Part shown: positions 1 to 48,021 of the stretch, one piece after another
How the letters are laid out: each line of letters begins with the position of its first letter
How positions within the stretch are numbered: position 1 is the first letter of the stretch
Sequence record: PQ900155.1
Direction: 5' to 3' (one strand)
DNA: 48,021 nt
Source: Escherichia phage vB_Eco_CWW26
Notes under the pieces: generated by a model
Database searches by the model: none
What the model was told of the DNA's origin: nothing
The model's input: the letters and a program-made list of their open reading frames with translations, nothing else
Position numbers and translations under genes: made by a program

Positions 1-300
1 TACTCGTCAACACCTCATTTTACCCCGAAATACCCGAGCTATCGGGGTGGTGAATTTACATTCACAATCATAGGTTTACGCGCATAACCGAAAACCCCGT
101 ACATTCTTCCCTTCTTCCTTCTTATAAACCTTATAAACTATACATTATGTATTATACTACATTTATACTATATATTATATACTTTCTATTACTACTAATT
201 ACTATTTTATAAGGGTATAAGGGTAATAAGTAGTATAGTACTGAAAGGTAAAGAGTTTTTGATACCCCGATGAAGTACCCCGAACGACTTTCAACGGGGT
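1..300. repeat. Copy A of a 300-bp perfect direct repeat (copy B = 14844..15143; first 77 bp recur at 47945..48021)
   Basis: Base-by-base comparison shows 1..300 identical to 14844..15143. The first mismatch is at 301/15144 (a/g) and similarity is lost after 306/15149. The region is intergenic, and its AT-rich core yields only the spurious antisense ORF 152..367. Confidence 0.95.
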
Positions 301-303
301 ATG

Positions 304-332
304 TGGCAATGACGGTACAGTCATGGTAAAAT
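304..332 (+). promoter_or_regulatory. sigma70-like promoter TGGCAA-N17-TAAAAT at the right edge of repeat copy A, facing the terminase operon
   Basis: -35 tggcaa at 304..309, a 17-nt spacer, and -10 taaaat at 327..332. It lies 34 nt upstream of the small terminase ATG. A promoter occupies the equivalent position after copy B. Confidence 0.45.
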
Positions 333-365
333 CGTGGCATTAGAGACAATGACGTGGGGACCATC

Positions 366-824
366 ATGGCAAGGGCTAAACTTAACGAACATGGTGTGAC
401 AGAGCAGCAAGAGAAGTTTGCTCAGGCATTTGTGGAAACGGGTAACGCATCCGAGTCATATCGCCGCTCGTATAACACTTCCCGCATGGCCGTAAACACC
501 ATCGCTAAACGTGCATCTGAAATGCTGGATAACGGGGCAGTTGCGGGGAGAATTGCCTCACTTCGTCAAGTTCATTCAAAGCGCCACAACGTGACAGTTG
601 ATTCACTCGTTGCGGAACTGGAAGAAATTAAAAACGTTGCGCTGTCCGCCGAGACGCCGCAATCATCCGCAGCTGTGGCAGCAGTGCTCGGTAAAGCGAA
701 ACTGATGGGACTGGATAAGCAACTGGTTCAGTTGTCCGGCGGTCTGGATAATGTGAATACAAATATCAACATTACCGCCGAAGATGTGAAAGTATTTAAA
801 AAGGCGTTTAACGATGAATTTTAA
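366..824 (+). CDS. terS: Terminase small subunit (P27/Terminase_2-like)
   Basis: This is track ORF 354..824, with ATG 366 (MARAKLNEHG...) preferred as the start. The N-terminal LxEQQEKFAQAFVETGNASESYRRSY pattern is typical of small terminases. It lies immediately upstream of, and overlaps, the large terminase gene. Confidence 0.7.
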   Translation: MARAKLNEHGVTEQQEKFAQAFVETGNASESYRRSYNTSRMAVNTIAKRASEMLDNGAVAGRIASLRQVHSKRHNVTVDSLVAELEEIKNVALSAETPQSSAAVAAVLGKAKLMGLDKQLVQLSGGLDNVNTNINITAEDVKVFKKAFNDEF

Positions 825-2262
825 TTCCCCAAAAGAATTAAAATTACTGCGCCTCGCACTTGAGGAAGATTTTACTTTATTTGCTCGTTTCTTCTTTAAA
901 GTTTTAAAAGGGACTAAATTTGTATTTAGTGACCACCATCATGTAATTTGTGATGCGTTGATGGATGTATTTTACGGTCGCACCACTCATTTAATAATTA
1001 ACATGCCGCCCCGTTATTCGAAAACCGAACTGGCTGTTAAATTATTTTCCGCATGGTGCTACGTTAAGAATCCCAAGTGTGAATTTATTCACCTGTCGTA
1101 TGCTGATATTCTCGCGCTGGATAACTCCGAATCAATCAAATCAGTTTTGAAGTCTGAAGAGTTTCAAAAACTGTGGCCTCATGTGACCATCAAGGCGAAT
1201 AAGGATTCGAAGAAGGCGTGGGGCACTGACCAGGGTGGTGTATTCTATGCGACGGCTGCGGGTGGCCCTATCACTGGTTTTGGTGCTGGCAAACTGGACG
1301 ACTTCGAGAACGGTAATGGGTTTGGTGGTGCAATCATCATCGATGACCCGTTAAAACCAGATGACGCGTATTCTGACCCAAAACGTAACGGTGTTAACCG
1401 TCGCTGGGATGAAACCATCAAATCACGTTTTAACTCCACAAAGACGCCCTGCATTGTCATCATGCAGCGACTTCACGAGGAGGACTTTTGCGGCACCCTG
1501 TTGAAAGACGAGGAGTATAATTTCCGTCATCTGGTGCTTCCTGCCATTGTGGACGAGGGTTTACCGACGGAGCGTGCGTTGTGGCCCCAGAAACACTCTC
1601 TGGAAGCCCTCAAAGCGATGCAGAAGAAAAACTCGTACATGTTCTCCGGTCAGATGCAGCAACGTCCCTCACCGCTCGGGGGCGGCATTCTGAAGGGGTC
1701 ATGGTTCGGACGTTACACCGTTGTGCCAAAGCTGAAATACAGAGCGGTGTTTATCGATACGGCGCAGAAAGCCAAAGAGCATAACGACTATCAGGTCGCC
1801 GAACTGTGGGGACTGGGTGAGGATGGGTATCTGTATCTCCTCGACGTCATGCGTGACAAGTTCGAAGCGTATGAGCTTGAGGTAAAAATTCCCGACTTCT
1901 GGAACAAGCACCGCAATGACAAAAACGGTCGTTTGCGTTACATGGCTGTCGAAGATAAATCATCCGGCACAGAACTTATCCAGAAGATTCGCCGCAAAAT
2001 TAAACCCGTGATACCCGTGCGGGAGATACCACGTGGACCGGCGGCAAATAAATTAACCCGCGTGATGGATGTACAGGGTTACATTGAGTCAGGATATGTT
2101 AAGATACCCGAAGATGCCCCATGGGTTCATGACTTCGTTACGGAGTGTGAAGCGTTCACTGCCGATGATACACACGCTCACGATGACCAGATTGACCCAA
2201 TGTGTGATGCAATTAGTCAAATGCTCCACAATGGCAAAGCAACCGTTTCGGAGATTTTATAA
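814..2262 (+). CDS. terL: Terminase large subunit
   Basis: 482 aa. Walker A-like MPPRYSKTE and Walker B-like AIIIDDP are present, with a C-terminal acidic nuclease region (AHDDQIDP). It sits between the small terminase and portal genes. Confidence 0.9.
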   Translation: MNFNSPKELKLLRLALEEDFTLFARFFFKVLKGTKFVFSDHHHVICDALMDVFYGRTTHLIINMPPRYSKTELAVKLFSAWCYVKNPKCEFIHLSYADILALDNSESIKSVLKSEEFQKLWPHVTIKANKDSKKAWGTDQGGVFYATAAGGPITGFGAGKLDDFENGNGFGGAIIIDDPLKPDDAYSDPKRNGVNRRWDETIKSRFNSTKTPCIVIMQRLHEEDFCGTLLKDEEYNFRHLVLPAIVDEGLPTERALWPQKHSLEALKAMQKKNSYMFSGQMQQRPSPLGGGILKGSWFGRYTVVPKLKYRAVFIDTAQKAKEHNDYQVAELWGLGEDGYLYLLDVMRDKFEAYELEVKIPDFWNKHRNDKNGRLRYMAVEDKSSGTELIQKIRRKIKPVIPVREIPRGPAANKLTRVMDVQGYIESGYVKIPEDAPWVHDFVTECEAFTADDTHAHDDQIDPMCDAISQMLHNGKATVSEIL

Positions 2263-2264
2263 AC

Positions 2265-3674
2265 ATGGCTAAGGCTGCTAAAACAAACCTTCATCTCATG
2301 CCAGCTACAACAACCGACGGGCTGGTAAACGTCGTATCTGGTCTCGGAACGTGGAAAGCAAAACGCTCTCACAACGCGTTCCAGTATGCCGCGCTGTCCA
2401 ACTGGCAACAACTTGACGCAGCTTACCAGACTAACTGGCTGGCTCGTCAGATTGTGGAAATACCTGCCGAAGACATGTGTCGTGAGTGGCGCACTATCAA
2501 GTGCAAGGAAGCTGATGACATCCGTATCGAGGAGGACCGACTGATGATACCTGCCGTTGTACAGGAGGCTGTCACATGGGCGCGTCTGTACGGTGGTGGT
2601 GGTATTCTCATGCTGACCGGTCAGGACCTGTCAAAGCCGCTCGACGTGCGCCGTATTCGTAAAGGTGATTTGAAGCGTTGTATCGTGTTTGACCGTCATG
2701 ATATGTCACCTCTCACCATGAACACCTGGGACATTCTGGCACCTAATTACATGATGCCGGAGTATTACACCATTACTGGTGGTGGACAACAAATCCACTG
2801 GACCCATTTTGCGCGTTTCAATGGTAAGCGTTTGCCGCGTCGCCAGATGGTCCAGACTCAGGGATGGGGTGACAGTGAGTTACGCGTGTGCCTCGATGAC
2901 ATCATGGACATGGTTGCGTCGAAGGATGGCATCGCGGAACTGATGCAGGAAGCAAACGTTGATGTGGTCAAGCGTGAAGGGTTGTCCGATGAGTTAGCCA
3001 GTGACCAGGATGACGCGATTGTGTCGCGTTACACTCTGTTCAGTCAGATGAAGTCACTGGTGCAAATGGCCCTGCTGGACGGTGACGAGTCATACGAACG
3101 TAAGACGCTCGACCTGGGCGGCGTTGCACCGGTGCTTGAGACGTTCATGACGTGGATTAGTGGTGCAGCTGACATTCCTGTCACGCGCCTGTTCGGTACT
3201 TCAGCCAAAGGTTTAAACGCCACGGGTGAAGGGGACATGAACAACTATAACAACTCCATCCGTTCTAAACAGTTGACACAAGTTGACCCGGGGTTGCGCC
3301 AGCTTGATGAGGTGCTGGTACGTAGCGCACTGGGTTACTGGCCTGACGACTTCAACTATGTGTGGAATCCACTCGCACAGCCCAATGAGTTACAGATTGC
3401 ACAGGCCGCTAAAACACGCGCTGATAAGGACATGTTGTATCTCGCAGAAGGTGTTATCACCGTGTCACAGGTGCAGCGCAATCTGGAAGCCGCCGAAGAG
3501 TATCAGTTTGAAGACGGTCAGATTGATGAGCAGTCAGAGACTGAGAAAGAAATGTCCACTGTGCAACGCCCTGAGCCTGACGAGCAGACCACGGACGCAT
3601 TCTGGATACGTTACAATGGGTATGTGGCTGACGGACTGTCGCACGATGAGATAATGGCAAAACTGGCCCAGTAA
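2265..3674 (+). CDS. Portal protein (DUF1073/HI1409-like)
   Basis: 469 aa, directly after terL. Size and position are canonical for a portal, and the C-terminus is acidic. Confidence 0.8.
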   Translation: MAKAAKTNLHLMPATTTDGLVNVVSGLGTWKAKRSHNAFQYAALSNWQQLDAAYQTNWLARQIVEIPAEDMCREWRTIKCKEADDIRIEEDRLMIPAVVQEAVTWARLYGGGGILMLTGQDLSKPLDVRRIRKGDLKRCIVFDRHDMSPLTMNTWDILAPNYMMPEYYTITGGGQQIHWTHFARFNGKRLPRRQMVQTQGWGDSELRVCLDDIMDMVASKDGIAELMQEANVDVVKREGLSDELASDQDDAIVSRYTLFSQMKSLVQMALLDGDESYERKTLDLGGVAPVLETFMTWISGAADIPVTRLFGTSAKGLNATGEGDMNNYNNSIRSKQLTQVDPGLRQLDEVLVRSALGYWPDDFNYVWNPLAQPNELQIAQAAKTRADKDMLYLAEGVITVSQVQRNLEAAEEYQFEDGQIDEQSETEKEMSTVQRPEPDEQTTDAFWIRYNGYVADGLSHDEIMAKLAQ

Positions 3675-3688
3675 CGGGCCAGTTTGGT

Positions 3689-3811
3689 TTATTTCTGCTT
3701 CGTAAAGCCACCACAACCACACTTCGGACACATCGTGTAACTCACGCCTTTCTTTTCAACCCGGTCAAGATGGTGATGCTCATGCTTGCATGCTACGCAG
3801 ATGATAATCAT
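3689..3811 (-). CDS. Small zinc-ribbon protein (40 aa)
   Basis: Read by hand because it is below the track cutoff: MIIICVACKHEHHHLDRVEKKGVSYTMCPKCGCGGFTKQK. It has CxxC...CxxC pairs, and its ATG overlaps the upstream stop (TAATG at 3811). Confidence 0.45.
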   Translation of the reverse strand: MIIICVACKHEHHHLDRVEKKGVSYTMCPKCGCGGFTKQK

Positions 3812-4419
3812 TAATCCTCCAGCTTCACGCCGGGAATTTTACCGGCTGCGATGGCGTCGTAGATATGTTTAGCAATGTGCTTGATTTGCTCATTATTGTT
3901 GCTAATTAACTGACTAGCTTTTCCTATCTCGGAAATAGTCTCATCACGCTTGCGCTCTGCTTCGGTGCGGAGTGGGCGGAATCCGCAAACATTACCAACA
4001 AAAAATGGCTGACTTCCGTCAGATGGTTTAAGGCATGCACCATCGCCATCATAAACAAGGACAGTTACTGGAAGCCAATCATGGTCGCCGCTTGCTAGCC
4101 ACTCACACTCGACACCAACCGGCGGAAGACCTTCTCCGTTCCATGCTGGCTTTTGAGATTCGGCTAGTGCTGCTTTGTATTGCCAATAGGTCACTATCGA
4201 CTCCTTGTGGTCGTAAGATAAAGGCATGACCCATTCACCACACCAGAAATACATAAGGCTATTCCCTGTGTGATGTTTCCATGATAATCCATCATAGTGG
4301 GGATCATTCGTGTCCCATACACACAGGGAACCGTCATTATCTTGAGTAATTGACAGCGCACCCTCCGGCCAACCGCCACGCTTTGGTAATTCCTGACACA
4401 ATAGTTCAAGTAATGTCAT
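3811..4419 (-). CDS. Hypothetical protein (202 aa)
   Basis: Long ORF, translationally coupled to the 4416..4610 gene. No motif recognised. Confidence 0.6.
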   Translation of the reverse strand: MTLLELLCQELPKRGGWPEGALSITQDNDGSLCVWDTNDPHYDGLSWKHHTGNSLMYFWCGEWVMPLSYDHKESIVTYWQYKAALAESQKPAWNGEGLPPVGVECEWLASGDHDWLPVTVLVYDGDGACLKPSDGSQPFFVGNVCGFRPLRTEAERKRDETISEIGKASQLISNNNEQIKHIAKHIYDAIAAGKIPGVKLED

Positions 4420-4610
4420 TTTGTCTCTCCTGTTGCTTTAAGATAGTGTCGTGCTTTGTCAGTGAGTTGAAAGTTGCCCATCCCGAAGCGAGTTGGTTCT
4501 ATGTAACCTTTGTCCAATAAATCTTCCACTGTCTGAGGTATCACCCGCCAGAAACGTGTATTTTTGAAACTTTTAAGCATGCTAATTTCACGCTTCGTTA
4601 AACTGTCCAT
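4416..4610 (-). CDS. Small protein, possible winged-helix DNA binder (64 aa)
   Basis: GGAGGAG RBS lies upstream of ATG 4610. It is the first gene downstream of the leftward promoter at 4646..4674. Confidence 0.5.
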   Translation of the reverse strand: MDSLTKREISMLKSFKNTRFWRVIPQTVEDLLDKGYIEPTRFGMGNFQLTDKARHYLKATGETK

Positions 4611-4645
4611 CTCTACTCCTCCCGCTGAATTGTGATAACATGTAC

Positions 4646-4674
4646 ACTCTACTCCATACTGACGAGGCCGTCAA
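4646..4674 (-). promoter_or_regulatory. Leftward promoter TTGACG-N17-TAGAGT embedded in palindrome CTGACG-AGGC-CGTCAA (4659..4674)
   Basis: The minus strand reads ttgacg gcctcgtcagtatggag tagagt. This is one member of the recurrent palindrome family. Confidence 0.6.
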
Positions 4675-4676
4675 GC

Positions 4677-5462
4677 ATGTCACGACAAACAGAGCTAAAT
4701 TATTATCGCCAGCTGAAACAGGTTGCACAGCTTGTTCGTGAGGATGTGGACGCCAACATCGTCCCGCTGGTGAAACAGCTTGCGCCGGAGTACACGGCTG
4801 ACGGCTGGAGTGACACTATCACCTCGGCGATTAACCAGTTGCTCACACGGTGGCTTGGTGCGTTTGCTCGTCGTCAGGCTGAGACTATTGCGTCACAGTT
4901 TGTACAGACTGCGGCAAAGGATAACGCCCGCTCATTCGCTATCAATCTGTACGGCGGCGATACACAGCTACAGGAATATCTCAGCGCCGCATCGTATCAG
5001 AACGCTAAACTCATTCAGTCCATTCCGGCTCAGTATCTGGAGCAGGTGCAGAACATCGTCATGACCAACATGCGTAACGGTATGCGCCCCAGTTACATCG
5101 AGGAAGCACTTGTTAAACAATTTGGTATCACGGAGCGTCGTGCCAAACTTATCGCCCGGGACCAGACCAGTAAAATACAGGGCGATATGAACCGCATTCG
5201 CCAGACGAACAGCGGTATTGAGTATTTCAAATGGGTGACGTCACAGGATGAGCGGGTACGTCATAGCCACGTGGAGGTCGCCAAACGCGATGTGGGATTC
5301 GGTGAAGGTGTATTCCGCTGGGATGATTTGCCGGTTGTCGATGGTGTACCAACATTTCCGGGTCAGCCAATAAATTGCCGTTGTGTGGCGAGGCCAGTCA
5401 CAGCGGCACAGGTGGAGCGGAATAAAAGGGCCGGTAAAACCGACCCAAGTGTTAAGCGATGA
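4677..5462 (+). CDS. Head morphogenesis protein (Mu F / SPP1 gp7 family)
   Basis: This is track ORF 4632..5462, with ATG 4677 (MSRQTELNYY) preferred because it has a GAGG 9 nt upstream. The WVTSQDERVRHSH motif is typical of the family. Confidence 0.8.
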   Translation: MSRQTELNYYRQLKQVAQLVREDVDANIVPLVKQLAPEYTADGWSDTITSAINQLLTRWLGAFARRQAETIASQFVQTAAKDNARSFAINLYGGDTQLQEYLSAASYQNAKLIQSIPAQYLEQVQNIVMTNMRNGMRPSYIEEALVKQFGITERRAKLIARDQTSKIQGDMNRIRQTNSGIEYFKWVTSQDERVRHSHVEVAKRDVGFGEGVFRWDDLPVVDGVPTFPGQPINCRCVARPVTAAQVERNKRAGKTDPSVKR

Positions 5463-5742
5463 TACCGTCGACCACTTTGTACCATTGCTCTTTAATATTA
5501 TCCAGTCGTGCTATATGTCTGGTAATTTGAGTTTCAAGATGAGCATGTGCACCCAGTAAACTACCAAATAACACCCATTTATCTTTGTGCATGTGAATGT
5601 GGACACCTGCGTTTTTACCAGTTCTGACGAAATCATATGAATTTTTATAGCTTCTATTCACATATCCTACAATGATTTCCGCTTGTGATATCTCATCGAT
5701 ATTTATTGGTAACGCAAATCTTATCTCTATCTCTTGCGTCAT
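5452..5742 (-). CDS. Hypothetical protein (96 aa)
   Basis: ORF whose start is coupled to the upstream gene (ATG at 5742 abuts the stop of 5742..5852). Confidence 0.5.
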   Translation of the reverse strand: MTQEIEIRFALPINIDEISQAEIIVGYVNRSYKNSYDFVRTGKNAGVHIHMHKDKWVLFGSLLGAHAHLETQITRHIARLDNIKEQWYKVVDGIIA

Positions 5743-5852
5743 TATTTACCCTTCCACGTTTCAATTAAACTTTCAATACCCAGGAACAGTAAGTAGCCAA
5801 ATACCAACGTTCCGAACCAGTGGTCAGCAATGAAGTTGAGTACGTCAATCAT
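5742..5852 (-). CDS. Small membrane protein (36 aa)
   Basis: This is track ORF 5742..5945 trimmed to ATG 5852, which forms an ATGA overlap with the stop of 5849..6037. It has one hydrophobic helix, WFGTLVFGYLLFLGI. Confidence 0.4.
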   Translation of the reverse strand: MIDVLNFIADHWFGTLVFGYLLFLGIESLIETWKGK

Positions 5853-6037
5853 TTCCCACGTCCTCTGAACACTCGATTCAACACTTCCCACAGTCCGGAA
5901 ATTACAGCAACCGGACCAAATGCGACAATTGTCCATGCCTGCCACTTATATTCCAGTTCCAGAGGCACCGTGGCGATTGTTACTATAATTACCCACCCTG
6001 CAAGCAGGATAATCAGTACACCTTTGGTAATATCCAT
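5849..6037 (-). CDS. Small membrane protein (62 aa, 2 predicted TM)
   Basis: Hydrophobic segments VLIILLAGWVIIVTIATV and VAFGPVAVISGLW. Gene boundaries are coupled. Confidence 0.5.
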   Translation of the reverse strand: MDITKGVLIILLAGWVIIVTIATVPLELEYKWQAWTIVAFGPVAVISGLWEVLNRVFRGRGK

Positions 6038-6234
6038 TAGCCCAACACCTTATTAACAAGTTGGTCCATCGCGGTCCATCGCTTAGATGCCGAACCATCC
6101 TCTTTAGTCGCGGTGAATGTCACAATATCCTCGAGGAAGTTCATTTTAAAGTTTGTCACAGTGATAACACCGTCTGCATCAATAATCCGGTCATTGTTGC
6201 GGAGCATTACCGCTTTAATTGGTTTATAGTTCAT
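6037..6234 (-). CDS. Hypothetical protein (65 aa)
   Basis: ORF with an ATGA overlap to the upstream 49-aa ORF. Confidence 0.45.
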   Translation of the reverse strand: MNYKPIKAVMLRNNDRIIDADGVITVTNFKMNFLEDIVTFTATKEDGSASKRWTAMDQLVNKVLG

Positions 6235-6380
6235 TTTCCATACGCCTCACGTAATGCAGCATTAGCGAGCGCCCAATCATCATGCTTGCGCGCAAGCTGC
6301 TGTGCGGTCTGTAACAGTTCTTTATCAATGACCCGCGCCTCTGATACGGGGCGGTCGTAGCCAGGAAGTAATGTGTTCAT
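6231..6380 (-). CDS. Hypothetical small protein (49 aa)
   Basis: Read by hand: MNTLLPGYDRPVSEARVIDKELLQTAQQLARKHDDWALANAALREAYGK. It has a GAGAGGG RBS and is the first gene after the leftward promoter 6412..6441. Confidence 0.4.
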   Translation of the reverse strand: MNTLLPGYDRPVSEARVIDKELLQTAQQLARKHDDWALANAALREAYGK

Positions 6381-6411
6381 CTCTCAAACCCTCTCTGTTG
6401 TTGATGAATTA

Positions 6412-6441
6412 AGTATACGTCATCCCTGACGAACTCGTCAA
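6412..6441 (-). promoter_or_regulatory. Leftward promoter TTGACG-N18-TATACT in palindrome CTGACG-AACT-CGTCAA (6426..6441)
   Basis: The minus strand reads ttgacg agttcgtcagggatgacg tatact. It lies between two leftward gene blocks. Confidence 0.6.
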
Positions 6442-6447
6442 CTTAAA

Positions 6448-6633
6448 TCACTCCTGCGGCGGCTCGGGTAATGGTTGCCAGTGTGTGGGAGTAAATAAAG
6501 CGCCATAAACTCGCCAGTTACCGCTTAATCCTTCGCTATAGAAACCAGTCTTCATTCCGCAATACTTCTTTGTCACCAGTACATCAACGCCTTCTTCTGG
6601 TAATTTATCACTACACTTAATCCAGTCTGCCAT
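6448..6633 (-). CDS. DUF551-like phage protein (61 aa)
   Basis: MADWIKCSDKLPEEGVDVLV...THWQPLPEPP is the characteristic DUF551 pattern. Confidence 0.6.
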   Translation of the reverse strand: MADWIKCSDKLPEEGVDVLVTKKYCGMKTGFYSEGLSGNWRVYGALFTPTHWQPLPEPPQE

Positions 6634-6814
6634 ACAATGTCCCCACTCGTTTCAAATCGCGCTGTGCGTGACAGCTGTAATTACCATCGTCCCATTTGAC
6701 CCAGTATTGCGGCGGGTCATTTGCGACAACATTTTTAACTGTGCCGGTAACGACACCATCGGGGAATAACTTCACAAGTGTCCCGGTTGGGTAGCGTGGG
6801 ATGGTGCTGGTCAT
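6617..6814 (-). CDS. Hypothetical protein (65 aa)
   Basis: ORF in the coupled leftward cassette. Confidence 0.45.
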   Translation of the reverse strand: MTSTIPRYPTGTLVKLFPDGVVTGTVKNVVANDPPQYWVKWDDGNYSCHAQRDLKRVGTLYGRLD

Positions 6815-7104
6815 TCCAGTTCCTCATCTTTTTGATTAATGTACACTGGTTCACCAAACCATACGGGTGTGACATATCCCTTGATTTCATCAGCAATGCG
6901 ACTGGCGCACGATAGCGCCCCTGATTGTGAATGTATGCGACCGTTGGCATATTCAGTTTGATAGGCGTGAGGCTGCTCACCCTCATACAACGGTTTCAGT
7001 TTATACCCAAACATGACAGCGTTGTTATGCGCCACACTGCCCGCGCGGACCAGATATGTCGTACCGCGATTGGTTGTCACTTCATATGCGTATGGTGTGT
7101 TCAT
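6811..7104 (-). CDS. Hypothetical protein (97 aa)
   Basis: ORF with coupled overlaps on both sides. Confidence 0.5.
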   Translation of the reverse strand: MNTPYAYEVTTNRGTTYLVRAGSVAHNNAVMFGYKLKPLYEGEQPHAYQTEYANGRIHSQSGALSCASRIADEIKGYVTPVWFGEPVYINQKDEELE

Positions 7105-7658
7105 TTGTCACCCTCCGACAGTTCATTAATTAGACGCTCAAGATACCAGCGGGCCTTTTTCACATCTTCCAGGCCGTTCTTCTCTTCATAGCGCCACAGG
7201 TATTTAACAACGTTTGCCACACATACTGCCTCGATACCGGTCTTACCCACCGTGGCAGCGGTGATAGCGTCGATACACTCGATACCGCCTTGTGTGTAGT
7301 GTGACGGGTGGTTGACCATGTCGACATCAATGAGTGGAGTTTGAATGCAACCGAATTGTACAGTACCATCTGGGTGATGAATTGAACGCGGACGATTATC
7401 ATTGGTTGCTACAGGTTCGCGTTGGGCGATGATTTCTATGTTATAGGTAGCGTTAACGTCTCCTTCACCAAGCGTATTACAATCATCAAGACTTGACTCA
7501 CTGGGCCACCAAATTCTGTCCCCCACACTTTGCAAACCGTTACGGTTTTCCTCATATCCGATGTCGCCAGTTCCCAACTCTCTTATCACCTGCTTACACC
7601 AATCCGGCGCACATTCGAAGTCTTTCTCGTCACCTTTAATGTAGTTCCACGTGGTCAT
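7101..7658 (-). CDS. DUF3310 / SaV-like protein (185 aa)
   Basis: This is track ORF 7101..7757 trimmed to ATG 7658, which has a GAGGAG RBS and lies downstream of the promoter. The C-terminal NHPSHY...IECIDAI...KYLWRYEEKNGLEDVKKARWYLERLI matches the DUF3310 signature. Confidence 0.65.
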   Translation of the reverse strand: MTTWNYIKGDEKDFECAPDWCKQVIRELGTGDIGYEENRNGLQSVGDRIWWPSESSLDDCNTLGEGDVNATYNIEIIAQREPVATNDNRPRSIHHPDGTVQFGCIQTPLIDVDMVNHPSHYTQGGIECIDAITAATVGKTGIEAVCVANVVKYLWRYEEKNGLEDVKKARWYLERLINELSEGDK

Positions 7659-7704
7659 GTTGTATCTCCTCTGAAATATATGTATTATGTGTTTAACGAT
7701 TATC

Positions 7705-7733
7705 ACTATGGCATACTCTGACGGACTCGTCAA
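7705..7733 (-). promoter_or_regulatory. Leftward promoter TTGACG-N17-CATAGT in palindrome CTGACG-GACT-CGTCAA (7718..7733)
   Basis: The minus strand reads ttgacg agtccgtcagagtatgc catagt. Confidence 0.6.
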
Positions 7734-7734
7734 C

Positions 7735-8829
7735 ATGCAAATCACCGTAACGCACAATGACCGTAAAAGTTTTGCACTGAATTCCCAACGTGTTTACACG
7801 GATGAGGGATTTCTGCGTGTGCCGGGTAAAGCCGCTCGTACTGGTATTCAGGAATATCTCGCTTCGGAACTGGGACTGAAAGGTCGCGCACCGAACGACA
7901 TTATCCGTGTGTACCGTCCCGCCGAAGAAGTGTTTAATGATGAATCACTTCAGAGCTATCTCGGTGCAGATGTCACGAATAACCATCCTCCTACGCTTGT
8001 CAATGCTTCCACATACCGTAATACTTCCGTTGGTGTTGTAACGAGTGTCGGTCGTCAGGACGGCGATTTCGTCATTGTGGATATGGTTATCAAGGATAAA
8101 GACGCGATTAAGGCTGTCGAAACCGGTAAGTGTGAGTTGTCAGCGGGTTACACGGCGGTGTATGATGATACACCGGGGACAACGCCGGAAGGTGAACCAT
8201 ACGACTTCCGACAGACTCAGATTAAAATTAACCACGTTGCAATTGTTGACCGTGCTCGTGCGGGTGCAATGGCGCGTATCTTCGATAATATGGAGAAAAA
8301 ACCCATGTATCAAATCACCACTGACACCGGGCTAAAAGTTGATGTGGCGGATGCTGCGGTAGTAGACGCGTTCAAACGCTTGGAACAGCGTGTCAGTGAC
8401 GCCGAAGCCGCCAAAGAAACCGTACAGGCTCAACTCGACGCAGCAATGGAACAGGTTGCCGACCTGACCACTAAATGCAGCGACGAAGCCCTGAAAGCAC
8501 GCGTGGAAGCAATCGCACGTGTTACCTCCTCAGCGCGTAAAGTTGCTGGCGATGAATTCACCTGTGACAGCATGGACCCGGTTACAATCAAACGTGCCGC
8601 TCTCGCTGTTAAACGTCCGTCTGTTGACTGGGCTGAAAAATCTGCCGCCTATGTTGAAGCCGCTTTCGACATGGCTGTGGAAGAACCGGTGAAACCTGTG
8701 GTAGACTCACAGCTTGAGCAACTGGCTAAAGATGGTGCTAAAGACATCAAACAGCCGGTAGCCGACGCAAAACCTGTACTGTCCCGCGCACAAGAAGCAC
8801 TGCTGCGTCAGACTGGTAAACTTAAATAA
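7735..8829 (+). CDS. Scaffold/prohead-core-like protein (DUF2213-like)
   Basis: This is track ORF 7687..8829, and the start is uncertain (ATG at 7687, 7708 or 7735, none with a strong SD). It has ARTGIQEY near the N-terminus and an Ala/Glu-rich coiled C-terminal half. It sits between the morphogenesis and capsid genes. Confidence 0.5.
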   Translation: MQITVTHNDRKSFALNSQRVYTDEGFLRVPGKAARTGIQEYLASELGLKGRAPNDIIRVYRPAEEVFNDESLQSYLGADVTNNHPPTLVNASTYRNTSVGVVTSVGRQDGDFVIVDMVIKDKDAIKAVETGKCELSAGYTAVYDDTPGTTPEGEPYDFRQTQIKINHVAIVDRARAGAMARIFDNMEKKPMYQITTDTGLKVDVADAAVVDAFKRLEQRVSDAEAAKETVQAQLDAAMEQVADLTTKCSDEALKARVEAIARVTSSARKVAGDEFTCDSMDPVTIKRAALAVKRPSVDWAEKSAAYVEAAFDMAVEEPVKPVVDSQLEQLAKDGAKDIKQPVADAKPVLSRAQEALLRQTGKLK

Positions 8830-8840
8830 GGGTGACATAG

Positions 8841-9329
8841 ATGGCTATTACTGCAACCAGCTACGGTCTGAATCACGACGCAGCCTTTACCGGGATGGTC
8901 GCCGACGGACAAGTAGCGAATATCGTTTCCAAAATCAACGATGACACCGCAACCGTCGCATATGGTAAAGGTGTTGTACGTAGCGGCGAGAAAGGCTTTA
9001 AGGCTGCAACTGCCAGCTCCACAGCTACTGACTTCGTGGGCGTACTGGTTCGTGAACTGAACCGCTCATACGCTGACGGTGCAACTTTTGGTGCTCCGGT
9101 TGATCGTCCGGCATCTGTGCTCACTGCTGGCGTAATCTGGGTAACCGTGGCAGAGGCTGTTGCTGTTGGTGACGCTGCATTCCTGCGTGTTGGTGCGACT
9201 CAGACCGGCGATTTCGCTAAGACAGAGGGTTCCGCAGCAACTCTGTCGGTTGCCATTCCTGGCGCTAAATTCCTCACTGCCGCGACAGCCGGTGGTCTGG
9301 CTAAACTGTCTCTGGTTGTTGGGGGTTAA
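8841..9329 (+). CDS. Head structural/decoration-like protein (DUF2190-like)
   Basis: 162 aa, Ala/Gly/Val-rich, immediately upstream of the major capsid gene. Confidence 0.4.
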   Translation: MAITATSYGLNHDAAFTGMVADGQVANIVSKINDDTATVAYGKGVVRSGEKGFKAATASSTATDFVGVLVRELNRSYADGATFGAPVDRPASVLTAGVIWVTVAEAVAVGDAAFLRVGATQTGDFAKTEGSAATLSVAIPGAKFLTAATAGGLAKLSLVVGG

Positions 9330-9331
9330 TA

Positions 9332-10366
9332 ATGGATAAGTTAAACAGCGTTGTACTTGACGCACAGACTATCGCGGGTAACCCGTGGGTTAAACAGTAT
9401 CTGGATGGTCAGAATGCTATCAACGTTCCGACTGAATTCCGTGATGCTGACGGCGGTATCGCATTCTACATCTCTCAGCTGGCACAGATTGAGCAGACCA
9501 TCTATGCAACTCCGTATGCGGATATCACTTATCTGCAGGACATCCCGGTTGTATCCGGCATTCCTGAGTTTGCGAACCACTGGAACTACCGGTCATATGA
9601 TGGCGTCACGGTCGGGAAATTCATCGGCGCAAACGCTATGGACCTGCCTCGCGTTGCCCAGTCTGCAAAACTCCACACTGTACCGCTGAACTACGGCGGC
9701 ATCGAGTGTCACTACAGCATCGACGAGCTGCGCACCACTGCGTCTCAGAACATGCCGATTGACACCATGCAGCAGCAGCTGGCATATCGTGGCTATGAAG
9801 AACACAGTCAGAAAGTGGCGTACTTCGGCGACTCACAGCTGGGAATGTCCGGCCTCCTGAATCATCCCAACGTGACAGTTACATCAGCCACTGTCGACTA
9901 TAAAACCGCCACCGGTCAGCAGCTGTTCGACATGATCAACGACCCGTTGTTCAACATCATCAAACTGTCCAAAAACTTCCACCTGCCGAATACCATCCGC
10001 GTATTCCCGGACCTGTGGAAACGCATGAACAGCACGCTGATGACCGGGTATACTGACCGCACCGTTATGGAGCATTTCAAAATCAATAACTCCTTCACCC
10101 TGATGACCGGGCAGGAAATTGATATTCAGGTTCGTTACCAGCTGACCGCTGCGGAACTGGCTGCGGGCGGCGTGTCCAACAGTTCGAAAGACCGCGTGCT
10201 CATTTACGAGAAGAACGACCGCAACCTGGGTGTTGCCAAGCCGATTCCGTTCCGCATGCTGGCGCCGCAGAATAAAGGTCTGGCCGTAACTGTACCGGCA
10301 GAGTATAAGATTTCAGGCACTGAAATTCGCTACCCTCTGAGTGCAATCTACCTCGACATGCTGTAA
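9332..10366 (+). CDS. Major capsid protein
   Basis: 344 aa at the canonical position. It is followed by a strong intrinsic terminator, typical of the most highly expressed late gene. Confidence 0.7.
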   Translation: MDKLNSVVLDAQTIAGNPWVKQYLDGQNAINVPTEFRDADGGIAFYISQLAQIEQTIYATPYADITYLQDIPVVSGIPEFANHWNYRSYDGVTVGKFIGANAMDLPRVAQSAKLHTVPLNYGGIECHYSIDELRTTASQNMPIDTMQQQLAYRGYEEHSQKVAYFGDSQLGMSGLLNHPNVTVTSATVDYKTATGQQLFDMINDPLFNIIKLSKNFHLPNTIRVFPDLWKRMNSTLMTGYTDRTVMEHFKINNSFTLMTGQEIDIQVRYQLTAAELAAGGVSNSSKDRVLIYEKNDRNLGVAKPIPFRMLAPQNKGLAVTVPAEYKISGTEIRYPLSAIYLDML

Positions 10367-10388
10367 TACCTACCCTCAGCGACATCCC

Positions 10389-10415
10389 AAGCCCTCTTCG
10401 GAGGGCTTTTCTTTT
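10389..10415 (+). terminator. Rho-independent terminator after the capsid gene
   Basis: aagccctc-ttcg-gagggctt hairpin followed by ttcttttg. Confidence 0.75.
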
Positions 10416-10462
10416 GCCTCCTCTTTGGTTATAGTTAACACCATCTCAAGAGGAGCAATTCC

Positions 10463-12043
10463 ATGTTTATAGAAAAAGCAAAAGAAATACATAAAGGAAA
10501 ATATGACTATTCCAAAGTGGAATATGTAAACAACAAAACACCTGTGACGATAGTTTGCCCGGTGCATGGCGATTTCGTTCAACTACCACAGGGACACCTG
10601 AAATGCGAAATAGCGTGCCCAAAATGCAGAATCGACGACGTTTATGACCGAATGATACAACAGGCGCGAGCGATTCATGGTGACAAGTACTCATACGTCC
10701 GGGAATCGTTCATTTCCGTAGTCAAGAAAATGTCCATAGTGTGTCCGGTACACGGGGTGTATTACATGACACTGAATAACCACGTTCACGGGGGTGCGGA
10801 GTGTAAACCCTGCGCACTGGCAAAGCGTGGTGAGTTACACCGAAAGACACTTGATAGTTTTGTAGAAGACGCGAAAAAAGTTCATGGTGACAGGTACGAT
10901 TATTCCAAAGTTGTTTACGAGGGTAACAAAAAGAAAATAACCATCACTTGTGCAAAACATGGTGACTTTAAACAGGAACCATCTTCACATCTTTCAGGAA
11001 GAGGTTGTCCAAAATGCGGCCTTGAGTCAAGAGTAAGCAAAAGCATGAGTACTCTTGAAAGATTCATTCGCAAAAGCAGAGTCATACATGGTGATAAATA
11101 CGATTATTCCAAAGCGGTGTATAAAGGTAGTGACCAAAAATTAACCATAATTTGTCCGGTACATGGTGAATTTTCCCAATACGCAAACAACCACTCTACT
11201 CTTGGCCATCAATGCCCGACGTGTTCTAAAGCTGGTGTGTCCCGGGGTGAATTTGAAGTCTTCAACTTCGTCCGTTCCATCTGTCCCGATGCGGTACAAT
11301 CTGACCGTACAGTCATTGGACCGCTGGAACTTGATGTTGTAGTGCCGTCGCGCAATCTGGCAATTGAATTTAACGGCCTGTACTGGCACGATGAACGCAC
11401 GAAAAACAAGAAGTATCACATCACCAAGCGTCACCGCGTGGAAGCCGCAGGATACCGTCTGATAAGTATCCGTGAGGATGTCTGGAATGAGCGCCGCGAA
11501 CAGGTGGAAAGTATCATTCGCAACGCACTCGGCGTGACATCCGACAAAGTGTTTGCCCGCAAATGTAATATCGTGGAAGTTTCGACGTCTGAAGCGAAGG
11601 TATTTATGGAGAAACACCACGTGCAGGGTTTCCGGGGTGCGACCGTACATTATGGTCTGCAACACGATGATACATTAGTCGCCGTAATCAGTCTGACAAA
11701 CTGGCAGAAAAAGAATGAGTGGGAACTGGTACGATATGCAACCGCGTGTAATGTTCCGGGTGGACTGTCCCGCCTGTGGAAACATGCTACCACGGTTAAC
11801 AACATTGTCCGTGCCTATTCATACGTTGACCGGGATTTGTTCAGTGGTTCCGGTTATATTAATGCCGGTTTCACACTTTCAACCACGACAGTGGGGTTCA
11901 GGATTGTAAATGGTTGCACAACCGAATCGCGTGAGAAGTGGAACCGCGCACCAGATGAAATGACACAGACGCAATGGTACGAATCAGAAGGTGTATCACG
12001 CATCTACGATTCTGGACAGGACAAGCTGTTATGGGTAGAATGA
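10463..12043 (+). mobile_element. Free-standing homing-endonuclease-like gene: four tandem Zn-ribbon repeats, a PD-(D/E)XK/Vsr-like core and a Hef-like C-terminal domain (526 aa)
   Basis: Four repeats of the form HG(D)KYDYSKV-Y-x6-K-x-I-CP-HG-F-x10-CPxC span aa 3-56, 64-118, 131-185 and 198-254 (nt 10469..11224). These are followed by LELDVVVPSRNLAIEFNGLYWHDE (nuclease core) and ARKCNIVEV..FMEKHHVQG. The gene has its own RBS after the capsid terminator and interrupts the head gene order. Confidence 0.6.
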
Positions 12044-12075
12044 CAACGGGTAAGTATTGCAACTAAAGGTGATTT

Positions 12076-12393
12076 ATGGTTACTGTAAAAAATATTTCCG
12101 CTCGTCCGTTCATGATGCCGGGCGAAGAAGACGTGATGGAACGTATGCTGGCACCGGGTGATTCGAAAGAATTCGAAGTTACTCCGGCAATTTACAGCCT
12201 GGTCAGCGCATATCAGGAAGCAGGTGAACTGGTTGTCATTTCGGGCGAACTGAAGAACCCTGAATCGGACGTCGAGGATGTGACCATCGACAAACTTCGT
12301 GCGGAAGCCGAAGAACTGGGTATCAAAGTTGATACACGCTGGAAGAAGTCACGACTTCAGCAAGAGATTGAGGCAGCAAAAGCCGCCTCTTAA
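12076..12393 (+). CDS. Hypothetical virion-module protein with C-terminal HeH/SAP-like motif (105 aa)
   Basis: ORF with an RBS. The C-terminus KLRAEAEELGIKVDTRWKKSRLQQEIE resembles HeH motifs. Confidence 0.45.
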   Translation: MVTVKNISARPFMMPGEEDVMERMLAPGDSKEFEVTPAIYSLVSAYQEAGELVVISGELKNPESDVEDVTIDKLRAEAEELGIKVDTRWKKSRLQQEIEAAKAAS

Positions 12394-12411
12394 TTAACAT
12401 AGGGGTGTGAA

Positions 12412-12992
12412 ATGGCTTTCCCGTCAAATGTAATTCCACCCTCACAACAGCCCCTGTCTGAACTCCTGGATATCTGGGAGAGACAGGGGTATGTTTTTGA
12501 GGCTTCCACTGTTACCAGCGTTGCTGCGGGTGCATCGAATAAAACTATCTTCGTCGCCGGGTCACGTCCGGTAATCCTCTTTGACCGTCAGTTGTCATAC
12601 GATGGTGTCGGGGTGAACGCCGCAATCTTTCGCGCGCCCACGTACACCGGTGGCACACTTGTTACTGAAATCAACAATGCCAATGACATCATTACACAGA
12701 CCAATACGGCCAATATCTACAGTGGTGCGACGGTGACAGCAGACGGTATCCAGACTCGTTCGGTTCGTTATATTTTCGGCACCACAAGTAACCAGGGCGC
12801 GGGTGACGCATTACGTGCAATCCAAAGTCCACAATTGCTTTTACCCGGCGCAGTGCTTAATCTGGTACTGACGAATCGTGACACCAACGCGGCGCAGAAC
12901 ATCGCATCACATTTGCGCTGGGCCGAACCACCAACAATTCCGGGACTGGTCATTCAGAATGGTCAGTTTGTAAGCTATAACGGGGTCAATCT

Positions 12993-12996
<4 letters not shown>
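12412..12996 (+). CDS. Hypothetical structural protein (194 aa)
   Basis: ORF with a GGGG RBS, in the head-completion region. Confidence 0.5.
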
Positions 12997-13770
<774 letters not shown>

Positions 13771-13789
13771 GCCCCTCACGGGGCTTTGT
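13771..13789 (+). terminator. Terminator-like hairpin gcccc-tcac-ggggc + ttt
   Basis: GC stem directly after the stop codon with a short T run. It lies between convergent gene ends. Confidence 0.45.
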
Positions 13790-13865
13790 AAGACATGAAT
13801 GCTTTCATGAATTCCGCTGCACCTTTGTCCCATTCGTTACAATGGTTAACCATCCGTATCGTGAG

Positions 13866-14414
13866 TTAACTTCCGGTACTCCCAAAACCACCCTGACGGT
13901 TAGTTTTCTGTTGGGGAGGTTCATTGATTTCATTAAACGTCACTTGTTCGACTGGAATTAGCATCCCCTGTGCGATCCGGTCACCGTGATTAACCCAGAA
14001 CACACCTTCATGATGGTTAACATCCTGCGTCAACTTAACCATTAACTCACCAGTGTAGTCACTGTCAATGACGCCGGTACAATTTGACAGACGGACATCG
14101 CTGTTAAATCCGTGACCACTGCGTGAGTAAATCATCAAAGCATGTCCAACTGGTATATCAAATTTAAGCCCTGTAGGAATGATTACAGGCTCACCGTTGT
14201 GAATTAGCACTGGTTTATCGAGTGCAGCATAAATATCGAAGCACGCGCTTCCTGACGTTGCATACGTTGGGATACGTGCACCAGGACGTGACAGGTAAAC
14301 ATTCATTTCGCTCATTTCTTCAACTCTCCAGCCATATTGTGCGCGGTTAAGCGCGATAAATTTATCTTTCGTTGTAAATAAAACTGTTCCGGACTTATGC
14401 ATTACTACCCACAT
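13866..14414 (-). CDS. dut: dUTPase (trimeric dUTP diphosphatase)
   Basis: Motifs PTYATSGSACFDIYA, YSRSGHG, GVIDSDYTGEL and C-terminal RQGGFGSTG. An N-terminal extension of about 35 aa is possible, and the start could be 14414 or 14402. Confidence 0.85.
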   Translation of the reverse strand: MWVVMHKSGTVLFTTKDKFIALNRAQYGWRVEEMSEMNVYLSRPGARIPTYATSGSACFDIYAALDKPVLIHNGEPVIIPTGLKFDIPVGHALMIYSRSGHGFNSDVRLSNCTGVIDSDYTGELMVKLTQDVNHHEGVFWVNHGDRIAQGMLIPVEQVTFNEINEPPQQKTNRQGGFGSTGS

Positions 14415-14793
14415 ATTTAATCACCATGTATCCTGGTCTGGCGGAAAGTGAGACCTTGTGTCCATATATCCACGCGGTTTTATATACGTATGTCAACTGT
14501 GCGGTGCGCAATTTAATGTCAGAATATGTAGCTTTCGTTCTCCATTCCCATGTAAATTTATCGCCTGGTTTTGCTCTTTCAAGGGCGTCAAGAAGGATGA
14601 TGCGCTCATACGACCTTACTCCACGTGATACGCGTCTCCGGGTTTTGGGCTTCCCTCGTGCCAGACTTCGACCATCTGGTTTTCCACTTTTTGTGATTCG
14701 TATCAGTCTCTGTGATGGCTGTGCGACATCTCGAGGGACACTCTCTTCTGGAACAGAATTTATTTTTTTTAAAATATAAGATGCAAATGACAC
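14395..14793 (-). CDS. Hypothetical basic protein (132 aa, GTG start)
   Basis: This is track ORF 14395..14856, but its upstream ATG lies inside the promoter -35. GTG 14793 is preceded by AGAGGAG with 7-nt spacing. Confidence 0.5.
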   Translation of the reverse strand: MSFASYILKKINSVPEESVPRDVAQPSQRLIRITKSGKPDGRSLARGKPKTRRRVSRGVRSYERIILLDALERAKPGDKFTWEWRTKATYSDIKLRTAQLTYVYKTAWIYGHKVSLSARPGYMVIKYVGSNA

Positions 14794-14824
14794 TGTGTTA
14801 CTCCTCTCTGTAATTTGTAAAACG

Positions 14825-14853
14825 AGTATATCAATGATTGACGTACTCGTCAA
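14825..14853 (-). promoter_or_regulatory. Leftward promoter TTGACG-N17-TATACT in perfect palindrome TTGACG-TACT-CGTCAA (14838..14853)
   Basis: The minus strand reads ttgacg agtacgtcaatcattga tatact. The right half-site is the first 10 bp of repeat copy B. Confidence 0.65.
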
Positions 14854-15143
14854 CACCTCATTTTACCCCGAAATACCCGAGCTATCGGGGTGGTGAATTT
14901 ACATTCACAATCATAGGTTTACGCGCATAACCGAAAACCCCGTACATTCTTCCCTTCTTCCTTCTTATAAACCTTATAAACTATACATTATGTATTATAC
15001 TACATTTATACTATATATTATATACTTTCTATTACTACTAATTACTATTTTATAAGGGTATAAGGGTAATAAGTAGTATAGTACTGAAAGGTAAAGAGTT
15101 TTTGATACCCCGATGAAGTACCCCGAACGACTTTCAACGGGGT
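14844..15143. repeat. Copy B of the 300-bp perfect direct repeat
   Basis: Identical to 1..300. It is intergenic, lying between the divergent dUTPase cassette (-) and the tail operon (+). Confidence 0.95.
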
Positions 15144-15146
15144 GTG

Positions 15147-15175
15147 TGGATACTGACGCAATGCTGTGTGATAAT
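15147..15175 (+). promoter_or_regulatory. sigma70-like promoter TGGATA-N17-GATAAT (with TGn extended -10) at the right edge of repeat copy B
   Basis: -35 tggata at 15147..15152 and -10 gataat at 15170..15175, preceded by tgt. It lies 24 nt upstream of ATG 15199. Confidence 0.5.
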
Positions 15176-15198
15176 GTCTTGACAAACGAGGGCACACT

Positions 15199-15702
15199 AT
15201 GTCAGTCAACATTACAGAATTGCAAAAGGCTAAAGGCATCATACGCGACAGGCTCGGGAGATTTGTTAAAGCCAGTAATCGTGTGATCACTGTTGGGATA
15301 CATGAGGACGCGGGTGAACATCCTGACTCCAGTATGACAAATGCCCAGCTTGGTGCATTGCTGAATTACGGTAACCCGAATAACAAATTGTACGGTAATC
15401 CTGCACCTATTCCGCCGCGCCCCTGGCTGATACCCGGTGTGGAAAGTGGTAAACAGGACATCATCGACACCATCGCTCACGGTGTAGCCAATGATTTACC
15501 GCTTGACCAGGTTCTGGAACAAGTGGGCGAGTTTGCAGCTGGTGCCGTTCAGCAATACATGACCGATTTACAGCAACCCCCAAACAGTCCCTACACTATT
15601 GCTCAGAAGGGTTCCAGTAATCCACTTATCGATACTGGTGCTTTACGTGCAAGCGTGACGTATAAGGTCAGCAACGAAAAACCTGATGAGGGTATCTTAT
15701 GA
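15199..15702 (+). CDS. Head-tail joining / tail completion protein (HK97 gp10-like?)
   Basis: 167 aa, first gene of the tail operon, with a GAGGG RBS. Confidence 0.4.
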   Translation: MSVNITELQKAKGIIRDRLGRFVKASNRVITVGIHEDAGEHPDSSMTNAQLGALLNYGNPNNKLYGNPAPIPPRPWLIPGVESGKQDIIDTIAHGVANDLPLDQVLEQVGEFAAGAVQQYMTDLQQPPNSPYTIAQKGSSNPLIDTGALRASVTYKVSNEKPDEGIL

Positions 15703-16052
15703 GTCTGTCAATGCGTGGTCATATTGACAACGTGTTTAAATCTGTACCGGCGACACATGTGGGTAAATCTGGCTCATACGTGGACGGTATCTGGACACCC
15801 GTGACATCCGGACCGGTTGCGTTCACGGTGAACATTCAACCACTGAGCGACAAGGAAATTGATTTTCTGCGTCAGGGCGGTCAGCGCATCGTTGACCCGC
15901 GTAAGATATACGTTAACAATGGTGACCTCGACTCAATCGCGCTCGATGGTGAATGGGTATTCCTGGGTCAGCGCTGGAAAGTCATTCGCACTGACAATCG
16001 CCCGTGGCGTAAATACTGTAAGGTAATTGTGGACCGCTATGACCAACAATGA
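15699..16052 (+). CDS. Hypothetical tail/neck protein (117 aa)
   Basis: Coupled ORF (ATGA overlap). Confidence 0.45.
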   Translation: MSLSMRGHIDNVFKSVPATHVGKSGSYVDGIWTPVTSGPVAFTVNIQPLSDKEIDFLRQGGQRIVDPRKIYVNNGDLDSIALDGEWVFLGQRWKVIRTDNRPWRKYCKVIVDRYDQQ

Positions 16053-16563
16053 AATCTTTGCAGCTCTCAGGCCGCATATACTCAACGTGACGGGTGTCAG
16101 CGAGTGTATCCTTGCCGACCCCAACGGACCGTCTCCGGACGGCCCCTACGCGTCTGTACGCCCACGTCAGAGCATCCGTGAACGCGGTCAGGCGAACATC
16201 ATCATGACCGACGGCGCAAATGACACCATCGTGTACGAAATTCGTGCGCAGATTGTCGCATCCTGTGAAATTAATTTCTTCCGCGGTGAAGCAATGCAGT
16301 ACGCTGAAATGCTGAAGGAATGTCACAAGCGCCCGGACGTGTGCTGGTCCCTGTGGCAAAAGGGGATTGGCTGGGGTGGGACTGAACCAGTTAATAACCT
16401 GACAGCGCTACAGGCGAGCAACTTTGAACAGCGTGCACAAATCATCGTTAAACTACTTTACGAAGCGGTAAATACGGTGACAGTAAATAATATTCTGCAC
16501 GCTCCGGTTAATGTGTGGGACGAGTACAACAGAGTATTACTTTCTGATGAAATTTCGATATAA
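16039..16563 (+). CDS. Hypothetical tail/neck protein (174 aa)
   Basis: This is track ORF 16027..16563, with ATG 16039 preferred over TTG 16027. Confidence 0.45.
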   Translation: MTNNEIFAALRPHILNVTGVSECILADPNGPSPDGPYASVRPRQSIRERGQANIIMTDGANDTIVYEIRAQIVASCEINFFRGEAMQYAEMLKECHKRPDVCWSLWQKGIGWGGTEPVNNLTALQASNFEQRAQIIVKLLYEAVNTVTVNNILHAPVNVWDEYNRVLLSDEISI

Positions 16564-16603
16564 TGGTCAACGTGTGCACACTGTAACTTACGAGGACTCG
16601 TAA

Positions 16604-17740
16604 ATGTCTTTTCCAGTTGAACAAATCATCCCAATCACGACCCGGATTTCTCCGGCGGGGTTAGGTACGGCAAACTTCGCTTCCGCGATGTTGTTTGCTA
16701 AAAACTCCGAACTCCCGAGCAGTTTCACCAAAGACACTGTTCGTACCTACTATTCCACCTCTTCTCTCGCCGCTGACTTTGCCCCTACGACTGAGACGTA
16801 CAAGGCTGGTGCCAAGTTCCTCGGCTCCACCCCCGCTGTACCGAAACTTACCGTGTGGGCTACCGCTGACGATGATGCCGATATCAAAGCAACGCTGACC
16901 AAAGCATTTGACAAGCATTACTGGTACTGGACACTTTTCACCAAAGACGTGCTGGCAACAGAGGCAAACGTATTGTCGATCGCATCCTGGTGTGAAGAGA
17001 ACAGCATCATGTTCCCGAACAGTCAGACTGGTGAGGCTGTGGTTAAAATTCGCAACCCTGACGCCAGCGATGACATCTGTTCACAGCTGAACACGCTGGG
17101 CTATCGTCACGCGTTTACCGTCGCTCACGCAACTGACCCATATGCGGCTTATGCGCTTATCAAGCATTCTGCTTCAGTCAATTACAGTGCTGACAACAGT
17201 ACCATTGATACCGAGTTCAAGAAATCTCCTGGTGTTGCTGCTGAAGACCTGTCCGACACCGAACAGAACGCGATGGTTGCCAAACGCTGCGCATTCTACA
17301 GTGTGCTCGACCTGCAAGGTAGCGCTGACAGTGGTCGCTGGTTACAGACGTGGTCGCACAGCACCTACGGTGAGTCTATTTCCGATATCGTCGATTTGGA
17401 TGCATTTGTGAACTCTCTGCGTGTGGAACTATACAACACCATCGTTAACCAGACCACCAAACTTCCGCAGACTCCTGTCGGTCAGGAAGCGCTCATTGGC
17501 GCCGCCAAACGTGTCGGTAAACAGTACATCCGTAACCGTTATCTCGGCCCGCGCAATTACACCAGTCCTGACACTGGTCTGGAAGCGTACACCGATGGCT
17601 TCGAAGTGCTGACTAAAGCGACGGATATTCTCGACTTGTCCGATTCTGACCGCGCGGCACGCAAGTCTGCACCGATTAACATGCGTGTGTTCAAAGCCGG
17701 CAGTATTCGCATCTGTGATGTCACCGTAGACGTTTATTAA
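16604..17740 (+). CDS. Tail sheath protein (DUF3383-like)
   Basis: 378 aa, immediately upstream of the tube, chaperone and tape measure genes. Confidence 0.7.
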   Translation: MSFPVEQIIPITTRISPAGLGTANFASAMLFAKNSELPSSFTKDTVRTYYSTSSLAADFAPTTETYKAGAKFLGSTPAVPKLTVWATADDDADIKATLTKAFDKHYWYWTLFTKDVLATEANVLSIASWCEENSIMFPNSQTGEAVVKIRNPDASDDICSQLNTLGYRHAFTVAHATDPYAAYALIKHSASVNYSADNSTIDTEFKKSPGVAAEDLSDTEQNAMVAKRCAFYSVLDLQGSADSGRWLQTWSHSTYGESISDIVDLDAFVNSLRVELYNTIVNQTTKLPQTPVGQEALIGAAKRVGKQYIRNRYLGPRNYTSPDTGLEAYTDGFEVLTKATDILDLSDSDRAARKSAPINMRVFKAGSIRICDVTVDVY

Positions 17741-17753
17741 TGGAGAATGACCG

Positions 17754-18170
17754 ATGTCATTAGAAAACTTTTCCACAAGTAACACGGTCATTACTATAAA
17801 TGGCCGAATCATTACTGATTTCGGGGAGTCTGACCCGCCGTACACTGACGAGCCGATTGACGCATCCACTGCGTTACGTCGTGGTCTCGGCGGTAACGCT
17901 ATTCGTCTGGACCGTATCAACCCGGGTCGTCGTGTCACGCTGAACCTCAACCCCGGCTCGGCTGACTCCGCGTATATTAACGGGCTGTTTCTGAGCAAGG
18001 CTAACATCGAGTTGACCTATACTCAGATTGGCACACTTGACGCCGCTGTTGGTGCAGAAGGTGTGATTGTGAACGATGGTCCGCGTGGGCGTGGTGGTCA
18101 GACAATTACCGATGACCAGTGGATTTTTGAGTTCAATTCATGGACTGCGTCAAAGGGTCCGGCAAGCTAA
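17754..18170 (+). CDS. Tail tube protein (DUF3277-like)
   Basis: 138 aa, directly after the sheath gene. Confidence 0.7.
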   Translation: MSLENFSTSNTVITINGRIITDFGESDPPYTDEPIDASTALRRGLGGNAIRLDRINPGRRVTLNLNPGSADSAYINGLFLSKANIELTYTQIGTLDAAVGAEGVIVNDGPRGRGGQTITDDQWIFEFNSWTASKGPAS

Positions 18171-18174
18171 ACAA

Positions 18175-18194
18175 AAGGGGCCTGATGGCCCCTT
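18175..18194. terminator. Hairpin aaggggcc-tgat-ggcccctt between convergent genes
   Basis: 8-bp GC-rich stem with aaaa upstream and tt downstream. It lies between the tube stop (18170) and the stop of 18197..18532 (-). Confidence 0.5.
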
Positions 18195-18196
18195 AG

Positions 18197-18532
18197 TTAT
18201 TTCTGGTTGAGCATGGCGGTGCGGTAGGATTCATCCTCACCAAATATAGCCGCCTCCAGTACATCAATGGCTTGCGATGGTGAGTGTGAATATTTATCGA
18301 AGGTCGGACCTTTGATGAACTGTGCGATTTTGAACAGTCGTTTTTCTTGCGCGTGATACAAATCACTTAGTTTCTTATATCTCTCATCGGACTCACTATC
18401 CATCGTCGCCAGGAGCATTTTATACACCTGAAGATTGTATTCACCGTTCATCGATAGCTGACCTTGCTCATCTTTTATTTTGTACAGTCGGTCGATTTGT
18501 GTAATCAGGTTTTCTTTTGTCACTCTTCTCAT
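18197..18532 (-). CDS. Hypothetical protein (111 aa)
   Basis: ORF coupled to the upstream gene. Confidence 0.5.
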   Translation of the reverse strand: MRRVTKENLITQIDRLYKIKDEQGQLSMNGEYNLQVYKMLLATMDSESDERYKKLSDLYHAQEKRLFKIAQFIKGPTFDKYSHSPSQAIDVLEAAIFGEDESYRTAMLNQK

Positions 18533-18777
18533 TTTCTTTTACTCCGAATGTGAAAGTCTGCTTTATCCATCATATCTTTACGCCAGCAAACGCCGGTACC
18601 CATATACGCCGGGTCGTCACTTTCCGCATAACCAAATTCATTTTCATGATACGTGCAAATCGTGTCGGTCTGTCCGTCATAAATCTGGAACTGATCACCT
18701 TGTGCAGCGTGGGCACCGCTGCAGTAAATTGTCGCAGCCATGATGACTGCTAACTGAATTTTAAATTTGTGAATCAT
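18529..18777 (-). CDS. Small secreted protein (82 aa, signal peptide)
   Basis: This is track ORF 18529..18837 trimmed to ATG 18777, which has a GGAGAG RBS. MIHKFKIQLAVIMAATIYCSGAHA-AQG looks like a Sec signal peptide. Confidence 0.55.
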   Translation of the reverse strand: MIHKFKIQLAVIMAATIYCSGAHAAQGDQFQIYDGQTDTICTYHENEFGYAESDDPAYMGTGVCWRKDMMDKADFHIRSKRK

Positions 18778-18808
18778 TTCTCTACTCTCCTGTTGTTCTG
18801 CTGAGGTA

Positions 18809-18837
18809 ACTATAACCCACCTTGACGAGTCCGTCAA
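18809..18837 (-). promoter_or_regulatory. Leftward promoter TTGACG-N17-TATAGT in perfect palindrome TTGACG-AGTC-CGTCAA (18822..18837)
   Basis: The minus strand reads ttgacg gactcgtcaaggtgggt tatagt. Confidence 0.65.
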
Positions 18838-18897
18838 TAATTGATTGATGATTTCGTCAGGGGTACACTGTAACGACTAACAACCGGAGAAATAAGA

Positions 18898-19272
18898 ATG
18901 TCACTCATTAAAACTTTTACCGCTGGCGACATCACCGTAAACGCCGCGATGCCTTCCGCAATCGAGCAGGACGAACTATTATCCCTGGTGAGCGCACAGT
19001 TTATCGCACATGCCGCCAACGTTTACAAAAACGGCGGCGAACTCGGTGTCAAAGATGTAACCCTGTTGCTCACTGCTGTACCGCATCACATCAAGCAACG
19101 TATTACCGATGTACTTCTGAGTAAAGCAATGACGGCTGGTACTAACACTAAAATCACAGTGAATGATTTCCCCGGTAAAATGATGACGCTAAACACTCTG
19201 CTGGCAGAATTGTTTCTGTGGGTTTATGCTGATTTTTTCGATTACGTGCAAAACGCAAACAAAGACGAGTAA
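18898..19272 (+). CDS. Tail assembly chaperone, short form (G-like)
   Basis: 124 aa between the tube and tape measure genes. It contains the slippery heptamer near its 3' end. Confidence 0.6.
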   Translation: MSLIKTFTAGDITVNAAMPSAIEQDELLSLVSAQFIAHAANVYKNGGELGVKDVTLLLTAVPHHIKQRITDVLLSKAMTAGTNTKITVNDFPGKMMTLNTLLAELFLWVYADFFDYVQNANKDE

Positions 19273-19481
19273 GGGACACCGGGCGACCCAGCCCGGTTAA
19301 CTGGTACTTTATGCGGGTTTGCACGGGTATCGAGGGAGTGTGCCCACCTCTTTGTACATGGGCGCAGTTAAAAGATGGTACAATATCGCTTGCTGAAGTC
19401 GAACAATTTCACTTTGCGATGGATGAATTGCAGGGTAAGTATATCGAGGCGATGAACAATGCAAGAAATTCCCCTAAATAA
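18898..19481 (+). CDS. Tail assembly chaperone, long form made by a -1 frameshift at T_TTT_TTC (19233..19239)
   Basis: The -1 frame opens exactly at the TGA embedded in gcTGAtttttt and stays open to TAA 19479..19481. Otherwise 19273..19458 has no annotated ORF. Confidence 0.55.
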
Positions 19482-19755
19482 TGGCGCGGCTAACGCTCAT
19501 CAGACTTTCACGGTTAAGCTGGGTGACAACGTTCTCGACTTTGCGCTGGATTACATCAGCTATACCGACAAGCCCGCGTGGACAATGACTGTCTCACAGG
19601 ATGGTATCAACTACATCACCGGTGCAATGCTTGTCCCAAATGCTGAGGTCAGCAAAGCATACCGCGCCGGACTGGGTCGTTTTTTCTTTGTGGGCGATGA
19701 GGTAACCATCGACAACCTCGGCGTTGATAACCATCTTCTGTGGGTGCCCGAATAA
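19459..19755 (+). CDS. Hypothetical tail protein (98 aa)
   Basis: ORF whose stop overlaps the tape measure ATG (TAATG). Confidence 0.5.
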   Translation: MQEIPLNNGAANAHQTFTVKLGDNVLDFALDYISYTDKPAWTMTVSQDGINYITGAMLVPNAEVSKAYRAGLGRFFFVGDEVTIDNLGVDNHLLWVPE

Positions 19756-21092
19756 TGGCTAATGTGATTACGCAGTTTCTGGTCGGTCTCGGCATCTCTT
19801 ACGATGGTAAAGGTGCTGAACAGGCTGAAAAAGATATCGACAACCTCGGCAAATCGGCGGAGCAAGCCGGTAGTCGGATGGACGATGTCGGCAAGTCCCT
19901 CGACCAGGGTGTTAAAACCGGTGTAGAAAATTCAAAATCACGCATCATGAGTCTGGTCGCTACGTTCAAAGGAGCAGGACTTGCGATGTCCGGTGTTGCT
20001 GCGGGTGTCGGCGCAGCGTGGGCGTTTGAGTCGAAGAAAGCGCAACAGGCTTACGACCTGAACAACCAGCTTGCAACCAGTCAGTTCGGACCAACTGAGG
20101 TTTACGGACTTGGTGCACTGGCTGAACAGCGTGGCGGCGACCGGCAAGCAACAACAAACAGCCTTTTAAATATTGAGCGTGGAATTAACCGCATTCAGAC
20201 CGGTGACGCCGGGATGATTCAACAACTGGCGGTCGCAGGAATCCGTGTCGATAACCCTACGGGGCGTACACGCGAAGATATTTACAGCGACATCGCCGGA
20301 CAGTTCCAGCACCTCGATACGACGCGTCAGAGCAACGTAGCGGATATTTTAGGTCTCGACCCGGCTACCGTCAGAGTATGGCAGGAGTTCGGCACTACAA
20401 CGCTGGAAGTGTCAAAAGCCCGTGCCGCTGAACTGGGTTACACCGAGAAACATAATGCAGCACTGGATGCAATCAATCAGACCATAATTGACACGCAACA
20501 GAAAATGGAAGGACTGGGTAACACTATTGCAGATGTTCTCGCACCCAGTATTAAAACCTTGTCCGATAGTTTCCTGTCTGCTGCCACGGGTTTTACAAAC
20601 TGGCTGAAAGCACACCCTGATTTACCGACGGATATCGTAAGTGGTAACTGGTATGATAAGTATATTGTTGGTAGTGCCAATAATACAGCGGAGTGGATCA
20701 AGGAGAAAACAGGATTCGATACCCGTGATATTGGGAGGTCTTTTAGCGCCGAGAATAATCCACCAAAACCAGATTACGACTACACCAGGAAGCCAGAAGA
20801 TAAACCACAACAATCATTTGTGTGGCAGCAACCACAGCAGGAGAATATCATCTCCAACGACGGTTCATACGGTGCCGAAGCAAGCCCGGTAACGAACAAT
20901 TACGCGCAGCAAAGCCAGCAGATGAGTCAGATTATGGAGTCCATAAACCGTCCGATTCAGCTTAACGGTAATTTTACCACACAGGGCGACGTGATACTGG
21001 ACGGTAATGCGATTGGTCGTTATACCGTGAATCATCTTGAGACGCAGGTGTATCCACAGGCGATTGACCAGACCCGGCAAAGGAGTTACTGA
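19755..21092 (+). CDS. Tape measure protein (445 aa)
   Basis: This is track ORF 19740..21092, with ATG 19755 preferred. It has a hydrophobic GAGLAMSGVAAGVGAAWAF segment and is Gln/Ala-rich. It lies after the chaperone gene. Confidence 0.7.
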   Translation: MANVITQFLVGLGISYDGKGAEQAEKDIDNLGKSAEQAGSRMDDVGKSLDQGVKTGVENSKSRIMSLVATFKGAGLAMSGVAAGVGAAWAFESKKAQQAYDLNNQLATSQFGPTEVYGLGALAEQRGGDRQATTNSLLNIERGINRIQTGDAGMIQQLAVAGIRVDNPTGRTREDIYSDIAGQFQHLDTTRQSNVADILGLDPATVRVWQEFGTTTLEVSKARAAELGYTEKHNAALDAINQTIIDTQQKMEGLGNTIADVLAPSIKTLSDSFLSAATGFTNWLKAHPDLPTDIVSGNWYDKYIVGSANNTAEWIKEKTGFDTRDIGRSFSAENNPPKPDYDYTRKPEDKPQQSFVWQQPQQENIISNDGSYGAEASPVTNNYAQQSQQMSQIMESINRPIQLNGNFTTQGDVILDGNAIGRYTVNHLETQVYPQAIDQTRQRSY

Positions 21093-21094
21093 TA

Positions 21095-22519
21095 ATGGAT
21101 TTGCGCCAGTATGAGATACTCATTGATACAAAGAATTTCATCACTCAGTCGTACCCGATGCTCCGGTGCTCGTTCGATGTAACAACGTATACCGGCGACA
21201 GTCTGAGTACCTGTGAGTTTCGCTTGTGGAACCTCGCACCGACAACGAAGATTGAACCTAATCAGACCGTTGTTTTTCGCGCCGGGTATCAGTCGCGCAT
21301 GGGTCAGATTTTTACTGGATTTGTTACCAACGTTTTCACTATTCGTGACGGTACTGACATTATTACACGTGTGACGTGTCGCAGCGGTAGCAACGTGCTC
21401 GACGGTGGGACAACGAGTGCAAGTTTCGGTAAGGGGGTGACATTGTTTGACGTCCTGACCAGCCTCGCACAGGACTGGTCAAAACCGCTATATCTTGTCA
21501 ATAGCGTGGACAAATTTACCTCTATTGTCATGGTTAGCGGCTACAACGTCAGCTCCGACATTAGTAAAGAACTCGATATTCTGGCCAAAGCGTATGGCTT
21601 CGAATGGCATCTGTACGCTGGACAGGTGTTTGTCGGATTCCCGTCTGATGACCGTAAAGCCACACCTGTTAAAATCAGTTCCGCCACCGGGATGATTGAT
21701 GCTCCCACGCTTCACGGCGGTATTGATGGTGTATTCTGTGACGTTAAAATGCGTCTTGACCCCCGTATGACACCCGCATCGGTGCTCAATATCGAGTCAA
21801 AATGGCCTAAATTCGATTTCGGAGCAGTGGAGTTCCAGACAACCGTCGACGCTAAACTGGAAGGTGACTGGAACGTTCAGACCATTCAACACACTGGCGA
21901 TACACATGGTCCCGACTGGTACACATTTGTCAAAGCTGTGCGCGCCGGGTCAATGGATACCACCACGGCAAATGCTGACGTTGGTAATCGTCTTATTTAC
22001 GGTCGCGTGGGTGTGCAGGGTGAGGATGCCAGTCAGCAACAGGATTTCCGTACTGAGGTGCGTAAACTTGGGCAAAGTCTGGGTATCAGTCCTAACTGGA
22101 TTATGGCTGTAATCTCTGCCGAGTCTAACTTCAATCCACAGTCAAAGAACAGCAAATCCGGCGCGGTAGGACTGATTCAGTTTACTAATGCCGGTTGGAC
22201 GAGTGCGTTTCAGAGTAAGTACGGTCGCAATAAAAATATCATCCTGTCAATGACTGCAGCCGAACAGGTGAGGGGTCCGATTACTGATTATCTCAATCAA
22301 TATAAAGGGCGTTACAAGACAATGGGGGATGTATACATGGCGGTATTCAGTCCGGCATTTATCGGTAAACCTTCAACAACCGTGATGTACACGTCACCGT
22401 CCAAAGCGTACAATCAGAATGCAGGGCTTGACACGGAGCATAAAGGTTACATTACTGTCGGTGACGTGTGGCGGCGTGTTGAGGAACGATTCAGACAAGG
22501 TAAGGCGTACATGTTATGA
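21095..22519 (+). CDS. Tail/baseplate hub protein with C-terminal lytic transglycosylase (SLT) domain
   Basis: 474 aa. The C-terminal AVISAESNFNPQSKNSKSGAVGLIQFT is the SLT catalytic signature. Confidence 0.65.
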   Translation: MDLRQYEILIDTKNFITQSYPMLRCSFDVTTYTGDSLSTCEFRLWNLAPTTKIEPNQTVVFRAGYQSRMGQIFTGFVTNVFTIRDGTDIITRVTCRSGSNVLDGGTTSASFGKGVTLFDVLTSLAQDWSKPLYLVNSVDKFTSIVMVSGYNVSSDISKELDILAKAYGFEWHLYAGQVFVGFPSDDRKATPVKISSATGMIDAPTLHGGIDGVFCDVKMRLDPRMTPASVLNIESKWPKFDFGAVEFQTTVDAKLEGDWNVQTIQHTGDTHGPDWYTFVKAVRAGSMDTTTANADVGNRLIYGRVGVQGEDASQQQDFRTEVRKLGQSLGISPNWIMAVISAESNFNPQSKNSKSGAVGLIQFTNAGWTSAFQSKYGRNKNIILSMTAAEQVRGPITDYLNQYKGRYKTMGDVYMAVFSPAFIGKPSTTVMYTSPSKAYNQNAGLDTEHKGYITVGDVWRRVEERFRQGKAYML

Positions 22520-23166
22520 GTTTAATTAACCTTCTGGTAAAGCGCGGTCCACAGCTTGGGTCGCTTCAGTTCGATGCCGTCCTGTCTGATGACCTTGATG
22601 CCAGCGTGGATATCGTGCAGTACCCCATTGAGACAGGTACGCCAATTGCAGACCACATTATCTATCAGCCTATTCGTTACACGATGACAGGTGCAGTATC
22701 GAACAACCCGTTGAAAGTTAGTATCACCGATTTCACCGGGGCATTGACAAATCTTGTCGATGACAATCCGTTCATTGCAGCGGGTGCCGGTCTGTTCGCG
22801 GGGTGGTTGAGCGGCTCAAATGAAACTCGCTCCAGTACGACACTGAATACTTTGCTCGATTTCATGTACTCCGGTCAGGTATTCACAGTGGATACGGGCG
22901 AAATTACGCTGAACAATATGGTCATTCAGCGTATTGGGCGCTCTAAAGACCCGGAGAATGAGAACGGATTGATATTTGTTGCTGAACTACAGCAGATTGT
23001 CACGCTTGACCGCGTGGCGAACGGTTCACAACCGGCACAATATCAGCTGAACAGTAACGACGTTTCCAGCACGTCCATATCAGGACTGATTGAGCGTGGT
23101 TATATCAATGTGAAGACAGCTGCAACGAATGTTGCCGACCAGGTTACGACACTTTTGGATTTGTAA
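22516..23166 (+). CDS. Tail/baseplate protein (216 aa)
   Basis: Coupled ORF and the last gene before the non-coding gap. Confidence 0.5.
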   Translation: MSLINLLVKRGPQLGSLQFDAVLSDDLDASVDIVQYPIETGTPIADHIIYQPIRYTMTGAVSNNPLKVSITDFTGALTNLVDDNPFIAAGAGLFAGWLSGSNETRSSTTLNTLLDFMYSGQVFTVDTGEITLNNMVIQRIGRSKDPENENGLIFVAELQQIVTLDRVANGSQPAQYQLNSNDVSSTSISGLIERGYINVKTAATNVADQVTTLLDL

Positions 23167-23193
23167 AAAAAAAAAAGCCCCGTACTCCGGGGC
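23165..23193 (-). terminator. Strong intrinsic terminator oriented for the MINUS strand
   Basis: The minus strand reads gccccggagtacggggc followed by T12 (plus-strand A12 at 23165..23176). On the plus strand the hairpin is followed by aaacat, with no U tract. Confidence 0.8.
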
Positions 23194-23678
23194 AAACATA
23201 CTGAAGCGCAATGGAGAGAGAGTATGGTTTACAGTTGTGGCGGCCGGTGCTGATCTCCGGCTTGTATATGGACTACCCGTCGTCGCCATGGTGAGCCATT
23301 ACCTCACCATCTAGCTGATAAGTTAGCGCATCAGCCCGCGCATTCACCACAACTCTAAACCATCGTCGCAACTGTTGTTATGTTTCACAACATTACCCCA
23401 GTCACTTACGGCTTACCCGTCAGCAAGATTGGACCACCTCCTCGGGGGTTACAACAGGAAAGAGCATTCAGTTGTACCTGCCAGTTGTGCCACTAGGAAA
23501 CGCTTTCGCAGACCGTTAAGCTCTTTGCAAGTTCTTTAATGCTCTTACCTGTTGTATTGGTCGAACCGCCACGGTGACCAACCGCATTCGTGCATGCCTG
23601 GCTACACATTCCGGCTACCCGCTGGTGCGAAGGAATAGGACACCCCGGACCGCTAAGACACATGTGCTATATGCCTGT
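23166..23678 (-). ncRNA. Candidate large (~0.5 kb) structured non-coding RNA, antisense to the baseplate operon; class unknown
   Basis: No ORF of 60 aa or more respects the terminator. The unit has its own promoter (23685..23713) and a minus-oriented terminator. Two long-range helices are present: 23451..23468 pairs with 23538..23555 (17/18) and 23224..23242 pairs with 23345..23363 (17 Watson-Crick pairs plus one G-U that forms only in the minus sense). It also has at least 6 local hairpins and a GAAA tetraloop. Confidence 0.5.
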
Positions 23679-23684
23679 GAATAA

Positions 23685-23713
23685 ATAATTACATTGTTTG
23701 ACGTGATTGTCAA
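23685..23713 (-). promoter_or_regulatory. Leftward promoter TTGACA-N17-AATTAT (TGn extended -10) in palindrome TTGACG-TGAT-TGTCAA (23698..23713)
   Basis: The minus strand reads ttgaca atcacgtcaaacaatgt aattat. It is the only plausible start for the transcript ending at terminator 23165..23193. Confidence 0.5.
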
Positions 23714-23722
23714 TAGTATACT
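23694..23722 (+). promoter_or_regulatory. Rightward promoter TTGTTT-N17-TATACT for the baseplate genes, back-to-back with the leftward promoter
   Basis: -35 at 23694..23699 and -10 at 23717..23722. The palindrome sits in the spacer. AGGAGG RBS and ATG 23749 lie downstream. Confidence 0.45.
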
Positions 23723-23748
23723 TGACATTATTTTCACAGGAGGGCGAC

Positions 23749-24423
23749 ATGACCGACATTAACCAGCGCCGCTCGTTTTTACAGAACGTCACCAATGACA
23801 CGTTTTTCGAGAACATGAAGGACGTGTACACGTGCATCCCGGGTTACGTGCTGACGTTCGACCCGGACACACAGCGCGCACAAATTCAACTGGGAATCAC
23901 CCGGACTGATGATGTCGCTAAAACTACATTTGACCCGCCGCCCATCGTGGACGTTCCAGTAAGTTTCCCGGGCGATGACTTCGTACTGGAATTTGCCGTC
24001 AATCCGGGTTGTGAAGGTATGGTACATTTCAGTCAACGTTGCATTGATGGATGGAAGCAGACCGGCGGCATTGCTGCCAATCCAGTTAAACGCTTTCACC
24101 ACAAACAGGACGCAATGTTTGTACCTGGAATTCGTTCGCTCGATAACCTGATTGCAAGTTTTTCCAACGATGGGATACGTCTGCGTAATGCCGACGCGTC
24201 ACAGCACGTCTGGTTAAAGGGTGACGGTTCGTGCATAATGGCTAACGGGAACGGCAACGTTCAACTTCTTGCAAACGGCACGGTGAGTATCAATGGCGTG
24301 ACCATTGATAAAGACGGGAATATCACCGCTCTGAATTCTCTGGTGCTGGATGGCAAAGAACTCAACGGTCACACTCATGGCGGCGTTGCTTCCGGTGGTG
24401 CTAATACGGGGCCGAATAACTGA
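23749..24423 (+). CDS. Baseplate central spike / assembly protein V-like
   Basis: This is track ORF 23707..24423 trimmed to ATG 23749, which has an AGGAGG RBS. 224 aa with a beta-rich Gly/Asn C-terminus. It lies upstream of the W- and J-like genes. Confidence 0.6.
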   Translation: MTDINQRRSFLQNVTNDTFFENMKDVYTCIPGYVLTFDPDTQRAQIQLGITRTDDVAKTTFDPPPIVDVPVSFPGDDFVLEFAVNPGCEGMVHFSQRCIDGWKQTGGIAANPVKRFHHKQDAMFVPGIRSLDNLIASFSNDGIRLRNADASQHVWLKGDGSCIMANGNGNVQLLANGTVSINGVTIDKDGNITALNSLVLDGKELNGHTHGGVASGGANTGPNN

Positions 24424-24770
24424 TGACAGTACGTAAATTAGATGAAGATGGTGACATTGTTACCCAGGGTTCGATGTTCATCACTGAACAACTGGAAATA
24501 GAACAGACGATACGTACTCGTCTACGTCTGTTTTTGGGTGAGTATTTCCGGGATGTGACCGACGGCACACCGTGGTTTCAGGAGATACTCAACAAACAAA
24601 CTTCTATGGATGTCCGCGAAGCGCGTCTTCGTGAACGCATCGCTGGTACTCCGGGCGTCCAGCAGTTAACCAGTTTTAGTACGAACTTCGACATCGACAA
24701 CAAAACTTATACGGTCACCGCCAGCGTGTTGACCTCCTACGGATTATTAACGGTGACCGAGAATGGCTGA
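24423..24770 (+). CDS. Baseplate wedge protein (gpW / gp25-like)
   Basis: 115 aa, at the canonical V-W-J order, with a coupled start. Confidence 0.6.
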   Translation: MTVRKLDEDGDIVTQGSMFITEQLEIEQTIRTRLRLFLGEYFRDVTDGTPWFQEILNKQTSMDVREARLRERIAGTPGVQQLTSFSTNFDIDNKTYTVTASVLTSYGLLTVTENG

Positions 24771-25971
24771 ATTAACCAGTACCGGCTATAGCGTAAAATC
24801 ACAGAATGACTGGTTCGACGAAGAAAAACAGTTATATCTGGATATTGACAGTAACTGGAATCTTGACCCGTCTACACCAGACGGGCTGAAGATAGCGCAC
24901 GATGCTGAAATCTTCTCCGCGCTCGATGAGGTGTTGCAACAGGCATACAACTCCAAAGACCCGAACAAAGCCAGCGGCTATGACCTCGATGTGATTTGTG
25001 CGCTGACAGGTACCGTCAGAAGTGAAGGTACCGCGTCAACTGTTACAGGGTTTGTGTTAACGGGTACACCTGGCACTCAGGTTCCCGCAGGTACACGCTT
25101 TGAATCATCTGTAACGGGTTATCGATTCACACTCGACCAGACGTGGACACTGGACAGTACAGGCACTGCAACGGTTGATATCACGTGTACTACGGTTGGC
25201 GAAATTGAAGCAGACGCCAACACCATTACAACCATTGTGGATACGGTTGCCGGTCTGGTGTCAGTCAATAACCCTACTCCCGCAACACCCGGTACATCCG
25301 TTGAATCAGATGGGTCATTACGTCTTAAACGAGCGACAGCGGTGGGATTACCCGGTAACAACCAGGTTGATTCAATGCTGGGTCAGTTGTTCAAAGTGGA
25401 CGGTGTACGTCGAGTACATGTCTATGAGAACGACGAAGCCACAACCGACAGCAATGGTCAGCCCGGTCACAGTATTGCACCCATTATCGATGGTGGTACA
25501 GACGACGACGTAGCAATGGCCATCTACCTTAAAAAAAATCCGGGCGTTACACTTTATCAGGCTGGCACACCAGTAACGGTCACTGTTACGTCGCCTACTT
25601 ACCCCACGATGACCAAAAATATCAAATTCAGTCGCCCTGTATATGTGGACATGGTCGTGACCATCGAAATCAAAGATGATGGTTCTCTACCGTCTCAGGC
25701 AACTCTCGAACCACTTATTCAGGACGCAATCATGGAATATGCCGCGGGTGGCCTGATTCCGACGGAGTACGGCTTTAAACCCGACGGGTTTGATATCGGT
25801 GAAACAGTCCCATACAGTTCACTTTACACACCCATTAACAAAGTCATTGGCTCATACGGCAATAGTTACGTCAACAGCATGACGTTGAATAGCGGTACTG
25901 CGAATGTTACCATTAAGTTTAACGAATTATCCCGCTGGACAACCTCAAACATCACGGTGACCATCGTATGA
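24763..25971 (+). CDS. Baseplate J-like protein
   Basis: 402 aa following the gpW-like gene. Confidence 0.65.
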   Translation: MAELTSTGYSVKSQNDWFDEEKQLYLDIDSNWNLDPSTPDGLKIAHDAEIFSALDEVLQQAYNSKDPNKASGYDLDVICALTGTVRSEGTASTVTGFVLTGTPGTQVPAGTRFESSVTGYRFTLDQTWTLDSTGTATVDITCTTVGEIEADANTITTIVDTVAGLVSVNNPTPATPGTSVESDGSLRLKRATAVGLPGNNQVDSMLGQLFKVDGVRRVHVYENDEATTDSNGQPGHSIAPIIDGGTDDDVAMAIYLKKNPGVTLYQAGTPVTVTVTSPTYPTMTKNIKFSRPVYVDMVVTIEIKDDGSLPSQATLEPLIQDAIMEYAAGGLIPTEYGFKPDGFDIGETVPYSSLYTPINKVIGSYGNSYVNSMTLNSGTANVTIKFNELSRWTTSNITVTIV

Positions 25972-28013
25972 CCATTATCAAACGCGCAGACCTGGGTCGA
26001 CCCTTAACTTGGGACGAACTGGATGATAACTTTCAGCAGGTTGATAATTTGACAGCCGCCGCATCAGCGGCTGTATCAAGTGCAGCTGCTTCAGCTACAG
26101 CCGCCGCAACCAGCGCCACTGCATCTGCAACCAGCGCAACAGATGCAGCTAACTCCGCAGCTAACGCAGCTGCGGCAATTGTGAGCGCTGTCAAGAGTAC
26201 CATCACATTCACGACTGGTGGTACTTTAAATAGTAATCTTGACCGTATCAGTGACGGTACTTATCTGTATTATTGGACTGGTGCGTACCCAGTAACTGTT
26301 GCTGCTGCTTCCACTGTAGAGAGTACGGGTGGGATTGCACCGGGGTTTTGGGCGGTTGACAATGACCAATTAATGAGGAACTTACTCACCACAGTGGGCG
26401 ATGGTACAGGTGCCGATTACATTCCGTTACCCGGAGGCGGTACCGTACAGGATGCGTTGTGGTACAAAACAGTGGAAATGTTCGGTGCGGTAGGGGACGG
26501 AGTAACTGACGATTCTTCAGCACTCCAGTCCGCATTGAATTGGGTATGTGGAGCGTCATACCGTAAATTAGTGTTCAGTTCTGGAAAAAAATACAGACAC
26601 TCTGTAGGTCTTACGGCCACTTTCGGCGCATCTTCTACCATATTTTGCCACATTGACATGTGCGGGGCGTTATACCCCGATGCAACTGTGGGTGATGCAC
26701 TCACCATTTCGGAAGCAACGTATTGCTTCTTCGACCTCAACATAGTTGGTGATGGGTATGATGTCTCCACCATGCCAGATTATTCTCTGCCTGACCCCGA
26801 TGGAGCACAGCAGGGCATCGTCGTGAATTCTTGTCGTGGATGTCGGGTGCATGTCAATGGTAACGGCTATGCTGGTCGAGTGCTGAGGACGAAGGGAACC
26901 GGTACCGTCAAGTTGTCATTCCTCACCATCCAGATCATAACTGGTGAGGGTTCGTGTGGGCAAGCCGCATATCTGGAAGCAACCTCGGATGCATTTGGTC
27001 GAATCTCGCACGCACAAACACAGTGGGATTATTACGGCAGCGTGCTTAAATCATTAACCGACGTTACGATTTCTTACTGGGAGTACGGTAATAAGAACTC
27101 TGCTGTACCAGCACTCTTGATTGATAATTGCGGCAGTTTGGATGGTTCAAACATTACCGGCGGGTCTACGTGGGACGCCGACACATCCACCACACTCAAG
27201 ATTGTAAATGGCCAAGGTATTCATTTCACACGAGTGCAGGTTGGCGAAGCGTATAATGGGTTGGTCATAGAAGGCGAAGGTACTGTTGACGATAAACCTA
27301 CTGTCGTCATTGATTATCTACTCAGCTATAAAACCAACACCGCTGTCACGCTCAATAATACAACAGGTGTTCAGATTAAATCGGGATTGATGGACAACAC
27401 ATATGACGGTGTCGTGTATCGGGGTAATATTCATAATTGTAGCGTGAATATCGATGGTCGTAACAATTTCACTAGGATGCATTTTGCCGGAACGGGCGTG
27501 AACATTGATTCCCTTCGGATTGGTGGTGGGCTGTATACCACGACTACAGCACCGTTCATTAGTATGGTGAACGCAACGGTTAACCAATTGTCGGTAGTGG
27601 ATACTGTCGTCAATACCGCAGGTCTGTACTTGAACATCCCAACAAGTAACCAGTGCGTCGTGCGTGGTGGGATGTGGTCTGGCTCTGCATCTGCCACACC
27701 GATACCTGCTCGCCCTAAGCACATAAGCGGTGTTGTCGGGGTCAAAACCGTATATCTCAGCGCTGCCGCAAGTTTCCCCATTGGGACAGTACAGGGGGAT
27801 ACTTTAACATTGACTCATGGTCTATGGGCAACCCCATATCAGTTGAATGTGACTCCTTTCAACGTTAGTTTGGGTACTACTTTTGCCAATGGTAATATCG
27901 TCGTCAAAACTTTATCATCTACTCAGGTTGTTCTAATGTACACGGGGGCCACTACTTTGACTGAGAGCATACCTCTCATCGTAGAGATGAGATCTGAATC
28001 GAGACTGGATTGA
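25968..28013 (+). CDS. Tail fibre/tailspike with right-handed beta-helix (pectate-lyase-like depolymerase) domain
   Basis: 681 aa. N-terminal RADLGRPLTWDELDDNFQ and an Ala/Ser-rich coiled stalk, then VEMFGAVGDGVTDDSSALQSAL, typical of beta-helix depolymerases. Confidence 0.7.
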   Translation: MTIIKRADLGRPLTWDELDDNFQQVDNLTAAASAAVSSAAASATAAATSATASATSATDAANSAANAAAAIVSAVKSTITFTTGGTLNSNLDRISDGTYLYYWTGAYPVTVAAASTVESTGGIAPGFWAVDNDQLMRNLLTTVGDGTGADYIPLPGGGTVQDALWYKTVEMFGAVGDGVTDDSSALQSALNWVCGASYRKLVFSSGKKYRHSVGLTATFGASSTIFCHIDMCGALYPDATVGDALTISEATYCFFDLNIVGDGYDVSTMPDYSLPDPDGAQQGIVVNSCRGCRVHVNGNGYAGRVLRTKGTGTVKLSFLTIQIITGEGSCGQAAYLEATSDAFGRISHAQTQWDYYGSVLKSLTDVTISYWEYGNKNSAVPALLIDNCGSLDGSNITGGSTWDADTSTTLKIVNGQGIHFTRVQVGEAYNGLVIEGEGTVDDKPTVVIDYLLSYKTNTAVTLNNTTGVQIKSGLMDNTYDGVVYRGNIHNCSVNIDGRNNFTRMHFAGTGVNIDSLRIGGGLYTTTTAPFISMVNATVNQLSVVDTVVNTAGLYLNIPTSNQCVVRGGMWSGSASATPIPARPKHISGVVGVKTVYLSAAASFPIGTVQGDTLTLTHGLWATPYQLNVTPFNVSLGTTFANGNIVVKTLSSTQVVLMYTGATTLTESIPLIVEMRSESRLD

Positions 28014-28726
28014 TGAACTTCTTCCCCGCTCCCTACTTCGTACCGCTGACAATTGTCAGCGGCTACGTCGCAAATGAGTCAGATGCTCCGAATCGCATCT
28101 ACGCTCAGTACCGTAACAAGCCAAAGGCTATCGCATGGTATAACATCACGTGTAGCCTGGCTACACAGATTGCAGACGTAGCTACAGCTGTGCGCATAAT
28201 GTATGCGATTGATTATGCACAGGGTGAACAGCTCGACGTTATCGGACGCATTGTGGTGATACCCCGGGATTTTATGGGTGAAGTCACGATGAAAACAGCG
28301 ATGTGTGCCAGTGATGTTAATGGTCCGGCTGAATTCGGTGACACTGCTGCGATGTGTAGTGTACCATCGATTGACCAGTCGATGATGATGTCGGATAACT
28401 TATATCGCCTGGCAATTAAATCTAAGATTTTAAAAAATAACTCATACTCGACCATTGAGGACATTATTAATGGGTTGAATTTCCTGTTACCAAACGCACG
28501 GGCCACCCGTCTGGTCGATGGTGAGGACATGAGTTTCTCCGTCGAATTTTACGGACAAATCACAGACCTTGAACGGTGGGCGCTCGTTAATGCGTCTTTC
28601 ATTCCGAAGCCGCAGGGGGTAAAATTCAATGGTTTCCTTGAGGCTTACGATTATGTACAGGCAGGCGATTCATCAATGCAATTTGGTGACTCACTGGCGC
28701 AAGCGACCGGATTTATAGGAGTTTGA
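28010..28726 (+). CDS. Baseplate/tail-fibre associated protein (DUF2612-like?)
   Basis: 238 aa, coupled between two fibre genes. Confidence 0.4.
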   Translation: MMNFFPAPYFVPLTIVSGYVANESDAPNRIYAQYRNKPKAIAWYNITCSLATQIADVATAVRIMYAIDYAQGEQLDVIGRIVVIPRDFMGEVTMKTAMCASDVNGPAEFGDTAAMCSVPSIDQSMMMSDNLYRLAIKSKILKNNSYSTIEDIINGLNFLLPNARATRLVDGEDMSFSVEFYGQITDLERWALVNASFIPKPQGVKFNGFLEAYDYVQAGDSSMQFGDSLAQATGFIGV

Positions 28727-28729
28727 ATA

Positions 28730-29587
28730 ATGGCTTTAGACCGCAGCAACCGTTACCCGGGAAGGTTTGAGAATCCCACAACTGTATCACCCCAGGGAGC
28801 ATTTAAAAACCGCACATCACCAACGGCGGAAGATGGTTCGTATTTCGAGGCTGACTGGGCCAATGACTGGGATGGTTTTTTTGCTCGCATCCTCAACGTG
28901 GCGGGTGTTACGCCAAATGGAACCGTCGATAACGGTACGTCGAGCCAGCTTTACGACGCACTCATGACTGCCACACCGGGTCGGTTGTTGAATGTGCGTA
29001 CACTCACATCGTCTGGGATTTATACCCCGACAACAGGTACGAAGGCCATTAAGGTGACTCTCACCGGTGGTGGTGGCGGTGGTGGTGGTTGTCAGGCAAC
29101 TAGTACATCCGATACGTTCTCTGGTGCCGGTGGTGGCGCAGGTGGGACTGTTGTCGCCTGGATTACTTCCCCAGCGTCGTCATACTCTGTAACGATTGGT
29201 GCTGGTGGTGCCGGCGGCGTGGGTGCAAACGCGGGTTCTGCTGGTGGAAACAGTGTATTCGGCACACTAACAGCGGGTGGTGGTGGTGGTGGTCTGAAAT
29301 CATCTGTTACGTCCACGCCAGGTGGTTTGAGTGGTACAGCAACCGGCGGCCTAATAAACATTCGTGGTGGTGATGGTAGTGATGGTCAGAACGGTACGTA
29401 TTTCGTCACCGGTAACGGTGGGTCATCCTTCTGGGGCGGTGGCGGTCGTGCCGGTGCGTTAGGTGGGGTTACCGGGAAAGCCCCTGGTAGTGGTGGCGGC
29501 GGTGCATATGATGTTGGTGTGAGTGGTACATCATACACCGGTGGAGCGGGTGCTGCCGGTATCGTAATGATTGAGGAATACTCATAA
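28730..29587 (+). CDS. Glycine-rich tail fibre protein
   Basis: 285 aa. A conserved-looking fibre N-terminus (YFEADWANDWDGFFARILN) is followed by long GGxGG tracts. Confidence 0.6.
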   Translation: MALDRSNRYPGRFENPTTVSPQGAFKNRTSPTAEDGSYFEADWANDWDGFFARILNVAGVTPNGTVDNGTSSQLYDALMTATPGRLLNVRTLTSSGIYTPTTGTKAIKVTLTGGGGGGGGCQATSTSDTFSGAGGGAGGTVVAWITSPASSYSVTIGAGGAGGVGANAGSAGGNSVFGTLTAGGGGGGLKSSVTSTPGGLSGTATGGLINIRGGDGSDGQNGTYFVTGNGGSSFWGGGGRAGALGGVTGKAPGSGGGGAYDVGVSGTSYTGGAGAAGIVMIEEYS

Positions 29588-29818
29588 GGTTTTACAACCT
29601 TCCCACCAGTTTTGCCACCGGGACACTCTGTCCCGGTCGGACATCAGAACTTCCCCGTTATGTGGAATTACCGTAGCGGCTCGTTCAGGGTCGCCATTAA
29701 TCGTCCACAATTCACCACTCGGCGTAAGCAGGTCGTTAGATGGCGGCGGACATTTGCGTACTTCCTGAGTACACGCGGCTAAAGTAAGTACAGATATCAG
29801 CAGGATAAGTTTTTTCAT
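29582..29818 (-). CDS. o-spanin (outer-membrane lipoprotein, Rz1-like, separate architecture)
   Basis: Lipobox LTLAAC after a signal sequence, Pro-rich. Its ATG overlaps the stop of the i-spanin gene. Confidence 0.75.
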   Translation of the reverse strand: MKKLILLISVLTLAACTQEVRKCPPPSNDLLTPSGELWTINGDPERAATVIPHNGEVLMSDRDRVSRWQNWWEGCKTL

Positions 29819-30132
29819 TTTACAGTCGCATCATACAGGTCGAGGATACCGCTTTCTTTGACACACTGAGCGGTGGCGGAGTCTTTGATTCGGTCACGGT
29901 AGATGGCGACTTTTTCAACGACTTTTTTGGAACGAGCTTCTTTCAGTTCCTGTTGCTTTTTCTGCAATTCCACATCGGAAGCATTGAGTTTTTCTTGTAG
30001 CGCATTACGGGCTTCAACGACTGTCTTATATTCTTTGAAATCGTCCAACTTGACCGACTGCTTCCCTTGTGAATATCCCCACCAGAACGCCAGCGCAAGC
30101 AACACAAGTGCTGGTATAATTGTGCGCATCAT
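29815..30132 (-). CDS. i-spanin (Rz-like)
   Basis: This is track ORF 29815..30156 trimmed to ATG 30132, which forms an ATGA overlap with the endolysin stop. It has an N-terminal TM (IIPALVLLALAFWWGY) and a coiled-coil periplasmic domain. Confidence 0.75.
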   Translation of the reverse strand: MMRTIIPALVLLALAFWWGYSQGKQSVKLDDFKEYKTVVEARNALQEKLNASDVELQKKQQELKEARSKKVVEKVAIYRDRIKDSATAQCVKESGILDLYDATVK

Positions 30133-30671
30133 TTCTCCCCCAGTGTATACAGGCACAAATACTCTTCCTGCTCCCGACGAATTGGCTGCCCGGAACAGTT
30201 GTTGCTTTTGATACGGCAGTCTTTACCGCCATCAAAAACCCAACGTGGAATCTGTTTACACGCATTCTTCCAGTCGCCTTTTTGCAGTAACTTAAAGAAT
30301 GTTGACCCCTTACATTTGGTAGGTCCAATGTTGTACGGGCAGAACGATGCAATACCGACCTGTTGCACCGGGTTCAGTTTTACCGGAATATTCTCACGTA
30401 CCCATTCGAGTGACTTCTGCGCTTCCTTATCGTTCAGAAGGTCACATTGCTTTTCGGTAAGTCGCATACCCTTTGTGACTGGTTTACCATCAATGCGTGT
30501 GATTCCACGACAGATGGTCCAGATACCTTTACCGTCCCGGTACGCAGTGGTGCGGTTACCTTCCTTCTCGTTCAGGAACTGGTTGAACAGGTCCGTCTGC
30601 GTGACTACTCCCCCCCCTAATGCAAATACTGCCAGGAGTGCCGTCATTTGCTTACTTAAAGGATTTTTCAT
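30129..30671 (-). CDS. SAR endolysin (GH24 lysozyme)
   Basis: This is track ORF 30129..30692 trimmed to ATG 30671. It has a Gly/Ala-rich weak TM (TALLAVFALGGGVV) and the catalytic E-x8-D-x5-T triad (EGNRTTAYRDGKGIWT). Confidence 0.85.
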   Translation of the reverse strand: MKNPLSKQMTALLAVFALGGGVVTQTDLFNQFLNEKEGNRTTAYRDGKGIWTICRGITRIDGKPVTKGMRLTEKQCDLLNDKEAQKSLEWVRENIPVKLNPVQQVGIASFCPYNIGPTKCKGSTFFKLLQKGDWKNACKQIPRWVFDGGKDCRIKSNNCSGQPIRREQEEYLCLYTLGEK

Positions 30672-30725
30672 TTTGTTACACTCGTTGTACAATTAAGCTT
30701 AATCCTAACATATAAAGGCGACAAA

Positions 30726-30836
30726 ATGTACAAGACTAAACCACGTAAAGCAGGTGACGCCGGTGGGACATGTGTTAAACCCCGTGGTAAAACAGGTGAC
30801 GCGGGCGGTTCCAAAGTAAAACGCCGGACCAAATAA
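30726..30836 (+). CDS. Possible small basic peptide (36 aa) with an internal repeat
   Basis: Read by hand: MYKTKPRKAGDAGGTCVKPRGKTGDAGGSKVKRRTK. The SD is weak (AAGG). At the DNA level, caggtgacgc-gg-gg occurs twice. Confidence 0.3.
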   Translation: MYKTKPRKAGDAGGTCVKPRGKTGDAGGSKVKRRTK

Positions 30837-30839
30837 ACA

Positions 30840-31250
30840 ATGTACACCTTCCTGATTGCCTCGCTAATCGTCAGACCCCGGAGAGCCTCGTTTCTCTTCG
30901 TGCTGGTGGCAACTCTCTTTCAGGAGTTATGTGGTAATATGGATGGTTCGATTTATTTTTTCCTCGCCGCATTTTGTGATTTCATCGTAGCCGGTGTTCT
31001 GTACCATTTTGGAACATCCCGAAAGTCTCTCGACATGATGCTCATCAGCATTGTTTCCATGTCGATCAATCTGACAGGCTGGCTCCTGTGGTTTTTCTAT
31101 CAACCGCTCGATGTCTATGTGGCAATGTTCACGGTGCTGTACTGTGCGGCAATCCTCACGATACTGAAAAAGGATAGTGACGATGCTGGAGGTATTGCGG
31201 TTCATATCGACAACTCTGGTCATCATCCTTATGCTGGCGCAGGTCGTTGA
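30840..31250 (+). CDS. Multi-pass membrane protein (136 aa; holin/antiholin or exclusion candidate)
   Basis: Three or four hydrophobic helices, adjacent to the holin-like gene and divergent from the endolysin. Confidence 0.5.
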   Translation: MYTFLIASLIVRPRRASFLFVLVATLFQELCGNMDGSIYFFLAAFCDFIVAGVLYHFGTSRKSLDMMLISIVSMSINLTGWLLWFFYQPLDVYVAMFTVLYCAAILTILKKDSDDAGGIAVHIDNSGHHPYAGAGR

Positions 31251-31276
31251 GTGGTATATCAAAGCGAGAAAACATT

Positions 31277-31558
31277 ATGAGCTTTACCGGAAACACACAA
31301 GCCGGAACGGTAGTAGCAAGCGGAACGACGGTAACGGGTCTAATGACTAAGTACGGTATCACCCCGGAAACCATCGGTATCTTCGCAACATTAGTGGGTA
31401 TCGTACTTTCTCTGGTGATGATTTACGGTCACATCAAGCGTATCAGAAATGAATCGGCGGAACGCAAGGAAAAGGAAGCCATTGCGAGAATTGAAAAGGA
31501 AAAGGCAGAGATTGAACTTGCTGAAATGCGCCGAAGGATGAACAACCCGGCGCAGTGA
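31277..31558 (+). CDS. Holin-like protein (93 aa, one TM, charged C-terminus)
   Basis: This is track ORF 31247..31558 (TTG start), with ATG 31277 preferred. TM IGIFATLVGIVLSLVMIYG is followed by a Lys/Glu/Arg-rich tail. Confidence 0.5.
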   Translation: MSFTGNTQAGTVVASGTTVTGLMTKYGITPETIGIFATLVGIVLSLVMIYGHIKRIRNESAERKEKEAIARIEKEKAEIELAEMRRRMNNPAQ

Positions 31559-31574
31559 CGCGCCGGTAATTTCA

Positions 31575-31916
31575 CTACCCGTAAGGCTTCCACACGACCA
31601 CGGATGCTTTTTCGCATTGCCTTACCATATCCGCAGTCCCATTACCGCCGGGAAACGCAACACAGTAATCGGGTTTTCCAAAGTTTAACATTGCCCAATT
31701 TCGTTTCGGTCCGGCCCCTTTACCATGTGCATTCCACAGGGCATCCATTCTCATAACGAACACGCCGTGTTTCTTAGCCCACATGTCAGCGATGCTATCC
31801 GCACCTCTCGCACCACCGTGGATAATTAGTTCAATTTTGAACGGCAACATCTCCATAGCTTTTTCGAACGCATCAAAATCCGAATAACCCCGCCCACCTG
31901 TTATGAGAACTTTCAT
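31575..31916 (-). CDS. SLOG-superfamily protein (DUF2493-like)
   Basis: 113 aa. KVLITGGRGYSD...IHGGARGADSIADMWAKKHG...HGKGAGPKRNWAML...AFPGGNGTADMV matches the DUF2493 pattern. Its start overlaps the polymerase stop. Confidence 0.7.
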   Translation of the reverse strand: MKVLITGGRGYSDFDAFEKAMEMLPFKIELIIHGGARGADSIADMWAKKHGVFVMRMDALWNAHGKGAGPKRNWAMLNFGKPDYCVAFPGGNGTADMVRQCEKASVVVWKPYG

Positions 31917-34027
31917 TTTGTGACCCCCAACAACGGCAGAACTAACTTTTCCGCTTCCTGAATGTACCAGTCATAATTTAGTGCACCCCAGTCAAAATCC
32001 TTAGCGTCGGCACACTCTGTCACCTTCCATCCTACATACATCCCGGTTTCACGCACTGCATCATGCTTGCTGCGGCTTTTCGTGTGGATACGCTCGTCCC
32101 ACGGTGTGCCGATGCTGTCGAGTTCTCCAGGTTGACCGGTAATCTCACACATTACCTCGTTGTACACGTCGTCCTTGATACCATTCTTACGCTTCCATGT
32201 GCCCGGTACACCGGTTGGCGGTAACAGCTTAACCAGTGACCCACCATTACGCGAGATAAACACACGTGTGGTATTCTGCATCTCCTGTTCAGCACCCCAC
32301 TCAGGCCAACGCATGACCAGACGTGCGCTTCTGGGCACCTTAGCACGTAGCATAAAGTCGAACGGGTCACGGTGCTGTGTGATGAATGTGCGAATGTCCA
32401 CACCGTGTACGAGGGCTGCTTCAGCTGCGCGGGCAACAATCATCGCCGATGGGTCCTGATGCCACTGGTAATTGTACTCGTAAGCGCCTTTACGCTTGAT
32501 TTTACCGTCCGTACCAACCTGAATATAGTTGTTCACATCTCGCTGATAAACCGAGGCGATATCCTCGCATTCCAGATTCAGTTGTGTGACATCCATCCAC
32601 CACTGACACACATTGTCAACGTGTTCCAGGCATTGCGCCGGGTGGTGCAGGATGAGGCCATCGGTGTTAGTCTGCACGATGGTCATCTGTGGGACTTTAC
32701 GCAACTGTTCGACCAGCATCGCCATACTCAACTGACCAGTAATGGTAATGCTCAACAGACATTTGTGGTCACAGAAAGGGCTGAAGCGACTACCCATATT
32801 CCCGAATGTACCGTTTAGTGCTAGTTTGAGCGTGGCATCGACTACCTTATCACCCGCACGCTTTGCATCACGGCGGCGAAAAAATAACTGTTCGTACACA
32901 TCGCAAAATGTTTCACCAAGGTGCTCGGGATAGTACCGGTTTTTAATGGCGAGCGACGGATACAGACTTGTCACATCGCGCGCGCTCATAACGAAACCGT
33001 CACCGGATTTATAAATGCAGTTCGGAATCCCACTGTGGATACCACCCAGCCCGAATGTATATTCAATACCATCAACAGTGGCGACCATGTCACTAAATAC
33101 GCCTTTGGTGGTCAGTAATTCATCCTGTTGCTTTTTGGTCAACACTACCGATTTCATTCTGTTCATGATATCGGTGAACTCTGTTGTCTCCAGCTTGACA
33201 TATGGAGGAATCACATCGGTGAGCGCAATACGTTCACGAATGGTTACCCCGGAGCAATCTACCCCGGCCTTTTCCAGTTCGTGAACGAATATATCTTTGC
33301 CGATTTTTGTATCGGCGTGGTTCATAAAGTTACGTCCGTATTGCTTTGTCAGTTCCTCGCGGAAATGAATTTTGTCGAGTGAACGTACAAAGAATTTAAG
33401 TGTTTCGCGAACGTCGTGCTTGTTGTATGCGATGAGAATGTCTTTCTGCTGGTCGTTTAGCACCATTCCGACCGGGAATGGCAGGTCTTTTACGTTAGGG
33501 GACTGCATACCCACTTCTAACGCCTTCAGACTAGTGCGTCGGGCTTTATTATCGAAGTGGTTTATTTTGTACAGATCAATCTGCTCGAAAATCTGGTCGC
33601 GGTCCCATATAATTTCTGGCCACTGACCTTCGGGCTTAATCTGTGATTGCGCTTTTGCGTAAATCTGTTCCAGTGTACAACCCGGTGCATTGACCACGTA
33701 GTGCAGCACTGGATAGTCGAATGCCAGGTTATTAAATCCAATCCCACGGGCCTTACTACGTCCCAGGTTGAATACGAATTCGATTAATTGCGACTGCTCG
33801 TTTTTGCGGTCACTGATTTCGAAGATTAACTCCATACCCGTCGCAGCGTGAATAAATGAGGCGGTGAAGATGTTAGGATATGTTTCGATGTCCCACCCCC
33901 AGTCCCGCGGGTCCAGTGGTGCGATGCTGGAGAACGCCGAATCAGCCCCACAGTGGGGGCAATTGTGGAGGTCAGCGGGATAATTTTTGCCACACGTTGC
34001 ATCCTCGCATTTTGATAAATAGTGCAT
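31913..34027 (-). CDS. Family B DNA polymerase with 3'-5' exonuclease domain and N-terminal zinc ribbon
   Basis: This is track ORF 31913..34057 trimmed to ATG 34027, which has a GGAGAGG RBS. Exo I WDIETYPN, Exo II NNLAFDYPVL and Exo III YNKHDV are present. Pol motifs are A DVTSLYPS, B KLALNGTFG and C TNTDG. CxxxxC...CPHC lies at the N-terminus. Confidence 0.85.
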   Translation of the reverse strand: MHYLSKCEDATCGKNYPADLHNCPHCGADSAFSSIAPLDPRDWGWDIETYPNIFTASFIHAATGMELIFEISDRKNEQSQLIEFVFNLGRSKARGIGFNNLAFDYPVLHYVVNAPGCTLEQIYAKAQSQIKPEGQWPEIIWDRDQIFEQIDLYKINHFDNKARRTSLKALEVGMQSPNVKDLPFPVGMVLNDQQKDILIAYNKHDVRETLKFFVRSLDKIHFREELTKQYGRNFMNHADTKIGKDIFVHELEKAGVDCSGVTIRERIALTDVIPPYVKLETTEFTDIMNRMKSVVLTKKQQDELLTTKGVFSDMVATVDGIEYTFGLGGIHSGIPNCIYKSGDGFVMSARDVTSLYPSLAIKNRYYPEHLGETFCDVYEQLFFRRRDAKRAGDKVVDATLKLALNGTFGNMGSRFSPFCDHKCLLSITITGQLSMAMLVEQLRKVPQMTIVQTNTDGLILHHPAQCLEHVDNVCQWWMDVTQLNLECEDIASVYQRDVNNYIQVGTDGKIKRKGAYEYNYQWHQDPSAMIVARAAEAALVHGVDIRTFITQHRDPFDFMLRAKVPRSARLVMRWPEWGAEQEMQNTTRVFISRNGGSLVKLLPPTGVPGTWKRKNGIKDDVYNEVMCEITGQPGELDSIGTPWDERIHTKSRSKHDAVRETGMYVGWKVTECADAKDFDWGALNYDWYIQEAEKLVLPLLGVTK

Positions 34028-34043
34028 CTCTGTTCCTCTCCGT

Positions 34044-34066
34044 AAGAAAAGCCCCAATTAAGGGGC
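34044..34066 (-). terminator. Terminator/attenuator-like hairpin just upstream of the polymerase gene
   Basis: The minus strand reads gcccc-ttaatt-ggggc followed by ttttctt. It lies between the stop of the 59-aa ORF and the polymerase RBS. Confidence 0.45.
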
Positions 34067-34245
34067 TAAACGATAATAGTGTCACCTACTTTTAAAGCGT
34101 AGGCTTCATTTCGGTCTTTGAACCATCTTTCTGTATTTGAAACACTTCCCCAGCAGTTGTATTCAATCTTGACACGGTATGTTTGATACTCTTCATCCCA
34201 CATCGGTTCTTCCACTTTGGTTACCGTTGCATTAAGATTATTCAT
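34066..34245 (-). CDS. Hypothetical small protein (59 aa)
   Basis: Read by hand: MNNLNATVTKVEEPMWDEEYQTYRVKIEYNCWGSVSNTERWFKDRNEAYALKVGDTIIV. It has an ATGA overlap with the upstream ORF. Confidence 0.45.
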   Translation of the reverse strand: MNNLNATVTKVEEPMWDEEYQTYRVKIEYNCWGSVSNTERWFKDRNEAYALKVGDTIIV

Positions 34246-34391
34246 CCCCGTGTATACTCCGTATCATTTGTTTTATTTAACCCATTCTGGTTAATGTATT
34301 CCCGGCGTTGCTCCTGCACCTGTTTAATAGCCTTTTCCAGTTCGGCTAACTTGTCATCAAACTGTTTCAGTCGTTGGTCGTGTTCGGTCAT
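34242..34391 (-). CDS. Hypothetical small coiled-coil protein (49 aa)
   Basis: Read by hand: MTEHDQRLKQFDDKLAELEKAIKQVQEQRREYINQNGLNKTNDTEYTRG. It has an ATGA overlap with the exonuclease stop. Confidence 0.4.
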   Translation of the reverse strand: MTEHDQRLKQFDDKLAELEKAIKQVQEQRREYINQNGLNKTNDTEYTRG

Positions 34392-34921
34392 AATTTCACC
34401 CCGTGCTTTTCACAAATTTCAATTAAGTGCCACGCTTGCGTGCGAGCGTCATCCAACGCATTATGATGCGTACCGAAACGGTCGCACTTAACGTCTGGAA
34501 ACAGCGATTTCATTGTGCGATAACAACGGTCATTCCAGAATTTCCACGGTTGGTTTTGACCGCATTTACGATATGCAGCACTGAGAATGGTGTTATCGAA
34601 TGCAGCACCGTTCCCCCACATCTGAACATCGCCGAATTTTTCCAACCAGGTTGCAAAATCATTAAGAACGGTTGCGAGAGATTGGGCTTTTTCGTTGTTC
34701 TCAAATGCAGCACGTGCGGCATCGGATTGTTGCAACCACCACAGCACTGTAGAAGTGTCCATTTCAAGTCCCTGACGCACTGAGCTATCAAGCGACACTT
34801 GCGCATAAAACCCTTCTTGCTCAACATTCTGAGCATCAAAAATAACCGCACCAATGGCAATAATTGCTGCACGATTACCGTTGCCCATTGTCTCAAGGTC
34901 TAACATGCAATGTTTCATCAT
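34388..34921 (-). CDS. DEDD (DnaQ-like) 3'-5' exonuclease
   Basis: 177 aa. Motifs CMLDLETMG (Exo I), GNGAAFDNTIL (Exo II) and HHNALDDA (Exo III, DEDDh). Confidence 0.8.
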   Translation of the reverse strand: MMKHCMLDLETMGNGNRAAIIAIGAVIFDAQNVEQEGFYAQVSLDSSVRQGLEMDTSTVLWWLQQSDAARAAFENNEKAQSLATVLNDFATWLEKFGDVQMWGNGAAFDNTILSAAYRKCGQNQPWKFWNDRCYRTMKSLFPDVKCDRFGTHHNALDDARTQAWHLIEICEKHGVKL

Positions 34922-34964
34922 CTCTCCGGATTAAATTACCCCGGCTCGCACCGGGGCGTTGTAG

Positions 34965-35768
34965 TTATGCTACTTTCTGACAGTGTTGTGCGATTAACTC
35001 TTCGCTCCAGCCTGGCATATTGAGCAACTGTGCTTTGGTATACACCGCGCCGTTGTAGCTGTACTTCTCTTCGACAACCGGCGGCGGTGTTACTAACAGG
35101 TCAGTTGCTGGCGGCGGTGTTGCAGGTGCCGGAGCAGCCGGAGCCGGGGTTGGAACAGGTGCGCCGCCGCCGAATACACTTGCCGCATCCGGACCGCTGC
35201 CTTCACGAACAATCGCTTCACCGGGGCGTGACAGTTCGAGCAGGTTTGGGTTCAGATATACGCCCGGAGACTTTGCTGGTTTATTGCCTTTAGCCACGAT
35301 ATTTACGCGTACATAGTCACCCAGCTTGATAGCGTTTGCGTCCTGAATTGCGTCCAGCGGGCTATATTTGCCAACGTGGTAGCAGTTGTAGGGAATTCGA
35401 GTATTAAGATGTAATACCCAGTGGCCGCGTTTGTAAGGGTCACTATTAGGAACATTACCTTCCTTGTTGGGAATGTCGCTATCGCCGTCAACTACCTTCC
35501 ATGAGAAATCGTTACGACGGGTCATTGCCTCATCGTAACCATGTTCAGCATCCAGTGCCGCCATGACGATTTGTTTGCCCCATTCGGTATCTTTCCAGTC
35601 TGCTTCACCAGTTTTAGGAATTGCAATACCGATGTAAATTTCCTTAACTGGCTGACCATCTTTACCGATGACCGGCTGTTTTGTGACTTTATCGGTGCGT
35701 ACATTTTGCTTCAGCGGGTGACCATGAATCAGACGAGCAACAGGGGTAACGAAAGTAAATTGAGCCAT
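34965..35768 (-). CDS. ssDNA-binding protein (DUF2815 / T7 gp2.5-like)
   Basis: 267 aa. The N-terminal FVTPVARLIHGHPLK pattern is present, with a Pro/Ala-rich linker. It is adjacent to the DUF2800-like nuclease, as in known replication modules. Confidence 0.6.
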   Translation of the reverse strand: MAQFTFVTPVARLIHGHPLKQNVRTDKVTKQPVIGKDGQPVKEIYIGIAIPKTGEADWKDTEWGKQIVMAALDAEHGYDEAMTRRNDFSWKVVDGDSDIPNKEGNVPNSDPYKRGHWVLHLNTRIPYNCYHVGKYSPLDAIQDANAIKLGDYVRVNIVAKGNKPAKSPGVYLNPNLLELSRPGEAIVREGSGPDAASVFGGGAPVPTPAPAAPAPATPPPATDLLVTPPPVVEEKYSYNGAVYTKAQLLNMPGWSEELIAQHCQKVA

Positions 35769-35822
35769 CTTGTAAATCCTCTCTGCTAAGTGTGGGAGAC
35801 CCTCTGTCTCCCGGTGATTTGA

Positions 35823-35851
35823 ATACTACGTTGGTTTGACGAGTACGTCAA
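35823..35851 (-). promoter_or_regulatory. Leftward promoter TTGACG-N17-TAGTAT in perfect palindrome TTGACG-AGTA-CGTCAA (35836..35851)
   Basis: The minus strand reads ttgacg tactcgtcaaaccaacg tagtat. A 7-bp hairpin (35794..35812) follows in the SSB leader. Confidence 0.6.
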
Positions 35852-35854
35852 CAA

Positions 35855-36979
35855 CTATTTTCGGGAAAATACATTTTTAATTGCACGTTCATCGACCTGT
35901 TCCAGCTTGACACCTGTCACAGGTGTTTCGGAGTACTGCTCAATAATGGACGGGTCGATACCTTTTTTGACACACTGTGCGGGTGTGTCCAGTTCCTGCG
36001 GCTTACGAAGATTCTGACCGAGTAAATCCCCCATCATAATCACCTGGTCAACCGGAACATCTTTCTTCCAGCGCTTACGACCGTATGTGGTTTTGGCGCT
36101 ATAGAATGTCACGTGTTGCCCCTGCTTAATCTCGTGCAGTGCCTGTTCCTCCAGACCACTGAGACGCATTTTAATCATCTCCTGAGCACGCTGCAGGAGT
36201 CGCAATTCAACACCCAGGGCATGACCGGACAGGTTGTGCGTCTGTAACGACTGCACGTAGTCCACACCGGCATAACTTTGTTGCTTCAGCGTGTCACAGT
36301 GTGCGCGTGCGCTACAGTCGAGACAGTGTGGCCCCGGCGTACACATCGGCGCGGTGTCCAGCACGCGGGGCATCGTCTCGTTCACCTGCTGCCGGTATAC
36401 ACACAGTTCATCGTATGTGAGCGCCCATTTGCGTACCGTACCGTCACTGGTGAATCCGCGAGGCTGCACGATGACCAGTTCAATAACGTCCGGCGGCGTC
36501 TGGAATTGCTCACAAATACTGAACGCTTCAATCAATAGCTGCCAGTTTTCAAACGGGTCAACAATGCGATGACCGAATTTAGCGTCCCAGACACGTAGTA
36601 CCTTTTCTTCCGGTACGTACACCCACGCGTCAGGAATACAGTACCAGTCGCCGTAACCCGGGACGGGACACGCTTCCTCAACGTGAAGTCCCTGAGTGCA
36701 GTCATGACTGTTACAGTAACCCCACACCTCGTTAAAATACTCACGAGCGGCGTCAAACAGTTCATCCGTGATAACAATTCCATCCTTTGACAGACTGCCC
36801 ACCAGTTCACCAAACGGCTCATTACGGAACAGTTTCTGAGCCACTTCGTGACATGCCCGGCCCTCTAGCCGGGATTGTGACGGTTCGACGTCCAGTGGTG
36901 GATAAGCCTGCTGCGCACGGAACGACCCGTTACAGTTCATCCACGTACCAGCGTCGGATACTTTGGGTAAATTAGTCAT
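35855..36979 (-). CDS. PD-(D/E)XK Cas4-like exonuclease (DUF2800-like) with C-terminal Cys cluster
   Basis: This is track ORF 35855..37030 trimmed to ATG 36979. It has VWDAKFGH (D..K core) and CTPGPHCLDCSARAHC (Fe-S-type Cys cluster). Confidence 0.65.
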   Translation of the reverse strand: MTNLPKVSDAGTWMNCNGSFRAQQAYPPLDVEPSQSRLEGRACHEVAQKLFRNEPFGELVGSLSKDGIVITDELFDAAREYFNEVWGYCNSHDCTQGLHVEEACPVPGYGDWYCIPDAWVYVPEEKVLRVWDAKFGHRIVDPFENWQLLIEAFSICEQFQTPPDVIELVIVQPRGFTSDGTVRKWALTYDELCVYRQQVNETMPRVLDTAPMCTPGPHCLDCSARAHCDTLKQQSYAGVDYVQSLQTHNLSGHALGVELRLLQRAQEMIKMRLSGLEEQALHEIKQGQHVTFYSAKTTYGRKRWKKDVPVDQVIMMGDLLGQNLRKPQELDTPAQCVKKGIDPSIIEQYSETPVTGVKLEQVDERAIKNVFSRK

Positions 36980-36981
36980 GT

Positions 36982-37311
36982 TTACTCCAACCCATCCATT
37001 ACGACCAGACGCAATCCCGCAATTAGGCAATTATCACCGTATGCAAAATTTGCGGTATGTGGTGATTTAGCCATCACACTGGTGTCAGAAACCCATTCAA
37101 AATCGATTCCCTGTTTTTCGATGATTTCCATACCAATACCATAAGCGTTAGAAGGGCAAAACGGTTGCCAGTGGTCTTGCTCATTTCTTACGAATAAACA
37201 ATCACCGTGATGTTCCCGAATTATGAAACCATTCACTTGTTCACCCGGTTTGAAAATCTTGTAATTTAGTTTCAGCGCTTTTGCGACATTTAAGTCTAGT
37301 TCTTTGTCCAT
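36982..37311 (-). CDS. Hypothetical protein (109 aa)
   Basis: This is track ORF 36982..37350 trimmed to ATG 37311, located 5 nt after the upstream stop. Confidence 0.45.
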   Translation of the reverse strand: MDKELDLNVAKALKLNYKIFKPGEQVNGFIIREHHGDCLFVRNEQDHWQPFCPSNAYGIGMEIIEKQGIDFEWVSDTSVMAKSPHTANFAYGDNCLIAGLRLVVMDGLE

Positions 37312-37315
37312 TGTC

Positions 37316-38335
37316 TCACTCCCCCAAATGCGCTTTAACACGTGCCACAAACGGACCGATTTTATCCGGGTGGGCGTTCAGTTCCTGCACCGACGACATA
37401 CCGTCCTGCGCCAGCAGCGTGTTCACCGTTGCCACATCAATCTTACCGTGACGCTCGGTCAGGAAGGTCATGAGGCGTGGGAAGTCCCAGTCGGTTACTT
37501 CCGGTACAGGCGGTGCAACAACTACCGGCGGCGGTACAGGTTTCTCGTATGCAGGAGCACCACCGTGACCATTTTCACACGTTACGCCGCTGGGCGATGA
37601 AAATTGAGGTTTCATGCACACTGAACACAGGTCACCAGTTTCAGGATGTGTCACTTCCGATTTCCAGTCATCAGTAGGAGGCGGCACAGGAAGTGGCGGA
37701 ATACCTGCAACGGTCTGCTCGGTTACCACGCCAGCGTCAGTGTGGAAGTCATCGGCCGGAGGTGTTACCGATGGTTCAGGAGTGACGCAAATATGTGGAG
37801 TTCCGTGATGGTCACAACCTTCATCAATGCACAATTCTTCACCGGATGGTGTCACCGGTACAGGTTCTTGAGGGAAACGTAATTCATCCTGTACTCGCTG
37901 AATAGTTGCCGCCCACTGCTCCTCATCCATGCCCTTCGGCTTACGACGCAGACGCCACGTACCGTCCGCATTAAGCGCCTTACTGGTGGAGTGGATACGC
38001 TCGTCCCACGGTGTACCGGTTGAGTCGGTAGTGGGTGGGTCGATATCCGGTTTAACTGGTACGCACAATTCAACCATTTCGCGAGTTACTTCAATACTTC
38101 TCCCGTCACGGGGAGCCAGCGACTCAACCTGTTGAGCAGTCGTGTCGACTTCCGGCTCATCCATCATTTGTGGCGCGGATTGTTGCAGTAATTCAGTGCT
38201 GATAACCAATGGGGTTACGGTCACATCGACTGGGTGACCATCTTTTTTGCTGGCAATTTCGATAAGCGCTTTACCGAATTGAAGCAATGCGATGGTATCG
38301 TCGTTCGGGATGGTTAAAGTGATAAGGTTGGTCAT
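37316..38335 (-). CDS. Pro/Cys-rich replication-module protein carrying a TPWDERIH motif (339 aa)
   Basis: This is track ORF 37316..38350 trimmed to ATG 38335 (ATGA overlap). It has two Cys/His clusters and the motif GTPWDERIHSTSKALNADGTWRLRRK, which is shared with the polymerase. Confidence 0.55.
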   Translation of the reverse strand: MTNLITLTIPNDDTIALLQFGKALIEIASKKDGHPVDVTVTPLVISTELLQQSAPQMMDEPEVDTTAQQVESLAPRDGRSIEVTREMVELCVPVKPDIDPPTTDSTGTPWDERIHSTSKALNADGTWRLRRKPKGMDEEQWAATIQRVQDELRFPQEPVPVTPSGEELCIDEGCDHHGTPHICVTPEPSVTPPADDFHTDAGVVTEQTVAGIPPLPVPPPTDDWKSEVTHPETGDLCSVCMKPQFSSPSGVTCENGHGGAPAYEKPVPPPVVVAPPVPEVTDWDFPRLMTFLTERHGKIDVATVNTLLAQDGMSSVQELNAHPDKIGPFVARVKAHLGE

Positions 38336-38622
38336 TGTTCTACGCTCCATAATAAAGTTTCTTCAATCACTTCGAATTCGATTTCATCAACGTAACCGGT
38401 TTCCCAGTCTGTACCGACATTTAAGTTGCATTTCCACTTGTAAACGCCGGGAATTTTATCTTCTACCTCAAACGGTAAACCGATTTCCTCAGCGTTGCCG
38501 GGGTCAAGCAAGCTGTAATGAATGTTGGGGGTTTTAAGAATTGTAACTGTGCCCCATTTATCAACCGCCACGATCCACTCGGACCCGTTGGGTGAGTCGT
38601 ATTGTTCATCATTTTCTTGCAT
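38332..38622 (-). CDS. Hypothetical acidic protein (96 aa)
   Basis: This is track ORF 38332..38676 trimmed to ATG 38622, which has a GGAGGACAGAGAG RBS and lies downstream of the promoter. Confidence 0.5.
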   Translation of the reverse strand: MQENDEQYDSPNGSEWIVAVDKWGTVTILKTPNIHYSLLDPGNAEEIGLPFEVEDKIPGVYKWKCNLNVGTDWETGYVDEIEFEVIEETLLWSVEQ

Positions 38623-38654
38623 CTCTCTGTCCTCCATTGTTGTCGATGTGGTGA

Positions 38655-38683
38655 ACTCTATATCACCATGACGCAACCGTCAA
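38655..38683 (-). promoter_or_regulatory. Leftward promoter TTGACG-N17-TAGAGT in palindrome ATGACG-CAAC-CGTCAA (38668..38683)
   Basis: The minus strand reads ttgacg gttgcgtcatggtgata tagagt. It heads the long leftward replication operon. Confidence 0.6.
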
Positions 38684-38697
38684 CACTAATTTTAAAT

Positions 38698-38726
38698 TTG
38701 ACACGGGGTGGGTGGTGCGACATAAT
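38698..38726 (+). promoter_or_regulatory. Rightward promoter TTGACA-N17-CATAAT
   Basis: ttgaca cggggtgggtggtgcga cataat. It is divergent from 38655..38683. Confidence 0.6.
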
Positions 38727-38740
38727 GACGCCATCGTCAA
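38725..38740. promoter_or_regulatory. Palindrome ATGACG-CCAT-CGTCAA overlapping the -10/+1 of the rightward promoter (operator-like position)
   Basis: Same 16-bp family. Here it is not used as a -35 element but sits over the transcription start region. Confidence 0.45.
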
Positions 38741-38760
38741 TAGTTGAGAGGAAGTGAGAG

Positions 38761-38964
38761 ATGAGTAATATTAAACCCGGCAAAGACCTTGCACCTTACT
38801 GTCATTTTAGACCGATGACGTACCATCAATGCGACAGCCGTTGCGACGATTATTATGATGGATGGGAATGTGACTTCTGTGGTCACGTTATCCCCGCTCC
38901 AGAATGGAATGCAAAGTTAAAAGTAAAATATGACGGTGGGGATTTAACCAATGACACAAATTAA
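38761..38964 (+). CDS. Small Cys-rich (zinc-binding?) protein (67 aa)
   Basis: GAGAGGAAG RBS. Cys pattern C..C....C-x2-C. Confidence 0.5.
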   Translation: MSNIKPGKDLAPYCHFRPMTYHQCDSRCDDYYDGWECDFCGHVIPAPEWNAKLKVKYDGGDLTNDTN

Positions 38965-39124
38965 ACAACTGCTCCGGCCATCTTACGGCTGGTACAACTC
39001 GGTCAGTAAGAAGGATAAGTGGTTTCTCGACGATGTGCAGATACCGATGTATGTGGCACGTAAACTAATCAGAAAAGCACGTATGGTCGAGTCGAACGAC
39101 GTGCGCAAAGTGTGGGAGATGTAG
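38951..39124 (+). CDS. Hypothetical small protein (57 aa)
   Basis: Read by hand: MTQIKQLLRPSYGWYNSVSKKDKWFLDDVQIPMYVARKLIRKARMVESNDVRKVWEM. Confidence 0.35.
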   Translation: MTQIKQLLRPSYGWYNSVSKKDKWFLDDVQIPMYVARKLIRKARMVESNDVRKVWEM

Positions 39125-39126
39125 AG

Positions 39127-39315
39127 ATGGGAACAGGGCGTATACGAGCCGCTTTACAAGCTATCGATGTCGAACTGAAGATATGTGAACTCGGTGTCAT
39201 AGGGTGGAGTCATTTTTATGATACTCCGTTAAAGAAAAAGAAAAGACAGCTTAAAGCTCACACGAAGGGATTAATAAATCACGACAGGATTATCACGTGG
39301 AGCGACCGTAAATGA
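39127..39315 (+). CDS. Hypothetical small protein (62 aa)
   Basis: This is track ORF 39112..39315, with ATG 39127 preferred. Its stop overlaps the helicase start. Confidence 0.4.
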   Translation: MGTGRIRAALQAIDVELKICELGVIGWSHFYDTPLKKKKRQLKAHTKGLINHDRIITWSDRK

Positions 39316-40955
39316 TACCAACACTCCGACCCTATCAGGAAAAACTGGTCAAAGACACGTACCAGCAGTGGGACGCCGGTAAGCAGTTTGTGGCAATGGT
39401 GAGCGCTACCGGCTCCGGCAAGTCAATGACCCTGACCGCTATTGTCGCAAAAGAGCGTGACCGGGGTCAGTATGTGCTGGTGCTGGCGCATCGTCAGGAG
39501 CTTATAACACAGTTGAGCGACACGATGGGACGTATGGAAATCCGCCACCAGGTTATCGCTGCTAATAAAGTGGTACGCTTCGCCGCTAAACAGTCGATGG
39601 AAAACCACGGGGTTAATTATGTTGACCCGAATGCGCGGGTAATGGTTGCGTCCGTACAATCAATGCGTGAGGCTAAAATTGCTGACCTGGCAAAGCTGGG
39701 TAATAAGCTGACCGTTGTGCAGGATGAATTCCACCATGCCACGAAGAAATCGAAGACCTGGGGAGGTGTGCTGACACCCCTGCTTAACGCTGGTGCACGC
39801 GGACTTGGACCGACCGCCACACCTTGTCGTGCGGATGGACAGGGTTTATCACGCGAGACGGACGGTTACGCGGATGTGATTGTTGAAGGTCCGTCAATGC
39901 GCTGGCTTATCGACAACGGATATCTTAGTCAGTACAAAATTTACTGCCCGCCGACCGACCTACAACTGGATAACGTGGAAACCAGTAAAACCACGGGGGA
40001 CTATAAAGAGAAGGAACTCAAAGCGGAGATTGGGCGTTCACATATCGTCGGCGACATTGTGAGTCACTATCTCAAAATCTGCCCGGGTAAACGCGGCATC
40101 ACCTTTACCGTCGGCGTGGATACGGCAGAGGAAGTAGCGGAAGAATATCGTAAGCGTGGTGTACCAGCAATTGCATTGTCCGGGCGCAATGCAGATGAAG
40201 AACGTGTACAGGCTATCCGTGATTTGAAGTCTGGAAAGATTTTGCAAATTGTTAATGATTCGTTAATAGGGGAAGGAGTGGACATTCCCGCAGTGGAAGT
40301 AGTGTCTTTCGCCAGACCGACACAGAGTTATGCACTTTATGCACAAATGTTCGGTCGTGCGCTGCGTCCGTTCGAGGGAAAATCACACGCTATCATTATC
40401 GACGCAGTATCAAACGTCATGCGCCACGGTTTACCGGATGCACCGCGTGAGTGGAGTCTTGACCGTCGGGAGCGTCGCACGGGTAAAAGTGAACCATCGA
40501 CGGTGCGCGTGTGTACAGCTTGCGCGGCAGTGTATGAGCGGTTCCGTGACGCATGTCCGGACTGCGGTGAGCCTGTACCTAAACCGGCGCAACGTAGTGG
40601 TCCAGAGTTTGTAGACGGTGACCTTTACGAGCTTGACCCGGACGTACTGGCGCAGATGCGTAATGAGGTTGTGGGGGCACGTGAGACACCCGAGGCAATG
40701 CGTGACAGACTGACCGCACAACATGCGCCGCCTGCTGGAGTAATGGCTAACGTCAAACGTCAGAGAGAAAGGCTTGACGCGCTCGTCAAATTGGACCTAA
40801 AATTAGCGGAGTGGGCCGGGTATCGTCGTGCGGAAGGTCTGAGCGACAATGAAATATTTCGCAAGTTTTACCTGACGTATGGCGTGTCATGGCTGGAGGC
40901 GCAGGCGCTCAAATCGGCTGATGCGGATAAATTAAGAGAGAGGATTGGGTTATGA
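39312..40955 (+). CDS. SF2 (DEAD/DEAH, ResIII-type) DNA helicase with zinc ribbon
   Basis: 547 aa. Walker A ATGSGKS, Walker B DEFHH, helicase-C QMFGRALR, and CTAC...CPDC. Confidence 0.85.
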   Translation: MIPTLRPYQEKLVKDTYQQWDAGKQFVAMVSATGSGKSMTLTAIVAKERDRGQYVLVLAHRQELITQLSDTMGRMEIRHQVIAANKVVRFAAKQSMENHGVNYVDPNARVMVASVQSMREAKIADLAKLGNKLTVVQDEFHHATKKSKTWGGVLTPLLNAGARGLGPTATPCRADGQGLSRETDGYADVIVEGPSMRWLIDNGYLSQYKIYCPPTDLQLDNVETSKTTGDYKEKELKAEIGRSHIVGDIVSHYLKICPGKRGITFTVGVDTAEEVAEEYRKRGVPAIALSGRNADEERVQAIRDLKSGKILQIVNDSLIGEGVDIPAVEVVSFARPTQSYALYAQMFGRALRPFEGKSHAIIIDAVSNVMRHGLPDAPREWSLDRRERRTGKSEPSTVRVCTACAAVYERFRDACPDCGEPVPKPAQRSGPEFVDGDLYELDPDVLAQMRNEVVGARETPEAMRDRLTAQHAPPAGVMANVKRQRERLDALVKLDLKLAEWAGYRRAEGLSDNEIFRKFYLTYGVSWLEAQALKSADADKLRERIGL

Positions 40956-41251
40956 GCAATATGTGCGACTGTCATTCCTGTGGTCTAAGAAGTAGTGCGG
41001 CACCCGAAAAGAACAAGGAATACGAAAAAATAATCAATATGTTAATCGACTCTGGTGGGGAGAAACAACTTGTTGAGTTAATTAGAATTTTTACGAATAA
41101 AATTTCCACGGAAATATCCACATCTCGTGGTCCGAATCTGCTTGCATATGAAAACAAAGAATTAGCACGAGTAGATGTAATTACGCGGGCAGCTGAACAA
41201 TTGAAAAGTCTTCTCACCTCTCGCATTCAGGATGGGGGTGACACAAAATGA
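40952..41251 (+). CDS. Hypothetical protein (99 aa)
   Basis: Coupled ORF. Confidence 0.5.
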   Translation: MSNMCDCHSCGLRSSAAPEKNKEYEKIINMLIDSGGEKQLVELIRIFTNKISTEISTSRGPNLLAYENKELARVDVITRAAEQLKSLLTSRIQDGGDTK

Positions 41252-41721
41252 CACCAACACTTCTCGAATGGCAACGTAAGCACGGTATCACGGCTGAGGC
41301 GCTGGCTGACCTTGTGACAATGGTGGGACTGGATGTCCCACGCTCAACCAAAGATACGCCCGAAGCGCGTGTACAGGATGAGGCGCGACTGCTGGCAAGT
41401 AAGATGGGCTGGCGACTTTTTCGCAATAATGTGGGTGTCCTGAAGGATGAGCGGGGTGTACCGGTACGTTACGGTATCGCAAATGACTCCCCGGCGATGA
41501 ACAAACGTATCAAGTCAAGCGACCTCATCGGCATTCGCCCCGTGGTTATCACACCCGATATGGTCGGGTCAACCATTGGTCAGTTTGTGGCGCGTGAGGT
41601 GAAAAAAGCCGGGTGGAAGTATAAAGGTACGGAACACGAAAAGGCACAGCTCGCATTTGGGACGCTGATTATCGGGCTGGGCGGTGATTTTAAATTTTAT
41701 AGTGGTGAGGGGGAATTGTGA
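41248..41721 (+). CDS. VRR-NUC domain nuclease
   Basis: 157 aa. The pattern W..FRNNVG...SDLIGI...G.FVAREVK...Q..F is the VRR-NUC signature. Confidence 0.75.
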   Translation: MTPTLLEWQRKHGITAEALADLVTMVGLDVPRSTKDTPEARVQDEARLLASKMGWRLFRNNVGVLKDERGVPVRYGIANDSPAMNKRIKSSDLIGIRPVVITPDMVGSTIGQFVAREVKKAGWKYKGTEHEKAQLAFGTLIIGLGGDFKFYSGEGEL

Positions 41722-41996
41722 TGGCTGTTATTACACTTGAGCAAATTATCGAACTTCAATATCGAAGACACAACAACGTGTCGAATCAACAATTCAAACA
41801 ACTTAACGGAAAATATTCTTCCAGAGGTTTGAGAAATGCGCACCGTTACGCCGATATTGAGCGCCACAAATGTTGGCCACGCGGTAAAACTTATTACCGT
41901 CTCTACCGTCGCCAGATGAATCCACACATCAACTTTACTGTTTCACCGGGTCATCCGGACAGATATAAACACATGTCGTTGCGGATGTGGAGTTGA
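41718..41996 (+). CDS. Hypothetical basic protein (92 aa)
   Basis: Coupled ORF, Arg/Lys/His-rich. Confidence 0.45.
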   Translation: MMAVITLEQIIELQYRRHNNVSNQQFKQLNGKYSSRGLRNAHRYADIERHKCWPRGKTYYRLYRRQMNPHINFTVSPGHPDRYKHMSLRMWS

Positions 41997-42021
41997 CCAC
42001 TCCGTCAACCTGTGCCATACT
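41993..42021 (+). promoter_or_regulatory. Rightward promoter TTGACC-N17-CATACT in palindrome TTGACC-ACTC-CGTCAA (41993..42008)
   Basis: ttgacc actccgtcaacctgtgc catact. It lies directly upstream of the TetR-like gene. Confidence 0.55.
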
Positions 42022-42050
42022 GCAACAAATTACCTAATGGAACCGAACTC

Positions 42051-42329
42051 ATGAGCAAAGAGCATATTTTAGAAGTAGCTTACACGATGGCACAGCGCGA
42101 CGGCTTTGGTACTCTTACCCGCGATGGTGTCGCTGCCGAGGCTGGTGTGGCGATGGGAAGCGTTAACCATCACTGGGGTAAGATGTCCGCACTTCGTGAA
42201 GCAGTGATGCAACGGGCGGTAGAAGAAGAAAACCTCGAATTGATTGGGCAGGGGATGGCGCTGGGTGATAGCGTTGCCAAATCCGCCCCACTGGAGCTAC
42301 GCACACGCGCGTTGACAACCCTGCTTTAA
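42051..42329 (+). CDS. Mini TetR-family HTH protein (92 aa, DNA-binding domain only)
   Basis: This is track ORF 42012..42329, with ATG 42051 preferred. ILEVAYTMAQRDGFGTLTRDGVAAEAGVAMGSVNHHWGKMSALREAV aligns with the TetR N-terminal HTH pattern. No ligand-binding domain is present. Confidence 0.6.
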   Translation: MSKEHILEVAYTMAQRDGFGTLTRDGVAAEAGVAMGSVNHHWGKMSALREAVMQRAVEEENLELIGQGMALGDSVAKSAPLELRTRALTTLL

Positions 42330-42353
42330 TAACTAAAACAGAGAGAGACAGAG

Positions 42354-44711
42354 ATGACACATGTGAATCCCCCGGTGCAGGGGGCCGATTCCCTGCACTT
42401 TATCGTCTGCAAAACAGTATCTTCACAGAAGAAGCCCGGGCGCACGGAGAAGATGCCATGTAATGCCGCTGGTGATGTAGTCAGTCTGCACGTTGCGGAC
42501 CGTATGACTCATGCTCAGGCGGTTGCGGCGGCTTCTGCACTGGGTGAGTCATATCGCCCCGCAGTCATTCTCACGGGTGACGGTCGTTTCTGCGTGGATA
42601 TCGACGGTGCACTACAGGATGATAACACCTGGTCACCGCTCGCGCTGGAGTTGTGCACCACTTTTGCCGGTTGTTACGTGGAAGTGAGTAACAGCGGTAA
42701 AGGCTTGCACATTTTTGGTTACAGTCCGTCCATCCCTGAGCATAGCTGTAAAAATATTTCGCTGCACATCGAACTGTACACGTCTGACCGTTTTATCTGT
42801 CTGGGAAGTGGTGCACGGGGTGACATGATGTTTAACGCGTCTGTACCACTCAACGCCACGGTTGCACGTTATTTCCCACAGACCGAGCAAGTTACGGCGA
42901 CGGAATGGACCACAACTCACGTCGAAGGCTCATGTCCGATTGAGGACGATGCGAAACTCATCGAAAAAGCCTGTTCGAGTAAAGGTGGTGTCGCGGCTGT
43001 TTTCGGTGGCAAAGCAACATTCAAAGACCTGTGGACGCGTAATGTTGAGGTACTGAGTGATGCGTATCCAGATGAGGACCGCGAGTATGACGGGTCGAGC
43101 GCCGATGCCGCACTGGCCCAACATTTATCGTTCTGGACCGGTGGTAACTGTGAACGTATCGAACGCCTGATGTGTCTGTCTGCGCTGGCACGTCCTAAAT
43201 GGGACAGTCACAAATCGTACATGCGACGTACCATTCTGGGTGCTTGCGCGCGTCAGACAACTTATTACAGTGTCGGCGCACCGATTGAACTGGTGACCCC
43301 TGCTCAGGTCATTGAGACGGGTGCACCAGTTATCCGCAGTGGGTATCAATTTATTGGTGGCTCGCAGCTTGTTGACCACTTCAAAGGTTGTGTATATGTG
43401 GCAGACAGTCACCGTATTCTCACCCCCAACGGTCAGATGCTGAAGTCTGAGCAGTTTAACGCGATGTACGGTGGCTATGTGTTTGCGCTGGATGATGGTA
43501 ATGAGAAGACCACTAAAAAGGCTTTCGAAGCGTTCACCGAGAACCAGTGTATCATGTTTCCGAAAGTTGACCGCTCAACGTTCCGTCCGGACCTGCCGCA
43601 GGGTGCTATCATCGAAGAAGATGGTCTGCGTCATGTCAACGCATACGTACCGGTGACAGTAGCAAGCGTCCCGGGCGATGTGACACCTTTCCTTACTCAT
43701 CTGGCCAAACTGTTACCCGTCGAGCGTGACCGCGACATCCTGCTGTCCTACATGGCAGCATGCGTACAGTACAAAGGGACCAAGTTCAAATGGGCACCAT
43801 TGTTGCAGGGCGTCGAGGGTAACGGTAAAACACTGTTCACACTGTGCGTAATGGAAGCGGTTGGTTCACGCTACAGCCACATGCCGCCAGCGCAGGAAAT
43901 CGGTGAGAAGTTCAACGCCTGGCTGTTCGATAAAATATTTATCGGCGTGGAAGATATTTACGTTCCGGAGCAGAAACTTGAACTGATTGAAACACTCAAG
44001 CCAATGATTACCGGTGAGTACCTCGCTAAGCGTGCGATGCAGCAGGACCAGGTAATGCACCGCCTGTGTGCTAACTTCATGTTTAACAGTAACCACAAGA
44101 ACGCCGTGCGCAAGACCGCTAATGACCGCCGGTTCGCTATTTTCTACACCGCGCAGCAGGAGCATATGGACATTGTGCGCGATGGCATGGGTGGCGACTA
44201 CTTCCCCAACCTGTACGACTGGCTCAAACGTGGCGGTGGATTTGCAGCCGTAACGCATTATCTGGAGAACTACGCCATTCCCGCACAACTTAACCCGGCG
44301 ACACATTGTCAGCGTGCCCCGGAAACAAGTAGCACCCATGAGGCTGTGACAGCATCGCTCGGTAGTGTCGAGCAGGAAATCATGGAAGCAATCGACGAGG
44401 GTCGCCAGGGCTTTGCGGGCGGTTGGGTGAGTAGTAAGGCACTGGATAATCTGTTACGCCAGATGCGCGCTGACCGCGCTGTACCGGTAGGTAAACGTCG
44501 TGACATGATGCGTCAACTGGGTTACGACTGGCACCCGGCGCTTAAAGACGGACGTGTGAACAATGTGATAATGATTGACGGTGGTAAGCCGCGGTTGTAC
44601 ATCAAGATTGGACACATTCACGCTAACCTCACAAATGCGGCGGACGTGGCGCGCCATTACGCAGCGGCACAGGGTGATACAAGTGCGTTAGCCTTTGCAG
44701 AAACTAAATAA
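42354..44711 (+). CDS. AEP primase-polymerase / SF3 helicase fusion (D5/P4-like replicative primase-helicase)
   Basis: 785 aa. Prim-pol motifs CVDIDG and SGKGLHIFG, Walker A GVEGNGKT, Walker B FIGVEDI. Confidence 0.8.
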   Translation: MTHVNPPVQGADSLHFIVCKTVSSQKKPGRTEKMPCNAAGDVVSLHVADRMTHAQAVAAASALGESYRPAVILTGDGRFCVDIDGALQDDNTWSPLALELCTTFAGCYVEVSNSGKGLHIFGYSPSIPEHSCKNISLHIELYTSDRFICLGSGARGDMMFNASVPLNATVARYFPQTEQVTATEWTTTHVEGSCPIEDDAKLIEKACSSKGGVAAVFGGKATFKDLWTRNVEVLSDAYPDEDREYDGSSADAALAQHLSFWTGGNCERIERLMCLSALARPKWDSHKSYMRRTILGACARQTTYYSVGAPIELVTPAQVIETGAPVIRSGYQFIGGSQLVDHFKGCVYVADSHRILTPNGQMLKSEQFNAMYGGYVFALDDGNEKTTKKAFEAFTENQCIMFPKVDRSTFRPDLPQGAIIEEDGLRHVNAYVPVTVASVPGDVTPFLTHLAKLLPVERDRDILLSYMAACVQYKGTKFKWAPLLQGVEGNGKTLFTLCVMEAVGSRYSHMPPAQEIGEKFNAWLFDKIFIGVEDIYVPEQKLELIETLKPMITGEYLAKRAMQQDQVMHRLCANFMFNSNHKNAVRKTANDRRFAIFYTAQQEHMDIVRDGMGGDYFPNLYDWLKRGGGFAAVTHYLENYAIPAQLNPATHCQRAPETSSTHEAVTASLGSVEQEIMEAIDEGRQGFAGGWVSSKALDNLLRQMRADRAVPVGKRRDMMRQLGYDWHPALKDGRVNNVIMIDGGKPRLYIKIGHIHANLTNAADVARHYAAAQGDTSALAFAETK

Positions 44712-44734
44712 GCCCTTCGGGGCTTTTTTTTTTT
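44709..44734 (+). terminator. Strong rho-independent terminator
   Basis: gccc-ttcg-gggc hairpin followed by T12 (44723..44734). Confidence 0.85.
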
Positions 44735-44744
44735 TGCAATTAGT

Positions 44745-44774
44745 GTTGACGAGTTCGTCAATGGGGAGTATAGT
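44745..44774 (+). promoter_or_regulatory. Rightward promoter TTGACG-N18-TATAGT in perfect palindrome TTGACG-AGTT-CGTCAA (44745..44760)
   Basis: ttgacg agttcgtcaaatggggag tatagt. It heads a block of small genes. Confidence 0.65.
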
Positions 44775-44804
44775 TAGTTCATCGACAACAGAGAGGTGAT
44801 GAAG

Positions 44805-44912
44805 ATGAGCAAGAAAACACAATTTTCAGTAAGCAACTACCATAACGAGCACGTCATGCGCTGGCACTGGCAGAAACTCAAAGAGCGCTACCTGGCAACG
44901 CAGGGTAAATAA
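44805..44912 (+). CDS. Hypothetical small protein (35 aa)
   Basis: Read by hand: MSKKTQFSVSNYHNEHVMRWHWQKLKERYLATQGK. GAGAGG RBS 8 nt upstream. Confidence 0.35.
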   Translation: MSKKTQFSVSNYHNEHVMRWHWQKLKERYLATQGK

Positions 44913-44956
44913 ATAACATAGCGCCACCGAAGTGGCGCATAACCAGAGATAAGACC

Positions 44957-45130
44957 ATGAAAAACATTATCAATCATCACAAATTGTCTGACCTTCTGCG
45001 TGATATGACCGAGGTTCAGGCGTTGAACGCACTGTCACGTATGCGCACACAAGCTGACCGGGAGGGACTGTGTGTCACTCGTCTCATTGTTGAAGGTAAA
45101 GTTGTGGAGCAATGGATATGGAAACATTGA
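44957..45130 (+). CDS. Hypothetical small protein (57 aa)
   Basis: Read by hand: MKNIINHHKLSDLLRDMTEVQALNALSRMRTQADREGLCVTRLIVEGKVVEQWIWKH. Confidence 0.35.
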   Translation: MKNIINHHKLSDLLRDMTEVQALNALSRMRTQADREGLCVTRLIVEGKVVEQWIWKH

Positions 45131-45333
45131 GTTATTGTCAGCTGATGGAGCGCATGTTAGCGGCTGAAGCGCGGGTGGTGGAACTGGAGAAATATAAAGC
45201 TGCATTTATAACGTGGCAAGACAAAACAGAATGGGTACAGAAGGATTCACGCTTTGACATTTTATTACCCTGGGGTAAACATCGCGCGGACGTACTGAAA
45301 GAGTACATTGAATTGCTGGAGCGTAAACCATGA
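45112..45333 (+). CDS. Hypothetical protein (73 aa)
   Basis: ORF coupled to the downstream gene (ATGA). Confidence 0.45.
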   Translation: MDMETLSYCQLMERMLAAEARVVELEKYKAAFITWQDKTEWVQKDSRFDILLPWGKHRADVLKEYIELLERKP

Positions 45334-45626
45334 TTAAATATTTACCACTTGTAGCGCTCCTGGTGGGCGCTCAGGTTAACGCAGCTGTTACTGCTGAAAC
45401 AAATGAGTCACAGGTTGCTAACCTGCTCTTTAACGGCTGTAGCGCTCAACGTGCACAAATGGGCGTACAGGAAATTATTAAACAGGCTAACCCCGGCGGC
45501 AATCCAGCAGTGACTGACCTTATCATCAAAGGTTACAAGTTCGGCATTGATTACCCGAACGTCGGATGTAACCAGTTCTTCACGGTTGTCATTGACCAGT
45601 TAGTTAAAAGCCGGAGTAAAGCGTAA
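45330..45626 (+). CDS. Small secreted/periplasmic protein (98 aa)
   Basis: Signal peptide MIKYLPLVALLVGAQVNA-AV. Confidence 0.55.
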   Translation: MIKYLPLVALLVGAQVNAAVTAETNESQVANLLFNGCSAQRAQMGVQEIIKQANPGGNPAVTDLIIKGYKFGIDYPNVGCNQFFTVVIDQLVKSRSKA

Positions 45627-45961
45627 TGACTGTACCAGTATTCATTGAAGTATCTGGAGGATACAACAGGCCACCAGTATTGTGCGAATTCGTGATAACC
45701 AAAATGGGGCGGAAATACGCATACGGGTACCGTACGGATATTCCCTATAAAATCGAAGAAAAAATCGACATTGATAACTGGTGGTACTCGCGTGAAGAGT
45801 ACGAACACGAAGTAGTCCGACGGAAATTAGCTGACGCAATAAAGAAGCGATTAAGCGAGTTCATGGGACTGGAATCAATAACGCGCGCATCTGCTTCTGA
45901 TTTACACGGATTAGTTTTGCAACTGAAGAAATGTGGGATAGAGGTGAAATTTGATGATTAG
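45626..45961 (+). CDS. Hypothetical protein (111 aa)
   Basis: Coupled ORF (TAATG). Confidence 0.5.
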   Translation: MTVPVFIEVSGGYNRPPVLCEFVITKMGRKYAYGYRTDIPYKIEEKIDIDNWWYSREEYEHEVVRRKLADAIKKRLSEFMGLESITRASASDLHGLVLQLKKCGIEVKFDD

Positions 45962-47096
45962 ATTGACAGACGAACAATTGATTACGGATGTCACATCTGG
46001 AATGAGTGGTCACGCTATTGCGAGAAAGTATGGTATGACCCCCGGCAACATTAACCGCCGCATCAAACGTCTCGGTGCGCGCGGTCTTGGTCACGGTGGT
46101 GATGTGTCTCGCTTTGTGCCGGACGGTTACAAGGTGAAAGGTACATCATCACTGGTGAAGGAGGATGGGACTGTAGCGCTACAATGGGTTAAAACCGACG
46201 TAGACGCCGAGCGTCAGCTGAAAATGATGCAGGAAGCGATTGTGGCACTTACAGAGTGCTTATCCCCACTAGAGGAAATCAATTTAATATCCCATGATGA
46301 GGATAGCACTCTCCTGAACATGTACACAGTAACAGATGCACACATTGGTATGTTGGCATGTGAAGAAGAGGGTGGAGACGATTACGACACCAATATCGCG
46401 GAACATCTCATATCATCGTGGTTCAAATCAGCGACAACATTGGCACCCAATGCAACAGAATGCCTCATTAACCTTCAGGGGGATTTCCTGCACTTCGACG
46501 GACTGAAGGCAGTTACACCAACATCCGGACACATTCTCGACTCTGATACGCGTTTCTTCAAAGTGGTACAGACTGCTATCCGCGTGATTAAACGAGCCGT
46601 GAATATGTGTCTGGAGAAGCATCGGAAAGTGACGCTGCTAATCGCCACTGGTAACCATGACCTCGCGTCCGCCGTGTGGTTGCGAGAGATGTTTAAAGAG
46701 GTGTATTGCGGTAATCCCCGCGTGACCATTGTAGACGAACAAAGTCCCTACTACGCAATCGAATTCGGTAAAGTGATGATTGGTGTCCATCACGGGCATT
46801 GTTCCAGAATGGAAAAGTTGGACGCAGTATTTGCCAGTAAGTTCCGGGAGATTTATGGCCGTACTAAGTTCGGCTACCTACACATGGGACACTATCATCA
46901 TCGGAAAGTGTCAGAGAGCAACATGTTCGTTACCGAGATGCACCAAACTCTGGCGGCCAAAGACGAGTATTCAAGTAACGGAGGTTACGACTCCGGAAGA
47001 AGCGCCACTGTCATAACATATCATCGAGACTATGGTGAGATTGGCAGAATATCAATTCCCGTAGAGATGATTAAGGACCAGTATGGACTGGAATAG
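45951..47096 (+). CDS. HTH domain fused to a calcineurin-like metallophosphoesterase
   Basis: 381 aa. N-terminal GMSGHAIARKYGMTPGNINRRIKRLG (HTH), then phosphoesterase motifs TDAHIG, GDFLHFDG, GNHD, HHGH and GHYHH. Confidence 0.65.
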   Translation: MMIRLTDEQLITDVTSGMSGHAIARKYGMTPGNINRRIKRLGARGLGHGGDVSRFVPDGYKVKGTSSLVKEDGTVALQWVKTDVDAERQLKMMQEAIVALTECLSPLEEINLISHDEDSTLLNMYTVTDAHIGMLACEEEGGDDYDTNIAEHLISSWFKSATTLAPNATECLINLQGDFLHFDGLKAVTPTSGHILDSDTRFFKVVQTAIRVIKRAVNMCLEKHRKVTLLIATGNHDLASAVWLREMFKEVYCGNPRVTIVDEQSPYYAIEFGKVMIGVHHGHCSRMEKLDAVFASKFREIYGRTKFGYLHMGHYHHRKVSESNMFVTEMHQTLAAKDEYSSNGGYDSGRSATVITYHRDYGEIGRISIPVEMIKDQYGLE

Positions 47097-47108
47097 TATC
47101 AGGTAAAT

Positions 47109-47138
47109 AAAAGGCCCGCATTTAGCGGGCTTTGTTTT
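47109..47138. terminator. Bidirectional intrinsic terminator
   Basis: gcccgc-attta-gcgggc hairpin flanked by aaaa upstream and tttgtttt downstream. It lies between convergent genes. Confidence 0.75.
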
Positions 47139-47316
47139 ATCCAAGTGGAAATTTTTTATCAATCCATTCGTTCATCCTAATTCTCAATCTCTTCACGGAG
47201 TAACTCCAGTCATCGGCCTTATTTAGTATCGACTCAACAACTAAAATAATAATGAATACAGGTAGTACGATTATCCTTCCTGTGAGACTTTTCTTACTCA
47301 TCTTGTGCCATTGCAT
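47137..47316 (-). CDS. Small single-pass membrane protein (59 aa)
   Basis: This is track ORF 47137..47484 trimmed to ATG 47316, located 5 nt after the upstream stop. TM IIVLPVFIIILVV. Confidence 0.45.
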   Translation of the reverse strand: MQWHKMSKKSLTGRIIVLPVFIIILVVESILNKADDWSYSVKRLRIRMNEWIDKKFPLG

Positions 47317-47320
47317 TTTA

Positions 47321-47899
47321 TTATCTTCCACAGTTGCGGCATTCACCATTTGCCACATAACGTTCCGCAATAATATTACAATGCTTGCAAGGCTCATACG
47401 GAATATACCAGCGTTTGCCGTCAGCGATGGCCTGCTGGCGCGGTGATTTAATTTTAATGACTCCAACGTGAATTCCCGATTCACTCAGTAACAGGGCGTT
47501 TTTCATCGTCTCCAACTGTTCATTTAAAACAGAAATATTATGCTCAATCATGGCGATGTTTTCACGCAGTGCATCGACCTCACCAGCGGTGTCAACAATG
47601 GCTGCTTTTGGTTTTTTCCATTCCCCCGTCATGCGTTGTTCGGTTAAGCAGAAGACACATTTACCAGCAGTGTTACGGACGCCCGGATGTCCACATTCAC
47701 TGTTCGGTTTCTTCTGTACTCTCCACGAGCGACCATCATTAAGACCGTCGAGAACTTTTTGATAGAGTTCGTTGCGTGCAGGAAGACCCATGTTTTTCGC
47801 TTTCACAAAATCATGATGGTCATGAAGTGCACAAATACTACACAATTCTGTTTCTTTAAATTTTGTAGTGCCGTGACAATTATCTATAAGATGAATCAT
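47321..47899 (-). CDS. Multi-zinc-finger protein (192 aa)
   Basis: GGAGAG RBS. It has an N-terminal CH..C..C cluster and two copies of the module C-x-H-x8-10-G-x-C-x2-C (ECGHPGVRNTAGKCVFC and CKHCNIIAERYVANGECRNC), separated by a coiled coil. Confidence 0.55.
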   Translation of the reverse strand: MIHLIDNCHGTTKFKETELCSICALHDHHDFVKAKNMGLPARNELYQKVLDGLNDGRSWRVQKKPNSECGHPGVRNTAGKCVFCLTEQRMTGEWKKPKAAIVDTAGEVDALRENIAMIEHNISVLNEQLETMKNALLLSESGIHVGVIKIKSPRQQAIADGKRWYIPYEPCKHCNIIAERYVANGECRNCGR

Positions 47900-47924
47900 G
47901 TTTCTCTCCTTTTGTAGAGTATAT

Positions 47925-47954
47925 ACTATAAAATAATAGAGAATTACTCGTCAA
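47925..47954 (-). promoter_or_regulatory. Leftward promoter TTGACG-N18-TATAGT (half palindrome only)
   Basis: The minus strand reads ttgacg agtaattctctattattt tatagt. Its -35 is formed by bases 5..10 of the 300-bp repeat unit. Confidence 0.6.
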
Positions 47955-48021
47955 CACCTCATTTTACCCCGAAATACCCGAGCTATCGGGGTGGTGAATT
48001 TACATTCACAATCATAGGTTT
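47945..48021. repeat. 77-bp terminal overlap identical to 1..77 (circular-assembly closure)
   Basis: Exact identity over exactly 77 bp, truncated by the window end. Confidence 0.9.

Follow-up and report, generated by a model that had tools for sequence, protein, structure and literature searches.

A conserved 300-bp direct repeat between divergent promoters in Jedunavirus phages: a possible duplicated control region for two late operons

The repeat and its genomic context

The window analysed here, i.e. the whole 48,021-nt sequence of Escherichia phage vB_Eco_CWW26 (PQ900155.1), belongs to the genus Jedunavirus and contains a 300-bp element twice in the same orientation. Alignment of the window to itself gave 300/300 identity without gaps between positions 1–300 (copy A) and 14844–15143 (copy B), confirming the repeat reported in the preliminary description, and a perfect 300-mer cannot have arisen by chance. 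The right edge also lies where it had been placed: over 1–306 vs. 14844–15149 the identity is 99.67%, because of an A/G difference between the copies at nucleotide 301, while TGTGG (302–306) is again common to both. Both copies are internal and are separated by 14,843 bp. Copy A has gp88 (47321–47899, minus strand) on its left and terS (366–824, plus strand) on its right, and copy B has gp30 (minus strand) on its left and the neck gene (15199–15702, plus strand) on its right, both regions being divergent and intergenic as previously described. The features at the two loci are the following:

1..300, plus strand: copy A of the 300-bp element, filling the gap between the leftward gp88 and rightward terS promoters
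14844..15143, plus strand: copy B of the element, between the leftward gp30 promoter and the rightward neck/tail promoter
47945..48021, plus strand: 77-bp terminal redundancy equal to nt 1–77, an overlap of circular assembly and no third copy of the element
47321..47899, minus strand: gp88, from a family with two zinc-ribbon-like Cys/His motifs and a long central helix, a candidate binding protein
47925..47954, minus strand: leftward promoter-like site of copy A, TTGACG-18-TATAGT, for gp88 and gp87
5..10, minus strand: leftward -35 hexamer TTGACG, inside the element and the same in copy B at 14848–14853
14825..14853, minus strand: leftward promoter-like site of copy B, TTGACG-17-TATACT with TG, 10/12 consensus matches, for the gp30-dUTPase cassette
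303..332, plus strand: rightward promoter-like site P_A, TGGCAA-N17-TAAAAT (304–332) with an extended -10 (TGg), position-specific and conserved in the genus
15147..15175, plus strand: rightward promoter-like site P_B, TGGATA-N17-GATAAT with an extended -10 (TGt), position-specific and conserved in the genus

The element spans exactly the gap between two outward-facing sigma70-like promoters, which were called as matches to the consensus. The left 10 bp of each copy do supply the leftward -35, as had been proposed; that of copy A falls in the redundant copy of element nt 5–10 and that of copy B is the right half of a palindrome, TTGACG-N4-CGTCAA (14838–14853). At the right edge, both of the rightward promoters read earlier are present. 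Their -35 hexamers are poor, with 3–4/6 consensus matches, and both have a TGn extended -10, a combination that is the usual form of activator-assisted promoters. As for the claim that the element precedes "both virion-operon promoters", it is correct for terS and for the neck/tail genes, but not as a statement of exclusivity: the element is missing upstream of four further rightward virion units (starting at 4677, 7687, 18898 and 23749) and is therefore not a general late-promoter element.

Record ends

The repetition of positions 1–77 at 47945–48021 had been overlooked in the preliminary description. Its length equals an assembler k-mer (k = 77), and related contigs carry end overlaps of 55 and 99 bp. 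This leaves 47,944 bp for the unit genome and identifies the start of the record, at the edge of the repeat, as a node of the assembly graph; the other explanation put forward for this start, a real genome end, falls away, as nothing but the k-mer overlap joins the ends. A direct terminal repeat was rejected on the same grounds, both copies being internal. A terminus at nt 137, where several related records begin, was also rejected, since this position corresponds to a difference between copies A and B and to reference-guided orientation.

Internal anatomy of the element

The element carries a cluster of TACCCC(G) motifs at each end, with two direct motifs and one inverted motif per cluster, together with an AT core (72–78% AT) and a GGGTA doublet:

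21..48, unstranded: left motif cluster, with TACCCCGAAA, TACCCGAG and inverted TCGGGGTG, equivalent to ACCCCGA-N13-TCGGGGT; at 14864–14891 in copy B and conserved in relatives
93..101, plus strand: conserved motif AACCCCGTA, in the middle of the left module
100..245, unstranded: pyrimidine-rich, then AT-rich core, 70–90% AT in 30-nt bins
208..226, minus strand: TATAAGGGTATAAGGGTAA, two GGGTA motifs (reverse complement TACCC), nearly invariant, distant lineages included
250..301, unstranded: promoter-proximal cluster, with AAAGAGTTTTTGATACCCCG, TACCCCG and inverted CGGGGTA; at 15093–15144 in copy B

The GGGTA doublet proper occupies 211–225, and a further TACCCC-type copy is found at nt 94. The hexamer ACCCCG is observed six times per copy vs. 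about 0.13 times expected, and seven of the 23 non-redundant TACCCC matches of the genome sit within the 600 bp of the two copies. Within the proximal cluster, the dyad ACCCCG-N12-CGGGGT (277–300) ends 3 bp before the -35 position, and its centre lies at about -51 when transcription is presumed to start 7 nt after the -10. The motif array adjoins the AT-rich stretch, as in iteron-type origins. On the plus strand, the core has nearly no G up to about nt 207 and nearly no C beyond; over its length of about 140 bp, the composition (72–78% AT) is kept across four unrelated allelic types, whereas the sequence is not.

As folded single-stranded DNA, the element has a z-score of -3.5. Concerning RNA, the two modules, folded for either strand, gave z-scores of -0.2 to -1.8, which do not support a structured RNA. 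A known structured RNA was rejected, since Rfam 15 has no match at gathering score in the whole window, and over 1–420, with E values up to 1 admitted, only chance-level matches were obtained (E ≥ 0.17). The tRNA/tmRNA scan found none. The mini-ORFs annotated inside the element (gp01–03 and gp31–32) were rejected as spurious, because the indels between allelic types are not multiples of three.

Distribution and conservation

All 70 of the 70 related GenBank records carry at least two places matching the element, for a total of 157 places. Both copies are found at the same two loci in every record, upstream of terS and of the neck/tail genes, with constant orientation, and also in many metagenome contigs; this comparison with related genomes, which the preliminary description had called for, excludes assembly duplication. 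In the Jedunavirus records, the sequence after the element is always TGGCAA...TAAAAT at copy A and TGGATA...GATAAT at copy B, and GGGGT(A/G)TGTGG bridges the junction between the element and the -35 region in almost all copies. The promoter-proximal 110 bp are the only part retained at both sites in every genome: in PEAT2, c051106 and c066185, copy A has other sequence in its left and central parts but keeps these 110 bp. In MEW1, the poly-G "variant 3958" falls 40 bp downstream of the element, in the leader of the neck gene, where it corresponds to a G10 tract.

Some variation was also observed. In their copy B, RCIP0054, L013 and L018 have a replaced proximal inverted pair, and its distance from the -10 is larger by about 70 bp. 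The spacing of the inverted half-sites varies from 6 to 16 nt, and a compensatory half-site variant, ACCCTG...CAGGGT, was seen. Allele patterns are mosaic, and breakpoints fall within the element, near nt 20 and nt 190. The proximal module is about 94% identical among relatives, vs. 64–100% amino acid identity for terS.

Beyond the genus, L112/L115, L114 and L048 rebuild the same block order with a different sequence; in the L112/L115 lineage, an exact 20-mer search for copy B returned only copy A. In a distant lineage (L072, with 57% amino acid identity in terS, and L048, with 48% in the neck gene), the identity between the two copies continues across the promoter and stops shortly after the -10, so that the duplicated unit comprises the control region plus the promoter. 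In relatives without the leftward cassette (L023 and L027–L029), the head-completion gene is followed at once by the neck gene, with neither gap nor element between them.

Age of the duplication and concerted evolution

Within genomes, copies A and B differ at 11 sites on average, vs. about 58 between genomes. The A/B differences are genome-specific and range from 0 to 34 sites in independent isolates and metagenomes. The two copies thus evolve in concert and stay alike. The duplication is old: it predates the genus and is also present in more distant lineages. Because of this pattern of within- vs. between-genome likeness, the homogenisation is most probably caused by homologous recombination within the genome (gene conversion). 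Three explanations had been offered earlier for the 100% identity; two of them, gene conversion and constraint, are supported, and the third, a recent duplication, is wrong, as the duplication is older than the genus.

Assembly artefact or mobile element

Scarcely any credence can be given to the idea that the repeat is an assembly artefact or a miniature mobile element. It is true that the record begins at the repeat edge with a 77-bp overlap, that many contigs break inside the element, and that perfect identity could be inflated by an assembler merging two near-identical copies; but both copies occur in isolates and metagenomes from several laboratories and platforms, with the genome-specific differences mentioned above, and the existence of two copies is settled. 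The suggestion of a miniature mobile element, whether a MITE or derived from an IS, was rejected: neither copy has terminal inverted repeats or a target-site duplication, the two loci are always the same, and searches of 5,426 E. coli genomes and 72,556 plasmids gave no match to the element. The flanks differ on both sides, with GAGAATT vs. TTGACG before TACTCG on the left, and ATGTGG vs. GTGTGG after GGGGT on the right.

Candidate binding proteins

The gp88 family is encoded immediately to the left of copy A in every lineage examined. Its AlphaFold model, built on a 24-sequence alignment, has a pLDDT of 84, and Foldseek comparison of this model with the PDB and BFVD returned only a zinc ribbon as in the accessory domains of HNH/EndoVII phage proteins. 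The PDB sequence search with the candidate binding proteins found nothing. With Pfam and PHROGs, gp88 and gp30 had no match, and the neighbours yielded a TetR-type HTH (gp78) and a weak wHTH in the exonuclease-like gp86. Among the neighbours of the element and several candidate genes, Pfam detected no member of the Ogr/Delta, Mor/C or other known late-activator families, and neither Pfam nor PHROGs identified a replication initiator. Pfam also places the terS product in the Terminase_2 family and indicates a replisome of the phage's own, with an NrS-1-type primase-polymerase/helicase among its members.

A duplicated control region as the best reading

The best reading of these data, which we hold tentatively, is that the element is a duplicated cis-regulatory platform for a DNA-binding factor serving two late operons. 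The 300 bp would form the complete control region between back-to-back promoters, present twice. Each copy would open on the -35 of a leftward promoter, strong and of sigma70 type, directed at a small, variable cassette of accessory or early type, and would stop 3 bp short of a rightward promoter whose -35 is weak and whose -10 is extended; in copy A this rightward promoter would serve terS, terL and the portal gene, and in copy B the neck and tail genes. The block itself may act as a platform for a nucleoprotein complex, its motif clusters being arranged around an easily bent or melted core of about 140 bp. A sequence-specific factor, possibly gp88 or a host factor, would occupy the motif arrays, and the proximal pair, at about -40 to -60 from the presumed starts, could recruit or stabilise RNA polymerase at late promoters with a weak -35. 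The packaging/head unit and the tail unit would then have a common input, possibly with the leftward promoters switched off. In this lineage, the leftward cassette may have split the string of head and tail genes, and copy B would exist because this split left the downstream half in need of its own promoter region.

Several observations argue for such a control region. On either side, the identity stops at a promoter element, the proximal 110 bp are retained at both late promoters in all genomes, and both rightward promoters combine a poor -35 with the TGn extended -10. The motif is strongly concentrated in the element, whose block order is rebuilt in the divergent lineages, and the relatives without the leftward cassette are also without the element. 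The earlier suggestion of a shared upstream region for late transcription is therefore favoured by the comparative data, i.e. by the retention of the proximal 110 bp and by the inclusion of the promoter in the distant repeat. On the other hand, the presence of the element at only two rightward units counts against regulation, as does the fact that motif arrays around an AT-rich core are equally textbook anatomy for an iteron-type origin. The displacement of the proximal inverted pair in copy B of RCIP0054, L013 and L018 argues against a strict activator position, and the variable spacing and the compensatory variant fit a hairpin or flexible binding better than a rigid dimer.

Alternative functions

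The two copies might instead be twin replication origins, with the TACCCC arrays as iterons, the AT core as unwinding element and two sites of initiation, the outward-firing promoters supplying negative supercoiling that would help the core to melt. We regard this as rather unlikely, although much of the anatomy agrees with it: short motifs in both orientations surround a core with conserved composition and unconserved sequence, small hairpins show a compensatory change, the element folded as single-stranded DNA has the z-score given above, the phage has a replisome of its own with the NrS-1-type enzyme, and oriL/oriR of SPP1 set a precedent for a duplicated origin. Twin origins leave unexplained, however, why both late promoters keep the proximal 110 bp in all genomes, always in the same orientation and directly next to the -35, and why the repeat includes the promoter in the distant lineage; moreover, Pfam and PHROGs point to no initiator, and copy B lies amid virion genes, far from the replication module. 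The GC skew tracks gene orientation and is uninformative on this point. A dual role was also considered, in which the element would be a phage cis-element of a kind not described before and its TACCCC array, bound by the double zinc-ribbon/coiled-coil family of gp88, would be both a replication start and an enhancer of the two main late operons, or would hold a 14.8-kb loop; this appears clearly improbable. If true, late transcription would be coupled to replication or, alternatively, the two identical copies would pair physically in a 14.8-kb loop isolating the head module, and the sequence identity itself would be selected for, beyond mere tolerance.

Another proposed function is a pac region, in which TerS would bind the arrays on either side of a central cleavage zone, the second copy offering a second packaging start. 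Copy A lies directly upstream of terS, but this adjacency is true of copy A only: copy B is 14.8 kb away and is kept at the neck gene in every genome. Clusters flanking an AT-rich centre do resemble SPP1 pacL/pacR and P1 pac, and the GenBank records of several relatives start inside copy A, at nt 137 (KpV52, KpV79 and JustaPhage), about nt 140 (cmc20193) or about nt 107 (Geezett). The nt 137 start, however, coincides with an A/B SNP of KpV52, which would be a graph-node boundary, and in later records it may merely follow the KpV52 reference. Besides, the range of identity in TerS contrasts with the steadiness of the proximal module, and the genus member IME346 was reported to have no fixed termini (PMC9007800). 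Packaging is a very doubtful function. It is more doubtful still, and indeed highly improbable, that the identical blocks are kept mainly as recombination linkers for the exchange of head modules between co-infecting relatives. The copies bracket the module from terS to the head-completion gene (14.8 kb) exactly, and the mosaic alleles have their breakpoints in the element, but the same direct repeats also favour a lethal deletion of that module, and a sequence-specific function is suggested by the fine-scale conservation of motifs and of block order in spite of different sequence. Module exchange is probably a by-product and not what selection maintains.

Significance

The repeat is not described in the searchable literature on Jedunavirus genomes, and in the same literature no transcript or terminus mapping was found beyond that of IME346. 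One genome paper states that no repeats are present, on the basis of a tandem-repeat finder only (PMC10276810). The element is the largest conserved non-coding feature of a genus whose Klebsiella and Escherichia phages are widely used as therapy candidates. At the practical level, short-read assemblies split at the element and give pseudo-circular arcs of about 14 kb and 34 kb, which are deposited as separate viral genomes; the element also determines where records start, draws the spurious ORF calls and is a built-in substrate for head-module deletion when such phages are engineered. If it is a duplicated control region, it would offer a clean and small system for the co-ordination of two late operons without a recognisable phage late activator or sigma factor, as well as for watching the concerted evolution of regulatory DNA in a virus.

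Comparison with known systems

The late promoters of P2/186/P4 (Ogr/B/Delta) and Mu (C, Mor) have a usable -10, a poor -35 and a dyad about 40–60 bp upstream, and the same upstream element stands before several late operons. Likewise, the virion promoters described here appear to combine a poor -35, an upstream dyad and a reused element. However, the shared sequence is 300 bp instead of about 20 bp, it includes the -35 of a divergent promoter and an AT-rich core, it precedes only two rightward units, it is apparently homogenised by gene conversion, and no Ogr/Delta or Mor/C homologue was detected among the genes scanned. A second comparison is with the early/late switch of phi29, where the divergent A2c/A2b and A3 promoters have p4 and p6 sites and one nucleoprotein complex can repress one side and activate the other. 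Both regions have about 200–300 bp between divergent early-type and late promoters, several inverted repeats and bendable AT-rich DNA; phi29, in contrast, has a single region, where the present phage has two at a distance of 14.8 kb; the motifs of the two systems are unrelated, and no p4- or p6-like protein was identified here.

Concerning replication, lambda ori and SPP1 oriL/oriR have arrays of short motifs beside an AT-rich unwinding region, and the two SPP1 origins are dispersed copies sharing initiator boxes next to AT-rich DNA. The motif arrays of the present element also adjoin AT-rich DNA, but the lambda and SPP1 origins lie in or beside the initiator gene, none being identified here, whereas the position and orientation of the present copies are tied to two late promoters, with arrays on both sides of the core. 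With SPP1 pac and P1 pac, copy A shares its position immediately upstream of terS and its clusters flanking an AT-rich zone; it differs by the conserved second copy at the neck gene and by the absence of defined termini in IME346 (PMC9007800).

Finally, conserved non-coding sequences reused upstream of several units are also known in the T7-group promoters and in the start-associated sequences of cluster K mycobacteriophages. Those are numerous short repeats of 13–35 bp, while the Jedunavirus element is a long composite block, present in exactly two copies that evolve in concert.

Structure of the repeat and its flanking promoters

In GenBank the sequence is Escherichia phage ZCEC13 (ON086804/NC_071140, 48,021 bp), a Jedunavirus. 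The 300 bp at the start of the sequence (copy A) and those at 14844-15143 (copy B) are the same at every base and, as the preliminary description also stated, both copies lie in divergent intergenic regions. Extended to 306 bp, the identity is 99.67%: nt 301 is A in copy A and G in copy B, and nt 302-306 (TGTGG) are common again. All four promoter-like sites named in that description were recovered in a consensus scan. At both rightward sites, a TG precedes the -10, which makes them extended -10 promoters.

Features of the two copies and of the element (element nt numbered as in copy A)
1-300: copy A, flanked by gp88 on the minus strand and terS on the plus strand
14844-15143: copy B, flanked by gp30 on the minus strand and the neck/tail-completion gene on the plus strand
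47954->47925, minus strand: leftward promoter-like site of copy A, TTGACG-18-TATAGT
14853->14825, minus strand: leftward promoter-like site of copy B, TTGACG-17-TATACT with TG
304-332, plus strand: rightward promoter-like site of copy A, TGGCAA-N17-TAAAAT
15147-15175, plus strand: rightward promoter-like site of copy B, TGGATA-N17-GATAAT
nt 5-10: -35 (TTGACG) of the leftward promoter, read CGTCAA on the plus strand
nt 21-48: left motif cluster with TACCCCGAAA, TACCCGAG and inverted TCGGGGTG
nt 50-110: well-conserved stretch with AACCCCGTAC at its end
nt 100-245: core, pyrimidine-rich then AT-rich
nt 208-226: TATAAGGGTATAAGGGTAA, two inverted TACCC motifs
nt 250-301: promoter-proximal cluster with AAAGAGTTTTTGATACCCCG, TACCCCG and inverted CGGGGTA

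The core reaches 70-90% AT (30-nt bins) vs. 51% for the genome, its plus strand being nearly devoid of G at first and of C afterwards, while the promoter-proximal cluster ends 3 bp short of the rightward -35 position. ACCCCG occurs six times per copy, where about 0.13 would be expected; a whole-genome search found the inverted pair ACCCCG-N(6-20)-CGGGGT only in the element; and 7 of the 23 non-redundant genomic TACCCC matches lie inside the 600 bp that the two copies make up.

A coding sequence is ruled out by indels between element alleles, and a known structured RNA was rejected, Rfam giving no meaningful match for the whole window or for 1-420; RNA folding of the element revealed nothing out of the ordinary. 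Five small ORFs called in or across the element, gp01 (47951..13), gp02 (39-104), gp03 (202-324), gp31 (14882-14947) and gp32 (14995-15195), are probably spurious. As annotated, gp30 starts at 14853, which is upstream of the gene's own promoter (-35 at 14853-48 and -10 at 14830-25); more likely, it starts with the GTG at 14793, which follows GAGAGGAG and yields a protein of 132 aa.

Distribution among related phages

Matches to the element were found in 70 phage records (65 Klebsiella, 2 ZCEC13, 2 Pectobacterium PEAT2 and 1 Acinetobacter LAPP1), all of which have at least two matching places, so that the repeat is real and genus-wide. An assembly artefact and a mobile element are both excluded. 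Searches of 5,426 complete E. coli genomes and of 72,556 plasmids gave no match. Without exception in the genomes and contigs examined, a terS-type promoter (TGGCAATGACGG...TAAAAT) follows one copy and a neck-type promoter (TGGATACTGGCG...GATAAT) the other.

Where the neck gene of more distant relatives comes straight after the head-completion gene, there is no intergenic gap, leftward cassette or element, which indicates that copy B arrived with an insertion splitting the head-tail gene string. Three more distant lineages (records or contigs L048/L072, L112/L115 and L114) show the same block order rebuilt from different sequence. In L048/L072, whose major capsid protein has 45% aa identity, both positions are occupied and the A/B identity extends through the promoter to just beyond the -10.

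Evolution of the two copies

The recent duplication that the preliminary description listed among three possible causes of the identity is not borne out: the duplication is old and the copies are not diverging independently. In the ten genomes having two full-length copies, A and B of the same genome differ on average at 11 of 151 variable columns (individually 0, 0, 0, 0, 5, 12, 15, 17, 27 and 34; the assembler may have merged near-identical copies in the four cases of 100% identity), vs. 57 for A-A, 60 for B-B and 59 for A-B comparisons between genomes. Only 1 of 20,000 shuffled A-B pairings performed as well as the real one. Copies cluster by genome rather than position in a neighbour-joining tree. 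For half of the copies, the nearest neighbour is the partner from the same genome. The flanking promoters show the reverse, conservation by position, so the change from concerted to ordinary evolution falls at nt 300/301. This pattern is the signature of repeated within-genome gene conversion; the phage itself encodes recombination proteins.

Mosaicism between genomes was observed as well. The AT core exists as four unrelated allelic types, each of 133-150 bp and 72-78% AT. PEAT2 and two metagenomic genomes keep the proximal 110 bp of copy A but have a replacement for its left and central parts, which still includes a TACCCCG...GGGTA pair. Copy B of several genomes carries, at nt ~20, an insertion of 1.4 to 4 tandem 65-bp promoter-like units (TAATTTCATTCCGATCAAAAAGTGAAC...TATAAT...), absent from the phage analysed here.

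Tandem 65-bp units in related records and contigs
L006: 15650-15755
L011: 13821-14042
L013: 12083-12347
L073: 12522-12678
L107: 168-330

Record starts and assembly effects

Nucleotides 1-77 are found again at 47945-48021. This is an overlap typical of a circular contig assembled with k=77; it is retained in the deposited record, and the unit genome is 47,944 bp. Of the two origins envisaged for the record start, an assembly node and a real genome end, the first is thus supported, and no sign of a physical end was found.

Related metagenome contigs likewise terminate within the element, with overlaps of 55 bp or 99 bp, and whole assemblies are split into two arcs both ending in it. In one ENA assembly (ERZ791607; NODE-564 and NODE-1747, our L079/L090 and L096), contigs of 34,191 and 14,118 bp jointly make one genome, and a 'circular' IMG/VR genome of 14,565 bp (L037, IMGVR_UViG_3300030250_000011) is the exact inter-copy stretch. 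Public 'viral genomes' of ~14 kb and ~34 kb are such arcs, each self-closing via the repeat, and are almost certainly assembly products rather than real mini-circles.

GenBank records KpV79 (L108), JustaPhage (L109) and KpV52 (L002) have element nt 137 of copy A as first base, and cmc20193 (L111) and Geezett (L110) start inside copy A at about nt 140 and 107. As copies A and B of KpV52 differ at nt 137, this position is probably a graph-node boundary, and the later records starting there probably follow the KpV52 orientation. A terminal repeat was rejected on the basis of these assembly effects and of the report that a Jedunavirus member, IME346, has no fixed termini (PMC9007800).

Other features of the genome

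Seven promoter regions, that of copy B among them, carry a 16-bp palindrome, TTGACG-N4-CGTCAA or a slight variant of it; in copy B, nt 5-10 form its right half. The palindrome may serve as an operator that overlaps the -35 of early-type promoters. The ~580 bp at 23166-23749 have normal GC, no convincing ORF and no Rfam match, and may be the remnant of a gene or the source of a leftward non-coding transcript. At 40 bp downstream of copy B, the neck-gene leader/ribosome-binding region of L107 (the MEW1 record) contains a G10 tract, which corresponds to the intergenic, phase-variable 'variant 3958' reported for phage MMNM/MEW1 (PMC11633184). The gp23 and gp53 genes each contain an internal direct repeat (spacing 204 bp, identity 72-74%), which likely reflects repeated domains in the protein.

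Other features
4661-4676, 14838-14853, 18823-18838, 23699-23714, 38664-38680, 38728-38745, 44737-44752: palindrome sites
23166-23195: strong bidirectional terminator bounding 23166-23749, with a promoter region at ~23700 on the other side
10883-10969 and 11087-11173: direct repeat within gp23 (endonuclease-like gene)
29072-29110 and 29276-29314: direct repeat within gp53 (tail-fibre gene)
L107 650-669 (MEW1 record ~3949-3968): G10 tract

Possible function of the element

Three kinds of cis-acting sites have this general anatomy: promoter control regions, iteron-type origins and pac regions. The comparative pattern in the sequences favours the first. Twin replication origins, for which SPP1 oriL/oriR, a known case of two phage origins, offer a precedent, would account for both the iteron-like arrays and the AT core; they leave the link to both promoters unexplained, and we regard them as unlikely. 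A pac region accounts for copy A and leaves copy B aside, and a genus member was reported without termini (PMC9007800); we consider this reading very improbable. Less probable still is a recombination linker, a role more likely to be a by-product.

Our tentative preference, held at slightly less than even chances, is for a platform on which a sequence-specific factor would bind the TACCCC arrays and assist the two main late units. The observations behind it are that the proximal module (nt 190-300) is never lost at either site, keeps a constant orientation and almost always touches the -35 region; that the duplicated unit of the distant L048/L072 lineage contains the promoter; that copy B is present only where the late gene string is interrupted and its downstream half needs a promoter of its own; and that both rightward promoters combine a weak -35 with an extended -10, as is typical for promoters in need of help. 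From these we infer binding, activation and timing: the proximal pair, which sits ~40-60 bp before the presumed starts, could aid RNA polymerase at both units, the AT-rich core could let the two ends of the element communicate, and there may also be an effect on the divergent leftward promoters. Against such a platform, the element is absent at other rightward virion units, one copy B allele has the proximal pair ~70 bp farther off, and the distance between half-sites is variable (6 to 16 nt), one variant being compensatory.

Another point against the platform is that no activator was found by Pfam and PHROGs among the element-neighbouring and other candidate genes scanned. In every lineage seen, gp88 is the gene directly to the left of copy A; its family has two invariant, zinc-ribbon-like motifs, C-x-H...C-x2-C and C-x2-C...C-x2-C, with a helix of ~35 residues between them. 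This position and these motifs make gp88 a reasonable candidate for the putative element-binding factor; it has no Pfam family, and fold searches gave no informative structural neighbour.

Members of the gp88 family used
47321-47899, minus strand: gp88
A2: gp88-family alignment
L112 2501-3016 and L114 268-819: members in the distant lineages

Comparison with known systems

No description of the element was found in the literature, and a paper on the genus states, from a tandem-repeat search, that repeats are absent (PMC10276810). The element matters in practice when these phages, which are therapy candidates, are assembled, annotated or engineered.

Late-promoter upstream sites are present in P2/186/P4 and Mu, and phi29 has an early/late switch region; by analogy, these would be among the closest to the element in their working. 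However, its motifs are unrelated, no homologous regulator was detected here by Pfam in the genes scanned, and it is missing from some late operons, so that it is not a member of those families. Its distinctive traits are that it spans the entire inter-promoter region, exists in exactly two copies and undergoes concerted evolution.

Follow-up and report, generated by a model that had tools for sequence, protein, structure and literature searches.

A probable leftward non-coding RNA unit of four modules, with a tRNA-derived cloverleaf and a copy of 16S rRNA helix 11, between two late genes of a Jedunavirus

Escherichia phage vB_Eco_CWW26 (sequence record PQ900155.1) is a Jedunavirus whose DNA was analysed as a single stretch of 48,021 nucleotides, referred to here as the window. 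Between gp44, which encodes a Dit-like tail protein, and a baseplate spike gene lies a gap (23167-23748). The initial annotation of this DNA had described the gap as devoid of a credible open reading frame, and this is borne out, as the longest ORF lying wholly within it is 56 aa. RefSeq annotates three tiny ORFs in the gap, gp45, gp46 and gp47, of 32, 23 and 32 aa. The features that we assign to the locus are listed in Table 1.

Table 1. Features in and around the gap between gp44 and the baseplate spike gene (positions of the window; "-" denotes the minus strand).
Feature	Position	Strand	Description
gp44 (Dit-like tail protein)	stop at 23166		left border of gap
Intrinsic terminator	23193..23165	-	GCCCCG-GAGUA-CGGGGC, then U12 (terminator scan and sequence)
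Outer stem around cloverleaf, 3' strand	23226..23234	-	CUGUAAACC
Outer stem around cloverleaf, 5' strand	23353-23361	-	GGUUUAGAG
Module A	23235..23352	-	family comparison and covariation
Module A, P1/acceptor-like stem	23352-23345 with 23242-23235	-	followed by linker AAU
Module A, D-like arm	23341-23326	-	GCGC[GGGCUGAU]GCGC
Module A, insert	23325-23262	-
16S rRNA helix 11 copy	23276..23322	-	CUUAUCAGCUAGAUGGUGAGGUAAUGGCUCACCAUGGCGACGACGGG; inside cloverleaf insert
Module A, T-like arm	23261-23243	-	GCCGG[AGAUCAGCA]CCGGC
Module X	23364..23450	-	closed by CCCC..GGGG; hairpin GACGGGUAAGCCGUAAGU at 23421-23404
Shine-Dalgarno-like sequence in module X	23443-23429	-	GAGGAGGUGGUCCAA; conserved
Module B	23451..23555	-	18-position closing stem ACAACAGGUAAGAGCAUU / AAUGCUCUUUCCUGUUGU; variable interior
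Module C	23557..23676	-	5'-terminal structured RNA
Module C, hairpin H1	23676-23656	-	loop AGCAC
Module C, core	23653-23645 ... 23620-23605	-	GCGGUCCGG ... GGGUAGCCGGAAUGUG, around variable hairpin
Module C, 3' hairpin	23581-23557	-	UUGGUC..GACCAA
Sigma-70-type promoter	23685..23713	-	near-consensus; 10/12 consensus positions plus TG (consensus scan)
Promoter parts	23713-23708; 23690-23685	-	-35 TTGACA; 17-nt spacer with TG; -10 AATTAT
Operator-like palindrome	23698..23713	.	TTGACGTGATTGTCAA; overlaps -35 hexamer
Baseplate spike gene	start at 23749		right border of gap

The proposal that a leftward RNA is read from this gap rested in part on signals at its two ends, and both were recovered. 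The promoter with its upstream TG lies on the minus strand, where transcription presumably starts near 23678-23676, and the hairpin with U12 at 23165..23193 forms a terminator on the minus strand only; the promoter-to-terminator span is about 510 nt. Both signals are conserved: the promoter block TATACTATTGACAnTCACGTCAAACAATGTAATTATT is kept in all Jedunavirus-like loci examined, and the terminator in all related Jedunavirus loci examined. An operator had also been suspected at the promoter, and an operator-like palindrome does overlap it and recurs in the genome, with five TTGACG-N4-CGTCAA sites against 0.69 expected. By our reading of the coordinates against the gene table, the sites at 35836 and 44746 lie between real genes, that at 14838 overlaps the annotated 5' end of gp30, and that at 40774 is inside the helicase gene.

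Folding of the interval gave -189.6 kcal/mol (z -3.5) on the minus strand and -170 kcal/mol (z -3.05) on the plus strand, and two long helices described previously are both present in the minimum-free-energy fold. The first (23451-23468 with 23538-23555) has 17 of its 18 positions paired, as had been stated, whichever strand is considered. The second (23224-23242 with 23345-23363) exists as well, with 18 of its 19 positions paired on the minus strand; this count includes one G-U pair, whereas the plus strand pairs at 17 of 19, which agrees with the strand difference already pointed out. Because of such G-U pairs, of invariant U-G pairs, of the orientation of promoter and terminator and of a consistent co-orientation with tRNA genes (20/20, see below), the RNA is assigned to the leftward strand. 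The sequence data thus support a non-coding, structured interval that is read leftward, in line with the original proposal.

Two parts of that proposal had to be abandoned, namely that the transcript is one large RNA of about 0.5 kb and that it is an orphan. Comparison with other phages indicates that the interval is put together from four modules, in the order C-B-X-A, which can be separated from one another and occur in hundreds of other phages. For every one of them, relatives were found in numerous phages and prophages with no kinship to this one. Among Jedunaviruses the modules are gained and lost: region 23235-23541 is wholly absent from many of them and others exchange single modules, with breakpoints between relatives that coincide with the module borders. 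The modules are also found singly elsewhere. A single tertiary architecture built on the long-range helices would be in keeping with the better folding of the whole interval than of shuffled sequences and with the prediction of both helices, but each of these helices is the closing stem of an independent module that occurs alone elsewhere, and close relatives without two or three of the four modules still keep promoter, module C and terminator. We therefore consider a single large RNA highly improbable. The motif ACAAC(T/A)G, noted earlier as recurrent, does recur and proves to be the conserved outer part of the two closing stems. The transcript is composite, and probably a precursor that is processed.

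Module C is present in all Jedunavirus loci. Its family pattern, consisting of hairpin H1 with a GGCAC-type loop and the core, is found in the window with H1 at 23676-23656 and the core at 23653-23605; at least 120 IMG/VR contigs contain this core, and relatives are carried by 470 of 5426 E. coli genomes. In alignment A2, 95.8% of cells were paired as compared with 86.3% in shuffles, and the covariation score was 0.302 versus 0.129, a value as high being reached by none of 500 shuffles. The closing stem of module B is 94% identical to sequences of HK620, HK633 and E. coli prophages that lie between pR'/qut and tR', its inner stem covaries between phages (AAUGGCACU/AGUGCCAUU, GUGAGCGUAUU/AAUACGCUCAC and AAGGGUGUU/AAUACCCUU), and the variable interior includes a GCGAAAGC tetraloop hairpin. 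Module X was found in long-form Jedunaviruses and in loci L104, L086 and L152, and differs from that of L086 by compensatory changes (ACGG/CCGU versus ACAG/CUGU). It is complementary to the 3' end of 16S rRNA at 13 of 14 positions, a match that is insignificant alone (E 0.99).

These comparisons bear on the RefSeq ORFs, which would suggest that the gap codes for small proteins of 23-32 aa or contains a decayed gene. The ORFs run across the borders of modules and across variable inserts in whose place relatives have other sequence, no ORF in the gap exceeds the length given above, and substitutions in the stems are compensatory and not codon-like, the distinction for which a comparison of homologs had been advised. 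Coding of this kind is extremely improbable.

Module A is a cloverleaf whose family follows the pattern 5'-N7-G AAU GCGC[AGGCUGAU]GCGC - insert - GCCGG[AGAUCAGCA]CCGGC C-N7', with a 5' core GAAUGCGCNGGCUGAUGCGC and a 3' core GCCGGAGAUCAGCACCGGCC. The window matches these cores on the minus strand with GAATGCGCGGGCTGATGCGC and GCCGGAGATCAGCACCGGCC, and its N7 strands, UUGUGGUG and CGCCACAA, are complementary with one U-G pair. Members were recovered from at least 120 IMG/VR contigs, and many genomes and prophages of Proteobacteria carry the family as well; more than 150 distinct elements with near-identical arms were collected from alpha-, beta- and gammaproteobacterial prophages. A spread of the 3' core pattern across phyla was rejected, the matches outside Proteobacteria being chance occurrences in GC-rich coding genes. 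The sequences gctgat/atcagc, initially listed as a local hairpin, are in fact the loops of two module A hairpins (GCUGAU and AUCAGC), which kiss by Watson-Crick pairs. Among 135 distinct module A cores, 97.2% of cells were paired versus 84.7% in shuffles, with a covariation score of 0.331 versus 0.093 that was equalled by 0 of 500 shuffles. Double, compensatory changes were observed for 17 of 23 pairs (P1 7/8, P2 4/4, P3 4/5), although the pairing statistics of P1, P2 and P3 are inflated because pairing belonged to the selection filter, whereas the kiss lay outside it. Compensatory changes in the kissing loops combine AGGUCGAU with AGUUCGACA and AGUGGUGAU with GAUCACCU.

The arrangement of these stems is that of a tRNA. 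P1 columns 2-8 pair with columns 55-61 in approximately 100% of sequences, while the outermost pair is formed in only 69% and open in 31%; the stem is therefore taken as 7 bp, and the position after it is A-rich, like a discriminator. Of 156 elements, 24 (15%) encode NCCA, compared with about 2.4 expected by our arithmetic from (1/4)^3, and CC is enriched; in the window itself the acceptor-like stem is followed by CUGUAAACC. A tRNA gene lies within 500 nt of 20 of 169 elements, always on the same strand (20/20) and in some cases just 5-8 nt away. At one related locus the slot is occupied by a tRNA-Met with acceptor UUGUGGUG/CACCACAA, the same acceptor sequence as in module A, and two other loci have in this slot a tRNA-like RNA whose D and T arms are canonical and whose insert measures about 75 nt. 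In a short-form Jedunavirus the outer stem closes a small loop without the cloverleaf.

Module A shares with canonical tRNAs the length of the acceptor-like stem, a 4-bp D-like stem with an 8-nt loop, a 5-bp T-like stem that abuts the 3' strand of the acceptor, and the discriminator-like position with enrichment of CC(A) after it. As in phage tRNA arrays, its members are co-oriented with tRNA genes and often adjoin them. It differs from canonical tRNAs in having a linker of 3 nt instead of 2, a hypervariable insert of 24-175 nt in place of the anticodon arm, a T-like loop (AGAUCAGCA) that is not GTPsiC and no canonical D-loop, and in the replacement of the D/T elbow by 4-6 Watson-Crick loop-loop pairs. 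Module A elements are also missed by both ARAGORN and the Rfam tRNA model. ARAGORN reported no tRNA or tmRNA in the window and called no tRNA in the minimal 78-nt cloverleaf, even when the threshold was lowered and introns were permitted. A tmRNA was rejected as an identity after both the ARAGORN tmRNA search and Rfam returned no match. By its structure and its relatives, module A is a remodelled tRNA.

The same data speak to the idea that the modules are decaying tRNA genes or junk, or mobile palindromes of the MITE/ERIC type that act at the level of DNA, with no RNA function. Mosaic gain and loss, breakpoints at stem borders, nesting within hairpin loops and palindromic stems would all be expected of such elements, and a tRNA ancestry combined with escape from tRNA detection would fit decay. 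Yet the terminal stem covaries where transposon ends would be conserved in sequence, compensatory changes in a loop-loop contact would be meaningless in DNA, the invariant U-G pairs fix the strand, and the co-orientation with tRNAs is uniform. Near-identical arms in so many distinct elements from three proteobacterial classes add to this. The covarying terminal stem and the strong strand bias do not fit a MITE/ERIC-like DNA repeat, and for junk or DNA-level elements as a whole we see very little probability.

The insert of module A is hypervariable, 168 elements falling into 129 sequence clusters, and this could reflect an absence of constraint rather than a function. The commonest insert (141 nt), considered as a possible guide directed at other phages, had no match in 50,697 phage records. 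The insert of the window contains a near-exact copy of helix 11 of 16S rRNA. A local match to the Rfam SSU rRNA model scored 33.4 bits (E 1.6e-7) and retained every conserved position, and the covariance-model alignment to SSU positions 172-218 had a posterior probability of 1.00 throughout. The likeness covers the sequence as well as the fold, in which the internal loop and a GNRA-like UAAY loop are reproduced; compared with positions 243-282 of E. coli 16S rRNA, 33 of 40 residues are identical and the stem changes are compensatory (A-U/U-A). Helix 11 alone gave a significant match to 16S, as in the rest of the interval a weak collinear match (92-132) and the 3'-end match were insignificant. 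An exact 21-mer of the copy was detected in 93 viral contigs and on at least two scaffolds, the cloverleaf and a three-way junction; the latter was found in 5' UTRs, just upstream of the Shine-Dalgarno sequence. Copies in different phages differ by compensatory changes. Because the copy recurs so widely, on unrelated scaffolds and with such changes, the insert appears to be under selection.

The ribosomal protein uS17 "interacts with 16S helix 11" (PMC4604426). Taken together with the mimicry in sequence, this statement would make uS17 the most likely partner of the insert. Helix 7 of 16S rRNA also contacts uS17 in the 30S structure, and it is not copied.

From these observations we lean, by a modest degree, towards the following reading of the whole unit: a leftward ncRNA operon (23165-23713) of four modules, in which the tRNA-derived module A would be processed and its helix 11 insert would mimic a protein site. 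Host RNA polymerase would produce a primary transcript of about 510 nt, from the near-consensus sigma-70 promoter to the strong intrinsic terminator, as a string of independently folding modules. Each module represents an RNA family that has a wide distribution among proteobacterial phages and prophages and lies outside Rfam. RNase P may cut the precursor on the 5' side of the acceptor-like stem, with RNase E or exonucleases trimming the 3' side, as in tRNA arrays. Cleavage would free stable, tRNA-sized RNAs in which the scaffold presents the insert and accounts for processing, folding and stability, and the helix 11 insert would mimic a ribosomal-protein site, most likely that of uS17, the primary binder of helix 11, to capture or sense the protein. 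Identity, strand, modularity and descent from tRNA are established here, whereas the processing route and the protein partner are inferred from sequence. Recognition by RNase P or by the CCA-adding enzyme is not assured, because the T-like loop lacks GTPsiC and the D-like loop lacks canonical features. The small share of elements that encode NCCA (15%) also counts against this reading.

Alternatively, the tRNA-like module could be a signal in cis for processing or stability ("tRNA punctuation"), at which cuts by RNase P and RNase Z/E would part the neighbouring RNAs or make them more stable; the insert, helix 11 copy included, would be a functionless passenger. The pattern of conservation would suit this, as only the parts read by RNase P (acceptor, T-like arm and elbow) are conserved while the equivalent of the anticodon arm is hypervariable, and elements are located between parts of transcription units (cI and early genes, Q and lysis genes) and beside tRNAs. 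The recurrence of the helix 11 copy, with its internal loop, in the contigs and scaffolds described above argues against a passenger, and in the window the module is at the 3' end of an ncRNA unit, about 40 nt before the terminator, with nothing downstream to release. We judge this explanation unlikely.

The position of the unit, antisense between two late genes and with no plus-strand terminator after gp44, raises a further possibility, in which the unit would mainly regulate or insulate the late operon through antisense action or convergent transcription, by a duplex or by collision with read-through from gp44 into the spike gene. Epsilon15 carries a comparable antisense island, situated between terminase and portal-side genes and with annotated repressor and RNase III sites, and the phage genome analysed here has several further leftward islands. 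Elsewhere, modules occur downstream of cI-like repressors, in the pR'-tR' leader of HK620, beside tRNA genes and in epsilon15, and the recurrent neighbours of the cloverleaf family are CI-like repressor, Q, lysozyme, Rz and DUF2303. HK620 has module B and an A-type element between the annotated pR'/qut and tR', and an ST131 prophage has the same layout of promoter, C, B, tRNA-like element and terminator directly downstream of its repressor gene. Lysogens such as O26:H11 11368 and E. coli HS carry elements of these families as well. In lambdoid phages the modules are co-directional with their surroundings, both in the pR' leader and behind cI; this tells against an antisense role, which moreover requires no structure-preserving covariation. 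A search for antisense targets in the phage genome found none above chance except look-alikes of the promoter and the terminator. On balance, an antisense regulator or insulator is quite improbable.

The initial annotation had recognised no known RNA class, and Rfam agrees. With Rfam 15 at the gathering threshold, the whole window gave zero matches, and on 23 related loci only tRNAs, Proteo-phage-1 and SraC/SdsR were matched. At E<=10, the region 23000-23900 gave only the local SSU helix 11 match and chance matches. Literature searches with core sequences of the module families likewise returned no match; the families are thus absent from Rfam 15 and from the literature searched. None of these RNA families is present in prophage Sp5 of E. 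coli O157 Sakai, and therefore the Hfq-CRAC data for Sp5 cannot serve as evidence of their expression.

The operon that we favour can be set against several known systems. YrlA-type bacterial Y RNAs have a tRNA-like domain and some are RNase P substrates; their D and T arms are canonical, the RNA as a whole is permuted, with its ends in the Ro-binding stem and a capped acceptor, and they are encoded next to rsr/Ro60 (Chen et al. 2014, PMC4201824). Like YrlA, module A is an ncRNA of bacteria and phages that derives from tRNA, retains one part of the cloverleaf and has a functional module in place of another, but module A has its ends at the acceptor and its kissing arms are non-canonical. No rsr/Ro60 was found among the top families of recurrent neighbours of the cloverleaf elements. 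Identity with YrlA or other bacterial Y RNAs was rejected, as topology, context and arms differ and no Rfam match was obtained. The C4 RNA of P1/P7 and the CI RNA of P4 are small structured RNAs in or near immunity regions; they are excised from longer transcripts with processing by RNase P, have a tRNA-like shape with a conserved scaffold and specificity loops, and work by antisense pairing of these loops with sites in the same operon. In module A, by contrast, the conserved loops pair with each other and have no above-chance antisense target in the genome, and the Rfam C4 model had no match in the interval at E<=10. Autoregulatory leaders of ribosomal protein genes resemble the insert in being non-ribosomal RNAs that copy a protein-binding rRNA helix, here helix 11 with its uS17 site. 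The helix 11 copy differs in being phage-encoded, within a non-coding tRNA-like RNA that has no downstream gene; no ribosomal protein gene is located near the copy in the window, and uS17 is not known to regulate its own synthesis in E. coli. Finally, AgvB and AsxR are Hfq-binding prophage anti-sRNAs of 51-60 nt with a variable 5' end of 14-18 nt (Tree et al. 2014, PMC4104026). They too are ncRNAs with a conserved and a variable part, and in lambdoid prophages they occupy moron sites downstream of pR'. Membership of this class was rejected, since they have no cloverleaf and differ in size, architecture and sequence.

A broader and decidedly speculative reading, to which we attach a rather low probability, is that phages of Proteobacteria carry an "RNA display" platform, with the helix 11 copies as the first phage-encoded decoys or sensors of uS17. 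The tRNA-derived scaffold with its Watson-Crick kissing elbow would be processed by the host tRNA machinery, and the hypervariable arm would bear decoys or sensors for host factors; phages and prophages could use the helix 11 copies to read ribosome assembly or to manipulate it. Combined with the other three modules, of which X bears an extended anti-anti-Shine-Dalgarno sequence, they might constitute a ribosome-directed ncRNA operon. Of the regulatory, decoy and anti-defence roles first suggested for the RNA, that of a decoy gains some weight because module A carries the rRNA helix 11 copy. The recurrent, structure-preserving nature of the copy yields a concrete and cheaply testable hypothesis, that phages bind or sense uS17.

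If these readings are correct, one short gap would reveal at least three abundant, uncatalogued families of phage RNA (the cloverleaf, module C and the helix 11 three-way junction), which would occupy sites behind cI and behind Q, the classic "moron" positions in temperate phages, and be unannotated in hundreds of E. coli genomes. The cloverleaf would illustrate how a tRNA can be rebuilt, its elbow turned into a designed-looking loop-loop helix and its anticodon arm into arbitrary cargo, which is of interest to RNA evolution, to substrate recognition by RNase P and to the engineering of RNA scaffolds. Annotators should also be wary of tiny "hypothetical proteins" in gaps of this kind, most of which are probably spurious calls.

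The gap between gp44 and the baseplate spike gene of ZCEC13, a Jedunavirus with a complete genome of 48,021 bp, had been described in an initial annotation as lacking a credible open reading frame (ORF) and carrying signals for a leftward RNA, and these observations were confirmed. The longest ORF wholly inside the gap is 56 aa. On the minus strand we found a TTGACA-17-AATTAT promoter with an upstream TG, and a terminator consisting of the hairpin GCCCCG-GAGUA-CGGGGC followed by U12. The two long helices reported for the interval were recovered with 17/18 and 18/19 positions paired, the second including one G-U pair that becomes a C-A mismatch on the plus strand. Both are present in the minimum-free-energy fold, for which the minus strand gave -189.6 kcal/mol (z -3.5) versus -170 kcal/mol for the plus strand. 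Judged by these sequence signals, the interval is a leftward, non-coding promoter-to-terminator unit. RefSeq calls three ORFs of 23-32 aa in the gap; that small proteins are encoded there is the less likely reading. These "hypothetical proteins" (gp45, gp46 and gp47) overlap the structured RNA modules, their ORFs are not kept in relatives, and they are probably annotation artefacts; mEp390_036, and a Yersinia phage coding sequence called over the helix-11 element, may be similar cases.

The interval had also been read as a single RNA of ~0.5 kb in which the two long-range helices formed one architecture. This did not hold, as one helix proved to close module B and the other module A. Comparison of 38 loci encoding relatives of the spike protein revealed that breakpoints fall at fixed positions, and in BLAST searches of phages and E. 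coli genomes, segments of ~100-140 nt each turned up separately in unrelated phages, where they are never annotated; a single large RNA is thus less likely. All relatives compared keep the promoter block, module C (the first ~120 nt) and the terminator region. Positions 23235-23541 are wholly absent from many relatives, and others carry differing versions of modules B, X and A. The outer stem GGUUUAGAG/CUGUAAACC, which encloses module A, closes a small loop in the short forms. The unit therefore comprises four separable modules (C, B, X and A in transcript order) under RNA-level selection, of which module A has tRNA ancestry and geometry and carries a copy of 16S rRNA helix 11 as an insert; we hold this structural and evolutionary classification with high confidence. 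In the Jedunaviruses Klebsiella phage BUCT_49532 and RCIP0033, an HNH endonuclease gene is inserted in the homologous intergenic region, so this site tolerates the insertion of mobile genes.

Positions of features in ZCEC13 and in compared loci
Feature	Record or locus	Position	Strand	Sequence or remark
gp44, Dit-like tail protein	ZCEC13	stop at 23166		left border of interval
Baseplate spike gene	ZCEC13	start at 23749		right border of interval
Promoter	ZCEC13	23713-23685	minus	
Terminator	ZCEC13	23193-23165	minus	
Module C	ZCEC13	23676-23557	minus	
Module B	ZCEC13	23555-23451	minus	
Module X	ZCEC13	23450-23364	minus	
16S-complementary segment of module X	ZCEC13	23429-23443	minus	GAGGAGGUGGUCCAA
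Module A	ZCEC13	23352-23235	minus	UUGUGGUG AAU GCGC[GGGCUGAU]GCGC - insert - GCCGG[AGAUCAGCA]CCGGC CGCCACAA
gp45 ORF	ZCEC13	23273-23371	minus	RefSeq call
gp46 ORF	ZCEC13	23516-23587	minus	RefSeq call
gp47 ORF	ZCEC13	23590-23688	plus	RefSeq call
TTGACG-N4-CGTCAA sites	ZCEC13	14838-14853, 23698-23713, 35836-35851, 40774-40789, 44746-44761		
gp81	ZCEC13	44805-44912		
HNH gene insertion	BUCT_49532 (MZ374361)	20980-22103		
CRISPR spacer	L172	~3700-3735		
tRNA-Met(CAU)	L034	2643-2720	minus	
Hammerhead core	L051	element from index 833	minus	CUGAUGAGGCC..GGCCGAAAC..GUAGUC
Three-way junction	L407-L494	e.g. L407 3900-4150; L422 4560-4800		UGCUUUGG-GCUGGC-[h11]-[small hairpin]-GCCAGC-CCAAAGCA, then hairpin CCCGCAUCAGCGGG, Shine-Dalgarno
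Three-way junction	L046	2440-2620		Yersinia phage vB_YenM_30.14
Antisense island	L404	2559-2947		Salmonella phage epsilon15
Proteo-phage-1 (RF03044)	L085	3205-3282	minus	76.8 bits

Module A is a cloverleaf with an acceptor-like stem (P1), a D-like stem (P2) and a T-like stem (P3). A pattern scan found its 5' core in at least 120 IMG/VR contigs, and a 3' core scan of one genome per species placed true elements in many gamma- and beta- and some alphaproteobacteria; candidates in other phyla were rejected as chance matches in GC-rich genes. Two 3' core matches were CRISPR spacers against the cloverleaf, indicating that hosts target a conserved phage element. The spacers, in Marinospirillum alkaliphilum (L172) and L258, are identical to the core (GCCGGAGATCAGCACCGGCC plus flanks). 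We parsed 156-185 distinct elements of 78-320 nt. Among 135 distinct cores, 97.2% of pair cells were standard versus 84.7% after shuffling, a percentage inflated by the inclusion of P1-P3 pairing in the selection filter. Both-sided changes occurred at 17/23 pairs, and the covariation score was 0.331 versus 0.093, with 0/500 shuffles as high and slid registers at 0.10 or below. P1 varies freely in sequence while its pairing is maintained; P2 and P3 are nearly invariant, with clean compensatory exceptions (AUGC/GCAU, GCUC/GAGC, GCAGG/CCUGC and GCCGA/UCGGC). The P2 and P3 loops are complementary, and this kissing interaction, which lay outside the filter, is maintained by matching changes to both loops in two independent variants (AGGUCGAU/AGUUCGACA and AGUGGUGAU/GAUCACCU). 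Set beside such paired changes, an explanation by DNA-level repeats is less likely.

The stem lengths and minimal size of the cloverleaf are those of tRNA: the second stem is 4 bp, the third is 5 bp and abuts the 3' strand, and the smallest members measure 78-81 nt. The outermost P1 pair is open in 31% of sequences and the next seven are always formed, so that the stem is 7 bp long, with an A-rich position and then a C-rich tail after it. NCCA is encoded by 24 of 156 elements versus ~2.4 expected at (1/4)^3. Moreover, a tRNA gene lies within 500 nt of 20 of 169 elements, on the same strand in all 20 and sometimes after a gap of just 5-8 nt. In L034, a Jedunavirus-like contig that is more distant, this slot is occupied by a genuine tRNA-Met, and its acceptor, UUGUGGUG/CACCACAA, is the common P1; in two further loci (L005 and L032) the occupant is a tRNA-like RNA that has canonical D and T arms plus a ~75-nt insert. 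We therefore class the family as a remodelled tRNA, with a Watson-Crick kiss as elbow and an insert in place of the anticodon arm; that it is pseudo-tRNA junk is less likely. For the tRNA-Met of L034, ARAGORN draws an 8-bp acceptor (9 bp are possible counting leader-trailer pairing), and its tail is CCC(CA) and not an in-register CCA, which is unusual for tRNA-Met.

The insert is hypervariable, with 168 elements falling into 129 sequence clusters of 24-175 nt; the commonest (141 nt) had no match in the phage collection. Canonical T-loop motifs of the tRNA T-arm type occur in four inserts (L031, L137, L185 and L085), and a hammerhead ribozyme core in one. The ZCEC13 insert reproduces helix 11 of 16S rRNA (SSU rRNA covariance-model positions 172-218, 33.4 bits, E 1.6e-7); it is identical to E. 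coli 16S 243-282 at 33/40 positions, and the differences in the stem are compensatory. The 21-mer TGGTGAGGTAATGGCTCACCA is found unchanged in 93 IMG/VR contigs, and inspection of 65 distinct sequences with full flanks revealed none in which the flanks resembled continuing 16S; the helix-11 internal loop is part of the conserved unit. About nine distinct sequences carry the copy on the cloverleaf, and ~50 carry it on a three-way junction, unlike the cloverleaf. This junction sits downstream of CI-like repressors in lambdoid early-left operons, where a small hairpin and then the Shine-Dalgarno sequence of one of various genes directly follow it. The stems of this scaffold covary in the Yersinia phage vB_YenM_30.14, and the junction is a second uncatalogued RNA family showing the helix-11 copy. 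The main rival to a functional insert holds that the tRNA-like part serves as a signal for processing or stability only, with the insert as a passenger. Recurrence of the helix-11 copy on unrelated scaffolds speaks for selection on at least this insert. uS17, a primary assembly protein, interacts with helix 11 (PMC4604426). In the mechanism we propose for a functional insert, the precursor would be cut like a tRNA array by RNase P, plus RNase E or exonucleases; the tRNA-like scaffold would provide processing and stability and present the insert; and the helix-11 insert would bind uS17 or another helix-11-binding factor, as decoy or sensor. This sequence of processing, display and factor binding is offered tentatively and may well be wrong, while the explanation as a whole, classification and mechanism together, we slightly favour.

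The core pattern of module C was found in at least 120 IMG/VR contigs, and unannotated relatives were present in 470 of the 5,426 complete E. coli genomes; mEp390 and epsilon15-like podoviruses have relatives as well. In Jedunavirus loci and a subset of lambdoid loci it begins a few nucleotides past a -10-like box and would therefore be the 5' end of the primary transcript there. Covariation among 25 diverse members backs three hairpins, one 5', one variable and one 3' (0.302 versus 0.129, 0/500 shuffles), and invariant U-G pairs fix the strand. Among 114 distinct segments, 18 are followed within 650 nt by a cloverleaf and 13 by a called tRNA, the latter always on the same strand. An ST131 prophage has the order promoter, C, B, degenerate tRNA-like element and terminator in a 1-kb gap right after the repressor gene. 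Salmonella phage epsilon15 has a module-C relative between terminase and gp3, in an antisense island free of ORFs. Its depositors marked sites there for repressor binding, for IHF and, as a prediction, for RNase III, along with a terminator, an architecture that parallels the ZCEC13 island. Module B shares 94% identity with a stretch of HK620, and its inner stem shows covariation from phage to phage. In HK620, this stretch and a cloverleaf come after the annotated pR'/qut and before the late terminator, inside the short leader transcript of the late operon. The ZCEC13 unit is itself one among several leftward islands within rightward structural genes, and antisense control of the late operon is a less likely account of it. 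All versions of module X (ZCEC13 and, at the same position, L005, L032, L034 and L086) keep a Shine-Dalgarno-like GGAGGUG(A/G)U; in ZCEC13 13/14 positions are complementary to the 16S 3' end, a match not significant alone, and the element might act in ribosome binding or as a stabiliser. In ZCEC13, the complementary stretch is followed 10 nt later by a potential mini-ORF (UUG CUG ACG GGU AAG CCG UAA).

The initial assignment to no known RNA class stood, as neither the cloverleaf nor module C reached any Rfam 15 gathering score; nor did the helix-11 junction, the L005-type tRNA-like RNA or the HK620 leader, and the family core sequences were not found in the searched literature. The closest known RNAs are tRNAs themselves, together with YrlA-type Y RNAs, RNase P-processed phage immunity RNAs and ribosomal-protein leader mimics, all of which differ in defining features. 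Both tRNA-derived non-coding RNAs and rRNA mimics are kinds already known.

Of 156 cloverleaf loci, 42 have a CI-like repressor (HTH_3 plus Peptidase_S24) encoded 0.1-2.8 kb upstream of the element and in the same orientation; antiterminator Q also recurs on the upstream side, and lysozyme and Rz on the downstream side. Sites beside the repressor or Q are classic moron positions, and in lambda biology both are transcribed in lysogens. In L085 a Proteo-phage-1 motif lies ~130 nt upstream of the cloverleaf on the same strand, which suggests that such islands mix several motif families. The ZCEC13 genome contains five TTGACG-N4-CGTCAA palindromes versus 0.69 expected. One overlaps the -35 element of the promoter of the unit, those at 35836 and 44746 sit between real genes, that at 14838 overlaps gp30 at its annotated 5' end, and that at 40774 is inside the helicase gene. 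The palindrome is a candidate operator for a phage regulator, for example the TetR-like gp78 or the wHTH protein gp86. Finally, the 35-aa ORF gp81 bears the RefSeq name "anticodon nuclease activator family protein" (Stp-like) and may have a bearing on host defence directed at tRNA, in a phage with a tRNA-like RNA.

Follow-up and report, generated by a model that had tools for sequence, protein, structure and literature searches.

The genome of the lytic Escherichia phage vB_Eco_CWW26 (PQ900155.1), analysed here over its whole length of 48,021 bp (the window), encodes a 92-aa protein, gp78, that is probably a ligand-less, half-size TetR repressor of the phage early and middle promoters. This set of promoters would include that of gp78 itself, and repression would act through a 16-bp palindrome. 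We connect the protein to the palindrome because it is the only recognisable HTH protein that the compared palindrome-bearing phages share, because a site in its own promoter is conserved, and because its recognition helix co-varies with the motif. Gene numbers follow Escherichia phage ZCEC13 (ON086804 / NC_071140; Caudoviricetes, Jedunavirus), which is 100% identical to the window in the 41-45 kb segment, and in which gp78 already carries the label ‘TetR family transcriptional regulator’ in both GenBank and RefSeq. Coordinates of all features are collected in Table 1.

A half-size TetR-family protein

The gp78 reading frame begins with an ATG and ends with a stop codon at 42327-42329. An alternative GTG start at 42012 falls upstream of the predicted transcription start, and the aligned homologues begin at the same M-S/T-K-E as the ATG at 42051; we therefore take the 92-aa protein to be the real product. 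An orthologue of the same 92 aa is present in about 65 Klebsiella Jedunavirus records, with 84-99% identity.

The original prediction, which was made from the letters of the window, proposed a TetR-like HTH in this protein and suggested a search with the Pfam TetR_N profile and a structure prediction as checks. Both agree with the proposal. The profile (PF00440) matches residues 6-52 at all of its 47 positions with 31.3 bits, where the curated cut-off is 24 bits, and phmmer finds about 40 TetR regulators among PDB sequences, all of them matched via the N-terminal 50-70 residues. A match to residues 1-91 (E 1.6e-38, 133.8 bits) places gp78 in PHROG 8723, which is annotated as ‘unknown function’.

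An AlphaFold2 model of gp78 from the single sequence was poor (pLDDT 68.6), and we used instead a model of the single chain based on a 38-sequence alignment of diverse homologues (pLDDT 97.3, pTM 0.88). This model consists of seven helices and supports a TetR fold: the N-terminal half of full-length TetR regulators can be superimposed on 83-87 of the 92 residues, which span the seven helices. The fold-match targets are 171-420 residues long, and the model aligns with their N-terminal half only; none of the fold-matched solved structures is of the size of gp78. According to the model, gp78 corresponds to the N-terminal half of a TetR protein, with the HTH, helix 4 and the initial helices of the C-domain. 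The description ‘HTH-only’ given to it earlier does not fit, since it has more than the HTH.

Canonical TetR regulators have the remainder of the ligand pocket, and their dimerisation helices, in the C-terminal half. The claim that the ligand-binding and dimerisation part is missing was correct, and because the C-terminal half is absent, neither effector control nor a canonical dimer interface is expected for gp78. The predicted structure has the TetR fold, with the DNA-binding domain and helix 4, but its 92 aa and seven short helices do not extend to a C-terminal effector/dimerisation domain (about 9-10 helices, about 190-220 aa). Since the HTH, the fold and a putative operator of its own are present but the two-domain architecture is not, the most fitting description of gp78 is a TetR-derived half-size protein, not a canonical TetR regulator.

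Among 1.84 billion cluster representatives, searched exhaustively with HMMER, there are 1,427 relatives of gp78, 205 of them with E < 1e-10. They form two length classes, of about 90-110 aa and about 165-170 aa. The short relatives align end to end, and their C-terminal 40 residues are conserved (LxIIAQGLAxG...AP..LK..A). The long relatives (two-HTH variants of about 167 aa) have an extra, diverged TetR-type HTH preceding a complete mini-TetR unit. Given a large conserved family in which both the length and the C-terminal module are kept, gp78 is not a decayed or broken gene, and ‘truncated’, in the sense of a remnant, is a misnomer for it.

Within the window, gp78 and the primase share an operon, which is bounded by a palindromic promoter and by a strong terminator at 44710.

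A recurrent palindrome in register with promoters

If at most one mismatch is allowed, TTGACG-N4-CGTCAA occurs at 12 sites in the 48,021-bp genome, versus 0.20 expected, and none of 100 shuffles reached 12. The exact core TGACG-N4-CGTCA is present in 10 copies, and the consensus form of the 16-bp palindrome is TTGACGAGTTCGTCAA. The recurrence of this site at promoters, reported in the original prediction, is borne out. At 11 of the 12 sites, one TTGAC(G) arm is the -35 hexamer of a sigma70-like promoter and the remainder of the palindrome is the first 10 bp of the spacer, while the twelfth site lies on a -10/+1 region. The 11 promoters have spacers of 17-18 bp, good -10 hexamers (TATACT, TATAGT, TAGAGT, CATACT and similar) and 9-10 of 12 consensus matches; they were located by a hexamer scan, with those at 38.5-45 kb confirmed by promoter prediction, and are predictions from consensus matches. 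Part of the enrichment of the palindrome reflects promoter density, since TTGAC is also the -35 consensus.

Eight of these promoters point leftward and three rightward (40774, 41993 and 44746). The plus-strand structural genes are interrupted by small minus-strand cassettes, which six of the leftward promoters precede; the other two precede leftward replication operons. The promoter at 38698, whose -10/+1 is covered by the twelfth site, is the strongest rightward promoter and the main one for rightward replication genes, and lies in the divergent control region between two replication operons. In the hexamer scan, the only strong promoter without a palindrome was that at 47954 on the minus strand, and no comparable sigma70-like promoters were found upstream of the plus-strand structural genes. 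Because the structural genes lack such promoters, the palindrome set looks like an early/middle regulon.

The centres of the two half-sites are 9 bp apart, with conserved half-sites and a variable 4-bp centre. The spacer-proximal arm (CGTCA, about -25 to -21) has, to our knowledge, no role in recognition by sigma70, and a symmetric binder is therefore needed to account for it. In sequence and position, the palindrome has the signature of a symmetric protein-binding site over a promoter, i.e., a putative repressor operator. Sites for the host regulators CRP and FNR were considered and set aside on a simple comparison of spacings: their half-site spacings (TGA-N6-TCA and TTGA-N6-TCAA) are 2 bp shorter than the TTGA-N8-TCAA of the palindrome.

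Table 1. Features of the gp78 locus and palindrome sites of the window. Promoters are given as -35 hexamer, spacer length in bp and -10 hexamer.
Position	Strand	Feature	Details
4659..4674	-	Palindrome, -35 + spacer	Promoter TTGACG-17-TAGAGT of minus-strand cassette gp09-07
6426..6441	-	Palindrome, -35 + spacer	Promoter TTGACG-18-TATACT of gp15-11
7718..7733	-	Palindrome, -35 + spacer	Promoter TTGACG-17-CATAGT of gp19-16
14838..14853	-	Palindrome, -35 + spacer	Promoter TTGACG-17-TATACT of gp30-28 (dUTPase included)
18822..18837	-	Palindrome, -35 + spacer	Promoter TTGACG-17-TATAGT of gp39-38
23698..23713	-	Degenerate palindrome TTGACGTGATTGTCAA, -35 + spacer	Promoter TTGACA-17-AATTAT
35836..35851	-	Palindrome, -35 + spacer	Promoter TTGACG-17-TAGTAT of gp65-60 (SSB, exonuclease, DNA polymerase)
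38668..38683	-	Palindrome, -35 + spacer	Leftward promoter TTGACG-17-TAGAGT of divergent replication control region
38725..38740	+	Palindrome, -10/+1	Rightward promoter TTGACA-17-CATAAT (38698-38726); sole site that is not a -35 hexamer
40774..40789	+	Palindrome, -35 + spacer	Intragenic rightward promoter TTGACG-18-TAAAAT, about 180 bp before helicase gene end
41993..42008	.	Palindrome TTGACCACTCCGTCAA	Proposed operator of gp78's own promoter; left half TGACC, not TGACG
41993..42021	+	Sigma70-like promoter of TetR-primase operon	-35 TTGACC (41993-41998), 17-bp spacer, TG-extended -10 CATACT (42016-42021)
42051..42329	+	gp78, half-size TetR-family protein	PHROG 8723, 92 aa
42354..44711	+	gp79, primase-polymerase/helicase	NrS-1-like HBD + DUF5906; downstream of gp78, predicted co-transcription
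44710..44735	+	Intrinsic terminator AAGCCCTTCGGGGCTT then T10	Closes TetR-primase operon; promoter/terminator prediction
44746..44761	+	Palindrome, -35 + spacer	Rightward promoter TTGACG-17-TATAGT directly after primase terminator

The site at the promoter of gp78

As the original prediction stated, the promoter of gp78 carries a copy of the palindrome, which provides its -35 and part of its spacer. The half-sites of this copy are invariant in six Jedunaviruses and in Pantoea phage AAM22, with a centre that varies. Going upstream from gp78, homology among the Jedunaviruses stops exactly at the palindrome's left edge; no variation occurs in the half-sites, the -10 or the leader. A palindrome is also found in the own promoter of the TetR gene in AAM22 (TTGACCATACCGTCAA), Vibrio phage 138, Edwardsiella phage PEi21, Acinetobacter phage Scuro and locus L010, in addition to ZCEC13. 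In 30 of 83 loci (36%) an exact site lies at most 220 bp upstream of the TetR domain, versus 3.2% of background windows, and these sites are mostly 54-63 bp upstream of the start of the domain. The asymmetric TGACC half-site of the TetR promoter is kept in Jedunavirus and in several other lineages. A conserved own-promoter site at such a frequency fits the autoregulation that had been suggested from the layout of the window.

The sharp edge of homology at this palindrome is reminiscent of the promoter-stem-loop recombination junctions of T4-type phages. It could be taken to mean that the palindrome has no dedicated binder, that its symmetry arises from face-to-face -35 hexamers, from an RNA or DNA hairpin or from a junction of cassette recombination, and that gp78 has nothing to do with it. 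The palindrome stem-loops, which fold at -7 to -9.9 kcal/mol, would also agree with this. However, bidirectional promoters would require a plausible -10 on both sides, which is present at one site only (23698). An RNA hairpin is disfavoured by the position of the sites upstream of their own transcription starts, by folding z-scores of -0.5 to -3.2 that are mostly weak, and by the MFE structure at 41993, which does not use the palindrome. Examination of the palindromes for U-tracts and of their folding versus shuffles revealed no U-tracts and neither a terminator nor a structured RNA. Moreover, conserved half-sites around a variable 4-bp centre are typical of protein recognition, and the site at 38725 is not a -35 element. 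We consider the absence of any binder highly improbable, and the least likely of the explanations discussed here.

Similarity to the RutR site

RutR of E. coli, a TetR-family regulator of full length, reads a 16-bp palindrome, TTGACCAnnTGGTCAA, via two successive major grooves (PMC2475637, PMC2952853). The phage palindrome shares the outer pentamers, the spacing and the length of this site, so that a TetR-type reader of the phage palindrome is very plausible. This also upholds the earlier argument that the size and symmetry of the palindrome suit a TetR-type protein (PMC2475637). The resemblance to the RutR consensus extends to 10 of its 14 specified positions, and the gp78 promoter site has in its left half, TTGACCA, a perfect half-site for RutR.

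The palindrome might therefore be a real operator that is bound by a protein other than gp78, such as host RutR, gp68 or the product of a small ORF, while gp78 has its targets elsewhere, e.g., at RutR-type boxes of the host. We regard this as unlikely. The phage sites match a RUT box at ±5, ±4 and the outer bases, but in 10 of the 12 sites position ±3 is G/C where RutR wants C/G, and this change lowers the affinity of RutR 12.7-fold (PMC2952853 Table 1). Phages that infect Vibrio, Acinetobacter, Edwardsiella and Pantoea keep the motif too, as do many metagenomic viral contigs, and this favours a factor borne by the phage over one of the host. Another protein would, in addition, leave unexplained why, across the family, a palindrome lies upstream of the TetR gene at a fixed distance. 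Concerning gp68, its conservation in all four phages that we compared in full (see below) and a function that cannot be assigned would allow it to be the binder, but it has only a 50-aa match in Scuro and no HTH signature; a search for sequence matches to this protein (PHROG 11133) in Pfam and the PDB gave none.

RutR and gp78 differ in further respects. RutR is full length and uracil-responsive, whereas gp78 is half-size and would read sites with G/C at ±3. RutR is not among the PDB sequence matches of gp78 at E up to 1 (phmmer).

Protein and palindrome in other phages

We compared the 87 ZCEC13 coding sequences that lie within the linear record with AAM22, Vibrio phage 138 and Scuro by tblastn. 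The homologue of gp78 is about 50% identical in AAM22, about 36% in phage 138 and about 42% in Scuro, where it has the two-HTH form and the structural genes are unrelated. Proteins common to all four phages are gp65 (Gp2.5-like SSB), gp66 (DUF2800 PD-(D/E)XK nuclease), gp68, gp74 (helicase), gp76 (nuclease), gp78 and gp79 (primase), while gp48 and gp53 (tail/baseplate) have only short partial matches in all three other phages. Among the proteins common to these four fully compared, palindrome-bearing phages, gp78 is the sole one with a recognisable HTH. The ‘winged HTH’ label of gp86, the only other protein annotated as HTH, made it a candidate regulator, which we rejected: its match is to PHROG 704, a DNA repair exonuclease family (E 1e-140), and AAM22, Scuro and phage 138 all lack it.

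The palindrome is abundant in each of the other phages. AAM22 has 13 copies versus 0.16 expected, and phage 138 has 11 copies of TTGAC-N6-GTCAA versus 1.7 expected. Scuro has 6 copies of TGACA-N4-TGTCA versus 0.83 expected, and all of the exact copies are inside the shared replication module. PEi21, whose homologue of gp78 is about 31% identical, has 13 copies of TGAC-N6-GTCA. The position of the site at 40774, near the end of the helicase gene, is kept in AAM22 and phage 138. Such co-occurrence alone does not separate gp78 from other proteins of the replication module (gp68 and small ORFs).

In every annotated context that we examined, the gp78-family gene adjoins or is near the primase gene, within a helicase-nuclease-primase module, and it accompanies this module into phages, such as Scuro, in which the structural genes are unrelated. 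Together with the two palindromes that flank the divergent replication promoters, these facts could indicate that the main role of gp78 is that of a replication accessory. In this case it would function in origin recognition or primase loading by marking palindromes, above all those at 38668 and 38725, for the primase-helicase, and its effects on transcription would be secondary. However, the sites do not form iteron-like clusters. They are spread over about 40 kb and locked to the -35 of 11 promoters, many in the structural region, and TetR-family proteins are known as transcription regulators. A mainly replicative role is, in our estimation, very unlikely.

A wider sample allowed us to relate the recognition helix of the protein to the motif. 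The sample comprises 80 viral metagenome loci, found via the conserved IAQGLAxG stretch, together with reference genomes and three further metagenome contigs, for a total of 91 loci in 34 clusters at 70% identity (1.52 Mb). Across the 91 loci there are 265 TGAC-N6-GTCA sites versus 21 expected from base composition, a 12-fold enrichment. Clusters whose recognition helix has Pro35 carry 0.6 sites per 10 kb versus 2.0 in the others (cluster-level Mann-Whitney p = 0.03, 34 clusters). The enrichment is absent from these Pro35 lineages, to which the SPA, TPP and TPQ types belong together with some others. Exceptions run both ways, with 0 sites in two SMG-type loci and 3 in two Pro35 loci. Locus L078, with a diverged recognition helix, has five copies of a different palindrome, TATACC-N8-GGTATA, over the spacers and -10 hexamers of TTGACC promoters. 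Given a weak statistic and these exceptions, the co-variation of recognition helix and motif is suggestive, not conclusive.

Other palindromes were also seen. In the Pro35 clade, CGGCA-N4-TGCCG occurs at 3 per locus, with no clear association with promoters. We also considered GACG-N4-CGTC and CGAC-N6-GTCG in the GC-rich phages SFCi1, 367.14 and R9Y1 as regulatory motifs, and rejected them; they are scattered, and their flanking bases are not conserved.

Proposed mode of action

We propose that gp78 acts as follows. The eleven promoters are close enough to consensus that host RNA polymerase should recognise them unaided. gp78 and the primase would be transcribed from a host-sigma70 promoter. 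As its level rises, gp78 would bind TTGAC(G)-N4-(C)GTCAA with two molecules per site, their HTHs in adjacent major grooves. The two molecules may pair as a dimer via the conserved hydrophobic C-terminal helices, or they may bind as two cooperative monomers. The symmetry of the sites and the existence of the two-HTH variants are indirect signs of a homodimer on the palindrome. Bound gp78 would block RNA polymerase at the -35 and spacer of eleven sites and at the -10/+1 of the site at 38725.

The expected outcome follows the observed layout of the promoters: the replication operons would be damped and the minus-strand cassettes silenced. The cassettes run antisense to the late plus-strand structural transcription and would collide with it. 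gp78 would also turn down its own operon by negative autoregulation, and the asymmetric TGACC half-site at this promoter may tune the set-point. Because gp78 has no ligand pocket, the only inputs to the circuit would be the concentration of the protein and the copy number of the operator, which rises with replication. Negative autoregulation alone leads to steady-state damping, and not to a clean early-to-late switch. We infer repression rather than activation, dimeric or cooperative binding, and the timing.

A broader interpretation, which is possible but which we hold only tentatively, joins these elements across phages. A widespread half-size TetR family would have shed the ligand-binding and dimerisation half and become a global repressor that responds to concentration only, and in this way senses operator copy number. 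Its operator would sit in essentially all sigma70 early/middle promoters of the phage, at the -35 and spacer. The repressor, its operators and the replication genes would move as one module between unrelated morphotypes, and the operator promoters would double as junctions for the recombination of cassettes.

Relation to known systems and significance

gp78 resembles TetR, QacR, AmvR and EilR in its TetR_N HTH, in the superposition of helices 1 to about 7 at 2.0-2.5 Å and in a putative operator at its own promoter. Its expected target, a palindrome of about 16 bp overlapping a promoter, is also that of the family. It differs in its length (92 aa versus about 190-220), as it is without the C-terminal half, and in its proposed regulon, which consists of a dozen phage promoters instead of one adjacent efflux or catabolic operon.

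A functional analogy, and no more than that, exists with p4 of phage phi29, a small dimeric repressor that binds inverted repeats overlapping early sigma-A/sigma70 promoters and shuts them down in the lytic cycle. Like p4, gp78 is a small phage protein that would act on inverted repeats over early promoters. However, the folds are unrelated, and p4 also activates a late promoter, for which there is no indication with gp78. Gp36 of phage D29 was considered as a further precedent and rejected as unrelated.

The related phages PLPE, CP-T1 and 138 were described as carrying ‘tetR-like cellular regulators’, possibly co-opted by the phage, with no analysis of operators or promoters (PMC3391216). In literature on Jedunavirus promoters, the TetR of JD001, ZCEC13, AAM22 and half-size or stand-alone TetR proteins, we found no earlier description of an operator or regulon. 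The annotation of the TetR gene was thus already known. What appears to be new is the regulon, the operator, the conservation across the family and the function proposed here.

The regulatory circuit conceptually extends the known logic of repressor and operator, and its minimal TetR architecture is unusual. Jedunaviruses are frequent candidates for phage therapy against Klebsiella and E. coli, and their transcription programme has not been described. If gp78 binds the palindrome, the control of the replication operons and of all minus-strand cassettes would be explained by a single 92-aa protein with a single 16-bp operator. Such binding would also mean that the DNA-binding half of TetR works without the canonical dimer and ligand domain, and would provide a repressor/operator pair that is very small, orthogonal and contained in a consensus sigma70 promoter, with a possible use in synthetic biology. 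For PHROG 8723, the family without an assigned function to which gp78 belongs, the role proposed here would, if true, supply a function across hundreds of phage lineages.

Palindromic sites and promoters in the window

One palindromic promoter lies within the helicase gene. Both ZCEC13 and AAM22 have it about 180 bp ahead of the stop codon, whereas phage 138 has it 12 bp ahead. Its position is kept in these three phages, so the helicase coding sequence accommodates a regulatory site. The strong sigma70-like promoter upstream of gp88/gp87 is the sole one in the window without a second half-site, and may be unregulated or immediate-early.

We found an additional TGAC-N6-GTCA site, ATGACGGTACAGTCAT, that falls within gp03, a doubtful 40-aa ORF. 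A degenerate palindrome, TTGATGATTTCGTCAG, is found 8 bp from the site at 18822, in what would be the spacer of a rightward promoter, TTGATT-17-TACACT, and could be a second operator of the divergent region around that site.

Coordinates of sites and genes in the window (the CWW26 genome) and in related loci
Feature	Record	Coordinates	Strand	Remark
Palindromic promoter inside 3' end of helicase gene	window	40774-40803
	L002 (Pantoea phage AAM22)	38687-38702
	L004 (Vibrio phage 138)	8424-8439
TTGACG-18-TATAGT promoter	window	47925-47954	minus	upstream of gp88/gp87
ATGACGGTACAGTCAT	window	309-324		about 40 bp upstream of small terminase gene
TTGATGATTTCGTCAG	window	18845-18860		2 mismatches; upstream of tail assembly chaperone gene
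gp68	window	37316-38335	minus	339 aa; PHROG 11133
gp86	window	45954-47096
ORF/palindromic-promoter overlaps	window	38668-38757, 44734-44799, 14853, 7687
Region in which Jedunavirus homology ends	window	41931-42008		5' of TetR gene
~167-aa homologue (Scuro_24)	L003 (Acinetobacter phage Scuro)	21424-21924		other examples: proteins P0270-P0300; L010, L011
TATACC-N8-GGTATA	L078 (viral contig)	9366-11845		five copies
CGGCA-N4-TGCCG	L063 (Pro35-clade contig)	9571, 17364, 19988

Annotation of individual genes

Several tiny annotated ORFs (gp70, 29 aa; gp80, 21 aa) overlap palindromic promoters, as do the extended starts of gp30 (a TTG within the palindrome) and gp20. These ORFs and extended starts are probably over-annotations. 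The gene gp86 matches PHROG 704 (DNA repair exonuclease; E 1e-140), and its Pfam HTH_24 score is under the threshold (19.5 vs 21.9 bits). Its annotation, "winged helix-turn-helix domain-containing protein", is probably a misannotation.

The protein gp68 is a core protein of the replication module. It is matched, at least in part, in each of the four phages compared; in Scuro the matching stretch is only about 50 aa. No match by sequence was found in Pfam or PDB.

Homologues of the mini-TetR and other palindromes

In a class of homologues of ~167 aa, a diverged extra TetR-type HTH, itself without the C-terminal module, is fused N-terminal to a complete mini-TetR unit. Members occupy the same place beside the primase as the mini-TetR. 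The motif TGACG-N4-CGTCA occurs alongside such a homologue in locus L010, and not in L011, L079 or L096.

The mini-TetR of viral contig L078 has a diverged recognition helix (STALVTWYF), and this contig carries a different, 20-bp palindrome, TATACC-N8-GGTATA. Small leftward genes there have TTGACC-17-TATACT promoters in which the copies span both spacer and -10; they may represent an alternative operator specificity. The TGAC motif is absent from contigs L062, L063, L064 and L074, which belong to the mini-TetR clade with proline at recognition-helix position 35 (Pro35; SPALVSHW). Each contains two or three copies of CGGCA-N4-TGCCG, whose 5-N4-5 geometry is that of the TGAC motif. No clear promoter association of this palindrome was seen in the four contigs.

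The promoter upstream of the TetR gene

In alignment A2 (loci L012-L016 and L002), the Jedunavirus homology 5' of the TetR gene ends precisely at the palindrome's left edge, and the same TetR-gene promoter is joined to three unrelated upstream gene contexts. Given this loss of homology and the variety of contexts on one promoter, palindromic promoters resemble junctions at which cassettes are exchanged by recombination. T4-type phages have promoter-stem-loop junctions, of which the palindromic promoters are reminiscent.
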